Of a stretch of 58,059 nucleotides of DNA, positions 1 through 58,059 are shown one piece after another (the first letter of the stretch is position 1; every line of letters begins with the position of its first letter). The position numbers and the translations under genes were made by a program. The stretch spans positions 3,439 through 61,497 of the forward strand of contig JAQWAS010000002.1 of the NCBI GenBank assembly GCA_028707495.1, given 5' to 3'. The notes under the pieces are model-generated. The model did not search any database. It had not been told where the DNA came from and saw nothing but the letters and a program-made list of their open reading frames with translations. The stretch comes from Patescibacteria group bacterium. GTDB taxonomy: Bacteria; Patescibacteriota; Patescibacteriia; UBA2591; JAQWAS01.

Positions 1-224
1 GAGCTATAGGGGCTTAATTATGAATTTAAATGAAAATGAATAAATTAATAGCTCTGGATCGTCTGCTTAAAGTCCGCCGGCTGGCGGATCTACCACTGAG
101 CTATAGGGGCTTAATTATGAATTTAAATGAAAATGAATAAATTAATAGCTCTGGATCGTCTGCTTAAAGTCCGCCGGCTGGCGGATCTACCACTGAGCTA
201 TAGGGGCTTAATTATGAATTTAAA
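1..224. repeat. 97-bp tandem repeat, about 2.3 copies (units start at 1, 98 and 195), truncated by the window edge
   Basis: Units 1-97 and 98-194 are identical by eye. The third unit matches for 30 nt. The minus-strand reading contains GCCCCTATAGCTCAGTGGTAGA (tRNA 5'-half-like) and the hairpin TCCGCCAGCCGGCGGA. Confidence 0.9.
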
Positions 225-266
225 ATATCAACTTTTAATTTTCAATTATTATATCTAAACTACTAT

Positions 267-488
267 CTAAAACCACCCTGAACTCCGTTTAGTCACTTGA
301 TAAACATCACCTTGCTTTTCTAGAGTAAAATTCATCCGATCATATTCAAATTTAACATATCTTTCTTCGCGGGCATAATCAAAAAAAACTTCCGCTTCAC
401 TTCGCTCAAATTTTTCTAAAGCCTTAATACCAGCCTCATCACCCATTACTTGATAACCATGAACTAATTGTGGTTTATCTGATGACAT
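267..488 (-). CDS. hypothetical protein (73 aa)
   Basis: Intact ORF with native-like AT-rich composition. I recognise no motif. Confidence 0.5.
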   Translation of the reverse strand: MSSDKPQLVHGYQVMGDEAGIKALEKFERSEAEVFFDYAREERYVKFEYDRMNFTLEKQGDVYQVTKRSSGWF

Positions 489-652
489 AATTTTTAATTA
501 TAAACTGTTTAAAATATTTTAGCAAGTTTTAAAAATTAAATCAAGTTTAAAAGTTTAAAATTATAAATTTAAAACACAAGTGGATAAAATGTGGAGAGAT
601 TAATTTGTTTAAATTTCAAATTTAGATTAAACTATAAATACACACATAAAAT

Positions 653-2062
653 ATGGCTAAAGAAATTAAAGAAAAAATTCCACCGCAAAATATTGAAGTC
701 GAACAATCAGTGCTTGGCTCTCTCTTGATTGACAAAGAAGCTATTATTAAAATAGCTGACTCTTTAATGCCAACTGATTTTTATAAAGATACTCATCGAT
801 CAATTTATGAGGCCATGTTAGATTTATACAGAAACAGAGAACCTATCGATGTGGTCAGTTTAACCAATCGACTAACCGAACGTCAAGAATTAAAAACCAT
901 CGGTGGTCGCAGTTATTTAGCTAGCCTGGCTAATAGCGTACCAACTGCTAGCCATGTAAGTACTTATGCTCAAATTATTCAAAAAAAAGCTACCCTACGT
1001 CGTTTAATTCATGCTGCAGCTGATATTAATGAATTGGCTTATCAAGAAGAAGAAGACGCGGATAAAATTTTAGACGAAGCTGAAAAAAAAGTTTTCAGTG
1101 TTTCACAACAACATCAAACCCAAGCTTTTACTTCTTTGAAAGATACTTTAAATGAAGCTTTTGATCGCATTGATGAACTCCATAAAGGTGGCGGTAAAAT
1201 TAAAGGCTTGCCAACTGGCTTTTCTGATTTAGATAATGTTATCGCTGGTTTACAAAAATCTGATTTAATTATTTTGGCTGCTCGCCCCAGTATGGGTAAA
1301 ACCAGTCTCGCTTTAGATATGGCTCGCAACATTGCCGTTAACACTAAAACACCGGTTGGTATTTTTAGTTTAGAAATGTCAAAAGATTCCATCACTGATC
1401 GTTTGATTTGTTCCCAAGCTAATGTTAATCTCTGGAAAATGCGTACTGGTCATTTGTCAACCAAAAAAGAAGATGATGAATTTCCTCGCATTGGTCAAGC
1501 TTTGGGCGTTTTATCAGATGCACCAGTTTATATTGATGATTCGGCTATGGCTAATATTATGCAAATCCGCACGCGCGCTCGACGCTTACAAGCTGAACAT
1601 GGTTTAGGTGTTTTAATTATTGATTACTTACAATTAATGGAGGGCGATCGTTTATATAATTCCGGTCGTGTTCAAGAAGTTTCTGACATTTCACGGGGTT
1701 TAAAGGCTATTGCTCGCGAACTTGATATTCCAGTTTTAGCCTTGTCTCAATTGTCGAGGGCAGTTGAATCACGCCACCCGCCTATTCCCAAATTAGCTGA
1801 TTTAAGAGAATCTGGTTCAATTGAACAAGATGCTGATTTGGTTATGTTTATTTATCGTGAAGAAATGTACAAACGCGAGACTGATCGTAAAAACATCGCT
1901 GATATTTTTATCGCTAAACACCGTAATGGACCGACCGGTGCTATTCAACTTTATTTTGACAGTAATACTGCTAGTTTTAGAAACTTGGAACGTTCCGGAG
2001 AAACCGTCCCCGATCTTGATGAAAATTTTTCAGAAGAATTTACTACCCAGATTAATTTTTAA
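653..2062 (+). CDS. dnaB: replicative DNA helicase DnaB
   Basis: The N-terminal PPQNIEVEQSVLGSLL motif is present. Walker A is ARPSMGKTS, followed by the conserved SLEMS and QLSR helicase motifs. Confidence 0.95.
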   Translation: MAKEIKEKIPPQNIEVEQSVLGSLLIDKEAIIKIADSLMPTDFYKDTHRSIYEAMLDLYRNREPIDVVSLTNRLTERQELKTIGGRSYLASLANSVPTASHVSTYAQIIQKKATLRRLIHAAADINELAYQEEEDADKILDEAEKKVFSVSQQHQTQAFTSLKDTLNEAFDRIDELHKGGGKIKGLPTGFSDLDNVIAGLQKSDLIILAARPSMGKTSLALDMARNIAVNTKTPVGIFSLEMSKDSITDRLICSQANVNLWKMRTGHLSTKKEDDEFPRIGQALGVLSDAPVYIDDSAMANIMQIRTRARRLQAEHGLGVLIIDYLQLMEGDRLYNSGRVQEVSDISRGLKAIARELDIPVLALSQLSRAVESRHPPIPKLADLRESGSIEQDADLVMFIYREEMYKRETDRKNIADIFIAKHRNGPTGAIQLYFDSNTASFRNLERSGETVPDLDENFSEEFTTQINF

Positions 2063-2074
2063 AATTTAATTTTT

Positions 2075-2344
2075 ATGTTTGATAAATTAAAACAACTACA
2101 AAATCTTCAAAGCCAAGCTCAACGCATGAAAAATGAATTAGCTCAAGAAAAAATTCAAGTTGAAAATCATGGCTTAAAATTAACTATCACCGGAGATCAA
2201 AAAATTATTGATTTACAACTTAATCCTGAGTTATCTTTTGAAGATAATCAAAAATATCTAATTGATTTAATTAATCAAGCAATTAATAATGTTCAAAAAT
2301 TAATGGCCGACAAAGCTAAATCAATGATTAATTTACCTTTTTAA
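2075..2344 (+). CDS. ybaB: nucleoid-associated protein YbaB/EbfC
   Basis: The 89-aa size, the N-terminal LKQLQNLQSQAQRMK motif and the position directly upstream of recR all fit. Confidence 0.85.
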   Translation: MFDKLKQLQNLQSQAQRMKNELAQEKIQVENHGLKLTITGDQKIIDLQLNPELSFEDNQKYLIDLINQAINNVQKLMADKAKSMINLPF

Positions 2345-2346
2345 TT

Positions 2347-2943
2347 ATGGATTATTCTTCAGCTATCCAAAAATTAATTGAAGAGTTTAATAAATTTCCC
2401 GGCATTGGATCTAAAACCTCAGAACGGTTTGTTTTTTATTTATTAACTTTAAACAATCAAGAGTTGGAAAATTTAGGTCAATACATCCGAGAGTTAAAAA
2501 ATAAAATTACCACCTGTTCAATTTGTTTAAATTTTTCTGAGACTGATCCGTGTGATCTTTGTGCTGATAAAAAACGCGACCACCAAATTATCTGTGTTGT
2601 TGCTACTCCTCAAGATTTAAGAGCTATAGAAAAAACACGTCAATTTCAAGGAATTTATCATGTGCTCGGTGGAACTATTAATCCCAGTCAAGGCGTTACT
2701 CCAGAAAAATTAAATATTCACCAACTCATACAACGCATTAAAAATAATAAAATTAAAGAAATTATTACTGCCTTTAATCCCGATATGGAAGGTGAAACCA
2801 CTTTATTATATTTGAAAAAAATTCTAAGTCCTTTTAAAATAAAAATTACGCGCCTAGCTCGAGGCTTGCCAGTTGGTAGCGATCTTGATTACGCAGATGA
2901 AATCACCCTGGCCGATGCATTGAAGGACAGACGAGAAGTTTAA
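2347..2943 (+). CDS. recR: recombination protein RecR
   Basis: The helix-hairpin-helix motif FPGIGSKTSERF, the Cys4 zinc finger (CSICLNF..CDLC) and a Toprim-like C-terminus are present. Confidence 0.95.
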   Translation: MDYSSAIQKLIEEFNKFPGIGSKTSERFVFYLLTLNNQELENLGQYIRELKNKITTCSICLNFSETDPCDLCADKKRDHQIICVVATPQDLRAIEKTRQFQGIYHVLGGTINPSQGVTPEKLNIHQLIQRIKNNKIKEIITAFNPDMEGETTLLYLKKILSPFKIKITRLARGLPVGSDLDYADEITLADALKDRREV

Positions 2944-2965
2944 GTTTTAGATGAATTTTTAATTT

Positions 2966-2989
2966 AAAAGGGGCTTTGTCCCCTTTTTT
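2966..2989. terminator. bidirectional intrinsic terminator between recR and rplU
   Basis: The sequence AAAAGGGG-ctttgt-CCCCTTTTTT forms a hairpin flanked by an A-run and a T-run. Confidence 0.7.
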
Positions 2990-3049
2990 GTTTACAAAAA
3001 AAGAACCAACCAATTAAGCTGATTCTTTTTTTATAATTGATAATAATTT

Positions 3050-3364
3050 TTAAGCCAAACTAATAGCGGTAATTTTAATTTCGGTATATTCTTGTCGATG
3101 ACCAGCTGTTTTATAATATCTAACTTTAGGCTTATACTTAACCACCTTAACTTTTTTATCTCTACCTTGTTCTAAAATCTCTCCCTCAACCTTAACTTCT
3201 TTTAAAATAGGTTGACCGACTTTAAAGTCCTTACTATCGGCGTATAACAAAACGTCTTTAAAAATAATTTTGGAGCCAGGTTTTTTGTCTATTTTTTCAA
3301 TTTTTAAGACAGTACCTTTTTCAACTTTGTATTGTTTACCACCTGTTTTAATAATTGCTAACAT
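3050..3364 (-). CDS. rplU: 50S ribosomal protein L21
   Basis: The N-terminus MLAIIKTGGKQYKVEKG is typical of L21. Confidence 0.95.
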   Translation of the reverse strand: MLAIIKTGGKQYKVEKGTVLKIEKIDKKPGSKIIFKDVLLYADSKDFKVGQPILKEVKVEGEILEQGRDKKVKVVKYKPKVRYYKTAGHRQEYTEIKITAISLA

Positions 3365-3428
3365 GTTTTTATAAAATTAATAATAATTACTTTATTGTAA
3401 ATTATATTTAATTTTAAGTCAAGAGATA

Positions 3429-3457
3429 TTGACATTTTTTTTAAAAAAATTTATAAT
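3429..3457 (+). promoter_or_regulatory. sigma70-like promoter of cassette 1
   Basis: TTGACA (3429-3434), a 17-nt spacer, then TATAAT (3452-3457). Confidence 0.55.
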
Positions 3458-3578
3458 GGAATATTAAATTTAATTTTAAAAAATAATCAGGAGGGACACG
3501 CTCATTAAAATGGGGAAAAAATATTATTACAACTCCCCTATCTGTTTTAAAAAAATAAACATTAAAAAAGGAGATGAA

Positions 3579-3887
3579 ATGGATTTCGCCGCTGTTATTC
3601 TTTTCATTGCATTAATCTCTGCTTTGGCTATTGTTGTGACTCTAATTAGTTTTAGAGAGAAATGGGGCCCTTGGTTCTATCGTCGAGCAATTATTAAGGG
3701 AAAAAGTCCTCATATTATTCAACGGCATCGCGATAGACTTGTGCGATTCGGTATTCCCGACGACGTCATCGCACGACACCATCAAAGAGCCATCGAAAAG
3801 GCCGATTCAATTCTCAATCCCAATCGTCCAGAAATAAGCACCTCTACTGTCTGTACAGTTGAAAAAGCATCAACACCGCCCTCTTAG
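3579..3887 (+). CDS. hypothetical small membrane protein (cassette 1)
   Basis: GGAG lies 5 nt upstream of the ATG at 3579. The protein has an N-terminal TM helix (FAAVILFIALISALAIVVTLI) and a basic His/Arg-rich tail. An in-frame alternative ATG at 3510 has an SD 14 nt upstream. The region is GC-richer than its neighbours. Confidence 0.6.
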   Translation: MDFAAVILFIALISALAIVVTLISFREKWGPWFYRRAIIKGKSPHIIQRHRDRLVRFGIPDDVIARHHQRAIEKADSILNPNRPEISTSTVCTVEKASTPPS

Positions 3888-3902
3888 GACGGTGTTTTTT
3901 TT
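3873..3902 (+). terminator. intrinsic terminator of cassette 1
   Basis: ACACCGCC...GGACGGTGT hairpin followed by a T-run. The stop codon TAG lies in the loop. Confidence 0.7.
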
Positions 3903-3930
3903 ATTTTTTTATTTTTTTTATTTTTAAATT

Positions 3931-5025
3931 TTAAGTTTCTATATTTTTCCAGTGATTTTTTCTAATTAAAATTATAGCTAAAATTAACATCACCAACAAC
4001 ATCATTCCCAAAGCAATTAATTTACCAAAAGAATGTAAAAATAAACTTATTCCACCAAAAATTAAACTGATCAAGTATAAAAATAAAACTACCTGTGGCT
4101 GTGTTAAACCCATATCTAATAGTCTAAAATGTAAATGTTTATTATCTCCCAACCACGGCGCTTTGTGCTCACTAATCAAACGACGTAAAATTACCCAAGC
4201 TAAATCTAAAATTGGAATACCTAAAACTAAAACCGCTGTGGCGATCTTACCGCCAGCAATAATGGCTAAAATACCTAGCATAAAACCACACCACAAACTG
4301 CCACTCTCGCCTAAAAATATTTTGGCTGGATGCCAGTTTAAAACCAAAAAGCCTGCACACGCCCCACTAAAAATTAAGGCTAAAATGGCCACCTCTGGCT
4401 GGTACCAAGCCGTAGCTAAACATAAACCAGCAATCGCCAAGCCACCAATACCACTTATACCCGAAACTAAACCATCTAAACCGTCTAAAAATTTAGTCGT
4501 ATACATCATAACCATCAACCAAAAAAAGGTAAAGATATCGGACCAAACTGTAAAATAATACGGCAAACCATTAAATCTAAAAAGCTCAATTTTCCAACTA
4601 TCAAAATAAATTAATCCCCCCAAAGGATTGGTAATATATTTAATTCCCACGCCACTAGCTATCACAATTATAGTAGCTAAAACTGGCCATAGAATTTGTT
4701 GCCAAGGTTTTAAATTAAATTTGTCATCCAAAATACCACCAATCATAATTAAAATGCTGGCGATTAAAACCCCAATTAAATTTTTAGTTGCAATACTTTG
4801 GTTTAAAATTAAATCAGTTTTGAAAACAAAAAAACCAGCAACCACCGCCATGCTTAAAAAAACCGCTAAACCGCCTAAAAGTGGCTTAGCACCTTGATGA
4901 ATTTTGCGCTCTGGAGCTGTACTGGCCCGGTCAACTATTTTTAACTTTAAAGCTAATTTTCTGATTAACCAAGTTGAGATTACAGCTAAACCAAAACTGG
5001 AAATAAAAGCTAAAAAATAAGACAT
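3931..5025 (-). CDS. glycosyltransferase family 4 polyprenyl-phosphate sugar-1-phosphate transferase (MraY/WecA family)
   Basis: The protein is polytopic. It carries the LDDKFNL (DD) motif and an FLDGLDGL motif typical of MraY/WecA-type transferases. Confidence 0.85.
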   Translation of the reverse strand: MSYFLAFISSFGLAVISTWLIRKLALKLKIVDRASTAPERKIHQGAKPLLGGLAVFLSMAVVAGFFVFKTDLILNQSIATKNLIGVLIASILIMIGGILDDKFNLKPWQQILWPVLATIIVIASGVGIKYITNPLGGLIYFDSWKIELFRFNGLPYYFTVWSDIFTFFWLMVMMYTTKFLDGLDGLVSGISGIGGLAIAGLCLATAWYQPEVAILALIFSGACAGFLVLNWHPAKIFLGESGSLWCGFMLGILAIIAGGKIATAVLVLGIPILDLAWVILRRLISEHKAPWLGDNKHLHFRLLDMGLTQPQVVLFLYLISLIFGGISLFLHSFGKLIALGMMLLVMLILAIILIRKNHWKNIET

Positions 5026-5084
5026 AATAATAAAATTTCTAATTTCTAATATCTAATTTTTAATAAAAATAAAATTCATCTAAA

Positions 5085-5335
5085 TCCGGACCAGGGGTCT
5101 AGGGGGTGAGACCGACCCGCCGATTCGACGGGGAGTTCGAGCCACCAAAACTTTTGCTTCTTTTGGTTACAAGAGAAGGTGAGGTATTTACAATTTCATT
5201 CTTAAATCAATATTTAGTGTTACTAACCCTGGATCCTGCCTGCTGGTAGGCAGGTAACAAATTAGCGTTCAAAATATTTTTGTATACTCAGCAGGATCCT
5301 ATCGTTCCACTTCGTTTCACTCAAGGATGACAAAT
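5085..5335. repeat. hairpin-repeat cluster 1 (GTCAT...GGATCC(AGG) family)
   Basis: Family units lie at 5227-5258 (ccctggatcctgcc..ggcaggtaac) and 5294-5331 (ggatcc..ggatgac). The cluster also holds the hairpins ggtct..agacc, cccgccgattcgacgggg and accaaaa..ttttggt. Confidence 0.75.
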
Positions 5336-5337
5336 AT

Positions 5338-5736
5338 TTATTTATTTTTATCTAAATACGTTTGTAAAATTAAAGCCGCGGCCGCCGCGTCTTTTTTGTT
5401 TTTAAAATCAACTTGTTGAAATTGCTTAGCTACTTCTTTCGTAGAAAATCTTTCATCAACTGTTTCTAAATCTAAATTTATTTTTTGAGATAAATAATGA
5501 ATAAAATTTTCTACTTTTAAAGTCATATCTGTTTTTTTACCTTGCATAGACACCGGCAAACCAATAATTATTTTTTTTACTCCTTCCAACTGACAAATAT
5601 TTTCAATCTCTTCGATCACTAAATTTAAAGATTTATTTTGTATAATTTTCAAAGGTAAGGCTAATTTTTTTTCAGTGCTCCCAATGGCTAAACCGATATT
5701 CTGTGTGCCGTAATCAATGGCTAAAATTTTTGACAT
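5338..5736 (-). CDS. ruvX: Holliday junction resolvase-like RuvX/YqgF
   Basis: The N-terminus ILAIDYGTQNIGLAIG and the 132-aa size fit RuvX. Confidence 0.9.
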   Translation of the reverse strand: MSKILAIDYGTQNIGLAIGSTEKKLALPLKIIQNKSLNLVIEEIENICQLEGVKKIIIGLPVSMQGKKTDMTLKVENFIHYLSQKINLDLETVDERFSTKEVAKQFQQVDFKNKKDAAAAALILQTYLDKNK

Positions 5737-5740
5737 AAAT

Positions 5741-6484
5741 TTAAGTTAAAATTTGATTACCTCTTTCGGTAATAGCGATGGTGTGCTCAAAATGGGCTGA
5801 CCAACTACCATCTTTCGTTGCAACCGTCCACTGATCATCTAGTGTCTCAACTTGATAACCACCAACATTTACCATGGGTTCTATGGCGATTACCATCCCG
5901 GGTTTTAAAATTTCTCCTCGGCCGGATTGGCCAAAATTTAATACGCGCGGATCTTCATGCACTTGTCTACCAACGCCATGTCCCGCCAATTGTTTAACTA
6001 CTGAAAAACCGTTTTTTTCAACATAATTTTGTATGGTCGCGCCAATATCACCTAACGTTCTACCCGGTTTGGCCTGTTTAATACCTAATTCTAGGGATTT
6101 ACGAGTAACTTTAATTAATTTTTTGGCGACTTTATTAATGTGATCAACACCAATTGTGATTGCTGTATCGGTGCATAAACCTTGATACCAAATACCCAAA
6201 TCTAAACCCACAATATCGCCTGATTGAATAATTTTATCTCGGCTAGGAATACCATGGACGACATGATCGTTAACCGACACGCATAAACTTGCTGGATAAC
6301 CTTCATAATTTTTAAAGCTTGGTTCAGCTCCGGCTTGTTGGATTAGATTCTCAGCTATATCATTCAATTCCCACGTTGAAATCCCAGACTTAACCTTTTT
6401 AGCCACCTCACGTAAAATTCGATGTAAAATCTGACCACCTTGTTTTAAAATTTCAATTTCTTGAGGAGTTTTTAAAATAATCAT
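5741..6484 (-). CDS. map: type I methionine aminopeptidase
   Basis: The metal-binding motifs are present (VVHGIP, DIVGLDLG, GHGVG, IEP, EHT). Confidence 0.95.
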   Translation of the reverse strand: MIILKTPQEIEILKQGGQILHRILREVAKKVKSGISTWELNDIAENLIQQAGAEPSFKNYEGYPASLCVSVNDHVVHGIPSRDKIIQSGDIVGLDLGIWYQGLCTDTAITIGVDHINKVAKKLIKVTRKSLELGIKQAKPGRTLGDIGATIQNYVEKNGFSVVKQLAGHGVGRQVHEDPRVLNFGQSGRGEILKPGMVIAIEPMVNVGGYQVETLDDQWTVATKDGSWSAHFEHTIAITERGNQILT

Positions 6485-6485
6485 T

Positions 6486-7142
6486 TTATGTTTTTAATTG
6501 TTTAATAATATTTTGATGAACTTCCTTTATGGTTTGTTCTCCATTAATTAGTATTAACTTATTTTGTTTTTTAAAATAAGCCATCACCGGTCGAGTTTCT
6601 CGACTAAAAACCTGCCAACGTTTTTTTAAACTAGCTGGATTATCATCTGGTCGTTGAAAAATTTTACCACCACAGATTGGACAGTTTTTAGCTGTTTTTT
6701 TTAAAGTTTGACCTAAAATAAAAGATTTGTCGCACTTTAAACAAACTCGTCTTTTTAATAAACGTTTAACGCTTGTTTTTTGATCAATATCTAAAAAAAT
6801 AAATTTACTTAATTCTCGTTGATGCTTTTTAAATAATTTATCTAAATCTTTGGCTTGACTTAATTTTCTAGGTGTTCCGTCTAATAAAATGCCTTTTTTC
6901 TTAGATATTTTTTTTATATATTTGTCGATTGTTTTCATTAATAAATCACTTGAAACTAATTTTCCTTCAAGCATGGTTTGTTGAATCTCACGACCTAATT
7001 TGTCTTTTTTTTGAGCTCGTTCTCTTAAAATGTCGCCGGTTTCAATGTGAGCTAATTTAAATTTTTTTTCTAATAAGTTGGCCTGTGTTCCCTTACCAGC
7101 TCCCGGAGGGCCCAAAATAGCTAAATTTAAAATTTGTGGCAT
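6486..7142 (-). CDS. adk: adenylate kinase with a Cys4 zinc lid
   Basis: The P-loop is GPPGAGKGTQ. The lid carries CLKC...CPICGG. Confidence 0.95.
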   Translation of the reverse strand: MPQILNLAILGPPGAGKGTQANLLEKKFKLAHIETGDILRERAQKKDKLGREIQQTMLEGKLVSSDLLMKTIDKYIKKISKKKGILLDGTPRKLSQAKDLDKLFKKHQRELSKFIFLDIDQKTSVKRLLKRRVCLKCDKSFILGQTLKKTAKNCPICGGKIFQRPDDNPASLKKRWQVFSRETRPVMAYFKKQNKLILINGEQTIKEVHQNIIKQLKT

Positions 7143-7269
7143 TTTTTATTTTTTTATTTTTTAAAACTTATTCAATATTATACTAAAAAATTAAGACGAA
7201 AACAAGATAATAAAATAAAATTCTCTGAATTACAAAAACTCGAGGGATAAGATTCAAAGATACACAAGG

Positions 7270-7585
7270 TTTTGTCATCCTAAATTATTTTTGTTATCCT
7301 GAATTTATTTCGGGATCTGGAATCAAGTGAAGTATTTCAATTAAAAATCAACATTGTGAGTATCAACAGATGCTGAAACAAGTTCAGCATGACACCTTAA
7401 ATAAGTGCCATTGTAAATCCCTACCAAACCGATGGACTAAAAAATCTATTGAGACTTGTCATTTCAAAGAAACGGTAGTGACTGAAAGATCCTTTCAACG
7501 TTGTTATTAAAAAACAAAAAAAAACTAACTGTAAAAATAAATTCAAGGGATCTCTCCCTGCCGAATCGGCGGGTCGAGATGACAA
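7270..7585. repeat. hairpin-repeat cluster 2 (same family)
   Basis: Units lie at 7293-7318 (gttatcctgaatttatttcgggatct), 7369-7393 (inverted, gatgctgaaacaagttcagcatgac), 7458-7492 and 7547-7583 (inverted). A partial copy lies at 7273-7283. Confidence 0.8.
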
Positions 7586-7640
7586 AAATAAAAATTACGT
7601 TTTTACATTCTAATATATTCTGTTTCTCTATTTTTTAAGT

Positions 7641-7670
7641 TTGTGCGTTTAAATGTTTATATGCTATAAT
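7641..7670 (+). promoter_or_regulatory. candidate promoter of the 7702-14740 operon
   Basis: TTGTGC (7641-7646), an 18-nt spacer, then the extended -10 element TGcTATAAT (7662-7670). Confidence 0.4.
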
Positions 7671-7701
7671 AAAATATAATTAATTTTTAAAAAATAAACC
7701 T

Positions 7702-8022
7702 ATGTTAGAAACTAGCAAAGACGTTTTATATTTAGTCATTGCTTTTTGTGTTTTATGGCTAACCATTTTTATGTGTTGGACTTTATATTATTTTTTAATT
7801 ACCATCAAAACCACCAAAGAAATTTTTCAAACCGTTAAAGAGCGCGTCTATGAAGTTAGTGACTTAATCAAAACCGTCAAAAATAAAATTGAACGTATTG
7901 CTGTGCCCTTTACCGTAGTCGCGGAAACTGTTAAACAAATCGTGCCCTTGATTAAAAAATTTACTAATTCTGAGGAACAAAAAGACAAAAAAACTAAAAC
8001 CACCAACAAAAAGAAAAAATAA
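7702..8022 (+). CDS. hypothetical small membrane protein with a Lys-rich tail
   Basis: One TM helix is followed by a predicted helical region and a KKTKTTNKKKK tail. The stop lies 2 nt before dnaE. Confidence 0.6.
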   Translation: MLETSKDVLYLVIAFCVLWLTIFMCWTLYYFLITIKTTKEIFQTVKERVYEVSDLIKTVKNKIERIAVPFTVVAETVKQIVPLIKKFTNSEEQKDKKTKTTNKKKK

Positions 8023-8024
8023 TT

Positions 8025-11000
8025 ATGGAGTTTGTTCACCTACATGTCCACTCGCATTATAGTCTTCTTGATGGTCTAGGTAAATTAGACGATTTAATTG
8101 CTCAGGCTCAAGAATACAACATGCCAGCTTTAGCCCTAACTGATCATGGGGTTATGTATGGCGTGATTGAATTTTATAAAAAAGCGACAGCTGCTGGCAT
8201 TAAACCAATTATTGGCGTTGAAGCTTATCTAGCTCGCAATGGTTTAGATAAAAAAAGAGCCAAACTTGATGAAAAACCTTATCATCTAATTTTGTTAGCT
8301 AAAAACCAACAAGGCTATCAAAATTTAATTAAATTAACTTCCATCGCCCATTTGGAAGGTTTTTATTATAAACCACGTATTGACTGGGAACTTTTAGAAA
8401 AATATCACGAAGGTTTAATTGCTTTATCCGCTTGTATTCAAGGTGAAATTCCCCAAGCCATTTTAGAAAATCAACTTTCGCAAGCCGAAAAATTAGCTTT
8501 AAAATATCAAAAGCTTTTTGGCGCTAATAATTTTTATTTAGAAGTCCAACACCATTCCGGCAATCAAGATCAAGAAAAGGTTAATAATTTTATTTTTGAA
8601 ATTGCCAAAAAAAATCATATCCCAGTCGTTGCCACCAACGACGTTCATTATGTCAATTCTCATGATGCCGAAGCTCAAGACATTCTTTTGTGCATGCAAA
8701 CCAAAAAGAAAAAACAAGATCTTGATCGAATGAATTTAATGGATCACGATTTGTCTTTCCGTTCGCCACATAATATGATTGAAGGTTTTAAGGATCACCC
8801 AGAAGTTATTGAAAATTCAGTCAAGATTGCTAAAATGTGTGATTTAAAAATTGAATTGGGCGAAATTAAATTACCTTATTTCGAAGTTCCAAACGATAAA
8901 ACTGCTGATGAATATTTAACTGATATTTGCCAACAAAACATTGTACAACGCTATCCCCTGATTCGCTACGAAAAAGAAATCGCTGAAGATAAAAAAAAAC
9001 CAAGTGACTTAGAAAAACAGATTCAAGAGCGTTTAAAATATGAATTGGAAATTATCAAAAAAACCGGCTATGCTTCTTATTTTTTAATTGTTCAAGACTT
9101 TGTCAACTGGGCCAAAAAAAATAACATCGTAGTTGGGCCTGGTCGCGGTTCAGCTGCTGGTTCAATCGTCTCTTATTTAACTAATATCACCGAAATCGAT
9201 CCCTTAAAATACGATTTAGTTTTTGAAAGATTTTTAAATCCAGAAAGAATTTCCATGCCTGATATTGACTTAGATTTTGCCGATACGCGACGCAATGAAG
9301 TTGTTAGCTATGTTGAAAATAAATATGGCAAAGATCATGTCAGCCAAATTATTACTTTTGGTACTATGGCCGCTCGAGCAGCCGTTCGCGACGTTGGTCG
9401 CGTTTTAGATTTTAGTTATAGTTTTTGCGATAAACTTGCTAAATTAATTCCTCAATTCACTAATTTAAAAGATGCTCTAACCAAAGTGACTGAACTTAAG
9501 GAATTATATAATTCCAATGATGATGCTAAAAAAATTCTCGACATGGCTCAAAAATTAGAAGGTGTCGCTCGACACGCTTCGACTCATGCCTGTGGGGTTT
9601 TAATTACCCGTGAACCCCTTGATCATTATGTCCCATTACAAATTGCCTCGCGAGGTGACGAGACTATTGTCTCGCAATACGACATGATATGTGTTGAATC
9701 TTTAGGTCTGTTAAAAATGGATTTCTTGGGTTTAAAAAATTTAACCTTAATTGAAAATTGTCTTGAAATTATTGATAAAACTCAGGATCAAAAAATCAAT
9801 TTAGAAACTTTATCTTTAGAAGATTTAAAAACTTATCGCCTTTTACAAGACGGACAAACTACCGGCGTTTTTCAGCTAGAAAGTTCCGGCATGAAACGAT
9901 ATTTAAAAACGTTGAAGCCAACCAATATGGATGATATTATTGCTATGGTCGCTCTCTATCGACCTGGACCGATGCAATTTATTCCAGATTATATCAATGG
10001 TAAACATGGCAAACGTCAAGCTACTTATTTACATCCTAAATTAAAACCTATTTTAGATAAAACTTACGGCATTGCAGTCTACCAAGAACAAGTTTTACAA
10101 ATCGCCCGCGATTTAGCCGGCTTTACTCTTGGCGAAGCTGATATTTTACGTAAAGCTGTCGGTAAAAAAATTGCTGAACTTTTAAAACAACAAAAAGATA
10201 AATTTGTTAAAGGTTGTGTCAAAAATAATATTAAAAAAGAAACAGCTTTAAAAATTTTTGAATTTATTGAACCCTTTGCTGGTTATGGTTTTAATAAAGC
10301 CCATGCAACCTCTTATGCCACTATCGCCTATCAAACAGCTTATTTAAAGGCTAATTTTCCGGTTGAATTTATGGCTTCTCTTTTAACCGCCGATGAAAAT
10401 GATAGTGATCGAGTTGCTATTGAAATTGAAGAATGTAAAAACATGGGCATTGAAGTTCTTCCGCCAGATATTAATGAAAGTTTTAAAAATTTTACTGTCG
10501 TTGTTGGTACCGAAAATCCAACCATTCGCTTTGGACTTTTAGCCATTAAAAATGTTGGTTCAACTATCGTTGATATTATTATTAAAGAAAGAAAAACCAA
10601 TGGTTTATATCAAAATTTAACCGACTTTTTAAAACGCGTTCAAAGTAAAGATCTAAATAAAAAATCATTAGAAAGTTTGATTAAATCTGGCGCTTTAGAT
10701 AATTTTGGCGAACGCAATCAATTGTTGGAAAATATTGAAAATTTACTTAACTTTGTGCGTAATATTCAAAAGGAAAAAATTAATGGCCAAAAAAGTCTGT
10801 TTGGTGTTTTGCCCGTAAATAACACTGAACCAAATTTAAAATTAAAATCAGCTCGACCAGCGACTCGCAAAGAAAAATTGTCATGGGAAAAAAATCTTTT
10901 GGGTTTGTACGTTTCAGAACATCCCCTAAAAAAAGTTTTTGAAATAGCCCAAAAAGACATTGTCAGTTGTTCTATGATTGAAGAGCAAAAAACAAAAAGC

Positions 11001-11363
11001 TATATTAAAATTATTGGCGTAGTGACTAAAATAAAAAAAATTATTACCTCGAACAATAAAACAATGTTATTTGTTAAAATTGAAGATTCGAGTGGCAGTT
11101 TAGAGGTAATCGTCTTCCCAGATGTTTATAATAATAATAAAAATCTTTGGGAAGAAGAAAAAACCCTGGCTATTATTGGCAAGGTTTCTGACAAGGATGG
11201 CACTAAAAAAGTTATTGTCGCTGAAGCTAAAAAAATTGAACCCGATGATCCAGACAGCTCTCTTAAAACCATTCTTTCCCTTCAACCACCAGCCAACAAT
11301 GGCTTTAAATACGCCAATCAATCTGGCTGGGCAGTAAGCTATAATAGTTTTTATACTTATTAA
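8025..11363 (+). CDS. dnaE: DNA polymerase III alpha subunit
   Basis: The N-terminal PHP domain begins FVHLHVHSHYSLLDG. The polymerase core motifs (PDIDLDF, GLLKMDFLGL) and an OB-fold C-terminus are present. Confidence 0.97.
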   Translation: MEFVHLHVHSHYSLLDGLGKLDDLIAQAQEYNMPALALTDHGVMYGVIEFYKKATAAGIKPIIGVEAYLARNGLDKKRAKLDEKPYHLILLAKNQQGYQNLIKLTSIAHLEGFYYKPRIDWELLEKYHEGLIALSACIQGEIPQAILENQLSQAEKLALKYQKLFGANNFYLEVQHHSGNQDQEKVNNFIFEIAKKNHIPVVATNDVHYVNSHDAEAQDILLCMQTKKKKQDLDRMNLMDHDLSFRSPHNMIEGFKDHPEVIENSVKIAKMCDLKIELGEIKLPYFEVPNDKTADEYLTDICQQNIVQRYPLIRYEKEIAEDKKKPSDLEKQIQERLKYELEIIKKTGYASYFLIVQDFVNWAKKNNIVVGPGRGSAAGSIVSYLTNITEIDPLKYDLVFERFLNPERISMPDIDLDFADTRRNEVVSYVENKYGKDHVSQIITFGTMAARAAVRDVGRVLDFSYSFCDKLAKLIPQFTNLKDALTKVTELKELYNSNDDAKKILDMAQKLEGVARHASTHACGVLITREPLDHYVPLQIASRGDETIVSQYDMICVESLGLLKMDFLGLKNLTLIENCLEIIDKTQDQKINLETLSLEDLKTYRLLQDGQTTGVFQLESSGMKRYLKTLKPTNMDDIIAMVALYRPGPMQFIPDYINGKHGKRQATYLHPKLKPILDKTYGIAVYQEQVLQIARDLAGFTLGEADILRKAVGKKIAELLKQQKDKFVKGCVKNNIKKETALKIFEFIEPFAGYGFNKAHATSYATIAYQTAYLKANFPVEFMASLLTADENDSDRVAIEIEECKNMGIEVLPPDINESFKNFTVVVGTENPTIRFGLLAIKNVGSTIVDIIIKERKTNGLYQNLTDFLKRVQSKDLNKKSLESLIKSGALDNFGERNQLLENIENLLNFVRNIQKEKINGQKSLFGVLPVNNTEPNLKLKSARPATRKEKLSWEKNLLGLYVSEHPLKKVFEIAQKDIVSCSMIEEQKTKSYIKIIGVVTKIKKIITSNNKTMLFVKIEDSSGSLEVIVFPDVYNNNKNLWEEEKTLAIIGKVSDKDGTKKVIVAEAKKIEPDDPDSSLKTILSLQPPANNGFKYANQSGWAVSYNSFYTY

Positions 11364-11392
11364 TTTTAATCATAATTTATAAAATAAAAAAT

Positions 11393-12622
11393 ATGGCTTC
11401 TCAAAATTCAAAAAATAAAGATAAAGATAAAAAAAATCCTAATCAAAACAGGACTCGCAACATTTATAAAGCCATTGCTTTAAGTTTTATTGTGGCCACT
11501 CTTGTTTTGATTTTATTAATTGTTAATTTTACTCTAGCGCGCGCCGATATCACCTTAACACCTAGCCAACAAAATATTCAAGCTGAACCACAAATTACCA
11601 TTGTCGATAGCTCTACCCAACAAGATTTAACCTTGCAAGGCAAATTTTTTTCTGTAACTCGTAGCTTGGAAAAAACTTTTTTTCCGTCAGAAGCAAAAAC
11701 TCAACCAGCTCAAATTACTGGTCAAATCACAATTTATAATAATCATACCGAAGATCAAACGCTCATCGCCACCACTCGTTTTCTATCACCCGACAATATT
11801 CTTTATCGGTTGGAAGAAACAGTGACCGTAGGTGCCGGACAAAATTTAACCGTTCAGATCTCCTCTGATCAAACTGGCCCAACTAATCAAGTTAAAGCTA
11901 AAACACGCTTTACCATTCCAGGCTTGCGAACCAATTTGCAAGACAAAATCTACGGTGTTAATTCTGAGGCACTTGCTGGTGGTGAAAAAAAATTAGGCAT
12001 TATTTCACAAACGGACATTGATCAAGCCAAACAACAACTTGAAACTGAACTTAATCAAACGATTATGAATGAAATTGAAGACACTTTTAACAATCAAAAA
12101 CGTAACCCTTTTGAAGAAACAGATCAAGCTGTCGAAAATTTAGCTAATTATGAATTACTTAGTAATATTAGCCAAAAAGAAATTTTAAACACCCAAACCG
12201 ATGCTGAAGCCGGCCAAACTAGTGATGGTTTTAAAATTAATTTAGAAATGCGAATAACGGTTTTAGCGATCGAAAAAAATCAACTCTTTAATTTAACCTT
12301 GAATCAACTCGAAAAACAAATTGACGCCAATCAACATCAACTTTACTTACAGCGCGATAGTTTTAATTACGAATTAGAAAGTTGTAATTTTGAAACTAAA
12401 ACTGCCAAAATTAAAACTCAACTTCAAGCTGGCATAACCCTAAAACCCGATAGTTTAATTTTAGATAAAGATAAATTGATTGGACTTTCTAAAAAGGGCG
12501 TGCTAAAATATTTTGAGTCATATGATCAAATTGATAAAGTTGAAATTAAATTTAAACCCTTTTGGGTTTTTCAAGTGCCACGCTTAAAAAATCATATTCA
12601 AATTAATATTCAACAACCATAA
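11393..12622 (+). CDS. hypothetical membrane-anchored protein (409 aa)
   Basis: The N-terminus is basic and followed by a single TM helix. The remainder is a Gln/Thr-rich, beta-rich ectodomain. I cannot assign a family. Confidence 0.7.
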   Translation: MASQNSKNKDKDKKNPNQNRTRNIYKAIALSFIVATLVLILLIVNFTLARADITLTPSQQNIQAEPQITIVDSSTQQDLTLQGKFFSVTRSLEKTFFPSEAKTQPAQITGQITIYNNHTEDQTLIATTRFLSPDNILYRLEETVTVGAGQNLTVQISSDQTGPTNQVKAKTRFTIPGLRTNLQDKIYGVNSEALAGGEKKLGIISQTDIDQAKQQLETELNQTIMNEIEDTFNNQKRNPFEETDQAVENLANYELLSNISQKEILNTQTDAEAGQTSDGFKINLEMRITVLAIEKNQLFNLTLNQLEKQIDANQHQLYLQRDSFNYELESCNFETKTAKIKTQLQAGITLKPDSLILDKDKLIGLSKKGVLKYFESYDQIDKVEIKFKPFWVFQVPRLKNHIQINIQQP

Positions 12623-12629
12623 AAATTAT

Positions 12630-13001
12630 ATGTCATTACCTGAAAAATTCAACTCATCAAATTTTTCACCAGAACAAAATAAACAGCCAAATACTGATCT
12701 AAGAATTATCAAAGAAATTGTAGAAGAAGATGGAACCGTTAAAAAACTTTTTTCTGATCCAGAGGGTTTTATTTGTAAAACAGAAATTATTCAAACAAAC
12801 GGTACGATGTTACAAAGATTCAATAATCAAGAAGGACATACTATAAAATTAATTCGAACCACCCCTATGCCTAAAAATTATTCTTTAGAACAATATTATA
12901 TTCCAGATCCTGAAAATGAAGGTAAATTTATTGAATCAGAATATTATATTAAAGATGCTGGTGGAAAAATAATGGAATATGAAAATTTATTAGATATTTA
13001 A
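12630..13001 (+). CDS. hypothetical protein (123 aa)
   Basis: Intact ORF packed tightly between the 409-aa ORF and thrS. Confidence 0.6.
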   Translation: MSLPEKFNSSNFSPEQNKQPNTDLRIIKEIVEEDGTVKKLFSDPEGFICKTEIIQTNGTMLQRFNNQEGHTIKLIRTTPMPKNYSLEQYYIPDPENEGKFIESEYYIKDAGGKIMEYENLLDI

Positions 13002-13006
13002 AATAT

Positions 13007-14740
13007 ATGCACAAACAACCAAACAATCAACTTGAAATTATTCGTCACTCTTTGGCGCACATTTTAGCAACTGCCGTTTTGAAATTATACCCAGATACTC
13101 AAATTGCGATTGGTCCAGCTATTGAAGATGGCTTTTATTATGATTTTGATTTTAAAGATAAAATTACGCCGGAAAACCTACCAGCAATTGAAAAAGAAAT
13201 GCGTAAATTAATTAAAGAAAATTTAAAATTCGAACAACAAAAAATTAATATTTTAGAAGCTAAAGAAATTTTTAAAAACCAAAAATATAAAATCGAGCTG
13301 ATTGATGATTTGGTTAGTCAGGGCGAAAGTCAAGTTTCAATTTATAAAACTGGTAATTTTGTCGACCTCTGCCGTGGTCCACATATCGAATCAACTCAAA
13401 TCTTAAAAAATGTTGGTTTTAAATTAGATAAACTAGCCGGCGCTTATTGGCGAGGAGATGAGCATAAACCCATGTTAACTCGTATTTATGCTCTCGCTTT
13501 TAAAAATCAACAACAGCTTGATGAATTTTTAATTCTTCGCCAAGAAGCTATTAAAAGAGATCATCGCAAGTTAGGACAGGAACTAGATTTGTTTTCTTTT
13601 CAATCACAAGCTCCCGGCATGCCCTTTTGGCACAACAAAGGCAATTATATTTGGCAAAAATTAGTTGATTGGGTTAGCGACTTAATGCGTCAAAGAAATT
13701 ATGAAATTAATAAAACACCAATTATTTTAAATAAAGACTTATGGCTTCAATCTGGTCATTGGGATCACTATGCAGAAAATATGTACTTTACTAAAATTGA
13801 TGATCAAGATTTTGCCGTTAAACCGATGAATTGTCCGGGTAATATTTTAATTTACAAAAACACCAAACATTCCTATCGTGAATTGCCAATTCGTGCCGGT
13901 GAATTTGGCTTAGTTCATCGTCATGAGTTATCAGGGGTTTTATCGGGACTATTTAGAGTCCGCTGTTTTACTCAAGATGATGCTCATATCTATTGTACTC
14001 AAGAACAAATCCAAGCTGAAATTAAAAACCTGCTCGATTTTATGCATCAAGTTTATTCAACTTTTAATTTTAAATATCGTATTGAACTTTCAACCAAACC
14101 CGACAAAGCTATGGGTGATCCTAAAATTTGGGAATTGGCTGAAAAAACTCTAAAGCAAGTTTTAGACCAAACTGGTCAAGATTATAAAATTAATGAAGGC
14201 GATGGCGCTTTTTATGGTCCCAAAATCGATTTTCATTTAGAAGACGCTTTGGGTCGTTCTTGGCAATGTGGTACAATTCAACTTGACTTCCAAATGCCAG
14301 AAAAATTTGATTTAACTTATACTAATTCTGACGGCCAAGAACAACGACCAGTTATGTTACATCGAACTATTTTAGGCAGTGTGGAGCGATTTATTGGTGT
14401 TTTAATTGAACACTACGCTGGTGCTCTACCTATTTGGCTCTCTCCTGTCCAAATTAAAATAATTAACGTTGGCGAAACTCACGAAAAACATTGCCAACAA
14501 TTAGCCGAAGAATTTAGGCAAGCCGGTTTGCAAGTTGAATTAGATTTAGCCAATGAAACTGTGGGCAATAAAATTCGCAAGGCTATCAAAGAAAAAATTC
14601 CGTATATGCTAGTCATCGGCGACAAAGAAATGGAAAGTAAAGATTTACACGTTCGTATCCGTGGCGAAGAAAAAGTGGTTAAAATATCAAAAAAGAAATT
14701 TATTGCTCAAATTTTGAAAGAAATTGAAGATAAAAAATAA
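13007..14740 (+). CDS. thrS: threonine--tRNA ligase (no N-terminal TGS domain)
   Basis: The editing-domain motif HSLAHILA occurs at residues 14-21. Class II core motifs and a C-terminal anticodon-binding domain are present. Confidence 0.95.
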   Translation: MHKQPNNQLEIIRHSLAHILATAVLKLYPDTQIAIGPAIEDGFYYDFDFKDKITPENLPAIEKEMRKLIKENLKFEQQKINILEAKEIFKNQKYKIELIDDLVSQGESQVSIYKTGNFVDLCRGPHIESTQILKNVGFKLDKLAGAYWRGDEHKPMLTRIYALAFKNQQQLDEFLILRQEAIKRDHRKLGQELDLFSFQSQAPGMPFWHNKGNYIWQKLVDWVSDLMRQRNYEINKTPIILNKDLWLQSGHWDHYAENMYFTKIDDQDFAVKPMNCPGNILIYKNTKHSYRELPIRAGEFGLVHRHELSGVLSGLFRVRCFTQDDAHIYCTQEQIQAEIKNLLDFMHQVYSTFNFKYRIELSTKPDKAMGDPKIWELAEKTLKQVLDQTGQDYKINEGDGAFYGPKIDFHLEDALGRSWQCGTIQLDFQMPEKFDLTYTNSDGQEQRPVMLHRTILGSVERFIGVLIEHYAGALPIWLSPVQIKIINVGETHEKHCQQLAEEFRQAGLQVELDLANETVGNKIRKAIKEKIPYMLVIGDKEMESKDLHVRIRGEEKVVKISKKKFIAQILKEIEDKK

Positions 14741-14774
14741 ATTTTATATTTAAAATAATCAAGTTCTTTTGAAT

Positions 14775-14799
14775 AAAAAATCAACTGTTGTAAACAGTT
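14775..14799 (-). terminator. minus-strand terminator-like hairpin
   Basis: AACTGTT-tac-AACAGTT, read on the minus strand, is followed by GATTTTTT. Confidence 0.4.
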
Positions 14800-14877
14800 T
14801 TACCCAAACGACCAGAACAGACTCCTCCTTTCGTGTTAACAATCAAACCGGGTTAACTGTTTCATAGTAGTTGAGAG

Positions 14878-14903
14878 GGCTTCGCTTTCGAGCGAGGCCT
14901 TTT
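14878..14903 (+). terminator. plus-strand intrinsic terminator (probably thrS)
   Basis: GGCTTCGCT-ttcg-AGCGAGGCC is followed by TTTT. Confidence 0.5.
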
Positions 14904-14912
14904 AAATTGAAA

Positions 14913-14944
14913 TAAAAAAGGGATCTGTTTTACAACAGAACCCC
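14913..14944 (-). terminator. intrinsic terminator of cassette 2
   Basis: The minus-strand sequence GGGGTTCTGTTGTAAAACAGATCCC is followed by TTTTTTATTT. Confidence 0.55.
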
Positions 14945-14966
14945 TATATGCATCATTGTTTTAGTA

Positions 14967-15884
14967 TTAGAGACTTGACGCGATATCCTCCTTAATTTCA
15001 GAGGGTGTATCATCCCGATCCAACAACCATTTTTTGTCGTCGAGAGTGAGTAAATGTTTAAATCTACGGTAAACAGGCTTCTTGACAGAGAAACTGGACG
15101 ACCAGCAAAGTATGGTCATTAGGCTCTTATGCTCTGGATTTTCCCAATTATCGATCATATCCCCTACAATTTCAGGTGGAGCTTGCCCGCATCCATCACA
15201 CCTCTTCAATATCCCTACTCTTTCTGATTCGCCGAAAAGGGGCTTGAATTTATTGTAGATAGATATTTTTATGGAAGGTGGTACAAGAATATAACATATA
15301 ATATCTACTAAATTCTTGGGTTCTGGATTCTGCCAATTTTCAATAATATCCTCTGCTATTTCTGGCAGAATCCATCCTACATGAAAATCCTTAAAGAGCC
15401 CCGCTCTTTCTGATTCGCCGAAAAGGTGCTTGAATTTATTGTAGAAAGATATTTTTGTTGGTGTTGGAACACCCTGATCTCCTATTGTTTCTAATATGCT
15501 CGTATACTCTGGAGTTTCCCAACTATCAAGAATGTCCTCTACAACCTCTAAGGGGGTGTATTCATGTTTAAGTAATTCCACACGGTCCGTTTCGGTAAGG
15601 CGTGGTCTTAGATATCGCCAGGCTTGTCTTTTTTTTCTATTAAACCGGTCCGATAAAGTCACTTCCCTTATTATGCCAATATAAACTTTATTAGCATAAG
15701 AATATCCAGCCACCATTTCCCAAAGTCTTTTTTTCTGCCAGGGTAAGATGAAAATCGAAAATCCCGGTTCAGTAAAAACGTCTATAGCTCGCTCTTCATC
15801 ATTGAGTCTCTTTCCGGCAATCCGATAGGCCATTTGATTAAAAACAATTGTTGCTATCAATAGTCCTAAGATTAAACCACACAT
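14967..15884 (-). CDS. hypothetical membrane-anchored repeat protein (cassette 2, 305 aa)
   Basis: AGGAGG lies 4 nt upstream of the ATG. The protein has an N-terminal TM helix and at least 3 internal repeats of about 62 aa (YNKFKxLFGESERxG...PPEIxxDxIxNWxNPE). The region is GC-richer than its neighbours. Confidence 0.75.
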   Translation of the reverse strand: MCGLILGLLIATIVFNQMAYRIAGKRLNDEERAIDVFTEPGFSIFILPWQKKRLWEMVAGYSYANKVYIGIIREVTLSDRFNRKKRQAWRYLRPRLTETDRVELLKHEYTPLEVVEDILDSWETPEYTSILETIGDQGVPTPTKISFYNKFKHLFGESERAGLFKDFHVGWILPEIAEDIIENWQNPEPKNLVDIICYILVPPSIKISIYNKFKPLFGESERVGILKRCDGCGQAPPEIVGDMIDNWENPEHKSLMTILCWSSSFSVKKPVYRRFKHLLTLDDKKWLLDRDDTPSEIKEDIASSL

Positions 15885-15941
15885 TTTTCCTCCTCGTTTT
15901 TTCTTTTGTCAATGATACAGATTATTTTTTTATTTCTATTA

Positions 15942-15970
15942 ATAATATCATAATTATAATTTAATGTCAA
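15942..15970 (-). promoter_or_regulatory. sigma70-like promoter of cassette 2
   Basis: On the minus strand, TTGACA (15970-15965), a 17-nt spacer, then TATTAT (15947-15942). Confidence 0.5.
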
Positions 15971-16039
15971 GACTTAAAGGTTAATAACTCTTAATGTTAT
16001 TAAATTGAAATAAAAACTTTTTTCTGTTAGGATTAAATT

Positions 16040-17353
16040 ATGCTAACATATTTTATCAAAACTTTTGGTTGTCAAATGAACATCAGCGATTCAGAACGCA
16101 TCGCTGGTTTATTAAATTCCATTAATTTTCAACCTACTCAAAATATATCAACAGCTGATTTAATTATTGTAAATGCTTGTTCGGTTCGTCAATCAGCCAT
16201 AGATCGTATTTATGGTTTAAGTGCTAAATGGCTTAAACAAAAACAAAATAATAATTTTAAAACCATTTTAACCGGTTGCCTTTTGGACTTAGATAAAAAA
16301 AAGTTAAAACCGCGTTTTGATTTGATTTTAGATATCCGCGATTTAAACACTTGGCCGCCAGCCATCGCCAATCTATTTTCCGACAACAATCTCTGTCATA
16401 CAAACTATAACCTACAAACCACAAACTATCTAGGCGTTAAACCTAATTATTCTAATTCCCACACCGCCTTAGTTCCTATCATGAATGGTTGCAATAATTT
16501 TTGTTCTTACTGTGTTGTACCATACACTCGCCACCGTGAAACCTCTCGACCAGCTGATGAAATTATCAAAGAAGTAAAATCGTTAATTAAACGTGGATAC
16601 AAGGAAATTATTTTAATTGGACAGAATGTTAACAGTTATCAATGTCCTCATAGTCAAATTAATTTTCCCGAACTTTTACGTATGATTAATAATTTATCTG
16701 GCAATTTTTGGCTAAATTTTGTGACTTCCCATCCCAAAGATATGTCTGATGAATTAATTCAAACCATGGCTCAATCATTAAAAATTTGTCCATATGTTCA
16801 TTTGCCAGTCCAATCTGGTGATAATAAAATTTTACAAGCCATGAATCGTCACTATACCGTTCAACATTACAAAAAATTAATTAAAAAAATAAAACATAAT
16901 TTTAAAAAATACCGCATTGGTTTAGAAAAATATCCCGCAATCTCAACTGACATTATTGTTGGTTTCCCTGGCGAAACTTTAAAACAATTTAAACACACCT
17001 TGCGTTTGGCTAAAAAAATTAAATACGACATGATCTATGTTGGTCAATATTCACCCCGGCCCCAAACCACTGCGGCTAAATTAAAAGATGATGTTTCTAA
17101 AACAGAAAAGAAAAACCGCGACAAAATTTTAAATCAAATTTTACAAAAAACCAACCTAAAAAATAATCAACGCTTTGTCAATCAAACCCTGGAAGTTTTA
17201 GTTGATAAATGTAACAATCAAGCTTGTTTTGGCCATACTCGTCATTTTAAAAATGTTAAATTTGATTCGAAAAATGATTTAACTGGTCACAAAATTAAAG
17301 TTAAAATAAAACAAGCTCACGATTGGAACTTGTTAGGAGAATTAATTAGTTAA
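16040..17353 (+). CDS. miaB: tRNA-i6A37 methylthiotransferase MiaB
   Basis: The UPF0004 N-terminus reads FIKTFGCQMNISDSE. The radical-SAM motif CNNFCSYCVVP and a C-terminal TRAM-like domain are present. Confidence 0.93.
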   Translation: MLTYFIKTFGCQMNISDSERIAGLLNSINFQPTQNISTADLIIVNACSVRQSAIDRIYGLSAKWLKQKQNNNFKTILTGCLLDLDKKKLKPRFDLILDIRDLNTWPPAIANLFSDNNLCHTNYNLQTTNYLGVKPNYSNSHTALVPIMNGCNNFCSYCVVPYTRHRETSRPADEIIKEVKSLIKRGYKEIILIGQNVNSYQCPHSQINFPELLRMINNLSGNFWLNFVTSHPKDMSDELIQTMAQSLKICPYVHLPVQSGDNKILQAMNRHYTVQHYKKLIKKIKHNFKKYRIGLEKYPAISTDIIVGFPGETLKQFKHTLRLAKKIKYDMIYVGQYSPRPQTTAAKLKDDVSKTEKKNRDKILNQILQKTNLKNNQRFVNQTLEVLVDKCNNQACFGHTRHFKNVKFDSKNDLTGHKIKVKIKQAHDWNLLGELIS

Positions 17354-17357
17354 GTTT

Positions 17358-18041
17358 TTATCTTACGCCAGTTTTTTGAAATCGCTTAATTTTAAAATAT
17401 AGAAAAATAAACCCAGCTATTAACCACGGAATTGCAATTAAATTTAGCCAAACTAAATCCTGAGACACTGAAATATTAAAAACTGCGTGAAAAATAATAG
17501 CTAAGATAACGCCTTTAATTAGCCACCATTGAGATTGATGATGAAAATGCACCCAACCCAAATAATAACCAATAATGCCCGTAGCTACGGCATGCATTAA
17601 AGTTGTAGTTAAAAAGCGATACAAAATTAATTGCGAACCGCCTACTAACACGGCCAAAGAATTTTCCAAAGCCGCAAAACCCAAAGCTGCCGTAACACAA
17701 TAAAAAATACCATCCAATGATTCGTTAAATTCTCGATTATAATAAATTTTTTTCCGCACCACGCCAAATTTTAAAATTTCTTCCAAGGGCGCCACAATAA
17801 TTAAAGCTCTGAGAATAATTAGCCAACCACGCGAAACATATAATTCCGGTTTTAAAATTTCAACTAAAAAATGTTCTAGAACTATAGCCAAAAAAGCGGC
17901 CAACATGCCCCAAATAAAAATTTTCAAAATCAACCAAAAGGGTTCTGGCCGTTTACGATCATAATAATGATAAAAAATCAGCCAAAAAACACTTGGTAAA
18001 AAAGCAAAAATAATTAAAGCAATTTTATATATTATTTCCAT
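17358..18041 (-). CDS. PrsW-family intramembrane metalloprotease
   Basis: The protein is polytopic and carries EEILKF, ALEN, HAVATG and HAVFN motifs. Confidence 0.8.
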   Translation of the reverse strand: MEIIYKIALIIFAFLPSVFWLIFYHYYDRKRPEPFWLILKIFIWGMLAAFLAIVLEHFLVEILKPELYVSRGWLIILRALIIVAPLEEILKFGVVRKKIYYNREFNESLDGIFYCVTAALGFAALENSLAVLVGGSQLILYRFLTTTLMHAVATGIIGYYLGWVHFHHQSQWWLIKGVILAIIFHAVFNISVSQDLVWLNLIAIPWLIAGFIFLYFKIKRFQKTGVR

Positions 18042-18113
18042 AAATTTAAGCTATCCTTTATTATACCAAACTCTATTATTTATGTCTAAAACAAATTAAG
18101 CTATAATAAAGCT

Positions 18114-18281
18114 ATGACTAAATTAAAACAAATTTTAACTAAAGCCGATAAACGCGCCCAACAACATTTCAAAAATAAAAATCAACCCCAAGGCGCTACT
18201 TTAAGTTCACAAACCCAACATTGGCGTGACTCAAATTTTTATCAAAAAACCAAAAAAATATCTAAAATTACAATAAAATAA
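18114..18281 (+). CDS. possible small basic protein (55 aa, below the ORF-track cutoff)
   Basis: An ATG follows a cTATAAT-like element. The ORF reads MTKLKQILTKADKRAQQHFKNKNQ...KISKITIK, and its TAA stop lies 2 nt before the miaA ATG. Confidence 0.3.
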   Translation: MTKLKQILTKADKRAQQHFKNKNQPQGATLSSQTQHWRDSNFYQKTKKISKITIK

Positions 18282-18283
18282 TT

Positions 18284-19189
18284 ATGGTTTCAAACCTTCC
18301 AAAATTAATTGTTGTTCTCGGTCCCACCGCTTCTGGCAAAACCAGTTTGTCTTTAAAATTAGCTCAAAAATATCATGGACAAATTATTTCAGCTGATTCA
18401 CGTCAAATTTATAAATATATGGATATTGGAACTGATAAAATCCAAGACACTCGAAATGTTCCTCATTATTTAATTAATATCATTACGCCTAAACAAAATT
18501 ATTCTCTAGCCCGATATCAACACCAAGCGATTAAAATTATTAAACAGATTCAACAAAAAAAAGATATTCCCTTTTTAGTTGGTGGCACTGGTATGTATAT
18601 TGATGCGGTGATTGAAAATTGGCACATTCCTCGAGTTAAACCTAATTTAAAATTACGCGCTCAATTAGAAAAAGAAATTCAACTTTTTGGTCATGACAAA
18701 CTTTATCAACGTTTGATTAAACTGGATCCAGCTGCTAAAAATTTTGTTGATTCTAAAAATCCACGTCGCATTATTCGAGCGCTCGAAGTATGCTTAACTA
18801 CTCAGCAACCCTTTTCCCAACAGCGTCTTAAGAAAAAACCCTTATTCGATTGTTTAATTTTAGGTATCAATTTACCTCGAGAAAAATTATATCAAAAAAT
18901 TAATCAACGCACTCAATATATGGTTAAAAATGGCTTAATTGATGAGGTTAAATTTTTGATTAAAAAATACGATCTACAGTTGCCAGCCCTCCAAGGTTTA
19001 ATTTATAAAGAAATAATTGCTTATTTAAATGGCCAAATAGATTTAAATCGAGCCGTCGAATTAATTCAGCAAAACACTCGCCATTATGCCCGTCGCCAAA
19101 TAACTTGGTTTAAACGCAATTCAAATATTCACTGGATTAAAAATTTTTCTCAAGCCGATAAGTTAGTTAAACAATTTTTATTAAAATAA
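18284..19189 (+). CDS. miaA: tRNA dimethylallyltransferase MiaA
   Basis: The P-loop GPTASGKTS, the DSRQIYKYMDIGT motif and the YARRQITWF C-terminal motif are present. Confidence 0.93.
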   Translation: MVSNLPKLIVVLGPTASGKTSLSLKLAQKYHGQIISADSRQIYKYMDIGTDKIQDTRNVPHYLINIITPKQNYSLARYQHQAIKIIKQIQQKKDIPFLVGGTGMYIDAVIENWHIPRVKPNLKLRAQLEKEIQLFGHDKLYQRLIKLDPAAKNFVDSKNPRRIIRALEVCLTTQQPFSQQRLKKKPLFDCLILGINLPREKLYQKINQRTQYMVKNGLIDEVKFLIKKYDLQLPALQGLIYKEIIAYLNGQIDLNRAVELIQQNTRHYARRQITWFKRNSNIHWIKNFSQADKLVKQFLLK

Positions 19190-19197
19190 TCTTTTGG

Positions 19198-19237
19198 TAA
19201 AAAAATAGTCCTAAATTAATTTAAGACTATTTTTTTA
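19198..19237. terminator. bidirectional terminator between miaA and the giant surface-protein gene
   Basis: AAAAATAGTC, a 14-nt loop, then GACTATTTTT, with flanking A-runs and T-runs. Confidence 0.6.
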
Positions 19238-19248
19238 TTTTAATAAAT

Positions 19249-22200
19249 TTAATTGGCGGGTTGTATTTTTTTTAAAGCCACGTCTTCTTTAACAAAGCCA
19301 TCTTCACCATCAATCTCAATTTGGCCCTCTACCATTTCATAACCGGGTTTCTGGCAAGTTAAAATATATTTATCTTTGCCGATTTTAAAACCATAGCGCC
19401 CATCTCGTAAGGTTGTCTGAGTGTATAATAATTTACCAAATTCTTGACTAAATAAACGCATAACTGCCCCACCAATTTTTTCGCCTGTTTCAATATCGTA
19501 AATATTGCCCCACGGTTTAATTTTGGCCCCAAAAGTCACAAACCTAAATGAGAAAAATAATACCACATGAAAAGCCAATAAGGCTAAAGTATAATAACTT
19601 GGCGAAATTACCACCGCGCTTAAGCCCAAAATTGGCCCAAAATACGACATGATTTTACCGATTTGTTGCTTGGCTTTTTCCTTGACCATCTTTTTATATT
19701 CTTTCATTTTATCATCGTCTGAAGCTATTAATAAAGATTTTAAATTATCAAATTTAATTTTTAAATTTTGCCGACCGTCAGCGCTCGCGCTTAATCCAGA
19801 TTTTAAATCAACTGGAATATTTAAATTTAAATATGGCCGAGGCAAAACATACCGATTATTTTTGTGTTCAATTTTTTCTTCGATTAATTCAGTGGTCTCA
19901 TATTTTACATTAGGATCACCTTCCTTACTGGTAATTTCTTCACCATGATAAATATTCTCATATATGCCATCTTTAAATTCATTTTGTAAAATTTGACTTG
20001 GGAATTGATAATCACGCGTATTGATTTTAATATAATATTTTTCCAAAGGTTGAATTAAAAAATAATACCGCCCATCAGCACCCGTCACTTTGGTTGATAG
20101 TAATTTGTGATTTTCGGCACTATACAAACCAATCGTAGCTAAAGCCACTGGTTGCTTAGTTAACGAATCGTAAACTGTGCCCCAATATTTACGTTTACGG
20201 GCCAAGAAAAAGGCCGGTTCGGTAAAAATAAGCTTTAAAATTTGTAATAAATATTGTGTAAATGGCACAGCCGTGGCTGCTATTGGCGCCGTTGTAACTA
20301 CATTAATTATAGCCACTGTAGTTACAGTTGGCACAAAAACTTTTTTGTTCACATTCTGTACGGTTTCGTTTTCTTGAATATTTTCTTTATAAACTTTAGC
20401 GACTGGTGCAATTATTTTTTCCTTAACAGCTTCAATAACTGGTTCAACAACATTTTTCTTAACAATTTCTACCACTGGTTTAATAATTTTTTCAACTACT
20501 TTTTCAACTGTTTCAGTAATAGCTTCGGTTGTCTCTTGAATAGTTTCTTGAATTACCGGCGGTAATTCTGGAATTATTCTACCACCGCCCGGATTTGATT
20601 GAGGTGAAGGCTGGCAACTACTATCATCAACTAAACGTTCCAAGCCTTGATCGCCAAAACATCTGACCTCATTAGGCATACAAGTCCGAGTTTGTTTCAT
20701 TTGATTGTCTTCACAACCTTGATTAACCCAAGCAGTACACACACAAGGAATTAAATTAACACAATTTTCATCCATCACCTCACGATTTTCGTTGTCACAA
20801 CCACTCGGCAAACATTCTCGATTTTCTAAACGATAACCCGTATAATTACCATCTTCATTAAAAAGACAATCACCACTCACCCAGTTATTACACTCACACT
20901 CTTCTTCAGAACAACTAAAATCAAACACAAATCTCGAAGATGGGCCACAATCTACTGGATCACAAAAACGTACCTGAACTCGCCTTGGTTCACCTTCGAC
21001 ACATTCTTCGTTTTGCCAATCCGTATAAGAATGACAAGCGTGACACACTGGATCATAAGCCTGATTTTCTTCTATCCAACATTCGCCCGTCGACTCATAG
21101 CAACATTCACGACTCGTTTTTTTTTCGTGAAAAGTAGCCGGTAAAATTGTTGATGAGTCTTGATTTAATTTAATATTCATCTCGCCCGTAAATTCTAAAC
21201 ACTCATCATTTTGCCAATCGCCACACATCGGCATTTCTATTTTAAAACCAAAAGTTTTACTAATTCTATCTTGGTCGGAAGAAAACCAATTGGGTGGATT
21301 AATAATCCAAGGCAAATTATCGGTAGTTAAATTATAAGTACCCTCTTTAAACAGATCCAAATCCGACAATGTCGATTCATCAATCTCCACTAAAAAAGTA
21401 TAAAAATCCGCGAATAATTTATTAAGTCCTGGCGGTGTCTCTGGATCGGGCGGCCTAAAAAAAATAAATTCACCCCGACTATCTGCTTGAGTTTCATCCA
21501 TTAAATCGCCAACTGCCTGATCAGGCGTCCAACTATTATCTATTTCAAAAAGCTTAACAACTACACCCTTAAAATTTTGTCCACTATTTATTTCTGAATC
21601 ATCCATATAGCCATTATTGTTCTGATCATAAAAAAATTTACCACGCACAATCCTTCCACCAAAATAACCAAAACTAGCTTGATATTCTTGATTATAGGAT
21701 AATTCAACTAATAAAGGTGATTTTTCATTAGTAGCGATTGGTTCGTTTCCCTCAAAAGCATCTTGAACCATCACTGTCTCTTCATCAATATATAGCCAAT
21801 AATTACCCGGCTCTAATTCTAAAAAATTAGCTTCTCCTTGTTCATTAGAAAATTGAGTGTCAATTAAATTATCCTGAGTAAAATTAAACAAACCGTCAGC
21901 TACGGAATCTTCATATAATCTAACCTCCACATCACTTAAAAGAGCATCTCCTGTGTCATTACCATAAACTCCATCTGTATTTTGATCGTAAAAAACCTGA
22001 ACCTGAATATTCCCCGGTTCCTGAGAAATAATAATATCAATTAAGCCCTGAACTGTATCGCTCCAAGAGCTATAACCAGTTGGTTCCTCTTCATCGCTAT
22101 AATAAATAGCCTCTGATTGACTAGCAATGGGTGAGCCAGATTCTGCCACTTCATTAACTTGTACTTGAAAAGACACCTGTCCACCTTCACCAGCTGGCAC

Positions 22201-22599
22201 ATCTACAATATAAAAAGTCACCATATTAGCTCGAGTAATATTATAGTCCCCTTCGTCTTCATCCGCTTCGTCAGTTAAAATTTCTTCGTTTAAAATCATC
22301 GAGCCTGGCACATAAGTTGTTCCATCTGGAACCTTATCATAAATTTCAACATCTACTGCTTTAAAAGCTGAAACATTTTCATAGCCAGTAGTAAAAGTTA
22401 AAACATCTCCGGCATAAACTTTTAACAATTCTCCATCGGGCGACTCAACCATTACTTCAAATTTTTCGTCTTGAGCATAAACATAAAAATCCCGACAAAC
22501 ATATTCTTGATTTAAACTACAAAATAAACCGATTAAAATTATGGTTAGAGCAAAAATATACCAAAAAACTTGTTTAAATTTTATTTTTTCATCTTCCAT
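19249..22599 (-). CDS. large multi-domain cell-surface protein (1116 aa)
   Basis: There is an N-terminal TM anchor. A DUF11-like segment is followed by two SdrD-B/Cna-B-like FYDQN..DG segments. A 23-Cys module region spans aa 459-662, followed by an (E/K)-x-V/I-rich low-complexity linker. The C-terminus has TM segments, each followed by a carboxypeptidase-regulatory-like WG.(V/I)YD...DGRY segment. Confidence 0.9.
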   Translation of the reverse strand: MEDEKIKFKQVFWYIFALTIILIGLFCSLNQEYVCRDFYVYAQDEKFEVMVESPDGELLKVYAGDVLTFTTGYENVSAFKAVDVEIYDKVPDGTTYVPGSMILNEEILTDEADEDEGDYNITRANMVTFYIVDVPAGEGGQVSFQVQVNEVAESGSPIASQSEAIYYSDEEEPTGYSSWSDTVQGLIDIIISQEPGNIQVQVFYDQNTDGVYGNDTGDALLSDVEVRLYEDSVADGLFNFTQDNLIDTQFSNEQGEANFLELEPGNYWLYIDEETVMVQDAFEGNEPIATNEKSPLLVELSYNQEYQASFGYFGGRIVRGKFFYDQNNNGYMDDSEINSGQNFKGVVVKLFEIDNSWTPDQAVGDLMDETQADSRGEFIFFRPPDPETPPGLNKLFADFYTFLVEIDESTLSDLDLFKEGTYNLTTDNLPWIINPPNWFSSDQDRISKTFGFKIEMPMCGDWQNDECLEFTGEMNIKLNQDSSTILPATFHEKKTSRECCYESTGECWIEENQAYDPVCHACHSYTDWQNEECVEGEPRRVQVRFCDPVDCGPSSRFVFDFSCSEEECECNNWVSGDCLFNEDGNYTGYRLENRECLPSGCDNENREVMDENCVNLIPCVCTAWVNQGCEDNQMKQTRTCMPNEVRCFGDQGLERLVDDSSCQPSPQSNPGGGRIIPELPPVIQETIQETTEAITETVEKVVEKIIKPVVEIVKKNVVEPVIEAVKEKIIAPVAKVYKENIQENETVQNVNKKVFVPTVTTVAIINVVTTAPIAATAVPFTQYLLQILKLIFTEPAFFLARKRKYWGTVYDSLTKQPVALATIGLYSAENHKLLSTKVTGADGRYYFLIQPLEKYYIKINTRDYQFPSQILQNEFKDGIYENIYHGEEITSKEGDPNVKYETTELIEEKIEHKNNRYVLPRPYLNLNIPVDLKSGLSASADGRQNLKIKFDNLKSLLIASDDDKMKEYKKMVKEKAKQQIGKIMSYFGPILGLSAVVISPSYYTLALLAFHVVLFFSFRFVTFGAKIKPWGNIYDIETGEKIGGAVMRLFSQEFGKLLYTQTTLRDGRYGFKIGKDKYILTCQKPGYEMVEGQIEIDGEDGFVKEDVALKKIQPAN

Positions 22600-22649
22600 T
22601 TTTGATTTTTATTTTTTATATTATAATTATAACATTTTTAAAAATACTT

Positions 22650-23005
22650 GTCATTAATCGTCTCCATTACCTCCACCTCCCTATCTCTTTTTAGTCATTG
22701 TCCAACTCTCTTTCGTCGCCCCTGGCTCTAGTCCGCCGAATCGGAGGATGACCAGGGATCTAGAATTAATTTAACCTGGATTCCCAATCAAGTTGGGAAT
22801 AACGTAGAGAAAATAGGAATGACGGTTTGGAAGGGTGTCGTTGCGAGGAGTCCGCCGATTCGACGGACTCGCAAAGACAGATTAAAATAGTGTCATTGCG
22901 AGGAGGAGGTAATCCGACGACGTGGCAATCCCGTAAATCAACGCCTTGCGCGCCGATCCCCGAAATTGCTTCCCTGCCGAATCGGCGGGTCGCAAGGATA
23001 AGGTA
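22650..23005. repeat. hairpin-repeat cluster 3 (same family, largest)
   Basis: Units lie at 22719-22760, 22775-22803 (cctggattcccaatcaagttgggaataac), 22837-22879 (gtcgttgcgag..ctcgcaaagaca), 22892-22931 (gtcattgcgagg..ggcaatcc) and 22956-22996. Fragments lie at 22649-22700. Confidence 0.8.
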
Positions 23006-23007
23006 TC

Positions 23008-24732
23008 CTACATTTTCTCCGGCATTTCAATTCCTAATAAATTCAAACCTGTATTTAAAACACGATAAACCGCTTGAATTAAATTCAAACGCCATATTTT
23101 TCTCTCCTCGTTTTCAGCTTCTAAAATTGAACAAGCCTCATAAAAACTACTAAAATCTTTAGCTAACTTTAATAAATAACTAGTTAAAATAGCTGGATTA
23201 TAATCTTGACTAGCTTTTCGGATAATCAATTGAAAATCATATAAATCTTGAATTATTTGCCATTCATTTGGTTGTAAATTTTTTAATTCAGGTAAATTTT
23301 TATTAGATTTAACATCTGTTTTATTTAGAATACTTTTAATCCTGACACCGGCGTATTGTAAATAAGGGCCCGTATCGCCTTCAAATTGAGTTGCCTTAAC
23401 TGAATCATAATCGTTGTTAATTTCTGGTGAAAATTTTAACATACCAAATTTTAATGAAGCCAACGTAATTTGATCAGCAATTTTATCGATCTCATCTTTA
23501 ATCACGTTGTGACGTTTTTCTATTTCTAAAACAGCTATCTTTTTTATTTTATAATATAAATCTTTAGCCGAAACAACCTGACCACTGCGTGAAGCTATTT
23601 TTTGTCCATCAAGAGTTAAAAAACCGTAGGCCAAGTGATAACAATTTTGAGCTTGTTTAAAACCCATTAATTCTAAAGTTTTAAATAATTGCTTTAAATA
23701 TAATTCCTGTCTAACGTCAACCACATAAATTGATTGATCAATTTTAAATTTTTTAAATTTAATCTGGGCTAAGGCCAAATCTTTAGTTGAATATAAACTT
23801 GAACCATCTGATTTTAATAATAGAAATGTGCCTAAATTATACTTTTCTAAATCTACTACAATCGCCCCTTCTGATTTTTTAGCTATTCCCTGTTTAACTA
23901 ATAATTGAACTAAATTTTTACCAGGTTTTTCCATGTCTGATTCAAAAAATTCTTCATCAAATTTTATTTTCAATAAATCATAAATTTTAGCAAACTCTTT
24001 CAAGCTTAATTCGCAAGTTGTCTTCCAAATTCTTTTTAAATCTTTGTCCCCTGCTTCTATTTTTTTTAAAGTGTCATCAACTTGTTTTTTAAATTCCGGT
24101 TGTTCTTCTAATTTTAAATTTGCCTTAACATAAAGTTCGGCTAGCCAACTATCAATATTTTCTATGGGAATTTTTTGATCTGTAAGGTTGGTAAAATACC
24201 ATAACCATTTAGCTACATGGGCTCCGATATCGCCGTGATAATTTGCTCGTATAATTTTATAACCATCAAACTCCAACAAATTTGCCACACTGGCTGACAA
24301 AAATATATTACGTAAATGACCAACATGCAAGGCTTTATGCGTGTTGGCCTGGCCAAAACCTTCAATCATAATTTTATCTTTTTTCTTTACGCCTTGTCCG
24401 TAATTTTCATTTTTTAAAACATCACTTAAAATTGCCCGACTAAATTTATTCTTATTAAGATAAAAATTAACATACGGACCGGCCACGGCTATTTTCTCTA
24501 CTAAATCATTTAATTTTAAACTACCAATTAAATTCGCTAATTCATTCGGTTTTAAATCAACCTTTCTCGCTAAATCGAAACATTTTAAACTCAAATCACC
24601 CAGCTGGATTTGTGGGGGTTTATTAAAAATAATAACTAAATCATCTCCTGATAAAGAAGGAAATTTTTCAATTAAAAAATTTTTTATTTTATGTTCAATT
24701 TCTTGAACAAACTTATAACTTGAATACATCAT
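23008..24732 (-). CDS. argS: arginine--tRNA ligase
   Basis: The class I HIGH-like motif NTHKALHVGHLRN, an ArgRS N-terminal additional domain and a DALR-type C-terminus are present. Confidence 0.95.
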   Translation of the reverse strand: MMYSSYKFVQEIEHKIKNFLIEKFPSLSGDDLVIIFNKPPQIQLGDLSLKCFDLARKVDLKPNELANLIGSLKLNDLVEKIAVAGPYVNFYLNKNKFSRAILSDVLKNENYGQGVKKKDKIMIEGFGQANTHKALHVGHLRNIFLSASVANLLEFDGYKIIRANYHGDIGAHVAKWLWYFTNLTDQKIPIENIDSWLAELYVKANLKLEEQPEFKKQVDDTLKKIEAGDKDLKRIWKTTCELSLKEFAKIYDLLKIKFDEEFFESDMEKPGKNLVQLLVKQGIAKKSEGAIVVDLEKYNLGTFLLLKSDGSSLYSTKDLALAQIKFKKFKIDQSIYVVDVRQELYLKQLFKTLELMGFKQAQNCYHLAYGFLTLDGQKIASRSGQVVSAKDLYYKIKKIAVLEIEKRHNVIKDEIDKIADQITLASLKFGMLKFSPEINNDYDSVKATQFEGDTGPYLQYAGVRIKSILNKTDVKSNKNLPELKNLQPNEWQIIQDLYDFQLIIRKASQDYNPAILTSYLLKLAKDFSSFYEACSILEAENEERKIWRLNLIQAVYRVLNTGLNLLGIEMPEKM

Positions 24733-24765
24733 TTAGTTTAATTATAACATAAAATAATTTTAAAA

Positions 24766-24799
24766 ACAAAAAAGCTTGTTCAGTCAAACAAGCTTTTTT
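24766..24799. terminator. bidirectional terminator between gap and argS
   Basis: AAAAAAAGCTTGTT-cagtca-AACAAGCTTTTTT. Confidence 0.7.
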
Positions 24800-24810
24800 A
24801 TGTTTAATTT

Positions 24811-25806
24811 TTATCTCGTAATAAATTCGGCCATTTCAGCTAAACGATTAGCATAGCCCCATTCATTATCATACCACGCTAAAACTTTGACTAAATTTTC
24901 TCCTTGCACATTAGTAAACTCCGCATCAACAATAGATGAATATGGATTTTTAATAAAATCAATTGAAACTAACGGTTGGTGGTTAACACTTAAAATTCCT
25001 TTTAATTCCTTGTCGGCTGCCTTTTCTAAAGCTTGATTAACTTCTTCAATGGTGACTGGTTTAGTCACCTGAGCGACATAATCTACAACCGAGACGTCTG
25101 CTGTTGGTACCCTAATTGCTAAAGCATCAATGCGGCCATCCATCCCAGAAACAACTTTAACAACGGCTTTGGCCGCACCAGTTGTAGTTGGAATCATACT
25201 CATAGCCGCAGCGCGAGCACGACGCAAATCTTTATGAGGCGCATCCACTAAATTTTGATCAGCCGTGTAGCTATGAACAGTTGTAGCTAAACTTTTAACA
25301 ATCCCAAAATTTTCATTTAAAACTTTAACAATTGGTGCTAAACAATTTGTTGTACATGAACCATTGGAAATAATGTGATCATTCTCCTTATTATAATCCT
25401 GTTGATTACAGCCCCAAACAAAGGTTTTAATATCATCACTTTTACCCGGAGCCGAAAGTAAAACCTTTTTAGCACCAGCTTTTAAATGTTTTTCCGCACC
25501 TTCTTTTTTGGTAAAAAACCCAGTGCATTCCAAAACCACATCTACTCCTAATTCTTGCCAAGGTAATTTTTCTGGATCGGCTTCGGTTAAAGCTAAAATT
25601 TCTTTACCGTCGACGATTAAATATTTATCATTAGCAGAAACATTTTTTTCGTAAATTCCATAAATTGAATCATATTTTAATAAATGTGCTAAGGTTTGAT
25701 TATCAACCAAGTCGTTGACGGCAACTATCTCAACATTCGTTTTGTCTAATAAAATTTTGAAAACTGCTCGGCCAATTCGGCCAAAACCATTAATTGCGAT
25801 TTTCAT
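24811..25806 (-). CDS. gap: glyceraldehyde-3-phosphate dehydrogenase
   Basis: The NAD-binding motif INGFGRIGR, the active-site SNGSCTTNCLAP and the C-terminal WYDNEWGY are present. Confidence 0.97.
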   Translation of the reverse strand: MKIAINGFGRIGRAVFKILLDKTNVEIVAVNDLVDNQTLAHLLKYDSIYGIYEKNVSANDKYLIVDGKEILALTEADPEKLPWQELGVDVVLECTGFFTKKEGAEKHLKAGAKKVLLSAPGKSDDIKTFVWGCNQQDYNKENDHIISNGSCTTNCLAPIVKVLNENFGIVKSLATTVHSYTADQNLVDAPHKDLRRARAAAMSMIPTTTGAAKAVVKVVSGMDGRIDALAIRVPTADVSVVDYVAQVTKPVTIEEVNQALEKAADKELKGILSVNHQPLVSIDFIKNPYSSIVDAEFTNVQGENLVKVLAWYDNEWGYANRLAEMAEFITR

Positions 25807-25843
25807 AGTTTTTTGAATTTAAAAATTAATATTTAAAATTTAT

Positions 25844-26632
25844 TTATTGATTAATATCAACTTCAACAATCATCCCGTCGTCTAATTTAACATCTACGCT
25901 CTGTTTTAAAATATGCCAATTAATCACCTTACCCTTGCCTTGTTTAACTTTAATTTCACTCCCCAAGGCTGGCATTTTTTTAATAGATTCTTGATAAATA
26001 TCAGCTTCAAAACCTAAACAACATAAAAATGAGCCACAAGGTCCGCTTAATCTTTCTTTACCGCGATGAGCAATCTGCTGACTTTGGGCTTGTTCAATGC
26101 TAACCTTGTTAAATTTTTTAATAAATTTAGTACAGCATAAAGATCGTCCACAGGGGCCAATACCACCGCCAATTTTTAAAGCTTGACGCGAATCAACCTG
26201 AATCAAACGAATAGTCTTTTGAAAATGATGGGTTAAATCTTTTAATAAATCCCTGAAATCAATCCTCTTGGAAGCCACAAAGCCAAAGATAATTTTACCG
26301 CCATCATAAGAATAACGCACTCCCAACAAACGCATCGGCAAATTATATTGAGTGACGAATTGCTGACATTCTTTTAGCATCTCGTTTTTTTTATCCTTAT
26401 GTAGGTAAATCTTTTTCAAATCACTAGTATTGGCTTTTCTTAAAACTGGTTTTAATTGAGCTAAAAGCTCTTCGCTCGGCTGATCGTTTTTTTCTAAACC
26501 AGCCACCATGCCAATTTCTCTACCAATTTGAGTCGCCACAACAACCTGATCACCAAGATGTAAATTTAAATCTTCAGCATTAAAATGGTAAACCTTATCC
26601 CATGGAGAAAATTGTATATAAGCTAAAATCAT
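25844..26632 (-). CDS. PSP1-domain protein (YaaT/RicT-like)
   Basis: The Cys-rich segment GPCGRSLCCTKF...GPCGSFLCC is typical of PSP1/YaaT. Confidence 0.85.
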   Translation of the reverse strand: MILAYIQFSPWDKVYHFNAEDLNLHLGDQVVVATQIGREIGMVAGLEKNDQPSEELLAQLKPVLRKANTSDLKKIYLHKDKKNEMLKECQQFVTQYNLPMRLLGVRYSYDGGKIIFGFVASKRIDFRDLLKDLTHHFQKTIRLIQVDSRQALKIGGGIGPCGRSLCCTKFIKKFNKVSIEQAQSQQIAHRGKERLSGPCGSFLCCLGFEADIYQESIKKMPALGSEIKVKQGKGKVINWHILKQSVDVKLDDGMIVEVDINQ

Positions 26633-26645
26633 AATGAAAAAAATA

Positions 26646-26718
26646 AAAATGCTAATTTACAATCACATGCTAATTAACGAAAAAACGTTAGGTCACGCGA
26701 TCCGTAAATTAGCATTTT
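26646..26718 (-). terminator. long terminator-like hairpin between tsf and the PSP1 gene
   Basis: A perfect 15-bp inverted repeat, aaaatgctaatttac (26646-26660) and gtaaattagcatttt (26704-26718), encloses a smaller taacg/cgtta stem. On the minus strand it is followed by TATTTTTTT, and the ATG lies 4 nt after that. Confidence 0.5.
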
Positions 26719-26723
26719 AAAAA

Positions 26724-27311
26724 TTATAAGCTAAATCTAACGAATCTTTTAATTTTAATATTTTCTTTAAGTTTGGCTAAAACTTCTTCAACTACCACTT
26801 GAACTGTTTTTTTATCATCTTTAATAAATTTCTGATTTAACAAACAGACTTCTTCGTAAAATTTATTTAATTTGCCTTCAATAATTTTTTCGGCTACTTC
26901 GGCTGGTTTATTTTCCTGAGCTAATTGTTGACGATAAATTTCTTTTTCTTTTTCAACTACTTCAACTGGAATTTCATCAGCTGAAACATATTCTGGCGCC
27001 ATAGCGGCTATCTGCATAGCTACTTCGTGAGCTAAATTTTTAAATTCTGGATTGCGTGCCACAAAATCAGTTTCACAAACTATTTCGACTAAAACTCCTA
27101 TGCGACCTTCCCCGTGGATATAAGCTTCAATTAAGCCTGCGTTGGTGGCGCGATCTTGTTTTTTGGCTACAATTTTTTTGCCAGATTTTTTAATTATATC
27201 GATAGCTTGATCAATATCGCCATTGGTTTCACCTAAAGCTTTACGGCAATCCAAAATGCCGGCACCGGTTTTTTCTCTTAATTCTTTAATTATGTTTGCA
27301 TCTAATTCCAT
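26724..27311 (-). CDS. tsf: elongation factor Ts
   Basis: The N-terminal UBA-like segment IKELREKTGAGILDCRKAL is followed by an EF-Ts core. Confidence 0.95.
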   Translation of the reverse strand: MELDANIIKELREKTGAGILDCRKALGETNGDIDQAIDIIKKSGKKIVAKKQDRATNAGLIEAYIHGEGRIGVLVEIVCETDFVARNPEFKNLAHEVAMQIAAMAPEYVSADEIPVEVVEKEKEIYRQQLAQENKPAEVAEKIIEGKLNKFYEEVCLLNQKFIKDDKKTVQVVVEEVLAKLKENIKIKRFVRFSL

Positions 27312-27351
27312 AATTTTATTTTTATTTAATTATTAAATGAAAAATAATAAA

Positions 27352-28053
27352 CTATTCTTTAACGACTTGTTCTTTACGACCTTCTAAAACAGCATCCGCC
27401 ATTAAACCAATGATAGTTTCTAACGATTTTACAGCATCATCATTGGCTGGAATTGGGTAATCAATATCAGTCGGATTAACATTAGTGTCACAAATCGCAA
27501 CAATCGGAATATGTTTTTTGCGAGCTTCTTGGCAAGCATTTTTCTCTTTGGATAAATCAATAATAAAAATGGCTTGCGGTAATTTATTTAAATTACGTAA
27601 ACCGCCAATTTTTTTATTTAACTGTTGAATTTCTTTATCAAAATTTATTTGTTCTTTCTTGGAATATTTATCTAAGTCACCGCTACCTTTTTTAATCTCC
27701 AAATCTTTCATTTTTTTTATTAATTTTGAAATAACACTAAAATTAGTAAAAGTTCCACCAATCCATTTATCGGTAATATAAGGCATTTCCGCTCTTTCGG
27801 CTTGAGCTTTGATAATTGGCATGGCCTGTTTTTTTGTACCTAAAAATAAGATTTGTCCACCTTGACTAGAAATATTTTTAGTAAAATCCAAAGCGCGTTT
27901 TAAGGCTTCGACTGTTTTGTCTAAATCAAAAATATGAACCCCCTCACGTACAGTGTAAATATAAGGTTCCATTTTGGGATGCCATTTTGATTTACGATGA
28001 CCAAAATGCACTCCGGCTTTTAACAAATCAAGTAAACTTGGTATATGTGGCAT
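27352..28053 (-). CDS. rpsB: 30S ribosomal protein S2
   Basis: The LLKAGVHFGHRKSKWHPKM motif is present. Confidence 0.97.
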   Translation of the reverse strand: MPHIPSLLDLLKAGVHFGHRKSKWHPKMEPYIYTVREGVHIFDLDKTVEALKRALDFTKNISSQGGQILFLGTKKQAMPIIKAQAERAEMPYITDKWIGGTFTNFSVISKLIKKMKDLEIKKGSGDLDKYSKKEQINFDKEIQQLNKKIGGLRNLNKLPQAIFIIDLSKEKNACQEARKKHIPIVAICDTNVNPTDIDYPIPANDDAVKSLETIIGLMADAVLEGRKEQVVKE

Positions 28054-28140
28054 ATTTCTTATAAAACTTAAAAATTAAGGTTATTTTTTAATAATAAGTT
28101 ATCTTAGCAAAAAATTAAATTTAAAGCAAGGGTTAAAAAA

Positions 28141-28389
28141 TTATTTTGTCTGTTTTCTGGGTAAATAAATTTTAATTGAATCTAAAATTAAATTAAAAAG
28201 TTTATTATCTTTCAACGCTTCTGTGTAATTAAAACCTAATAATTTTAAACCTGGAAAGATCAAAATCACTCCGGGAATAACAGGTAAAATCAAACCCAAG
28301 ACCGCGACAACCAGCATTAAAACGCCTAAAATTTTCTTTATTATTTTTAACATTTTAAATAGCATAGCTGATTTGATAAAATTAGTCAA
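28141..28389 (-). CDS. hypothetical small membrane protein (82 aa)
   Basis: There are two hydrophobic helices with an LPVIPGVILIFPGLKLLG segment. This may be PGPGW-like, but the match is weak. Confidence 0.55.
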   Translation of the reverse strand: MTNFIKSAMLFKMLKIIKKILGVLMLVVAVLGLILPVIPGVILIFPGLKLLGFNYTEALKDNKLFNLILDSIKIYLPRKQTK

Positions 28390-28431
28390 TTTTAGACTTG
28401 AAATTTTTTTATTTTAATTTATAATAAATTT

Positions 28432-28851
28432 ATGTCCAAATTAAAACAAAACAATTTATCCCACGACAAAAGCCATTGGCGTTGGCTAGTCAACGTTTGG
28501 ACTGTTATAACTTTAAGTATTTTTATTTTAGATTTTATTTCTGGTGAAAGTCGGCTAATAGCTAGTCGTTGTACTTTGGGTATCATTTATATTGCTGTTT
28601 TAAGTATTTATGTTGGTACTAAAGAATTTGACCGCTGGATCACTCGTCAATATGCCTCGCGTTATGCTGGTGAAAGATTCGTTATTCTTTGGACAGCGCT
28701 TATTTTAATTATGGTGGTCTTGACAATTTTTAATCCAAGATATACAATACCTACAGATGTGAGTACGGTTTATATTACGGTTTTAAGTATTTTTGCTATC
28801 TCCCGTCGCTCGCGCTACCTTTATCAATCTAAGAATAAAAAAATAAATTGA
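28432..28851 (+). CDS. hypothetical membrane protein (139 aa)
   Basis: About four hydrophobic helices are present. The ORF ends in TGA. Confidence 0.6.
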
Positions 28852-28856
28852 ATCTC

Positions 28857-29135
28857 ATGAAAAAAGATATTCATCCACAATACTACCCCCAAGCCCAATT
28901 TATTTGTGCTTGTGGTAACAATTGGCAAGCCGGTTCAACTCAAGAAAAGGTGGAAGTTGAAATTTGTTCTGCCTGCCACCCTTTTTATACCGGTCAGCAA
29001 AAATTAGTCGATACTCAAGGACGTGTCGATAAATTTAAACGTCGCTTAGAAAAACAAAGCCAAATGATCAAATCCAAAGCTCAAAAAATGGTTGAGAAAA
29101 AAGAAAAAAAAATAACTCCCAAAGACGACAATTAA
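28857..29135 (+). CDS. rpmE: 50S ribosomal protein L31
   Basis: The motif MKKDIHPQY...[13 protein letters not shown] is present. I prefer the ATG at 28857 to the TTG at 28848 used by the ORF track. Confidence 0.9.
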
Positions 29136-29206
29136 ATATTTTAAACTTAAAACAATAGATTCATTTCTGTTGTTTTTTGTTTAATAAAAATAAGTTATAA
29201 TAAAGT

Positions 29207-30268
29207 ATGCTAGAAAAATTAACCGACAATCAAATCCAATTTCAAAAACTGGAAAAACAGTTACAAGATCCAGCTATTTTTAATGATCAACAAAAATATA
29301 AGCAAACCAATCAAGAATATCTGCGTGTTAAAAATATTGTCGATAAATTAGAAAAAATTCAGCAAATTCAAAATCAAATTAAGGACAATCAACACATTAT
29401 TCAACAAAATCAAGATGCTGAATTAACCGAACTTGCTCAACAAGATTTAATTAAATTAAAAGAACAATTAATTTTAATAGAAAAAGAAGCTCAGCAAGCT
29501 CTGGTACCTCCTGATCCACTTAATGATAAAAGTATTATTATTGAAATTCGTGCTGGTGTGGGCGGTGACGAAGCCGAACTTTTTGCAGCTGACCTCTTTC
29601 GAATGTACTCGCGTTATGCCGAACGCTCTCACTGGCCAATTCATATTATTTCAAAAAATACTAGTGGTTTAGGTGGGCTTAAAGAAATAATTTTTGAAAT
29701 TGACGGTCAGGGCGCTTACGGTGGTTTAAAATTTGAAAGTGGAACTCATCGAGTTCAACGTATTCCTGAAACAGAAAAATCTGGTCGCATTCATACTTCC
29801 GCTGCCACCGTGGCTATTTTACCTAAAGCTGAAGAAATTGATGTTAAAATTAATTCTCAAGATTTAAAAATTGACACTTATTGTGCCGGTGGCCATGGCG
29901 GACAATCAGTTAATACCACTTATTCAGCCGTGCGTATTACTCATTTACCTACTGGTTTAGTAGTTACCTGCCAAGATGAACGCTCTCAACTTCAAAATAG
30001 ACTTAAAGCTATGGAGGTTTTACGTTCGCGTGTTTTAGCTTTTGAAGAAGAAAAGAGACAAAAAGAATTAACCCAAAATCGTAAACAACAAATCGGTTCC
30101 GGCGATCGATCAGAAAAAATTAGAACTTATAATTTTCCTCAAGACCGCGTGACTGATCATCGCATTAAACAATCATGGCACAATTTAAATGCTATTTTAG
30201 ATGGTCAAATTGACGAAATCGTTCAAGCGCTCAAACAAGCTGAAGCTGAAAAACTTTTAGCCGAATAA
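29207..30268 (+). CDS. prfA: peptide chain release factor 1
   Basis: The PET tripeptide-anticodon-like [10 protein letters not shown] segment and the GGQ motif ([10 protein letters not shown]) are present. Confidence 0.97.
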
Positions 30269-30269
30269 T

Positions 30270-31118
30270 ATGACTATTCAAAAAATATTCGACCAATCAA
30301 TTCAAAAATTAAAATCTCACCAGATCTCCTCAGTCCAACTTGATGCTGAGGTGCTTTTATCTTTTGCTATAAATAAATCCAAAGAACACCTCTATTCTCA
30401 TCCGGAAGAAAAAATTAATTTTAAACAATGGTTTAAATTTAAAAAATTAATTAATAAAAGAATAAAAAAATGGCCAGTCGCTTATTTAATTGGTTATAAA
30501 GAATTTTATAATTTAAAATTTAAAGTTGATCCTCATGTTTTAATTCCTCGCCCAGAGACTGAATTACTAGTTGACCAAGCTTTACAAATCTACAAGCAAT
30601 TAATAATAAGCAATCAGCAGTTAGCGATAAGCGACATCGGTACTGGTTCAGGTTGTATTATAATCTCTATTGCTAAAAACTTGTCTTCTAATTCAATATC
30701 TAAATTTTATGCCACGGATATTTCTAAGTCAGCTCTTAAAATAGCTAAACTTAATGCCCAACAACACCAAGTTTTAAATAAAATTAATTTCTATCAAGGC
30801 AATCTTTTGGAACCGCTTAAAAATAAAAAAATTGACTTATTAATCGCCAATTTGCCTTATTTAACTCAAGAAGAATTTAAAAACGTACCTCGCGAACCCC
30901 AATCAGCACTAATTTCCCAAAATCAAGGCTTGCAACACTATCAACAATTATTTTCACAGATCAAACAACTTAATTATCAACCACAATATATTTTAATTGA
31001 AATTGGTTTTAATCAAGCTGTAAATTTAAAAAATATTATACTTCACCACTTGCCTCAAGCTAAAATAAAAGTTTTTCAAGATTTAAGTGGCAAAAATAGA
31101 ATTTTACAAATAAGTTAA
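30270..31118 (+). CDS. prmC: release-factor glutamine methyltransferase PrmC/HemK
   Basis: The SAM motif DIGTGSGCI is present. The catalytic motif reads NLPY instead of NPPY. The gene is adjacent to prfA. Confidence 0.9.
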   Translation: MTIQKIFDQSIQKLKSHQISSVQLDAEVLLSFAINKSKEHLYSHPEEKINFKQWFKFKKLINKRIKKWPVAYLIGYKEFYNLKFKVDPHVLIPRPETELLVDQALQIYKQLIISNQQLAISDIGTGSGCIIISIAKNLSSNSISKFYATDISKSALKIAKLNAQQHQVLNKINFYQGNLLEPLKNKKIDLLIANLPYLTQEEFKNVPREPQSALISQNQGLQHYQQLFSQIKQLNYQPQYILIEIGFNQAVNLKNIILHHLPQAKIKVFQDLSGKNRILQIS

Positions 31119-31143
31119 ATTTTTAAAAAAATAATTTGATATT

Positions 31144-31180
31144 AAAAAAGCCGAGGTTAAAACCCGGCTTTGTGTTTTTT
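31144..31180. terminator. terminator hairpin shared by prmC and cassette 3
   Basis: AAAGCCGAGG-ttaaaa-CCCGGCTTT is followed by GTGTTTTTT on the plus strand. Confidence 0.6.
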
Positions 31181-31198
31181 GAAAGGATAATTGGACTC

Positions 31199-31888
31199 CT
31201 AGCGCACATCTTTGGCATATTCGAAAGGCTTTTTTTGTTTACATATCGGACATTCCGATTTGGGACAAGAATTCCATTCTTCTCCTTTAAAATTCAGAAT
31301 GACGTAGATAGGAACCTCGGAACCTGGAAGTTCTTTTTCAAGAAAATCCTTAATGTTTTGAATAGCCCTGTCGTTTCTGGTAGCAAAAATACAAATAGCC
31401 GATAAAAGTGCCTCGTGCTCCTTGACTATAGAGATGCATTGATTGATGCTTCCACCTGTAGTTGTTACGCTCGCGACTATTACCACTCTCTCACTTGGTA
31501 ATAGGTTTTGACCAGCTCTTAATTTTTTTGTAGTCTCTCCCTTTTTATCTGTTAGAGCCTCAACAATTCTCGTGTTCATTTTTTCATTTAGTGTGCGAGC
31601 TACATCAAAGCCTAAAACTAACGAACGATTAGATATAGTAAGGATAGCGCCTATTTTTTTTAGTCGCCCCTTCTTTATCCACCGAACTATGTCATCGCTT
31701 ATTGTAGTTATAACAAACGGCCATTGAGCAATTCTGTAAAAGCAGAAAAAGCCTGAGGTATGTTCGCCACATATTAGTTCATAATGGCCATCAATCATTA
31801 TTGCTCCTGTTTTCTCCAACATCTCCATAACTTCATCTGGTGTAAGGTCTGATTTCGGATTTAATTCAAAGTTAACTTGTTCTTTCAT
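31199..31888 (-). CDS. type I phosphoribosyltransferase-like protein with a C-terminal CxxC pair (cassette 3)
   Basis: The OPRT-like N-terminus reads LEKTGAIMIDGHYELICGEHTSGFF. The PRPP-loop-like segment VVIVASVTTTGGS has A-S where the acidic pair would be. The C-terminus reads CPKSECPICK. GAGAGGA precedes the ATG. An in-frame ATT at 31933 lies 3 nt after an AGGAGG. Confidence 0.75.
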   Translation of the reverse strand: MKEQVNFELNPKSDLTPDEVMEMLEKTGAIMIDGHYELICGEHTSGFFCFYRIAQWPFVITTISDDIVRWIKKGRLKKIGAILTISNRSLVLGFDVARTLNEKMNTRIVEALTDKKGETTKKLRAGQNLLPSERVVIVASVTTTGGSINQCISIVKEHEALLSAICIFATRNDRAIQNIKDFLEKELPGSEVPIYVILNFKGEEWNSCPKSECPICKQKKPFEYAKDVR

Positions 31889-31949
31889 TTTATCCTCTCT
31901 TATTTTAATTGTTTTCTTGTTAAAGAACGTAATTGTCCTCCTAAAATTA

Positions 31950-31958
31950 ATTATAGCA
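31950..31958 (-). promoter_or_regulatory. extended -10 element of cassette 3
   Basis: TGcTATAAT is present on the minus strand. I see no clear -35 element. Confidence 0.35.
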
Positions 31959-31967
31959 TATTAATCT

Positions 31968-33020
31968 TTAATACTCCACTCTATATCCTTCGGGCACAAC
32001 TTCAATCCAGGTTATACCGCGGTTAAATTGAATTTCCTCATCGTTTTGATTATAAAATAAAGTCCGCTCGTCGGAATTATTTTTTAGCCATTGACCTTCT
32101 ATCTTTTGCCCATCTTGAAAAATAACCGCTTGACCCTGTCCAGCTGTTGGAATTTTTTTGCGACCAAGATAATCAATAATTTCCATCTCAACATATTGAA
32201 TAATTACGTTTTTAGCTCGTAATTCTTGCTCGTCGGCAGTTAAATGAGGTTGACCGGCTTGATATCTTAAATAATCATTTTGATCTAAATCATATTGCCA
32301 CTCAACCATATAGCTGGGCTCTTTGTAAATTATTTTAATTTTTTGTTCATCAATTGGTCGTTGTTTTTTAATTAAATCTCTTTTATACAACCACGATCTA
32401 TAATTTGGTACTTGATCGTTTAAGTTTTGATCGTCTAAAAATTGATTTAACTTTTCGCTTGAAGTAAATAAATTATGGGGCGCATATCTTTTCCAATCAC
32501 GCCAAAAATAAGGCCCCCAACTGAATTCGTTTAAATCTGTGACATTATAAATATTATTTTTTAAATTTTTTAGTGCTTCCGGACTGCCACCAGAATGAAT
32601 ATATAAACTTTGTAATTCCCCTGCCCATTCGGCAAAATACGGCCTGGCTGATCGAATTGGGCCCAATTGGTCTATAAGTGTGTCTAGAGTAAAAAACGCC
32701 AAAAAACGGCTAATATTAGCTTCTGCAAGGCATTCTATCACTAGTCCTGCTTTATCTAATCCAGCTGGCGGACGAGCATCAACCATATTATCAATCATAA
32801 CCGCACCTACCCATGGATTAATTTGTTCTTCATTCTCAATCAAAACCCCGTCTAAACGACGGGGAAATTGATTTATAGATGAATCTAAATTTAAATTAAC
32901 ATTAAAATTATCTAAAACTAAATCAGTTTGACTATCTTGGTAAAGAAAAGCACCAAAACCAATCAAGATTAAAAATAAAATGATAATTAAAATAATTTTA
33001 ATAATTTTGTTTTTGGACAT
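31968..33020 (-). CDS. DUF3048-family secreted or anchored protein (YerB-like)
   Basis: An N-terminal TM/signal segment is followed by MIDNMVDARPPAGLDKAGLVIECLAEANISRFLAFF...GPIRSARPYF. Confidence 0.8.
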   Translation of the reverse strand: MSKNKIIKIILIIILFLILIGFGAFLYQDSQTDLVLDNFNVNLNLDSSINQFPRRLDGVLIENEEQINPWVGAVMIDNMVDARPPAGLDKAGLVIECLAEANISRFLAFFTLDTLIDQLGPIRSARPYFAEWAGELQSLYIHSGGSPEALKNLKNNIYNVTDLNEFSWGPYFWRDWKRYAPHNLFTSSEKLNQFLDDQNLNDQVPNYRSWLYKRDLIKKQRPIDEQKIKIIYKEPSYMVEWQYDLDQNDYLRYQAGQPHLTADEQELRAKNVIIQYVEMEIIDYLGRKKIPTAGQGQAVIFQDGQKIEGQWLKNNSDERTLFYNQNDEEIQFNRGITWIEVVPEGYRVEY

Positions 33021-33047
33021 GAATCCGTCTGATTTAAAAAATTAATT

Positions 33048-33695
33048 TTATTCTGAATCAGCAGTTTTTTCCTCTTTACCCGCCAATGGTTTTTCTGTAA
33101 TGGCAGATTCTTCGATTTCGGTCTCTGCTTTTTCTTCGGCTCGTGGCGGAGTAACCGTGGCCACAACTTCATCTTCCTTGTCTAAAATTTTAATTTCAGC
33201 TGGCACATTTAAATCTTTTACGTGTATAGCTTTTTCAAAATCATCTAAAACTGATATATCTACTTCAATCTGGTGAATTAAATTACGTGGCAAACATTCA
33301 ATTTTAACCTGATCCATACTTTTAAGTAAAGTTCCACCACTTTCTTTAATTACCTTAGATTCGCCAATAAAAATCAATTCCACTTCAGTTGTAATTTTTT
33401 CACCGGCTTTAATTTTATAAAAATCAACATGCAAAATTTGACCAGTAACTGAATCATATTGAATTGCATTAATTAAAACTGGCACAGACTCGGCCTGATC
33501 AATAACTAGATCAACCAAGGTATTTTCACCGGCTTGTTCATACATTTTGGTCAATTTTTTGCCATCAACACTTAAATTAATATTTTCTACACCATGACCA
33601 TATAAAACCGCCGGCACCAATCCCGCTTGTCTAATTTGTTGCACAGCCTTGCCAACAGCTTCTCTTTTTTGAGTTTCTAAAATTAATTTTTCCAT
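33048..33695 (-). CDS. rplY: 50S ribosomal protein L25 / general stress protein Ctc
   Basis: The motif REAVGKAVQQIRQAGLVPAVLYGHG is followed by a long acidic C-terminal domain. Confidence 0.9.
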   Translation of the reverse strand: MEKLILETQKREAVGKAVQQIRQAGLVPAVLYGHGVENINLSVDGKKLTKMYEQAGENTLVDLVIDQAESVPVLINAIQYDSVTGQILHVDFYKIKAGEKITTEVELIFIGESKVIKESGGTLLKSMDQVKIECLPRNLIHQIEVDISVLDDFEKAIHVKDLNVPAEIKILDKEDEVVATVTPPRAEEKAETEIEESAITEKPLAGKEEKTADSE

Positions 33696-33794
33696 AAAAT
33701 TTATTTTAAATTTATAATGGTTTTATTTTAGCAATTCTGAGTTAAAAAGTCAAGGCTAATAAGTTTTATGACACAAAATTTGCAGATATAATCC

Positions 33795-33822
33795 TTGACA
33801 AAGATAAAATACCTGCTAAAAT
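33795..33822 (+). promoter_or_regulatory. sigma70-like promoter of cassette 4
   Basis: TTGACA (33795-33800), a 16-nt spacer, then TAAAAT (33817-33822). Confidence 0.55.
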
Positions 33823-33870
33823 GTTAATAACTATATTTCTTTTTAAAATCAACAAAACAAGGAGGAACAA

Positions 33871-34356
33871 ATGACTGAGGGCTATTTATTATTGGCGCAA
33901 ATCATCAAAACAGGCAAATTGTCGCCAGATAAAATTTTTGGATTTTGGGAGAGAACCCATGATCCAACAATCGGCGCGGCCGCCATTTTATCCGGCGTAT
34001 TATCGCTAGACAAAATGCTCCAACTCCGTGAAGAAGCTAATTGCCATGAAGTTGATTTGGCAATCGTTCGGTCGGGCAAACTTATGCCAGACGAAATGAT
34101 TAAAATCGCGGAAAACCGTAACCATTGGGAAATTTGGGGAATGGTTGCTGATCAGTTTGTGTCGCAAGGGTTCTCTAGTGATGAAATGTTCAATTTTTGG
34201 CTAAAAAATCCAAATATAATATTTGGATGGATGCTTATTGAGAAGAACTTGCTATCACCTGACCAGATGGCCGAGATCTTCTTTATAACAGACGATGAAA
34301 AGGCCTATAGACTCATTATGAACTTATTGAGTGACAATAAAAACAAAACCGAGTAA
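33871..34356 (+). CDS. hypothetical helical-repeat protein (cassette 4, 161 aa)
   Basis: AAGGAGG lies 5 nt upstream of the ATG. There are four repeats of about 35 aa that begin (S/M)(P/S)D(K/E/Q)(I/M). The region is GC-richer than its neighbours. Confidence 0.7.
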   Translation: MTEGYLLLAQIIKTGKLSPDKIFGFWERTHDPTIGAAAILSGVLSLDKMLQLREEANCHEVDLAIVRSGKLMPDEMIKIAENRNHWEIWGMVADQFVSQGFSSDEMFNFWLKNPNIIFGWMLIEKNLLSPDQMAEIFFITDDEKAYRLIMNLLSDNKNKTE

Positions 34357-34375
34357 AATATTACTCATAACTCTA

Positions 34376-34402
34376 GGCGATACAACAATGTGTCGCCTTT
34401 TT
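34376..34402 (+). terminator. intrinsic terminator of cassette 4
   Basis: GGCGA-tacaacaatgtg-TCGCC is followed by TTTTT. Confidence 0.65.
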
Positions 34403-34532
34403 AATAAAATCTTTCTACCCTGCCCATAGCAGGGATTATTTATCACAAAACAAAACCGTCGCCATAAACGACGTAGAAATTTGTTAAATTGTTAAATTGT
34501 TTAAACGTTCGTCTCTTTTAAAATCTTTTATT

Positions 34533-35627
34533 TTAAGTTTTAATACGATAAATAATCAAACTTTCAATCAAACCAAAAATTATAAAAGTTGACAACAATG
34601 AACTCCCGCCATAACTTAAAAAAATCAATGGCACACCCGTAATCGGCATTAAACCTATATTCATGCCAATATTAATAAAAATCTGTACAAAAAAGACTAA
34701 ACTGATTGCCACCAACATCAATAAACTAAAATCGTCATAACTCGACCGAGCCAAATTAAAAAGTTTATAAAATAAAATAAAATAGATAATTAAAACCAGA
34801 CCGGCACCAACCAAACCTAAGTCTTCCGCGATAACACTAAAAACAAAATCAGTGTGACTAGCTGGTAAAAACTTCAGTTGACTTTGAGTGCCTAGACCCA
34901 GCCCTCGTCCACTTAAACCACCAGCGCCCACTGCAATCATTGATTGAGTTAATTGATAACCTCGCCCCAATGGATCACTTTGTGGATTAACAAAAGAGAT
35001 TAAACGATCCTTCTGATAATCTTTTAAAACCCCACACCAAGCAACTAAAATTAAAATTGCAATTAAAACAATAACCAATAACCAATGGCTAATTTTATAG
35101 TCACAAAAAAACAACATGCCTAGCCACAAGCCAAATAAAATTAAACCTGAACCTAAGTCTGGTTGTAACATTACCAAAGCAAAAGGTAAACCGGCAATTA
35201 ACCCACTTTCAATAACATGTCTAAAGGTCACTTGATAACGATTTTTAGCTGACCAATAATTAGCCAAAACAATAATTAAAATTACTTTAGCGATTTCAAC
35301 TACTTGTAAATTAAAAAATCCAAAGGATAGCCAACCTCGCGTATTATTTTGAACCTTACCAAAAAATAGAGTCAAAACCAGCAGGCCAATCATAATTAGA
35401 TATAAAATTTTACTATAATTTTTAAGATGACGATAATCAATATTTAAAACTAAAAAAAATAACGCCAAACTAATAATTAAATAAATTGCTTGACGATAAA
35501 AAATATTTTGCGACTGTTGACTCAAACCCAAACTGTATTGAATGGCCAGACCTAAACAACCTAAAATTAAGATGATAATTAAAACTGTCCAATCAATTTT
35601 TTTAAAGATGGTTCTTAAATGTACCAT
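34533..35627 (-). CDS. SEDS-family peptidoglycan polymerase (FtsW/RodA)
   Basis: The protein is polytopic and carries QPDLGS, the loop GxGxGLGxQSQLKFLPASHTDFVFSVIAE and a C-terminal SYGGSS motif. Confidence 0.9.
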   Translation of the reverse strand: MVHLRTIFKKIDWTVLIIILILGCLGLAIQYSLGLSQQSQNIFYRQAIYLIISLALFFLVLNIDYRHLKNYSKILYLIMIGLLVLTLFFGKVQNNTRGWLSFGFFNLQVVEIAKVILIIVLANYWSAKNRYQVTFRHVIESGLIAGLPFALVMLQPDLGSGLILFGLWLGMLFFCDYKISHWLLVIVLIAILILVAWCGVLKDYQKDRLISFVNPQSDPLGRGYQLTQSMIAVGAGGLSGRGLGLGTQSQLKFLPASHTDFVFSVIAEDLGLVGAGLVLIIYFILFYKLFNLARSSYDDFSLLMLVAISLVFFVQIFINIGMNIGLMPITGVPLIFLSYGGSSLLSTFIIFGLIESLIIYRIKT

Positions 35628-35654
35628 GATTTTAAAATTTAAATTTAAATTTGC

Positions 35655-36497
35655 CTAAAAAGAAACTACATTATGACTGTCTAAAATGTTAACTTCCGGT
35701 TGCACCACTACCTGTACCACCAACGGCAAATTTTCATTAAATGCCATTTCTAAATTTTTCTTTTCACCGCTCATTAATTGACTTACGGTTAAACTATTAA
35801 TCCCAACCACTCGGCCAGATTGATATAAAATAACTTTAATTTCCAAATCATAAAATCCGTACAAAGTATTATTTCTTAAACTAAACTTAACTCGAGAAAT
35901 ATCTAAATTTTCAACACTCTTATTGTTTAAATATTCTATATCATCAATAATAAAATCACTTGATTTGATTTGCCACAATGATTTTTGATTATCAATCCTC
36001 TGCCAAATAATATTGGTAATTTCGAGCTGTGGATTAATAATTTTAGCTTGGAAACGATGATTAAAAATAGCGACTATTTTTTTCTCTTGAGGTAAAATAA
36101 AACCTTGTTGATATTGAGTCACGCCCCCTTGATAAATAAATCGATAATCAAAACTTTTGACTGCCCATTTTGAATTTAAATTTTCAACCTGGGCAATTAA
36201 ATCGCATTCACCCTGGCCAGCGTATTCTACTACCTGAAAGCCTGTTGTTTTTAAATCTTGTGGATGATTACGCTGTTTCCAGAGTTCAAAATTAATATAA
36301 TTTTGCGATAAATTAACTAAAGTATCTTTATAATTAGGTATACTAACTAATAAAATAATTATGGTGATTAATAAATATAAAATCAAAACTCCATCTAAAA
36401 AAATAAAAATAGCTTTAGCTATCTTCTTAATTTTTTCAGCATTGGTTGATAACCAATAAGCTATAGATAATTTTTTATCCTGGTCATAAAAAGACAT
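35655..36497 (-). CDS. hypothetical membrane-anchored protein (280 aa)
   Basis: One TM helix is followed by a beta-rich domain. The gene sits immediately downstream of secY, where adk and map usually lie. Confidence 0.65.
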   Translation of the reverse strand: MSFYDQDKKLSIAYWLSTNAEKIKKIAKAIFIFLDGVLILYLLITIIILLVSIPNYKDTLVNLSQNYINFELWKQRNHPQDLKTTGFQVVEYAGQGECDLIAQVENLNSKWAVKSFDYRFIYQGGVTQYQQGFILPQEKKIVAIFNHRFQAKIINPQLEITNIIWQRIDNQKSLWQIKSSDFIIDDIEYLNNKSVENLDISRVKFSLRNNTLYGFYDLEIKVILYQSGRVVGINSLTVSQLMSGEKKNLEMAFNENLPLVVQVVVQPEVNILDSHNVVSF

Positions 36498-36527
36498 ATT
36501 TTTATTTTTATTTTTAAAAATTAAATT

Positions 36528-37802
36528 CTATAAACCCTCGTACTCGCGCATACTTAATTGAGAATCTAATTTTTTACCAGTTTCTAAAATAACTGAAACT
36601 ATGATTAAAATACCAGCACCACCCACCAACATGCCCTGAAAACCTAAAAATTGTTGAGTAATTAAAGGTAAAATAGCAATCACCCCCAAAAACAAAGCCC
36701 CGGCTAGCATAATTCTGGTACTTACGTGGCCGATATAATCCGCCGTGGTTGCCCCTGGCCGAATACCCGGAACAAAACCGCCCTGACGTTTTAAGTTGTC
36801 GGCAATTTGATGGGGATGAAAAACAACTGAAGTGTAAAAATAAGTAAAAGCTACTACTAAACTAAAATAAATTAAACCATAAATCCATTGATTTTTAAAC
36901 ATTTCAATTAAAAAATAACCTATCTGAGACACCCAATCTAATCTTGCACGAGTTAAAAGTTGGCCAATTAATGATGGAAATAATACCAAAGAAATAGCAA
37001 AAATGATTGGAATCATGCCGGCTTGATTAACTCTTAAGGGTAAAAAAGTGTCAGTACCACCATACATTCTGCGACCGCGAATACGACGAGCGTAAGAAAT
37101 TGGGATATTGCGTTGTGCTTCAGTAATATAAACGATACCCGCAATAGTAATTATACCTAAGATTGCAAAAACTATTAAATTAGTAATTTGACTAGTGGTA
37201 AAAGTCACCACCATTTGCTGTAAAGTTGTTGGCAATTGAGCAATAATACCCGCACAGATGATTAAAGAAATACCATTACCAATATTTTTTTCTGAAATTA
37301 ATTCTCCCAACCAAACCAAAAACATAGTTCCAGCAGTCATAATTAAAACCGTAATAACGGTTTGCCAACCGGCTATATTTTGAATAATACCCTGTTGAGA
37401 ACGACTTAATAAAATAATCATACTGTAAGCCTGCATGACGGCCAATGGTACGGTTAATAAACGAGTGTATTGATTAATTTTACGTTGACCAGCTTCACCC
37501 TCTTTAGATAATTCTTCTAACTTGGGAATAATCATGACTAATAATTGAAAAATAATTGAAGCAGTGATATATGGACCAATACTTAAAGCAATAATTGAAA
37601 AATTTGACATAGCACCACCAGACAAAACATTTACTAAACCAAAGACCTGATTTGATCCAAAAAATTCTTTCAAAGCTTCAATATCAACTCCCGGCACCGG
37701 GATATGAGCAGCAATTCTAAAAATAACAAGCATTCCTATAACAGAAAAAATGCTTTTACGTAAATCTTTAATTTTAAACACTTGAAAAAATTTTTTCCAC
37801 AT
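36528..37802 (-). CDS. secY: preprotein translocase subunit SecY
   Basis: The 10-TM pattern is present. The gene is at the end of the spc operon. Confidence 0.97.
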   Translation of the reverse strand: MWKKFFQVFKIKDLRKSIFSVIGMLVIFRIAAHIPVPGVDIEALKEFFGSNQVFGLVNVLSGGAMSNFSIIALSIGPYITASIIFQLLVMIIPKLEELSKEGEAGQRKINQYTRLLTVPLAVMQAYSMIILLSRSQQGIIQNIAGWQTVITVLIMTAGTMFLVWLGELISEKNIGNGISLIICAGIIAQLPTTLQQMVVTFTTSQITNLIVFAILGIITIAGIVYITEAQRNIPISYARRIRGRRMYGGTDTFLPLRVNQAGMIPIIFAISLVLFPSLIGQLLTRARLDWVSQIGYFLIEMFKNQWIYGLIYFSLVVAFTYFYTSVVFHPHQIADNLKRQGGFVPGIRPGATTADYIGHVSTRIMLAGALFLGVIAILPLITQQFLGFQGMLVGGAGILIIVSVILETGKKLDSQLSMREYEGL

Positions 37803-37827
37803 AAAATTAAAATTTCAAAACTTAAAT

Positions 37828-38280
37828 CTATTCCTTTCCGCCTATTATCTCGGCTTTACCGCCAGCTTTTTCAATAGCCTCTTGAGCTGATTTAGAAAAT
37901 TGATGAGCACGCACAATTAATTTTTTATTTAATACTCCCCGACCTAAAATCTTAACTCCATTCTTTATTTTATCAATTAAATTGTTTTTTAACAAAGCCT
38001 CTAATTCAATAGTGTCGCCATCTTTAAAAATTCTATTTAAATCGGCTAGATTAACTACTTCCATTTTGGTTTGCAAACTTTTAAAACCACGTTTTTGTGG
38101 GATGCGTTGTAACGTTGATTTAAAACCTAAAGTCTTTAAACCACCTTTTCCACCGGAACGTGATTTTTGACCCTTCTGACCACGTCCAGAATAGGTTCCT
38201 CGTTTACCACCACGACCAACTCTTTTTTTAGTTTTTTGAGAACCTGAACCAGGTTTTAAATTAGATAAATTTAAGGCCAT
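37828..38280 (-). CDS. rplO: 50S ribosomal protein L15
   Basis: The MALNLSNLKPGSGS...GRGGKRGTYSGRG motif is present. Confidence 0.95.
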   Translation of the reverse strand: MALNLSNLKPGSGSQKTKKRVGRGGKRGTYSGRGQKGQKSRSGGKGGLKTLGFKSTLQRIPQKRGFKSLQTKMEVVNLADLNRIFKDGDTIELEALLKNNLIDKIKNGVKILGRGVLNKKLIVRAHQFSKSAQEAIEKAGGKAEIIGGKE

Positions 38281-38281
38281 A

Positions 38282-38764
38282 TTATTTTGCGTATTTAAAA
38301 CTCTTTAAAGCTTGAAAAGTCGCTCTTACATTATTAACTTTATTGCGAGAACCAAACATTTTACCAGTCACGTTTTTATAACCAGCTAATTCTAAAACTG
38401 TCCGAATAGCTCCACCGGCAATAATACCCTTACCCTGTTTAGCCGGTTTTAACATTAAACGAGCTGATTTATATTTTATTCTAATTTCATGTGAGATGGT
38501 GTCATTAATAATTATAACATTTAAAATATCCTTTTCGGCTTTGACTACCGCTTTATTAACCGCCATGGCTACATCAGCTCCTTTAGCCATACCATAACCA
38601 ACTCGACCCTTTTTGTCGCCAATAACAACACAAGCGCGAAAACGTAAACGCTTACCACCTTTAGTTACCCGAGTTACGCGACGAATATCAACAACCTGTT
38701 GATTAAATTCTTTTTCTTCTTTAACTCTGGATTTATCTTGTTTTTTTTCTTTTGACTTGGTCAT
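38282..38764 (-). CDS. rpsE: 30S ribosomal protein S5
   Basis: The VVDIRRVTRVTKGGKRLRF motif is present. The stop is only 1 nt from the rplO start, which leaves no room for rpmD. Confidence 0.95.
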   Translation of the reverse strand: MTKSKEKKQDKSRVKEEKEFNQQVVDIRRVTRVTKGGKRLRFRACVVIGDKKGRVGYGMAKGADVAMAVNKAVVKAEKDILNVIIINDTISHEIRIKYKSARLMLKPAKQGKGIIAGGAIRTVLELAGYKNVTGKMFGSRNKVNNVRATFQALKSFKYAK

Positions 38765-38779
38765 GAATTTAGAATTAAT

Positions 38780-39157
38780 TTAAAAATTTAAACCACCTGC
38801 CCGAGCGCCTTCAGCTAAATCCTTTACCCGGCCATGATATTTATAACCACCACGATCAAAAACTACGGTTTTAATGCCTTGTTGTAAGGCTTTTTGAGCA
38901 ATTAATTCTCCCACGGCGAAAGCCTTTAAGTTAACCTTCGTTTCTGATTCTTTAGTTTTAGACTTAGCTTTAATTTCTTCATCTCTGGCGCTAACTAAAG
39001 TTCGACCGATCTGGTCATCTATAATTTGAGCATAAATATGTTTTAAACTCCGAAAGACACACAATCTGGGACATTGGGCATCGCCTTGTATTTTTTGTCT
39101 AATTTTACGATGACGGCGAATCTTTGTCTTACGTTTATTTTGACTAATATTAATCAT
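38780..39157 (-). CDS. rplR: 50S ribosomal protein L18
   Basis: The [18 protein letters not shown] motif is present. Confidence 0.95.
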
Positions 39158-39174
39158 AAATTTAATGTTTAAAA

Positions 39175-39723
39175 TTAACTAGATGAACCAGCAGCGCGCT
39201 TACCAACCTTACGTCGAATAATCTCATCTGCGTATTTAATGCCCTTACCCTTGTATGGTTCAGGTTTTCTAATTTTTCTAATTCTAGCTGCCGTTTCCCC
39301 TATTAATTGTTTGTCGATACCGGCTACGCTAATAACATTTTTTTCTACTTTAATTTCAATGCCTTCTGGAATTTCAAATTCAAACGGATGAGAATAACCA
39401 ACGTTTAAAACTAATATTTTTCCCTTAACTTCAGCTCTATAACCGACTCCATTGATTTCTAATTTTTTTTCGAAACCTTGACTCACTCCAATCACCATAT
39501 TATTAATTAAGCGATTATATGTTCCCCATAAAGAACGTTGCTCTTTAATATCTTCATTTTCAACATTAACTATTATAGTTTGATTGTCTTTTTTAACTTT
39601 AATAGTTTTCGGCAAATTTAAACTTAACTCACCCTTGGGGCCTTTTACTTTAATTATTGAATCATCCATTATTAATTCAATTTTTTCTGGTAAATTAATG
39701 ATTTGTTTTCCTATTCTAGACAT
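39175..39723 (-). CDS. rplF: 50S ribosomal protein L6
   Basis: The protein begins [13 protein letters not shown] prefer the ATG at 39723, directly after the rpsH stop, to the upstream start at 39738. Confidence 0.93.
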
Positions 39724-39724
39724 A

Positions 39725-40120
39725 TTAATAAATTTCACAAATTATTTCTCCGCCAACATTTTTTTGCTTGGCTTCATTGTTAGTTAATAATCCTTGAGAA
39801 GTTGAAATAATTGACATACCCAAACCATTCAAAACTTTTGAAATATTATTTTTATCAACATAAACTCTTAAGCCTGGTTTACTCACTCTCTTTAAATTTT
39901 TAATAGCTGGTTGATTCTCAATATATTTCAAATTGATTTTAATTATTTTAAAACCATTACTTCCATTTTCCTCTTCTTTTATTTTACCCACCCATCCTTC
40001 ACGTTCTAAGATTTGAGCTATCTGCCATTTAATTTTGGAAAATGGTATAACTACCTCAGGCTTTTTAACTGCCGAGGCGTTTCTAATTCTAGTTAGCATG
40101 TCAGCGATTGGATCTGTCAT
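39725..40120 (-). CDS. rpsH: 30S ribosomal protein S8
   Basis: The protein begins MTDPIADMLTRIRNA. Confidence 0.96.
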   Translation of the reverse strand: MTDPIADMLTRIRNASAVKKPEVVIPFSKIKWQIAQILEREGWVGKIKEEENGSNGFKIIKINLKYIENQPAIKNLKRVSKPGLRVYVDKNNISKVLNGLGMSIISTSQGLLTNNEAKQKNVGGEIICEIY

Positions 40121-40146
40121 AATAAATTAATAAAATTTAAAAATTA

Positions 40147-40332
40147 TTACCATGAAGATTTTTTTACTCCAGGGATTTCTCCTCTATTGGCTAATTCTCT
40201 AAAACAAATACGACATAAACCGAAATCACGCATATAGCTCCGATTACGCCCACAACGCCAACAACGATGAATCGTGCGTGTTGAATATTTAGGTTTAAGA
40301 TTTGCTTTTTCAATTAAGGATTTTTTAGCCAT
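40147..40332 (-). CDS. rpsN: 30S ribosomal protein S14 type Z (zinc-binding)
   Basis: The protein is 61 aa and carries CWRCGR...CRICFR. Confidence 0.95.
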
Positions 40333-40355
40333 ATAAATTATTGTTGAAATTAATA

Positions 40356-40907
40356 TTATTTATTTTCTTTTTTCTTAAAGGGAAAATCTAATAACTTAAA
40401 TAATTCTAAAGCCTCGACTTGATTATGTGCGCTGGTAGTAATTACAATTTCCAAACCATGCACTCGATCAATTTCATCAGGATTAATTTCCGGAAAAACC
40501 AAATGTTCTTTTAATCCTAAAGATAAATTACCAGCCTGATCAATAATTTTTTCGTCCAAACCTCTAAAATCTCTTACGCGTGGCAAGGCTACGCCAATAA
40601 TTTTATCAATAAAATCATACATTCTCTCTCCCCGTAGAGTAACTTTTATACCAACAGTTTGACCCTGTCGAATCTTAAAACCAGCAATTGATTTCTTAGC
40701 TAAAGTTAAAACTGGTTTCTGACCTGTAATTCTAGCTAAGGTATTTTCCACCGCCTTAATAAAATTATCATCACTTCGTGCTGCTCCTAACCCAACATTA
40801 ACCACCACTTTTTTGATCTGAGGAACTGCCAAGTCGTTTTGACACCCCAATTTTTCTTTTAATTGAGGTCGAACTGTTTTTAAATATTTTTCTTTAAGTC
40901 TATTCAT
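40356..40907 (-). CDS. rplE: 50S ribosomal protein L5
   Basis: The protein begins [16 protein letters not shown] and carries the [19 protein letters not shown] motif. Confidence 0.95.
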
Positions 40908-40924
40908 ATTTTAAATTAATAAGA

Positions 40925-41239
40925 TTATTGATCAATGACTTGATGACATTGCCGACAATATCTAATCTTCTTTTTATTATCTAAAACTTTATAACCAACT
41001 CGAACACTCTTATTACAATGAGAACAAATTAATATTACTTTTGAAACGTCTAATGGCGCTGGAAATTGGACTCTTTGGCCCTTTTCGCCTTCGCGACGCG
41101 CTCTCACGTGTTTAGTTAGTAAATTAATCCCTTCAATTACAACCTTATGCTCTTTAGGTAATATTTTAAGCACCTTACCCTTCTTACCCTTATCTTTACC
41201 AGCTAAAATTTTTACATTGTCATTTTTCTTAATTTTCAT
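40925..41239 (-). CDS. rplX: 50S ribosomal protein L24 (with a CxxC...CxxC C-terminus)
   Basis: The KOW motif is GKDKGKKGKV. The C-terminus carries CSHC...CRQC. Confidence 0.93.
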   Translation of the reverse strand: MKIKKNDNVKILAGKDKGKKGKVLKILPKEHKVVIEGINLLTKHVRARREGEKGQRVQFPAPLDVSKVILICSHCNKSVRVGYKVLDNKKKIRYCRQCHQVIDQ

Positions 41240-41243
41240 ATTA

Positions 41244-41615
41244 TTATAAAACTTCTGGAGCTAATGAAATTATTTTAGTAAAACCCTGTGTTTTTAATTC
41301 ACGAGCAATAGGACCAAAAATACGTGTCCCCTTAGGTTCTTTATTCTTGGGATCAACAATAATGGCCGCATTGTCATCGAAACGAACATATGAACCATCT
41401 GATCGTCTTTGTTCCTTTCTAGTTCGAGCGATAACAGCATAAACGATATCACCCTTTTTAACCATACTATAAGGACGGGCCTCTTTGACACTCGCAACTA
41501 TAATATCACCCACGCGAGCATAACGACTTTTATAACCACCCAAAACCTTGATGCACATTAATTTTTTGGCACCACTATTATCGGCAACTTTTAAATATGT
41601 CTGTCCTTGAATCAT
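41244..41615 (-). CDS. rplN: 50S ribosomal protein L14
   Basis: The protein begins [18 protein letters not shown]. Confidence 0.97.
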
Positions 41616-41619
41616 ATCT

Positions 41620-41874
41620 TTATTTAATAATTTGAATTAAACGCCAACACTTATCCTTGCTAATTGGTCGACATTCTTGAAAAATAACCTTATCACCAAT
41701 CTGAGCTTCATTTTTATCGTCATGAACTTTGTATTTTTTGCTCGTCATATATCTTTTGTTATACTTTGGATGAATTTTCGAACGGTTAACCTTAACAACG
41801 ATGGTTTTTTCCATTTTATCAGAAACGACTTCACCGGTAAATTTACGATAAATTTTATCTTGTTGTTCGGTCAT
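41620..41874 (-). CDS. rpsQ: 30S ribosomal protein S17
   Basis: The [16 protein letters not shown]...HPKYNK motif is present. Confidence 0.95.
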
Positions 41875-41878
41875 AAAA

Positions 41879-42076
41879 TTATTTTTTTTTATTAGATTGA
41901 TTATTAATTAATGTTAAAATCTGTGCGACCATTGTTTTATTTTTACGAATCTCCCTGACATGTTTTAACTGACCAGTTGTCGCCTGAATTTCCAAATCTA
42001 AAATCTTATTTCTTGATTCTTTTAATAAAATTTCTAATTCCTGTGGGGTTTTATTTTTTAATTCTTTAAATTTCAT
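41879..42076 (-). CDS. rpmC: 50S ribosomal protein L29
   Basis: The 65-aa size, the ELKNKTPQELEILL motif and the operon position all fit. Confidence 0.9.
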   Translation of the reverse strand: MKFKELKNKTPQELEILLKESRNKILDLEIQATTGQLKHVREIRKNKTMVAQILTLINNQSNKKK

Positions 42077-42078
42077 AA

Positions 42079-42486
42079 TTAATTTTTAATCACAAATTTA
42101 GTTTTAACTGGAAATTTATGTCCAGCTAAACGTAAAGCTTCACGAGCTGATTCTTCATTTACGCCGTCTAATTCCATTAAAACCGTACCAGGCTTAATCA
42201 CCGCAACATAATGATCAACTGCACCCTTACCACCACCCATAGGAACTTCCGCGCTTTTAGTAGTAACTGGTTTATCTGGAAAAATTCTAATCCAAACCTT
42301 ACCTTTACGCTTAATAAAACGCGTAATCGAACGACGAGCCGCTTCAATTTGACGAGCAGTAATCCATTTAGCTTCTAAGCTTTTCAAGCCATAACTACCA
42401 AAACTTACTTCAACACAACGATCAGCCTTGGTTTTGGTTCTACCTTTATGCCATTTACGATGTTTAACTTTACGTGGACTTAACAT
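42079..42486 (-). CDS. rplP: 50S ribosomal protein L16
   Basis: The protein begins [16 protein letters not shown]. Confidence 0.97.
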
Positions 42487-42518
42487 ATATTTATTTAAAA
42501 CTTGTTTTTAATTTAAAA

Positions 42519-43268
42519 TTATTTTTTGGTCGGAGTAAATTTTTTAACTGGCCCTTTTTTATTAAAAAATTTTTTCCGCTGACCATCTGTTTCTTCTTTT
42601 GCCTTATCCGGTCTGGCTTCGCCTTTAAAAATTTCGCCTTTACAAATCCAAACTTTAACCCCAATCGTTCCATAAATTGTTTGAGCTCCACCCTGAGCAT
42701 AATCAATATTAGCTCTTACGGTGTGTAAAGGAATTTTACCATAACTTAAGGTTTCTTGTCGAGCAATTTCAGCTCCATCTAAACGACCGCTAACGACAAC
42801 TTTGACACCCTGAGCATTAGCTTTTTTAACTTGTTCAATATTTTTCTTAAGTGTTCGACGATAAGGAATTCTTTTTTCTAAATCCAAAGCAATGGTTTCC
42901 AGAATTACCCGAGCCGATAAATTTGGATCCTTAATTTCTTTAATTATTATTTCAAATTTAGTTTTTTTATTAAAATCAAAACTCTTTTTCAAGGTTTCTT
43001 TAACCTTTTCAATACCCTGGCCAGACCGACCAATAATAAAACCTGGGCGAGCCGTATAAATAATTATCTTCATTTCATCAGCTGATCTTTCAATTTGAAT
43101 TTCATCAACGCTAGAACCTTTTAATTTTTTAATTAAAAATTCTCTAATTAAAACATCTTGCTTTAATTGACCAACATTTTTTTGGCTACGACAATTATAA
43201 AACCATTTCGATGCCCAATCGTTATTGTTACCTATTCTGAAAACTTTTGGATTAACTTTGTGTCCCAT
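42519..43268 (-). CDS. rpsC: 30S ribosomal protein S3 (basic C-terminal extension)
   Basis: The protein starts MGHKVNPKVFRIG at 43268, 4 nt after the rplV stop. The longer ORF-track start at 43316 overlaps rplV. Confidence 0.93.
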   Translation of the reverse strand: MGHKVNPKVFRIGNNNDWASKWFYNCRSQKNVGQLKQDVLIREFLIKKLKGSSVDEIQIERSADEMKIIIYTARPGFIIGRSGQGIEKVKETLKKSFDFNKKTKFEIIIKEIKDPNLSARVILETIALDLEKRIPYRRTLKKNIEQVKKANAQGVKVVVSGRLDGAEIARQETLSYGKIPLHTVRANIDYAQGGAQTIYGTIGVKVWICKGEIFKGEARPDKAKEETDGQRKKFFNKKGPVKKFTPTKK

Positions 43269-43272
43269 ATAT

Positions 43273-43866
43273 TTAAGCTGCTTTACGACGGAAAAACTTT
43301 TTAATTTTTCCTTCACTTGACTTTATTTTAGTTTGATCTAAATGCTGTTGATGACGATGTTTCCCTTGTCGAGTTACGTCAACAATTTTTTCGCTTTTAT
43401 CTTGATCTAATTCAACCGGCGCACTTGTTTCTTCTTCGGTAACCGGCAGCGCTTGTCTAGATTCAACTGGTTTATTTTCGACTAACTGTGGTTTCTCTAA
43501 TTTTTCAATTTTTTTCTTAATTTGAACCGAAGCAATTTTTTCGTCTAAAATTATCTCTACCTGAGCCGTTCTCTTACGAATCGGCGTGGCACGACCAAAA
43601 GCGCGTGGTCGCCAACGTTTTAAGGTTTGACCTTCGTCAACTAATATATTTTTAATATATAAATTTTCTTTTTTTAAATTAAAATTATTTTCAGCGTTGG
43701 CTATAACCGAATTTAATAATTTTAAAATCGGTAAGGCCACTTTTTTATTTAAAATACCTAACTGACCCTGAGCTTCAATCACTGGCATATTTTTAACCAA
43801 ATTTGTCACTAAACGAATTTTTTTAGCTGACATTCTAAAATCTTTTAATTTAGCTGTAACTTCCAT
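43273..43866 (-). CDS. rplV: 50S ribosomal protein L22 (long C-terminal extension)
   Basis: The core motif SAKKIRLVTNLVKNMPV is present. About 85 extra C-terminal residues follow. Confidence 0.93.
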   Translation of the reverse strand: MEVTAKLKDFRMSAKKIRLVTNLVKNMPVIEAQGQLGILNKKVALPILKLLNSVIANAENNFNLKKENLYIKNILVDEGQTLKRWRPRAFGRATPIRKRTAQVEIILDEKIASVQIKKKIEKLEKPQLVENKPVESRQALPVTEEETSAPVELDQDKSEKIVDVTRQGKHRHQQHLDQTKIKSSEGKIKKFFRRKAA

Positions 43867-43879
43867 ATTTTATAATTAA

Positions 43880-44179
43880 TTAACTTTTATTGGCGGCAGC
43901 TTTATCCTGTTCTTTTTGTTTTTTACCGCCATGTTTATAAAATTTACGTGTTGGAGAAAATTCACCCAATTTATGACCCACCATAGCCTCAGTAATAAAA
44001 ACTGGAAGGTGATCTTTGCCATTATGAACACCAAGATTAAAACCTACCATTTCTGGAGTAATTGTACAAGCTCTAGCCCAAGTTTTAATCAAACCCTTAT
44101 CACCATTGGCCTGAGCTTTGTTAATTTTTTTCATTAATTTTGGATCAACATAAGGACCCTTTTTAAGACTACGTGACAT
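43880..44179 (-). CDS. rpsS: 30S ribosomal protein S19
   Basis: The protein begins [12 protein letters not shown] and carries the [11 protein letters not shown] motif. Confidence 0.97.
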
Positions 44180-44193
44180 ACAAATTAGTTAGG

Positions 44194-45039
44194 TTAATTT
44201 TTCTTTTTAGATTTACGACGTTTTAAAATAAATTTATTGGTATTCTTTTTCTTCTTACGAGTTTTAACTCCCAAAGCTGGTTTTCCCCAAGGCGTTTTGG
44301 GATGGACTAAACCAATTGAACAACCACCTTCTCCACCACCATGCGGATGATCACACGGATTCATAGCCTTACCTCTAACCGTTGGCCTTTTACCTAAATA
44401 ACGCGTTCTACCGGCTTTGCCTAATTTAATGTGGCGATGTTCTGATTTACTAATTTGACCTAAAGTTGCCAAACACATTTCAGGGACTAATCTAATTTCA
44501 CTTGATGGCAATTTTAATTGCGCATGACGATTTTCACAACCCATTAAAATAGCTACCATACCGGCCGATCTAACAATTTTACCACCACGACCCGGTTCTA
44601 ATTCAACATTATGAACTTCAGCACCAATCGGCATAAATTTCAATGGCATAGCATTGGCCAATTGTGGTTCAATTTTTTCTTTGGAAGATAAAACTTTATC
44701 ACCACCTTTTAAACCTGCTGGTGCTAAAATATATCTTTTTTCATTATCCTCATATTTTAATAAAGCAATATAAGCTGTACGATTAGGATCATATTCAATA
44801 GTTTCAACCACCGCCGGCATGTTAAATTTATTTCTCTTAAAATCAACTTGGCGATAATAGCATCTAGTTCCGCCACCACGATGCCTAACTGTAATTTTAC
44901 CACTATTATTGCGACCTGATTTCTTTTTAATGATGGAAATCAAAGATCTCTCCGGCTTATTTTTGCTAACTGCTGAGTTAACAACCACCGAAGATTGTCG
45001 ACGACCTGGAGTAATTGGTTTGTAAACTTTAATTGCCAT
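44194..45039 (-). CDS. rplB: 50S ribosomal protein L2
   Basis: The protein begins MAIKVYKPITPGRR and carries the MNPCDHPHGGGEG motif. Confidence 0.97.
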   Translation of the reverse strand: MAIKVYKPITPGRRQSSVVVNSAVSKNKPERSLISIIKKKSGRNNSGKITVRHRGGGTRCYYRQVDFKRNKFNMPAVVETIEYDPNRTAYIALLKYEDNEKRYILAPAGLKGGDKVLSSKEKIEPQLANAMPLKFMPIGAEVHNVELEPGRGGKIVRSAGMVAILMGCENRHAQLKLPSSEIRLVPEMCLATLGQISKSEHRHIKLGKAGRTRYLGKRPTVRGKAMNPCDHPHGGGEGGCSIGLVHPKTPWGKPALGVKTRKKKKNTNKFILKRRKSKKKN

Positions 45040-45041
45040 AT

Positions 45042-45506
45042 TTATAATTCTATTTTATCACCCGCTTGTAAAGTAACAATCGCTTTACGCCAACTCTTAG
45101 TTTTCCCGCGAGTTCGGCCATAACGTACTTGTTTGCCTCTAACGTTGATAAGATTAACTTTTTTAATTTTTACACCATAACGACCAGCGACTGCTTTTTT
45201 AATTTCATTTTTTGTCGCTTGTTTGCTAATTTCAAAAATATATTGATTATTAACTGATAAATCTGTGGCTTTTTCAGTAATAACTGGTCGAATTAAAACG
45301 CGATAAACAGGAAAATTTTTCCAATCGCTTGTTTTTTTACTGACGGTTGAAACTTTAGTTTCTTTTTTAACTTCAAGCTTAGAAACTGCTTTTTTGGTTT
45401 CAACTTGTTTTTTCTTATCTTTAGCCGATTTTTTAACTTCAACTTCTTGAGAATTAATAGCCAGTTTATCAGTTTTCTTTTTTAAAATTTTATCTAGAAT
45501 TGACAT
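45042..45506 (-). CDS. rplW: 50S ribosomal protein L23 (Lys-rich N-terminal extension)
   Basis: The core motif VLIRPVITEKAT is present. I prefer the ATG at 45506, 1 nt after the rplD stop, to the GTG at 45524. Confidence 0.9.
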   Translation of the reverse strand: MSILDKILKKKTDKLAINSQEVEVKKSAKDKKKQVETKKAVSKLEVKKETKVSTVSKKTSDWKNFPVYRVLIRPVITEKATDLSVNNQYIFEISKQATKNEIKKAVAGRYGVKIKKVNLINVRGKQVRYGRTRGKTKSWRKAIVTLQAGDKIEL

Positions 45507-45507
45507 A

Positions 45508-46311
45508 TTATTTTTTAGTGGCACTTACTTTTGCCTCTTTAACTTTTGAAACTTTTTTAACAGTGGATTTAATTTCAGGCGCATTTGCTTCGCTGATATA
45601 AAGTTGTGTAATTTTTTGTATCCCCGCCACTGTAGTTAAAAAGTATTTATATTGTAAAATATCTAAAATATTTAAATTCTCAACTCGAATAATTTTAATT
45701 TTATCAATATTACGGGCTGATTTTACTAGTTCATCATTTTTATCGTCCAAAACCATTAAACAACTTGGTTGAACTTTTATTTTTTTGTTAGTAATTTTAG
45801 TTTCCTTAGTTTTGGGATCAACCTTTTTAATTTTTTTATCTTTTTCTTCTGTTGGTAAAACTTTATTTAAAATTCTAACCATGTCTTGCGTTTTTATTTT
45901 TTTTAATTCAATTTTATCTAAAACTAACATTAAGTTATTTGCCACCTTGTCAGATAAACACATCCAAATGGCTTTCTTTTTCATTTTTTGATTGATTTTC
46001 TTTTTAAAATTACGTTCTGTGGTGGGACCAAAAGTCACTCCGCCACCAATCCATAAAGGTGAGCGAGACGAACCATGTCGAGCACGACCAGTGCCTTTTT
46101 GACGCCAAGGTTTGCGACCACCACCACGCACTTCTGCTCTTTGTTTAGTGTGAGATAAATTTTGACGACGATTAGCTAGTTGAGTCACAACGGCTTGATG
46201 AATCAAACCGGAATTAATTTCAACGTCAAAAATTTTAGGCGATAATTCCTGTTGGCTAATTTCTTGACCTTGTTGATCAATAATTTGAATTTTTAAATTA
46301 TTTTTAGTCAT
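45508..46311 (-). CDS. rplD: 50S ribosomal protein L4 (C-terminal extension)
   Basis: The RQKGTGRARHGSSRSPLWIGGGVTFGP motif is present. Confidence 0.95.
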   Translation of the reverse strand: MTKNNLKIQIIDQQGQEISQQELSPKIFDVEINSGLIHQAVVTQLANRRQNLSHTKQRAEVRGGGRKPWRQKGTGRARHGSSRSPLWIGGGVTFGPTTERNFKKKINQKMKKKAIWMCLSDKVANNLMLVLDKIELKKIKTQDMVRILNKVLPTEEKDKKIKKVDPKTKETKITNKKIKVQPSCLMVLDDKNDELVKSARNIDKIKIIRVENLNILDILQYKYFLTTVAGIQKITQLYISEANAPEIKSTVKKVSKVKEAKVSATKK

Positions 46312-46933
46312 CGCCTTTTACTTCTTTTAAGCTTTTAATTAAAATTAAACCACCATTAGCCCCCGGCACAGCACCCTTTAAATATAGCCAATTCTTATCT
46401 AAATCAATTTTTACTACTTTTAAATTTTTGACCGTCACTTGTTCACCACCCATTCGACCTGCCATGCGCGTACCTTTAAAAACACGAGCAGCGTTGGTTG
46501 CCCCGATTGAACCAGGCATTCTTAATTGATCCTTGTGACCATGAGTAGCTGGATGTCCTTTAAAACCGTGGCGCTTAACGACACCTTGAAATCCTTTACC
46601 CTTTGACACGCCAGTAGTTTGGACTACATCTCCTAGATTAAAAATATTAACTTTAATTTCATCACCGCGTTTGAAATCGTGATCAATTTTATTTAAACGA
46701 AATTCTTTTAAATATCTAAAATTAGGTAAATCCTTTAAATGGCCTTGTAGTGTTTTATTAATTTTTTTCTTATTATCAAAACCCAACTGAACTCCAATAT
46801 AACCATCTGGCTCTTGGCTTTTGATTTGAGTCACTTGGCAAGGTCCAGCCTCAATAATTGTCACTGGTATAACCTGACCATCTTCTTTAAATTCCTGACT
46901 CATTTTTACTTTTTTACCTAATATAAATTTCAT
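46304..46933 (-). CDS. rplC: 50S ribosomal protein L3
   Basis: The GKGFQGVVKRHGFKG motif is present. Confidence 0.96.
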   Translation of the reverse strand: MKFILGKKVKMSQEFKEDGQVIPVTIIEAGPCQVTQIKSQEPDGYIGVQLGFDNKKKINKTLQGHLKDLPNFRYLKEFRLNKIDHDFKRGDEIKVNIFNLGDVVQTTGVSKGKGFQGVVKRHGFKGHPATHGHKDQLRMPGSIGATNAARVFKGTRMAGRMGGEQVTVKNLKVVKIDLDKNWLYLKGAVPGANGGLILIKSLKEVKGDD

Positions 46934-46940
46934 ATTTTAA

Positions 46941-46992
46941 TAAAAAATATCCGGACTTTAAACCAGATAAGTTATCTTCGTTTCTAAAGTCT
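46941..46992 (-). promoter_or_regulatory. terminator-like or attenuator hairpin just upstream of rplC
   Basis: On the minus strand, GACTTTAGAAAC pairs with GGTTTAAAGTC and is followed by CGGATATTTTTT. It lies within an unusual 168-bp rpsJ-rplC spacer. Confidence 0.3.
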
Positions 46993-47101
46993 CTAATGTT
47001 ATTTGATTCTGTCTTTTTTTAAATCCCCCTTAAGATTAATATATGTTTAAAAGCACTTCCATGTGGGTTACCTTTAATCAATTTTAATCTTGGTTAAATA
47101 A

Positions 47102-47476
47102 TTACATTTTTATTTCTATATCTACTCCAGCCGGCAAATTCAAACTGGTCAAAGATTCAATCGTTTTGGCTGTCGGATTAATAATATCAATAAAACGCTT
47201 ATGGGTTCTAATTTCAAATTGTTCACGACTATCTTTGTGCACAAAAGTAGAACGCAAAGTCGTGTAACGTCTTTTTTCTGTCGGCAAGGGAATGGGTCCT
47301 CTAATCTGAGCCCCGGTTCTCTGAGCAATATCAATAATCGACTTAGTTGATTGATCAATAATTTTATGATCGTAAGCCTTAATTTTAATCCTAATTTTTT
47401 GTTGTTCAGGATTTTTTGATTCGCTCTTTTTAATTTGAATCTTTGATTTTTTAGGTTCTTTCAATTCTGCTACCAT
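47102..47476 (-). CDS. rpsJ: 30S ribosomal protein S10 (N-terminal Lys-rich extension)
   Basis: The core motif [17 protein letters not shown] is present. Confidence 0.95.
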
Positions 47477-47519
47477 GTTAATTTTTCAGAATAAAAAATA
47501 ATTAGTTATAAAGCATACT

Positions 47520-47547
47520 CAACATCCCGATATAAATCGGGATGTTG
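47520..47547 (-). promoter_or_regulatory. 11-bp stem hairpin between tuf and rpsJ
   Basis: caacatcccga-tataaa-tcgggatgttg. No U-run immediately follows, so this could be a processing, stability or attenuation element. Confidence 0.45.
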
Positions 47548-47557
47548 GTATACATAT

Positions 47558-48745
47558 TTATTTAATAATTTTAGTAACTACACCTGCTCCAACGGTTCGG
47601 CCGCCTTCGCGAATGGCAAATTTTAACTTTTCTTCCATAGCAATTGGTGCAATTAATTTAATTTTTAAGTTAACGGTATCACCCGGCATAACCATTTCTT
47701 TGCCTTCAGGAATTTCAACGTCTCCAGTTACATCGGTTGTGCGGATATAAAATTGTGGTTTGTAGCCTTTGAAAAATGGCGTATGACGACCACCTTCGTC
47801 TTTAGATAAAATATAGACTTCGGCTTCAAACTCAGTGTGAGGAGTAATTGATCCTGGTTTACAAATAATCTGACCTCTCTCAACGTCGTCCTTTTTAATA
47901 CCCCTTAACAAAATACCTGCATTATCACCAGCCTGACCTTCGTCTAAAGATTTTTTAAACATTTCGATGCCAGTTACAACAGTTTTAACGGTATCGCGAA
48001 TACCTACAATTTCAATTTCGTCATTTAAATTAACCTTGCCTCTTTCGATTCTACCAGTTACTACAGTCCCACGACCTTCAATTGAAAAAATGTCTTCAAT
48101 TGGCATTAAAAATGGTTTTTCAATATCGCGTTGTGGATCAGGTATATATTCATCAATTTTGTTTATTAATTCCATAATGGCATCACCATATTGACCATTG
48201 GGATCTTCAATAGCTTTTAATGCTGAACCACGAACAATTGGTGTTTCGTCGCCAGGAAAATTATATTTTTTAAGTAAGTCCCTGACTTCTTCTTCAACTA
48301 AGTCAACTAATTCTGGATCTTCAACTTGATCAGTTTTGTTGATGAAAACAACCATAGCTGGTACACCAACTTGACCGGCTAATAAAATGTGTTCTCGAGT
48401 TTGTGGCATCGGACCATCAGTTGCAGAGACGACTAAAATAGCTCCGTCCATTTGAGCTGCACCAGTAATCATATTTTTAACATAGTCGGCATGTCCTGGA
48501 CAATCAATGTGAGCATAATGTTTTTTTGCTGTTTCATATTCTACATGAGTTGTTGCAATTGTAATACCACGCTCTCTCTCTTCTGGAGCATTATCAATTT
48601 GATCAACTGATTTTTCTTGAGCAGTTAATCCTTTGGCGGCCAAAACTTTTAAAATTGCCGCAGTTAAAGTTGTTTTACCATGATCGACGTGACCAATGGT
48701 ACCAATATTAAGATGAGGTTTATTTCTCTCAAATTTTTCTGCCAT
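47558..48745 (-). CDS. tuf: elongation factor Tu
   Basis: The [18 protein letters not shown] and NKTD motifs are present. Confidence 0.98.
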
Positions 48746-48815
48746 ATTTTTTTATTTAATGTTAATTAAATTATTTTTTAAAAAGATATTAATTATTATA
48801 TATTAAATTGAAAAA

Positions 48816-49154
48816 TTATTCAAGTGGTTCAGGGTAATAAATTTCTTGACTGGTAATTTCAGAAAAATATTTTTCTTTAAAACTCTGACTTTTATTATTT
48901 TTATTATTTAATTCTAAATCCAACCCGTCTAAAGCTTCTTCTTCTTCCAAGGTTTTCAACAGTGCAATTTCTCTGTTTATTTTATCTAATAGTTGTTGCC
49001 TTGTCAAGTCTAAACCTGAATTATTTGGGGATAACATTTTTTTGTAAACTTCCATACCCAGAATAACACAGGCTGGCCGGTCATCTTTTAAAACAATTAA
49101 TTTGTCTTGCGGTTGAATTAAATTAATAATTTCATTTATTGATGATTCTCCCAT
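48816..49154 (-). CDS. hypothetical protein with a Phd/YefM-antitoxin-like N-terminus (112 aa)
   Basis: The N-terminus reads INEIINLIQPQDKLIVLKDDRPACVILGMEVYKKML, followed by an acidic/coiled tail. The gene lies between fusA and tuf. Confidence 0.6.
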   Translation of the reverse strand: MGESSINEIINLIQPQDKLIVLKDDRPACVILGMEVYKKMLSPNNSGLDLTRQQLLDKINREIALLKTLEEEEALDGLDLELNNKNNKSQSFKEKYFSEITSQEIYYPEPLE

Positions 49155-49181
49155 ATTTTATTTTTAAATTAATTTATTTAT

Positions 49182-49209
49182 ATAATAATATTTTAAATAA
49201 AAAAGTCAA
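49182..49209 (-). promoter_or_regulatory. candidate internal promoter downstream of fusA
   Basis: On the minus strand, TTGACT (49209-49204), a 16-nt spacer, then TATTAT (49187-49182). Confidence 0.4.
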
Positions 49210-49214
49210 GTTAA

Positions 49215-51305
49215 TTATTTTTTACCTTCGATAATAGCAGTCACAACATTTTGTGGAACAGGATCATAATGAGAAAATTCCATAGTATAACTGGCCCGAC
49301 CCTGAGTCATAGATCTTAATTGTGTAGCATAACCAAACATTTCAGCCAAGGGTACAATACCATCAACAACCTTAGATTGACCACGATCTTTCATTTCTTT
49401 AATTTGCGCGCGTTTGGAATTTAAATCTCCAATCACATCCCCCATAAAATCTTCTGGCGTAATCACTTCGACTTTCATAATTGGTTCTAATAAAACTGGT
49501 TTAGCTTTTTTAAATCCATCATTAATGGCGCGAGAAGCAGCAATTTTGAAGGCCACCTCTGAAGAATCGACATCGTGATATGAACCATCAAAAACTGTTA
49601 CTTTCACATCAACAATTTGATAACCAGCTAAAACGCCATTAGCTAATGCTTCCTTAACGCCCTTTTCAATTGCTGGTACGAATTCTTGTGGAATAGCTCC
49701 ACCTTTTAATTCATTAGCAAATTCAAAACCTTGACCTCGTTCTTGTGGCTCAAGTCTTAAATAACAATGACCATACTGTCCACGACCACCAGACTGATGA
49801 ACATATTTACCCTCAGCCTCAGCCATGGCTGTAATAGTTTCGCGGTAAGCTACTTGAGTTTTGCCCGTGTTAGCTTCAACTTTAAATTCGCGTCTCATCC
49901 GATCAACAATAATGTCAAGGTGTAATTCGCCCATGCCCGAAATAACAGTTTGACCAGTTTCTTCATCAATTTTAATTTTAAAAGTTGGATCTTCTTCAGC
50001 TAAACGTTGCAAGGCAACTCCCATTTTTTCTTGGTCAGCTTTAGTTTTAGGTTCAACAGCAACAGAAATAACTGGATCAGGAAAAGTAATTGATTCTAAT
50101 ACAATGGGTTTTTCTGGATCACACAATGTATCTCCGGTAGTAGTGTTTTTTAAACCAACTGCTGCTGCTATTTCTCCGGCAAAAATTTGATCAACTTCTT
50201 CACGATGATTAGCGTGCATTCTAACAATACGACCAATTCTTTCTTTATCGCCTGTTGTTGTATTTAAAACATATGAACCTGCCTCTAATTTTCCAGAATA
50301 AACTCGAAAAAAACTTAGCTTACCCACATATGGATCAGTGGCAATTTTAAAAGCTAAAGCACAAAAAGGTGCATCATCTTCAGTTTTTCTAATCATCTCT
50401 GATTCATCTTTAAGGTTTTTACCTTTAATATCTGGCAATTCTAGAGGATTAGGTAAATAATCAACAATAGCATCTAATAAAAATTGGACACCTTTATTTT
50501 TTAAAGCCGATCCACATAAAATGGGAATAATTTTATTTCCAATAACTGCTTTACGTAAAGTTCTTTTTAAATCTTCTATTGAAATATCTTGACCTTCTAA
50601 ATATTGATTCATTAAATTTTCGTCCTGCTCAACAATGGCCTCAACCAACTTATGTCTAAATTCTTCTGCCTTTTCTTTAATGTCTTCTGGAATTTCAGTT
50701 TTTTCAATTTCTCTTCCCATTTCATCTTTATATATTTCGGCTTTCATTTCAAATAAATCCACAATACCCTGAAAAGTTTCACCGGCACCAATTGGCAATT
50801 GTACCGGATAAGCATGGGGATTTAAACGCTCATGAATAGATTTAACGTCATAGTAAAAATCTGCACCCATACGATCCATTTTATTTATAAAAGCAATTAA
50901 GGGTACGGAAAATTTTTCGGCTTGATGATAAACTGTTTCTGACTGTGGCTCAACTCCAGCTACACCATCAAAAACTAAGACGCCACCATCTAAAACCCTT
51001 AAAGATCTTTGAACTTCAACCGTAAAATCAATATGGCCGGGAGTATCAATAATATTAATTTGACATTTTTTGTCTTGTGGCTCTAGTGGCCAAAAACAGG
51101 TTGTAGCTGCAGAAGTAATTGTAATTCCTCGCTCCCTTTCTTGTTCCATCCAATCCATTTCGGCCCCACCCTCATGGGTTTCACCTATTTTATGTTTTTT
51201 GCCTGTATAATATAAAATACGTTCAGAAACGGTTGTTTTTCCAGCATCAATATGGGCAATAATTCCAATATTACGAATTTTTTCTAAAGGAAATTGTCTA
51301 AGCAT
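49215..51305 (-). CDS. fusA: elongation factor G
   Basis: The [17 protein letters not shown] and NKMD motifs are present in a full-length 696-aa protein. Confidence 0.98.
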
Positions 51306-51354
51306 GATAAATAATAAAAAATTAAAAAAATAAGTTTAAAAAATAAAATAAAAG

Positions 51355-51822
51355 CTATCTAGCAAAGTGCGCAAAAGCCTTATTAGCCTGAGCAGACTTA
51401 AAGACTTCTTCTTTCTTTTTAATAGCTGCCCCCTCTTCATTGGCAGCCGCCATTAATTCTGAAGCTAATTTTTCTGCCATTGGTTGCCCCTTTTTTGTTT
51501 TGGCCGCACCAATAATCCAACGCAAAGATAAAGTTAATTTACGATCGCCTCGAACTGGAAAAGGAATTTGATAGTTAGCTCCACCAACTCTTTTGGTTCT
51601 AACTTCGACATCTGGACCAACATTTTTTAAAGCTAAATCAAAAATGTCTAAAGGATTTTTGCTTGTTTTTTGACTGATAATATCAAAAGCTTGATAGATA
51701 ATTTTTTGGGCTACACTTTTTTTACCCCGAGACATAATGTGATTAATTAATTTAGCGACTGTTACGCTACTAAATTTGGGATCTGGAATAATATCTCTTT
51801 TTTTAGCTTTTTTTCCTCTCAT
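51355..51822 (-). CDS. rpsG: 30S ribosomal protein S7
   Basis: The PDPKFSSVTVAKLIN motif and the KAFAHFAR C-terminus are present. Confidence 0.97.
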   Translation of the reverse strand: MRGKKAKKRDIIPDPKFSSVTVAKLINHIMSRGKKSVAQKIIYQAFDIISQKTSKNPLDIFDLALKNVGPDVEVRTKRVGGANYQIPFPVRGDRKLTLSLRWIIGAAKTKKGQPMAEKLASELMAAANEEGAAIKKKEEVFKSAQANKAFAHFAR

Positions 51823-51859
51823 ATTAGATTATTTAATTTAATAATAATTTAATTTAAAT

Positions 51860-52309
51860 TTATTCTTCACTCTTTGCTTTGCCCTTGGTGACTTTGGCGC
51901 CCTTTTTGGCTCCATATAAACTTCGTCCTTGTTGGCGATTGGCAACACCCGTAGTATCATAAACTCCCCGCACCACATGATAACGCACACCAGGCAAATC
52001 TTTAACTCTACCACCTCGAACCAAAACCACTGAATATTCTTGTAAATTATGGCCAATACCTGGAATATAAGCTGTCACCTCTTCACCTGAAGATAATTTA
52101 ACCCTGGCCACTTTACGTAAAGCTGAGTTTGGTTTTTTAGGAGTAACTGTTGTGACCTTAGTACAGACACCTCGTTGAAAAGGTGATCCTTTTGCTATTT
52201 CTTTAGTCTTACGTTTTAAAGTATTTAAACGTTTACGCAAAGCTGGCGTTTTCGGTTTTTTAGATTTTGATTTCCTACCTTTACGGACTAATTGATTAAT
52301 TGTTGGCAT
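51860..52309 (-). CDS. rpsL: 30S ribosomal protein S12
   Basis: The protein begins [12 protein letters not shown] and carries the [14 protein letters not shown] motif. Confidence 0.97.
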
Positions 52310-52350
52310 ACTATAATGATTTTAAAAATAATAAAAAAAGAATTTGTATA

Positions 52351-52379
52351 AATATACTACATGTAAATTTTCATGTCAA
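52351..52379 (-). promoter_or_regulatory. sigma70-like promoter of the str operon
   Basis: On the minus strand, TTGACA (52379-52374), a 17-nt spacer, then TATATT (52356-52351). Confidence 0.5.
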
Positions 52380-52434
52380 GTAAAATATGTAATTTGGTAT
52401 TAAATATTAAAAATTTTTATTAATTTAAACCTTA

Positions 52435-53064
52435 TTACAGAATAAATAAATTATGGATGATATTAATAAAAAAGTCAAATATGCCAGTTAAAATTCCGTC
52501 ACCCAAAAAAACTAAAGCGATCAAAACAAAGACGCCATAGCGTTCAAAATTAATTTTAAAATCAGCCATGGAATCTGGAATAACAGCTAACAAAACTTTT
52601 GAACCATCCAGTGGCGGAATGGGAATTAAATTAAACACCATTAATAAAGTGTTGATAATTAATAATAAATATAAAAAATTAAATAAAGCATTTTCATAAC
52701 CTAAGCCCAAAAATGGATAAACAAATCGCATGATTAAACCAATCAAAATTAAAAAAATTAAATTGGAAGCTGGCCCAGCTAGGGCAACTAAACTCGGACC
52801 CCATTTTTGATTTTTTAAATTGTAGGGATTAAACGGCACGGGTTTGCCCCAACCAAAACCGACAAAAAATAAAAAAATAGTTCCCGTTAAATCTAAGTGA
52901 GCTAAGGGATTTAAAGTCAAACGTCCCATATTTTTCCCAGTTGGATCGCCTAAATAAAAAGCCGCCGCCGCGTGGGCGAATTCATGTATTGTGATGGCTA
53001 ATAAAATCGCCACTATCCACATCACAAACATTAATGGATTGGATAACAAACTACTGATTAACAT
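52435..53064 (-). CDS. site-2 protease family (M50-like) membrane metalloprotease
   Basis: The HEFAHAAAA (HExxH) motif lies in a TM helix. The protein is polytopic, and LDGSK is present near the C-terminal half. Confidence 0.8.
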   Translation of the reverse strand: MLISSLLSNPLMFVMWIVAILLAITIHEFAHAAAAFYLGDPTGKNMGRLTLNPLAHLDLTGTIFLFFVGFGWGKPVPFNPYNLKNQKWGPSLVALAGPASNLIFLILIGLIMRFVYPFLGLGYENALFNFLYLLLIINTLLMVFNLIPIPPLDGSKVLLAVIPDSMADFKINFERYGVFVLIALVFLGDGILTGIFDFFINIIHNLFIL

Positions 53065-53195
53065 ATATTTTATTTTAACATAAAATTCTAAAATTACAAA
53101 TTCGCAATCCTAAATCCGAAATAAATTTTAAATTAAAAATTTTAAAATCCAAAATTAAATACAAGCATTTGTTGTATTACGAAGGTACTAAGTTA

Positions 53196-53224
53196 TTGAC
53201 AAAAAAACCATTACAAATTAAGAT
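53196..53224 (+). promoter_or_regulatory. sigma70-like promoter of cassette 5
   Basis: TTGACA (53196-53201), a 17-nt spacer, then TAAGAT (53219-53224). Confidence 0.5.
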
Positions 53225-53298
53225 GTCTATATTGTACATCAACAATTTAACTTCGAAAATCAAACAAAAAACGTGTTCCCTAAAAACAAGGAGGAAAA

Positions 53299-53868
53299 AT
53301 GTTATACAGAATCCCAATCATTAAGAGATCTATGCAAATTGGTCAGGGATCGAATGTAAAATGTCGTCACATCGACCAGGTTGGTATCTTTGTCTGTTAT
53401 GATACAGAGAATCAACTTAATTTGGAAATCATCCGATACCACCTACCGGCTAAAACAAGAGGATTCCGTCTTGTTGAGGCTGATAACCCCAAGGAGGCGT
53501 TGGAAAAATTTTTCAATGAACAAGAAGGGGCTAAGATCGGTGGTGAGGGAGAAGAAAACAAAGCCCTATGGATTAATAGGGAAATTCCCATCCAAGAACT
53601 TCCCTCTTGTAAGTTATTACACAAAAACAAGAAGGGAGAATTCATCTGTGGAGAGCCCACAGAAGATGGATCAGGAGAAATCGGTATGTGCATACTAGAA
53701 GGAGATGATCCTCCTTCTTTTTGCCCCTTGTCTCCTTTCTTCGATCGGCTTTCCAAATTGGAGTTATCCGAATTAGAAAGGGGTGAAGGAAAAATACCAA
53801 CAGAAACAATCCAAGGGGGTTACCGACTCGTTAGACCTAAAGATATTATGACAACTTCACTCGCGTAA
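53299..53868 (+). CDS. hypothetical protein (cassette 5, 189 aa)
   Basis: AAGGAGG lies 4 nt upstream of the ATG. The region is GC-richer than its neighbours, and all three overlapping frames are open, which is a compositional effect. I recognise no motif. Confidence 0.7.
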   Translation: MLYRIPIIKRSMQIGQGSNVKCRHIDQVGIFVCYDTENQLNLEIIRYHLPAKTRGFRLVEADNPKEALEKFFNEQEGAKIGGEGEENKALWINREIPIQELPSCKLLHKNKKGEFICGEPTEDGSGEIGMCILEGDDPPSFCPLSPFFDRLSKLELSELERGEGKIPTETIQGGYRLVRPKDIMTTSLA

Positions 53869-53883
53869 GCGTGTAAAAAATAA

Positions 53884-53908
53884 GGCCGGCATCCGTCGGC
53901 CCTTTTTA
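53884..53908 (+). terminator. intrinsic terminator of cassette 5
   Basis: GGCCGG-catccg-TCGGCC is followed by CTTTTT. Confidence 0.65.
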
Positions 53909-53980
53909 TTATTTAAAAATTAATTTTTAAATTACCTAAATCTAAATGTTTATTTTAAAACCAACACCTAATGTGCTTAA

Positions 53981-54192
53981 CCCTGGATCCCGCATCAAGT
54001 GCGGGATGACGAACGCGTCATTCCCGGCTTAACCGGGAATCCAGTGTTAATCGCTTTTAACTTCTCTCTAAAAAATCTTTTAAATTTAACAAAGCTTATT
54101 CTAAAAAATAAGAATCCCCATATTAATTCTAGATCCCCAATCAAGTTGAGGATGACACAAAACCCTGGATCCCGCATCAAGTGTGGGATGAC
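53981..54192. repeat. hairpin-repeat cluster 4 (same family)
   Basis: Units lie at 53981-54010 and 54163-54192 (30 nt each, 29/30 identical, direct). Further units lie at 54017-54044 (opposite orientation) and 54131-54157. Confidence 0.85.
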
Positions 54193-54275
54193 GATTGAAG
54201 TTGTTTTTCTATTTTTATGTTTTTATGTTCTTTTGTCCTTTTGTTTAAATGTTTAAATGTTTATATGTACGGCTC

Positions 54276-54304
54276 TTGATTAAAATTTAAATCTACGCTA
54301 TAAT
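54276..54304 (+). promoter_or_regulatory. candidate rpmB promoter
   Basis: TTGATT (54276-54281), a 17-nt spacer, then TATAAT (54299-54304). Confidence 0.45.
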
Positions 54305-54336
54305 ATTTTCATAAATAATAATCTTATATAAATTAT

Positions 54337-54510
54337 ATGTCCAGACAATGTGATGTATGTGGTCGCACGGCTCTACGCGGTAATATCCGCAGTCATGCTA
54401 ATAACAAAACTAAACACCGTCAACATTTAAATTTACAAAGCAAAACTCTTGACGGCAAAAAAGTTAAAATCTGCACCAAGTGCATCAAAACCTTAAATAA
54501 AAATAAATAA
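54337..54510 (+). CDS. rpmB: 50S ribosomal protein L28 (57 aa, below the ORF-track cutoff)
   Basis: Manual translation gives MSRQCDVCGRTALRGNIRSHANNKTKHRQHLNLQSK...CTKCIK. This matches the L28 signature (MSR.C...GK....GN..SHA.N.TKR) in its zinc-ribbon form. Confidence 0.85.
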   Translation: MSRQCDVCGRTALRGNIRSHANNKTKHRQHLNLQSKTLDGKKVKICTKCIKTLNKNK

Positions 54511-54514
54511 GTTT

Positions 54515-54973
54515 ATGAAAAACAAATTTATTTTGTTTTCACTTTTAATTGGCAGTCTGTTTTTTTTAAGCGCTTGTGGCCAATCGTCCAATTCAAAACA
54601 AAAAGTGATTTTTTATAAAGACGATCACAAAGTTGTTACTATTCAAACTGAGGTTGTTGATACTCCAGAAAAACAAACTCAAGGTTTAATGTACCGCCAA
54701 GAATTGAAAGATGACGAGGGCATGCTATTTGTTTTTGAAAATACCGACATCCGTAGCTTTTGGATGAAAAATATGAATTTCTCAATTGACATTATTTATA
54801 TTGATGAAAATTTTAAAGTTGTTTCTATTATTAAAGAAGCTCCACCCTGCACTCACAAACCATGTGGTAGTTATAATTCTTTACAACCCGCTCAATACGT
54901 AGTTGAAGTTCCAGCTGGTTTTAGTGATAGATATAAAATTGATAATCAATCGACGTTTATTAAAATTAAATAA
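54515..54973 (+). CDS. DUF192-family lipoprotein
   Basis: The lipobox is FLSAC. The QGLMYRQEL..EGMLFVF....FWMKNM.FSIDIIYID motif is present. Confidence 0.85.
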   Translation: MKNKFILFSLLIGSLFFLSACGQSSNSKQKVIFYKDDHKVVTIQTEVVDTPEKQTQGLMYRQELKDDEGMLFVFENTDIRSFWMKNMNFSIDIIYIDENFKVVSIIKEAPPCTHKPCGSYNSLQPAQYVVEVPAGFSDRYKIDNQSTFIKIK

Positions 54974-54987
54974 TTGTTATTCTAATC

Positions 54988-55016
54988 AATAAAGAACAAC
55001 TTAGTTCTTTATTTTG
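54988..55016 (+). terminator. terminator of the DUF192 gene
   Basis: AAAGAAC-aactta-GTTCTTT is followed by ATTTTG. Confidence 0.5.
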
Positions 55017-55298
55017 TTCTTTAAAAGGAGGTCTATTATTTGTTCAACAAAACAAGGTCAAAAATTTTTAACATACCAACTTTGTGCTGGTGTAAAATCT
55101 GATCTCGTAGCTACTGCTTTTGGAAAATTCAACGTCGTAGAAAAGGGTGGATCTTTTATTCACACATCAACCAACACTCGAATTGCTAGCTGGGGAAACC
55201 TAGATCATACACATATTTGTGTAGATGTTGAAAATCCTCTTTCAAAAGCAATTGCGTATTTAATAGAACCATTTTCGCAAAAATCTGAGCCCGCTTAA
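55014..55298 (+). CDS. hypothetical protein (cassette 6); start codon uncertain
   Basis: The ORF-track start is the TTG at 55014, but AGGAGG (55026-55031) lies inside that ORF. The best-placed in-frame codon is the ATT at 55038, 6 nt after the SD. There is no in-frame ATG or GTG nearby. Confidence 0.55.
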   Translation: MFFKRRSIICSTKQGQKFLTYQLCAGVKSDLVATAFGKFNVVEKGGSFIHTSTNTRIASWGNLDHTHICVDVENPLSKAIAYLIEPFSQKSEPA

Positions 55299-55321
55299 TT
55301 AGCGGGCTTGACTCTTTTTTT
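55289..55321 (+). terminator. intrinsic terminator of cassette 6
   Basis: AGCCCGCT-taat-AGCGGGCT is followed by TGACTCTTTTTT. The stop codon lies in the loop. Confidence 0.65.
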
Positions 55322-55374
55322 AAAAAAGATTAAGATAATTGCAGAACATTTCAACTTAGATCACTGGAGGGAGA

Positions 55375-55623
55375 ATGAATTTTAGAATCAACTTTATGCA
55401 GAACAACGCACACATCAAAACGCCTAAAGACGTTGAACAAAAACTAGCCGAGATTGGCATAATTAAAGAAGGTAGAAATCTTTTTTATAAAGGCAAGGAG
55501 GTCGGCACCTTTGCCGTCGCCGGTATTTTCGTCTTTCAAATTTGCGAAACCTCTCCTTATTTTTTAGAGATTCAAAATCTGTTAGATTCCTTTACTATCC
55601 CAACAGATACTAGTTCTCCTTAA
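55375..55623 (+). CDS. hypothetical protein (cassette 7, 82 aa)
   Basis: GGAGG lies 4 nt upstream of the ATG. I recognise no motif. Confidence 0.6.
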   Translation: MNFRINFMQNNAHIKTPKDVEQKLAEIGIIKEGRNLFYKGKEVGTFAVAGIFVFQICETSPYFLEIQNLLDSFTIPTDTSSP

Positions 55624-56314
55624 GTCCAGCTCGTCTGGACTTTTTTATTTCAAAATCGCCTATTTTTAATCTTCTTAAATTTTTCAATGTCGCCGGATAA
55701 CCAAGTCTTCGACCAATCTCTTCACCTACCGAACGCGCATAAGTACCCTTACTACATCGCATTTCTACTTTTAAAATATAATTTTCTTTTTCTTTAAAAT
55801 AATCTAAAAGTTTTAAATAAAAAATTTCATTTTCTCTTTGGGGTGTTTTTATTTTAACTTTTTGGCGAGCGTATTCATAAAGTTTTTTACCATCAATTTT
55901 GATCGCTGAATAAATCGGCACAGCTAATTCAATTTTGCCTTTCATTTCTTGTAAAACTTTTTTAACTTCACTAATTAAAATTTTACTAACTTTTTTTTCG
56001 GCAATTATTTCCCCCTCCATATCACCGGTTTGAGTTTGTTTACCTAACAATATTTCCATTAAATAAGTTTTATCTAAATTTAAAAATTGGTTTAATTTCT
56101 TTGTACCGCTATTAACACCAATAATTAATAAGCCCGAAGCTAAGGGATCAAGTGTGCCAGCATGGCCCATTTTTTTTATATTTAACTTTTTGCGTAAAAT
56201 ACGAATTACATCAAAAGAGCTAATACCTTTGGGCTTATCAACAAAAAGTATATCTTCAATTGCTGAATTATAAAACTTTAATTTTAAATTTTTATTTTTG
56301 TTGAGTGATTTCAT
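55610..56314 (-). CDS. truB: tRNA pseudouridine-55 synthase TruB
   Basis: The ILFVDKPKGISSFDV and GHAGTLDPLASGLL motifs are present. I take the ATG at 56314 (MKSLNK...) as the start. It still overlaps the upstream methyltransferase gene by 23 nt. Confidence 0.9.
   Translation of the reverse strand: MKSLNKNKNLKLKFYNSAIEDILFVDKPKGISSFDVIRILRKKLNIKKMGHAGTLDPLASGLLIIGVNSGTKKLNQFLNLDKTYLMEILLGKQTQTGDMEGEIIAEKKVSKILISEVKKVLQEMKGKIELAVPIYSAIKIDGKKLYEYARQKVKIKTPQRENEIFYLKLLDYFKEKENYILKVEMRCSKGTYARSVGEEIGRRLGYPATLKNLRRLKIGDFEIKKSRRAGLKEN
55623..55648 (+). terminator. intrinsic terminator of cassette 7
   Basis: AGTCCAG-ctcgt-CTGGACT is followed by TTTTTT. The element is antisense to the last codons of truB. 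Confidence 0.65.
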
Positions 56315-56750
56315 AAATAGCAATTCCAAAGGCGACTGAGACATTTAAAGACTCTTTAAACCCACGCATCGGAATAGAAATAATTTTATCAACTTGATTT
56401 AAAATTGTTTTAGACAAACCTGTTTTTTCATTACCTAAAATTAAGACAGATTTATTTTTAAATTTAAATTTTTTATCATAAAGTAATTGGCCACCTGTTT
56501 CTAAGGCTATAATTTGAAATTTTTGTTTTTTGAGTTCTTGAATAATTTTTGAAATTTGACGAGACTTTTGCCATTTAACTTTTTGCTCGGCGCCCAAAGA
56601 AGTTTTTAAAACTTTATAATTTTCTGGCGTTGGGCTATAACCGGTTAAAAAAATTTTATCTATTCCAGCTCCATCGGCCGTACGAAAAATAGAACCTACG
56701 TTGTAGGCACTACGAATATTGTGGCAAATGACATAAACTTGTTTAGACAT
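56292..56750 (-). CDS. SpoU/TrmH-family RNA 2'-O-methyltransferase
   Basis: The NVGSIFRTADGAG, LILGNEKTGL and IPMRGFKESLNVSVAFGIAIYE motifs are present. Confidence 0.85.
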   Translation of the reverse strand: MSKQVYVICHNIRSAYNVGSIFRTADGAGIDKIFLTGYSPTPENYKVLKTSLGAEQKVKWQKSRQISKIIQELKKQKFQIIALETGGQLLYDKKFKFKNKSVLILGNEKTGLSKTILNQVDKIISIPMRGFKESLNVSVAFGIAIYEITQQK

Positions 56751-57306
56751 TTTTAATTTTGACCTTGCCTTGTCTTAAAACTTTAATTTCTTCGCCAGTT
56801 AAATCGACTAAAGTTGATGGAGATGAATTTAATTCTCCCTGATCAACATAAAAATCAACTTGCTGGCCAAAATAATTCTGGGCTTGCTGAATATTTAAAG
56901 CCGGGGCTGAATTTTCTGGATTAGCACTCGGTGCCACCAATGGACCTGTTTGCTGAATTAAATCAATTAAATCTGGTTTATCAGGCAAACGCACAGCTAA
57001 CGTCTGACTACCTCGGTGTAAATATTTAAATTCTTCGTTTGGACAATTTAAAATTACACTCACCTCGCCTGGCCAATATTTTTCTAAAAAATCTTTGTGC
57101 CATTTTTCCAATTTAATTTTAAATAAGTTTAAATCTTGAATTGAACTAATTAAAACAATTAAGGGCTTAGTTAAGTCCCTTTTTTTAATTTGATAAATTC
57201 TCTCAACACTTCGAGAATTTAAGGCACTACCCACTAAACCATATAAAGTATCTGTCGGTAAAATTCCAACCTGGCCATTTTTAATTTTTTGAATTATATC
57301 TTGCAT
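56743..57306 (-). CDS. tsaC: L-threonylcarbamoyladenylate synthase (Sua5/YrdC/YwlC family)
   Basis: The GILPTDTLYGLVGSA, KPLIVLI and PSANPENS motifs are present. Confidence 0.9.
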   Translation of the reverse strand: MQDIIQKIKNGQVGILPTDTLYGLVGSALNSRSVERIYQIKKRDLTKPLIVLISSIQDLNLFKIKLEKWHKDFLEKYWPGEVSVILNCPNEEFKYLHRGSQTLAVRLPDKPDLIDLIQQTGPLVAPSANPENSAPALNIQQAQNYFGQQVDFYVDQGELNSSPSTLVDLTGEEIKVLRQGKVKIKNV

Positions 57307-57308
57307 GT

Positions 57309-58059
57309 TTATTTCCCTATATAATCCTTATAATCGTCCGCATCTTTCCAGGTTTTCCACGGAATAACAGGATGAACAGTTTTTCCGCCAAATTTAATAG
57401 ATTGCTTAATAGCTTCCAAAGGATAACCTCCGTAAATATAAGCATTTACATATTGATACCACCATTTCTTGCCGTTTATGCTTATATTTGACCAAAAAAA
57501 TCTATTATATTTTTCAACTCCAAAAAAATCAATCAAATAATCGGCTAATACTACTGCATTGTCTTGCTCAACTTTTAAATTACTAACCCTAGCAGTACTA
57601 TAAATAAAATTACCTGCATAAAGTGTCTCTCTTATAATAACATCCTTCTCTGGTGTTATCCCCACAACAAACAACGAAGATGATAAATTTTTATTTTCGC
57701 TATTATTATAGTCTTGGTTGTCTTTATTCTCCTTATTTAAAATTTGGGGGTTGTCTAAATTATCAATACAATTTTCACTATCAATACCATCACTACTATT
57801 ATCAATATTCTGATCAAATTCGTCTCCTTCTATGTTTTCTTCTTCATCCTTATTATTCTCATTATTTGTTGATTCTAAAATAGACGTCTGAGGCAATACG
57901 TAAACGGTTAATGGTAATGTTCTTCTATAAACACACTCGTCAGTTGTTTGGCTAGTAGAAATAGTTTCTGTCTCAGTTCCGTCACCATTACGATATTTAA
58001 TTGTATATGTATATGAAGTGCCACAAGTCAAACTTGTATCCTGCCAAGTATTGGTTTGA
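57309..58059 (-). CDS. secreted or surface protein, 5'-truncated by the window edge
   Basis: The frame stays open to base 58058, so the TTG at 58031 is not the real start. The visible N-terminal part resembles the end of an FN3/Ig-like domain (WQDTSLTCGTSYTYTIKYRNGDG). An Asn/Asp/Glu-rich linker and a Trp/Tyr-rich C-terminal domain follow. Confidence 0.7.
   Translation of the reverse strand, partial: QTNTWQDTSLTCGTSYTYTIKYRNGDGTETETISTSQTTDECVYRRTLPLTVYVLPQTSILESTNNENNKDEEENIEGDEFDQNIDNSSDGIDSENCIDNLDNPQILNKENKDNQDYNNSENKNLSSSLFVVGITPEKDVIIRETLYAGNFIYSTARVSNLKVEQDNAVVLADYLIDFFGVEKYNRFFWSNISINGKKWWYQYVNAYIYGGYPLEAIKQSIKFGGKTVHPVIPWKTWKDADDYKDYIGK

Follow-up and report, generated by a model that had tools for sequence, protein, structure and literature searches.

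Shine-Dalgarno-led single-gene units between the core genes of an SD-poor Patescibacteria chromosome: probable accessory cassettes

The question raised by this locus is why, in a bacterial chromosome whose core genes carry no Shine-Dalgarno (SD) sequence, a handful of solitary ORFs should each be preceded by a consensus or near-consensus one. The window (by which is meant the whole stretch of DNA that was analysed) is a 58-kb, 33% GC stretch of a Patescibacteria (CPR) chromosome, in which housekeeping genes are densely packed (dnaB, recR, rplU, dnaE, thrS, miaA, prfA, the S10-spc ribosomal cluster, fusA, tuf and rpsL/G). The source bacterium is of a tiny-genome, groundwater type. A scan for relatives, covering one genome per species and using as query the M50 peptidase encoded beside the focal cassette described below, found matches only in Patescibacteria/CPR MAGs; these are Magasanikbacteria-, Kuenenbacteria- and Parcubacteria-like, and the best match is 62% identical.

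In order to define the native regime, a set of 73 non-overlapping ORFs (the seven candidates and 66 others) was assembled, and the 25 nt upstream of each were scored against the canonical 16S tail. None of the 66 native ORFs has a strong SD, i.e. one at or below -7 kcal/mol, and their upstream 25-mers are 87% A+T, so that the original prediction of housekeeping genes with A/T-rich, SD-less leaders is borne out. The native initiation profile is A-rich from -11 to -2 and has T at -1 in 73% of genes, while an A occupies -1 in the clear cassettes that begin with ATG; native core genes are SD-less in both first and internal operon positions, and some native genes look leaderless. The seven candidates are clearly set apart from the 66 others in mean SD duplex energy (-8.8 vs -1.15 kcal/mol, p=2e-5), in mean GC (0.391 vs 0.328, p=1.6e-4) and in mean GC3 (0.347 vs 0.231, p=8e-4). 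The SD motifs originally listed are all present at their coordinates and amount to a strong SD in six of the seven ORFs (dG -7.5 to -11.8 kcal/mol); the GC3 of six of the seven is 0.33-0.45, as against a native value of 0.23 +/- 0.04. A GC content of 40-45% had been estimated by eye, and this proved too high (the calculated range is 35-43%), but the difference from the native genes persists on proper calculation.

Two simple ways of accounting for this class can be set aside. The tRNA and Rfam scans of the window gave no match, so the GC-rich SD-led ORFs are not known RNA genes. Nor is the SD of the cassettes explained by a more structured initiation region, since the difference in predicted structure (-4.6 kcal/mol for the cassettes, -3.5 for native genes) is not significant (p=0.22). 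Several further ORFs in the window are also unplaceable (11393-12622, 12630-13001, 28432-28851 and 35655-36497), yet these have native GC and no SD, so unplaceable status alone is no predictor of an SD.

The focal cassette and its immediate surroundings comprise the following features:

53065 to 54336, no strand assigned: expanded intergenic region between the divergent rpmB and M50 peptidase genes (1272 nt), in which lie the cassette and REP-like palindromes
53196 to 53224, plus strand: sigma70-like promoter of the focal cassette (TTGACA, 17 nt, TAAGAT; 10/12 consensus matches)
53288 to 53294, plus strand: consensus Shine-Dalgarno sequence AAGGAGG, 4 nt before the ATG
53299 to 53868, plus strand: focal ORF of 189 aa, belonging to an uncharacterised Cys4 family of ~190 aa
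53884 to 53908, plus strand: intrinsic terminator (GGCCGGC-ATCC-GTCGGCC followed by a T-run), from a terminator scan and RNAfold

The leader implied by this arrangement would be ~68 nt long, and the duplex of the SD with the CACCUCCUUA tail has an energy of -11.4 kcal/mol. What makes this unit particularly informative is the conservation of its surroundings. Of 66 related loci that were informative, 57 have rpmB next to the M50 peptidase gene in divergent orientation, with a median gap of 76 nt (55 of the 57 gaps being shorter than 400 nt) as compared with 1272 nt in the window; downstream, the order M50-rpsL-rpsG-fusA-tuf-rpsJ is conserved in relatives. The comparison of orthologous intervals, which covered the focal cassette alone of the seven, thus came out for this site as an insertion would have it, and the unit at 53196-53908 is, judging by gene order, an insertion in the rpmB-M50 gap. 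In the nearest relative, L003, an unrelated SD-led ORF lies beside rpmB, with a GC of 0.54 in a locus of 0.36 and with its own terminator. The original prediction that no repeats accompany these genes needs qualification at this site, where REP-like palindromes at 53979, 54125 and 54161 (spanning 53979-54194) lie beside the focal cassette.

The focal protein had been thought an ORFan, but this description did not survive a full HMM search, which found at least 211 family clusters (clustered at 50% identity), all of ~180-200 aa, with an E value of 1e-10 or better for 150. A word-index homology search had returned a single match, P0002, which is 55% identical to the focal protein and aligns with it from M1, thereby confirming the SD-proximal ATG as the start of the ORF; the source annotation starts the protein at M12. 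Four Cys (C104, C117, C131 and C142) are invariant in the family, as is clear from alignment A3, in which a motif EWEGAKIGG...KALWI is also common to its members, and from the Cys4 pattern the protein may be supposed to contain a Zn-binding module. The AlphaFold model is of high confidence (pLDDT 96.3) and has no significant fold neighbour in the PDB or BFVD; at the sequence level there is no PDB match, no Pfam, PHROG or PADLOC family and, whether the single sequence or the family alignment is used, no viral relative in IMG/VR. With its confident fold, lack of structural neighbours and four invariant Cys, the family is a candidate for functional study.

The other six candidates are as follows:

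3569 to 3910, plus strand: cassette with AGGAG SD, 102-aa ORF 3579-3887 whose product has a TM helix at its N terminus, and a weak hairpin followed by a long T-run
14925 to 15970, minus strand: cassette with promoter, GAGGAGG SD, 305-aa ORF 14967-15884 and terminator
31140 to 31945, minus strand: cassette with GAGAGGA SD and an upstream AGGAGG, 229-aa PRTase-like ORF 31199-31888 and terminator
33795 to 34410, plus strand: cassette with TTGACA/TAAAAT promoter, AAGGAGG SD, 161-aa ORF 33871-34356 and terminator
55025 to 55315, plus strand: uncertain member, a small ORF from 55014 or 55038 to 55298 with an in-frame AAGGAGG, and a terminator
55308 to 55645, plus strand: cassette with TTGACT/TAAGAT promoter, GGAGGG SD, 82-aa ORF 55375-55623 and terminator

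Five of these resemble the focal unit, while one does not fit in its composition. The first has an SD of -8.7 kcal/mol and a GC of 0.434. The 305-aa cassette lies directly downstream of thrS, with an orphan AGGAGG, unattached to any ORF, in the spacer; its promoter (TTGACA/TATTAT) is at 15970-15942, its SD energy is -11.8 kcal/mol, and its product has a TM helix and internal repeats of ~62 aa (repeat D1). Neither a duplicate of the thrS end nor any other flanking repeat was found at this cassette. The PRTase-like protein scores 23.6 bits against PF00156, below the cut-off of 26.3, and weakly matches the OPRT of PDB entry 4PAW (E=3.7e-8); the word-index search matched only a copy from a 99%-identical strain, in which the cassette is retained. 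IMG/VR holds no relatives of either the 305-aa or the PRTase-like protein. The ORF at 33871-34356 (SD dG -11.4 kcal/mol, GC3 0.45) is modelled as an all-alpha helical-repeat protein, for which no significant or specific fold neighbour was found in the PDB or BFVD, and the word-index search among 5.8 billion proteins found no homolog of it. It should be borne in mind that the same word-index search missed the focal family, so that its empty results for this protein and for the PRTase-like one are weaker than they look. For the ORF at 55375-55623 (SD dG -9.8 kcal/mol), a strain variant, M8T, establishes the ATG at 55375 as the start and rules out the Met annotated further downstream. The remaining member, 55014-55298, has a native GC3 of 0.21, and the start appropriate to its SD would be an ATT at 55035 or 55038. 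Six of the seven SD-led, GC-rich ORFs originally proposed therefore stand and this one is doubtful.

Turning to what the units have in common, a hairpin followed by a U-run lies 3' of all seven ORFs (dG -9.9 to -20.1 kcal/mol in six of them), confirming the terminators that had been predicted. Five sigma70-like promoters had been claimed; a TTGACA or TTGACT -35 box with a proper -10 was found before four of the seven ORFs, consensus matches being frequent in AT-rich DNA. Beyond such a generic promoter and an A-flanked AGGAGG, the seven share no promoter or leader motif. As for the proteins, Pfam, PHROGs and PADLOC assign no function to six of the seven, PHROGs gives nothing significant for any of them, and their clusters at 90% identity have 1-3 members each, drawn solely from this organism or its strains. 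Their neighbours are housekeeping genes such as rpmB, the M50 peptidase gene, rpsL, thrS, prmC and ftsW, the intervals occupied by the six units other than the focal one being rplU-mraY, thrS-miaB, prmC-DUF3048, L25-ftsW and DUF192-truB, and in strains 99% identical the cassettes are unchanged. No integrase was recognised among the ORFs of the window (the unplaced ones being compared with Pfam and the rest inspected), and around the window's cassettes there are no flanking direct repeats, target duplications or pseudo-thrS scars, nor was a shared flanking repeat found among them; to this extent the original statement that nothing marks the insertions stands, the palindromes beside the focal cassette apart.

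A wider view is provided by the 19 metagenome loci recovered for the focal family, including those on contigs Hain-H41 and Hain-H51. In the larger of these the family gene is a stand-alone unit with an SD and usually a terminator, and its neighbours are SD-less core genes of CPR type (gyrB, thrS, dnaE, gatB, rplK and nusG); the thrS and dnaE products of the family loci are 44-51% identical to those of the window. Of the 18 metagenome copies examined, 17 carry a GGAGG, AAGGAG or GGGAGG at 5-8 nt upstream of the start codon, although their proteins are only about 38-51% identical to the window's copy. Such persistence of the SD at about 40-55% protein identity, in genomes that are otherwise SD-poor, makes it more likely that the SD is a maintained, functional signal than that it is leftover donor baggage. 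The genomic position of the family varies between CPR-like contigs and its distribution is patchy, while its GC content (mostly 0.37-0.44, and 0.31-0.44 overall) is largely independent of that of the host contig.

One position does recur: at least 8 of the 19 loci have the family gene directly against the thrS 3' end. In L095 the interval between gyrB and thrS is filled by five or six single-gene cassettes in an array; their promoter is the same throughout, and each also has a leader, an SD and a terminator. The spacers between them are ~222-nt repeats, at the core of which stands the thrS C-terminus in diverged form, complete with stop codon. Repeats of this kind would be the scar expected from serial integration, or from homology-armed capture or recombination, at the thrS end. 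Two further copies are found in tightly packed co-directional clusters, one adjoining an RlaP nucleotidyltransferase gene (L002) and the other in a cluster that also holds DUF5131 and NUDIX genes (L084), and these clusters could be phage or island DNA.

The situation in the window also has to be seen against that of the clade as a whole. In the relatives, too, SDs are scarce on ribosomal and other core genes, even where the genome has 50% GC. About half of Parcubacteria have been reported to have lost the anti-SD motif (Tsurumaki et al., PMC9297842). The window itself holds no 16S gene; in seven related Patescibacteria loci the 16S 3' ends all read GGATCACCTCCTTTCT, with the canonical CCUCC retained, one of these being L031, which has the tail GGATCACCTCCTTTCT although its core genes have no SD. 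A survey was made of about 100 Patescibacteria loci (1369 ORFs including the window). With the window excluded from the percentages, a strong SD, defined here as at or below -8, was found upstream of 16.3% of singletons but of 6.0% of the ORFs that are widely shared, a 2.7-fold difference (Fisher p=6e-6), with the proviso that start calls were heuristic and that the singletons include spurious ORFs. The GC of SD-bearing singletons relative to their locus is +0.029 as against -0.003 (p=4.5e-5). Given this enrichment on singletons, the pattern in the window is one instance of a broader tendency.

Taking all this together, the SD-led ORFs are probably moron-like, self-contained accessory cassettes drawn from a CPR-associated mobile gene pool. 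On this reading the six clear members (the seventh being doubtful) would be accessory genes inserted in intergenic gaps between core genes, each of them a putatively self-sufficient unit in which a sigma70-type promoter and a leader of 45-70 nt are followed by a consensus SD, the ORF and an intrinsic terminator. The pool within which the cassettes would move is that of other CPR genomes, with CPR phages as possible further members. The CPR ribosome would be SD-competent but largely SD-independent, and the SD would serve as a portable, context-independent signal that such ribosomes can still read, which would explain why it has been kept on the cassettes while the core genes have dispensed with it. 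The raised GC and GC3 would reflect an origin in a pool of ~37-44% GC, with amelioration still incomplete in a genome of 33% GC. Horizontal transfer in Patescibacteria is known to be common and mostly intra-phylum (PMC12455944); the proposal agrees with this, and it parallels the moron concept (PMC3594210). The horizontal acquisition proposed in the original prediction is to that extent supported, by the synteny break at the focal site, the patchy and position-variable distribution of the family and the atypical GC3 of six of the seven, though the donors named there are not. There is, however, a caveat for the focal gene: its product is 40-50% identical to its CPR homologs, which is much the same as the 44-51% found for thrS and dnaE, so that old vertical inheritance combined with relocation is possible.

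A quite different view, the distinct regulon offered as the alternative in the original prediction, would be that these are resident genes forming a native, lineage-specific regulon under separate SD-based translational control, for instance by a sub-population of ribosomes with an exposed anti-SD. Such a scheme has a precedent in Bacteroidia, where SD-blind ribosomes autoregulate the SD-led rpsU via bS21 (PMC7797042, PMC13000453), and it would sit comfortably with the retention of the anti-SD in SD-poor relatives, with the conservation of the SD across the diverged focal family, and with cassettes that are kept unchanged in 99%-identical strains. However, neither rpsU nor any other ribosomal gene is among the seven, the proteins share no family or function, there is no common upstream motif other than a generic promoter and the SD, and both the deviating GC3 and the break in gene order speak for acquisition; we regard a regulon as unlikely.

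Ranked below this is a recent transfer from a donor that uses SDs and does not belong to the CPR, be it a phage or the episymbiont's bacterial host, in which case the SD, GC content and terminator would all be unameliorated baggage. The GC3 excess of about 0.12 is what such an origin might leave, and the two family members in the phage-like clusters of L002 and L084 could be read in the same way, but host or phage donors, although suggested in the original prediction, find no support elsewhere: IMG/VR contains no relatives of the three proteins queried, there are no significant PHROG or BFVD matches, most family members lie in CPR-like chromosomal contexts among CPR core genes and not in SD-using host bacteria, and the word-index search of three of the cassettes found no near-identical donor copy among 5.8 billion proteins. 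Moreover, an SD that persists at about 40-55% protein identity is too old to be baggage, and we consider this explanation a rather poor candidate. That each AGGAGG is fortuitous and the ORFs mere products of gene calling is scarcely credible, and for the focal unit chance is effectively excluded, since although the bare count of GGAGG-N3-8-ATG is not above expectation (5 observed, 3.6 in shuffles) and several of the ORFs have no homologs, the same motif opens an ORF of at least 80 codons 4 times as against 0.01 expected from Markov simulations, the focal ORF has its 211 homologous clusters and a model of pLDDT 96, a terminator follows every ORF, promoter-like -35/-10 boxes precede four of the seven, and the ORFs are conserved in strains.

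If the cassette reading is correct, it offers a handle on why the anti-SD should be kept in SD-poor CPR, where the SD-led minority would consist of accessory cassettes rather than rpsU, and on how streamlined episymbionts gain genes, which would appear to be by way of autonomous one-gene units at recurrent hot spots. It is tempting to go further and to suppose that SD-poor Patescibacteria keep an SD-competent ribosome mainly for the sake of circulating, integrase-less single-gene cassettes (promoter, leader hairpin, SD, ORF and terminator) that are picked up one after another at hot spots, the thrS 3' end among them. The SD would then be the "universal plug" of a CPR system of cassette exchange not described before, and would define a second tier of translation in which accessory synthesis is kept apart from that of the core proteins; this must be regarded as speculative, and on present evidence it is improbable in so complete a form. 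There is also a practical side. Standard annotation mis-called the starts of two cassette genes, so that a filter combining SD and GC3 may prove a cheap marker of recent acquisitions in SD-poor MAGs.

It remains to compare these cassettes with systems already known. A full-text literature search found no description of an SD-led accessory class in CPR. In CIME/ICE-type accretion, integrative elements accumulate in tandem at a conserved gene's 3' end, and the cassette array of L095, with its ~222-nt repeats carrying diverged thrS 3' ends, is reminiscent of it; unlike such accretions, and unlike integrons, the loci described here have no integrase or attC that could be seen, and in the window there are no duplicated target ends. 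Integron cassettes, moreover, are promoterless, whereas the cassettes of L095, and four of the seven units in the window, have promoter-like sites of their own.

As regards translation, the native regime of the window is that described for the non-SD genomes of "group B" in GeneMarkS-2 (PMC6028130). A parallel is offered by Bacteroidia, in which translation is SD-blind, the anti-SD is sequestered and a lone strong SD is found on rpsU (PMC6847099, PMC7797042, PMC13000453). Common to both are SD-less, A-rich leaders of core genes (first and internal operon genes alike) and a small number of strong-SD genes, and the anti-SD of Bacteroidia has its counterpart in the 16S tails of the seven related loci. 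The present organism, however, belongs to the Patescibacteria, and its SD-led genes are accessory or atypical ones, none of which matches a ribosomal protein family (rpsU/bS21).

In their deviating GC and GC3, their restriction to a lineage and their mis-called starts, the cassettes also resemble atypical genes defined by composition (PMC6028130) and those acquired by horizontal transfer in Patescibacteria (PMC12455944), although the GC here lies above the native value and the class is additionally marked by a switch of ribosome-binding signal. In overall design the cassettes would be the chromosomal counterpart of phage morons, which are autonomous promoter-gene-terminator units between conserved phage genes (a concept due to Hendrix and Juhala; PMC3594210). 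Like these, each cassette is a single gene with its own (putative) promoter and terminator; the content is diverse, the GC differs from that of the neighbours and, at the focal site at least, the unit is visibly "more DNA", the genes on either side of it being neighbours in related genomes. Unlike them, the cassettes lie in a bacterial chromosome among housekeeping genes, with no prophage, no phage genes nearby and no viral homologs found for the three proteins queried in IMG/VR; and while the definition of a moron involves no such translation signal, the cassettes of the window are marked out by an SD in an SD-poor genome.

On the CPR-like metagenome contig L095, five to six single-gene SD-led cassettes are arrayed from gyrB to thrS (5900-11460), separated by spacers that are repeats of approximately 222 nt; every repeat includes a common promoter and a pseudo-copy, diverged in sequence, of the 3' end of thrS. 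Related contigs (L091-L093) have fewer cassettes at the same gyrB-thrS site, and no integrase was seen. In the window, the spacer between thrS and the adjacent cassette contains, at 14823-14832 on the minus strand, an orphan AAAGGAGGAG that is followed by neither a start codon nor an ORF and is flanked by two hairpins; it may be the leftover of a lost cassette. The 305-aa cassette ORF itself contains a 160-nt direct repeat (15204-15549; 73% identity, 186-nt spacing), its product having an N-terminal transmembrane helix and then tandem units of about 62 aa that this repeat encodes.

The nearest relative, L003, has an unrelated SD-led ORF (8726-9343; SD, AAGGAG), which is convergent with rpmB and has its own terminator. 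Its product is 205 aa long, and a protein similar to it is encoded at 7718-8287 of L070; the GC content of the L003 ORF is 0.54 as against 0.36 for the locus. A second variable hot spot is the fusA-tuf spacer, which in the window holds a 112-aa Phd/YefM-like ORF (48816-49154) and in the relatives (L031, 14350-18854; L007, L008, L004 and L011) consists of 1.6-4.5 kb of different DNA, including in L031 a 16S rRNA gene.

Comparison with the 99%-identical strain contig L083 reveals 37 differences across 3.6 kb, 29 of which fall inside some 220 nt of prmC (30569-30791), with prmC as a whole accounting for 33 (16 synonymous, 17 non-synonymous). The PRTase-like cassette and the genes flanking prmC are nearly identical between the two, and the cluster within prmC looks like a recombination patch.

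REP-like GC-rich palindromes occur within long intergenic regions of the window, as follows:

5026-5337, REP-like palindromes
7143-7701, REP-like palindromes
22600-23007, REP-like palindromes
53940-54200, REP-like palindromes, a cluster directly adjoining the focal cassette

Two or more families are represented, among them GGATCCCGCATCAAGTGCGGGATGACG and CCCTGCCGAATCGGCGGGTCG; none of the palindromes matches Rfam and none occurs in about 100 related loci, so that they appear to be restricted to the window's own genome. At the extreme start of the window (1-224) there are 2.3 head-to-tail copies, at 100% identity, of a 97-nt unit (GAGCTATAGGGGCTTAATTATG...) that includes the GC-rich hairpin CCGCCGGCTGGCGG; this could be either a genuine tandem repeat or an assembly artefact.

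Many leaders of the focal family (L087, L089, L091-L096) have a small conserved hairpin, e.g. GTGTTTAAATACAC, directly 5' of the SD, a stem that might stabilise the leader or have a regulatory role; the corresponding TGTT...AACA stem in the window is weaker. In the initiation regions of 66 native genes of the window, A makes up 50-67% at positions -11 to -2 and T occupies -1 in 73%. For several native genes that are first in their operons, TATAAT ends only 5-8 nt upstream of the ATG (e.g. 18114, 23008-24732, 29207), a spacing that suggests leaderless mRNAs. In the publicly available gene calls for the source genome, 53299-53868 and 55375-55623 are begun at an internal Met (giving 178 and 75 aa, respectively) and 55014-55298 is missing, a pattern that fits training of the gene finder on the majority of genes, which lack an SD.
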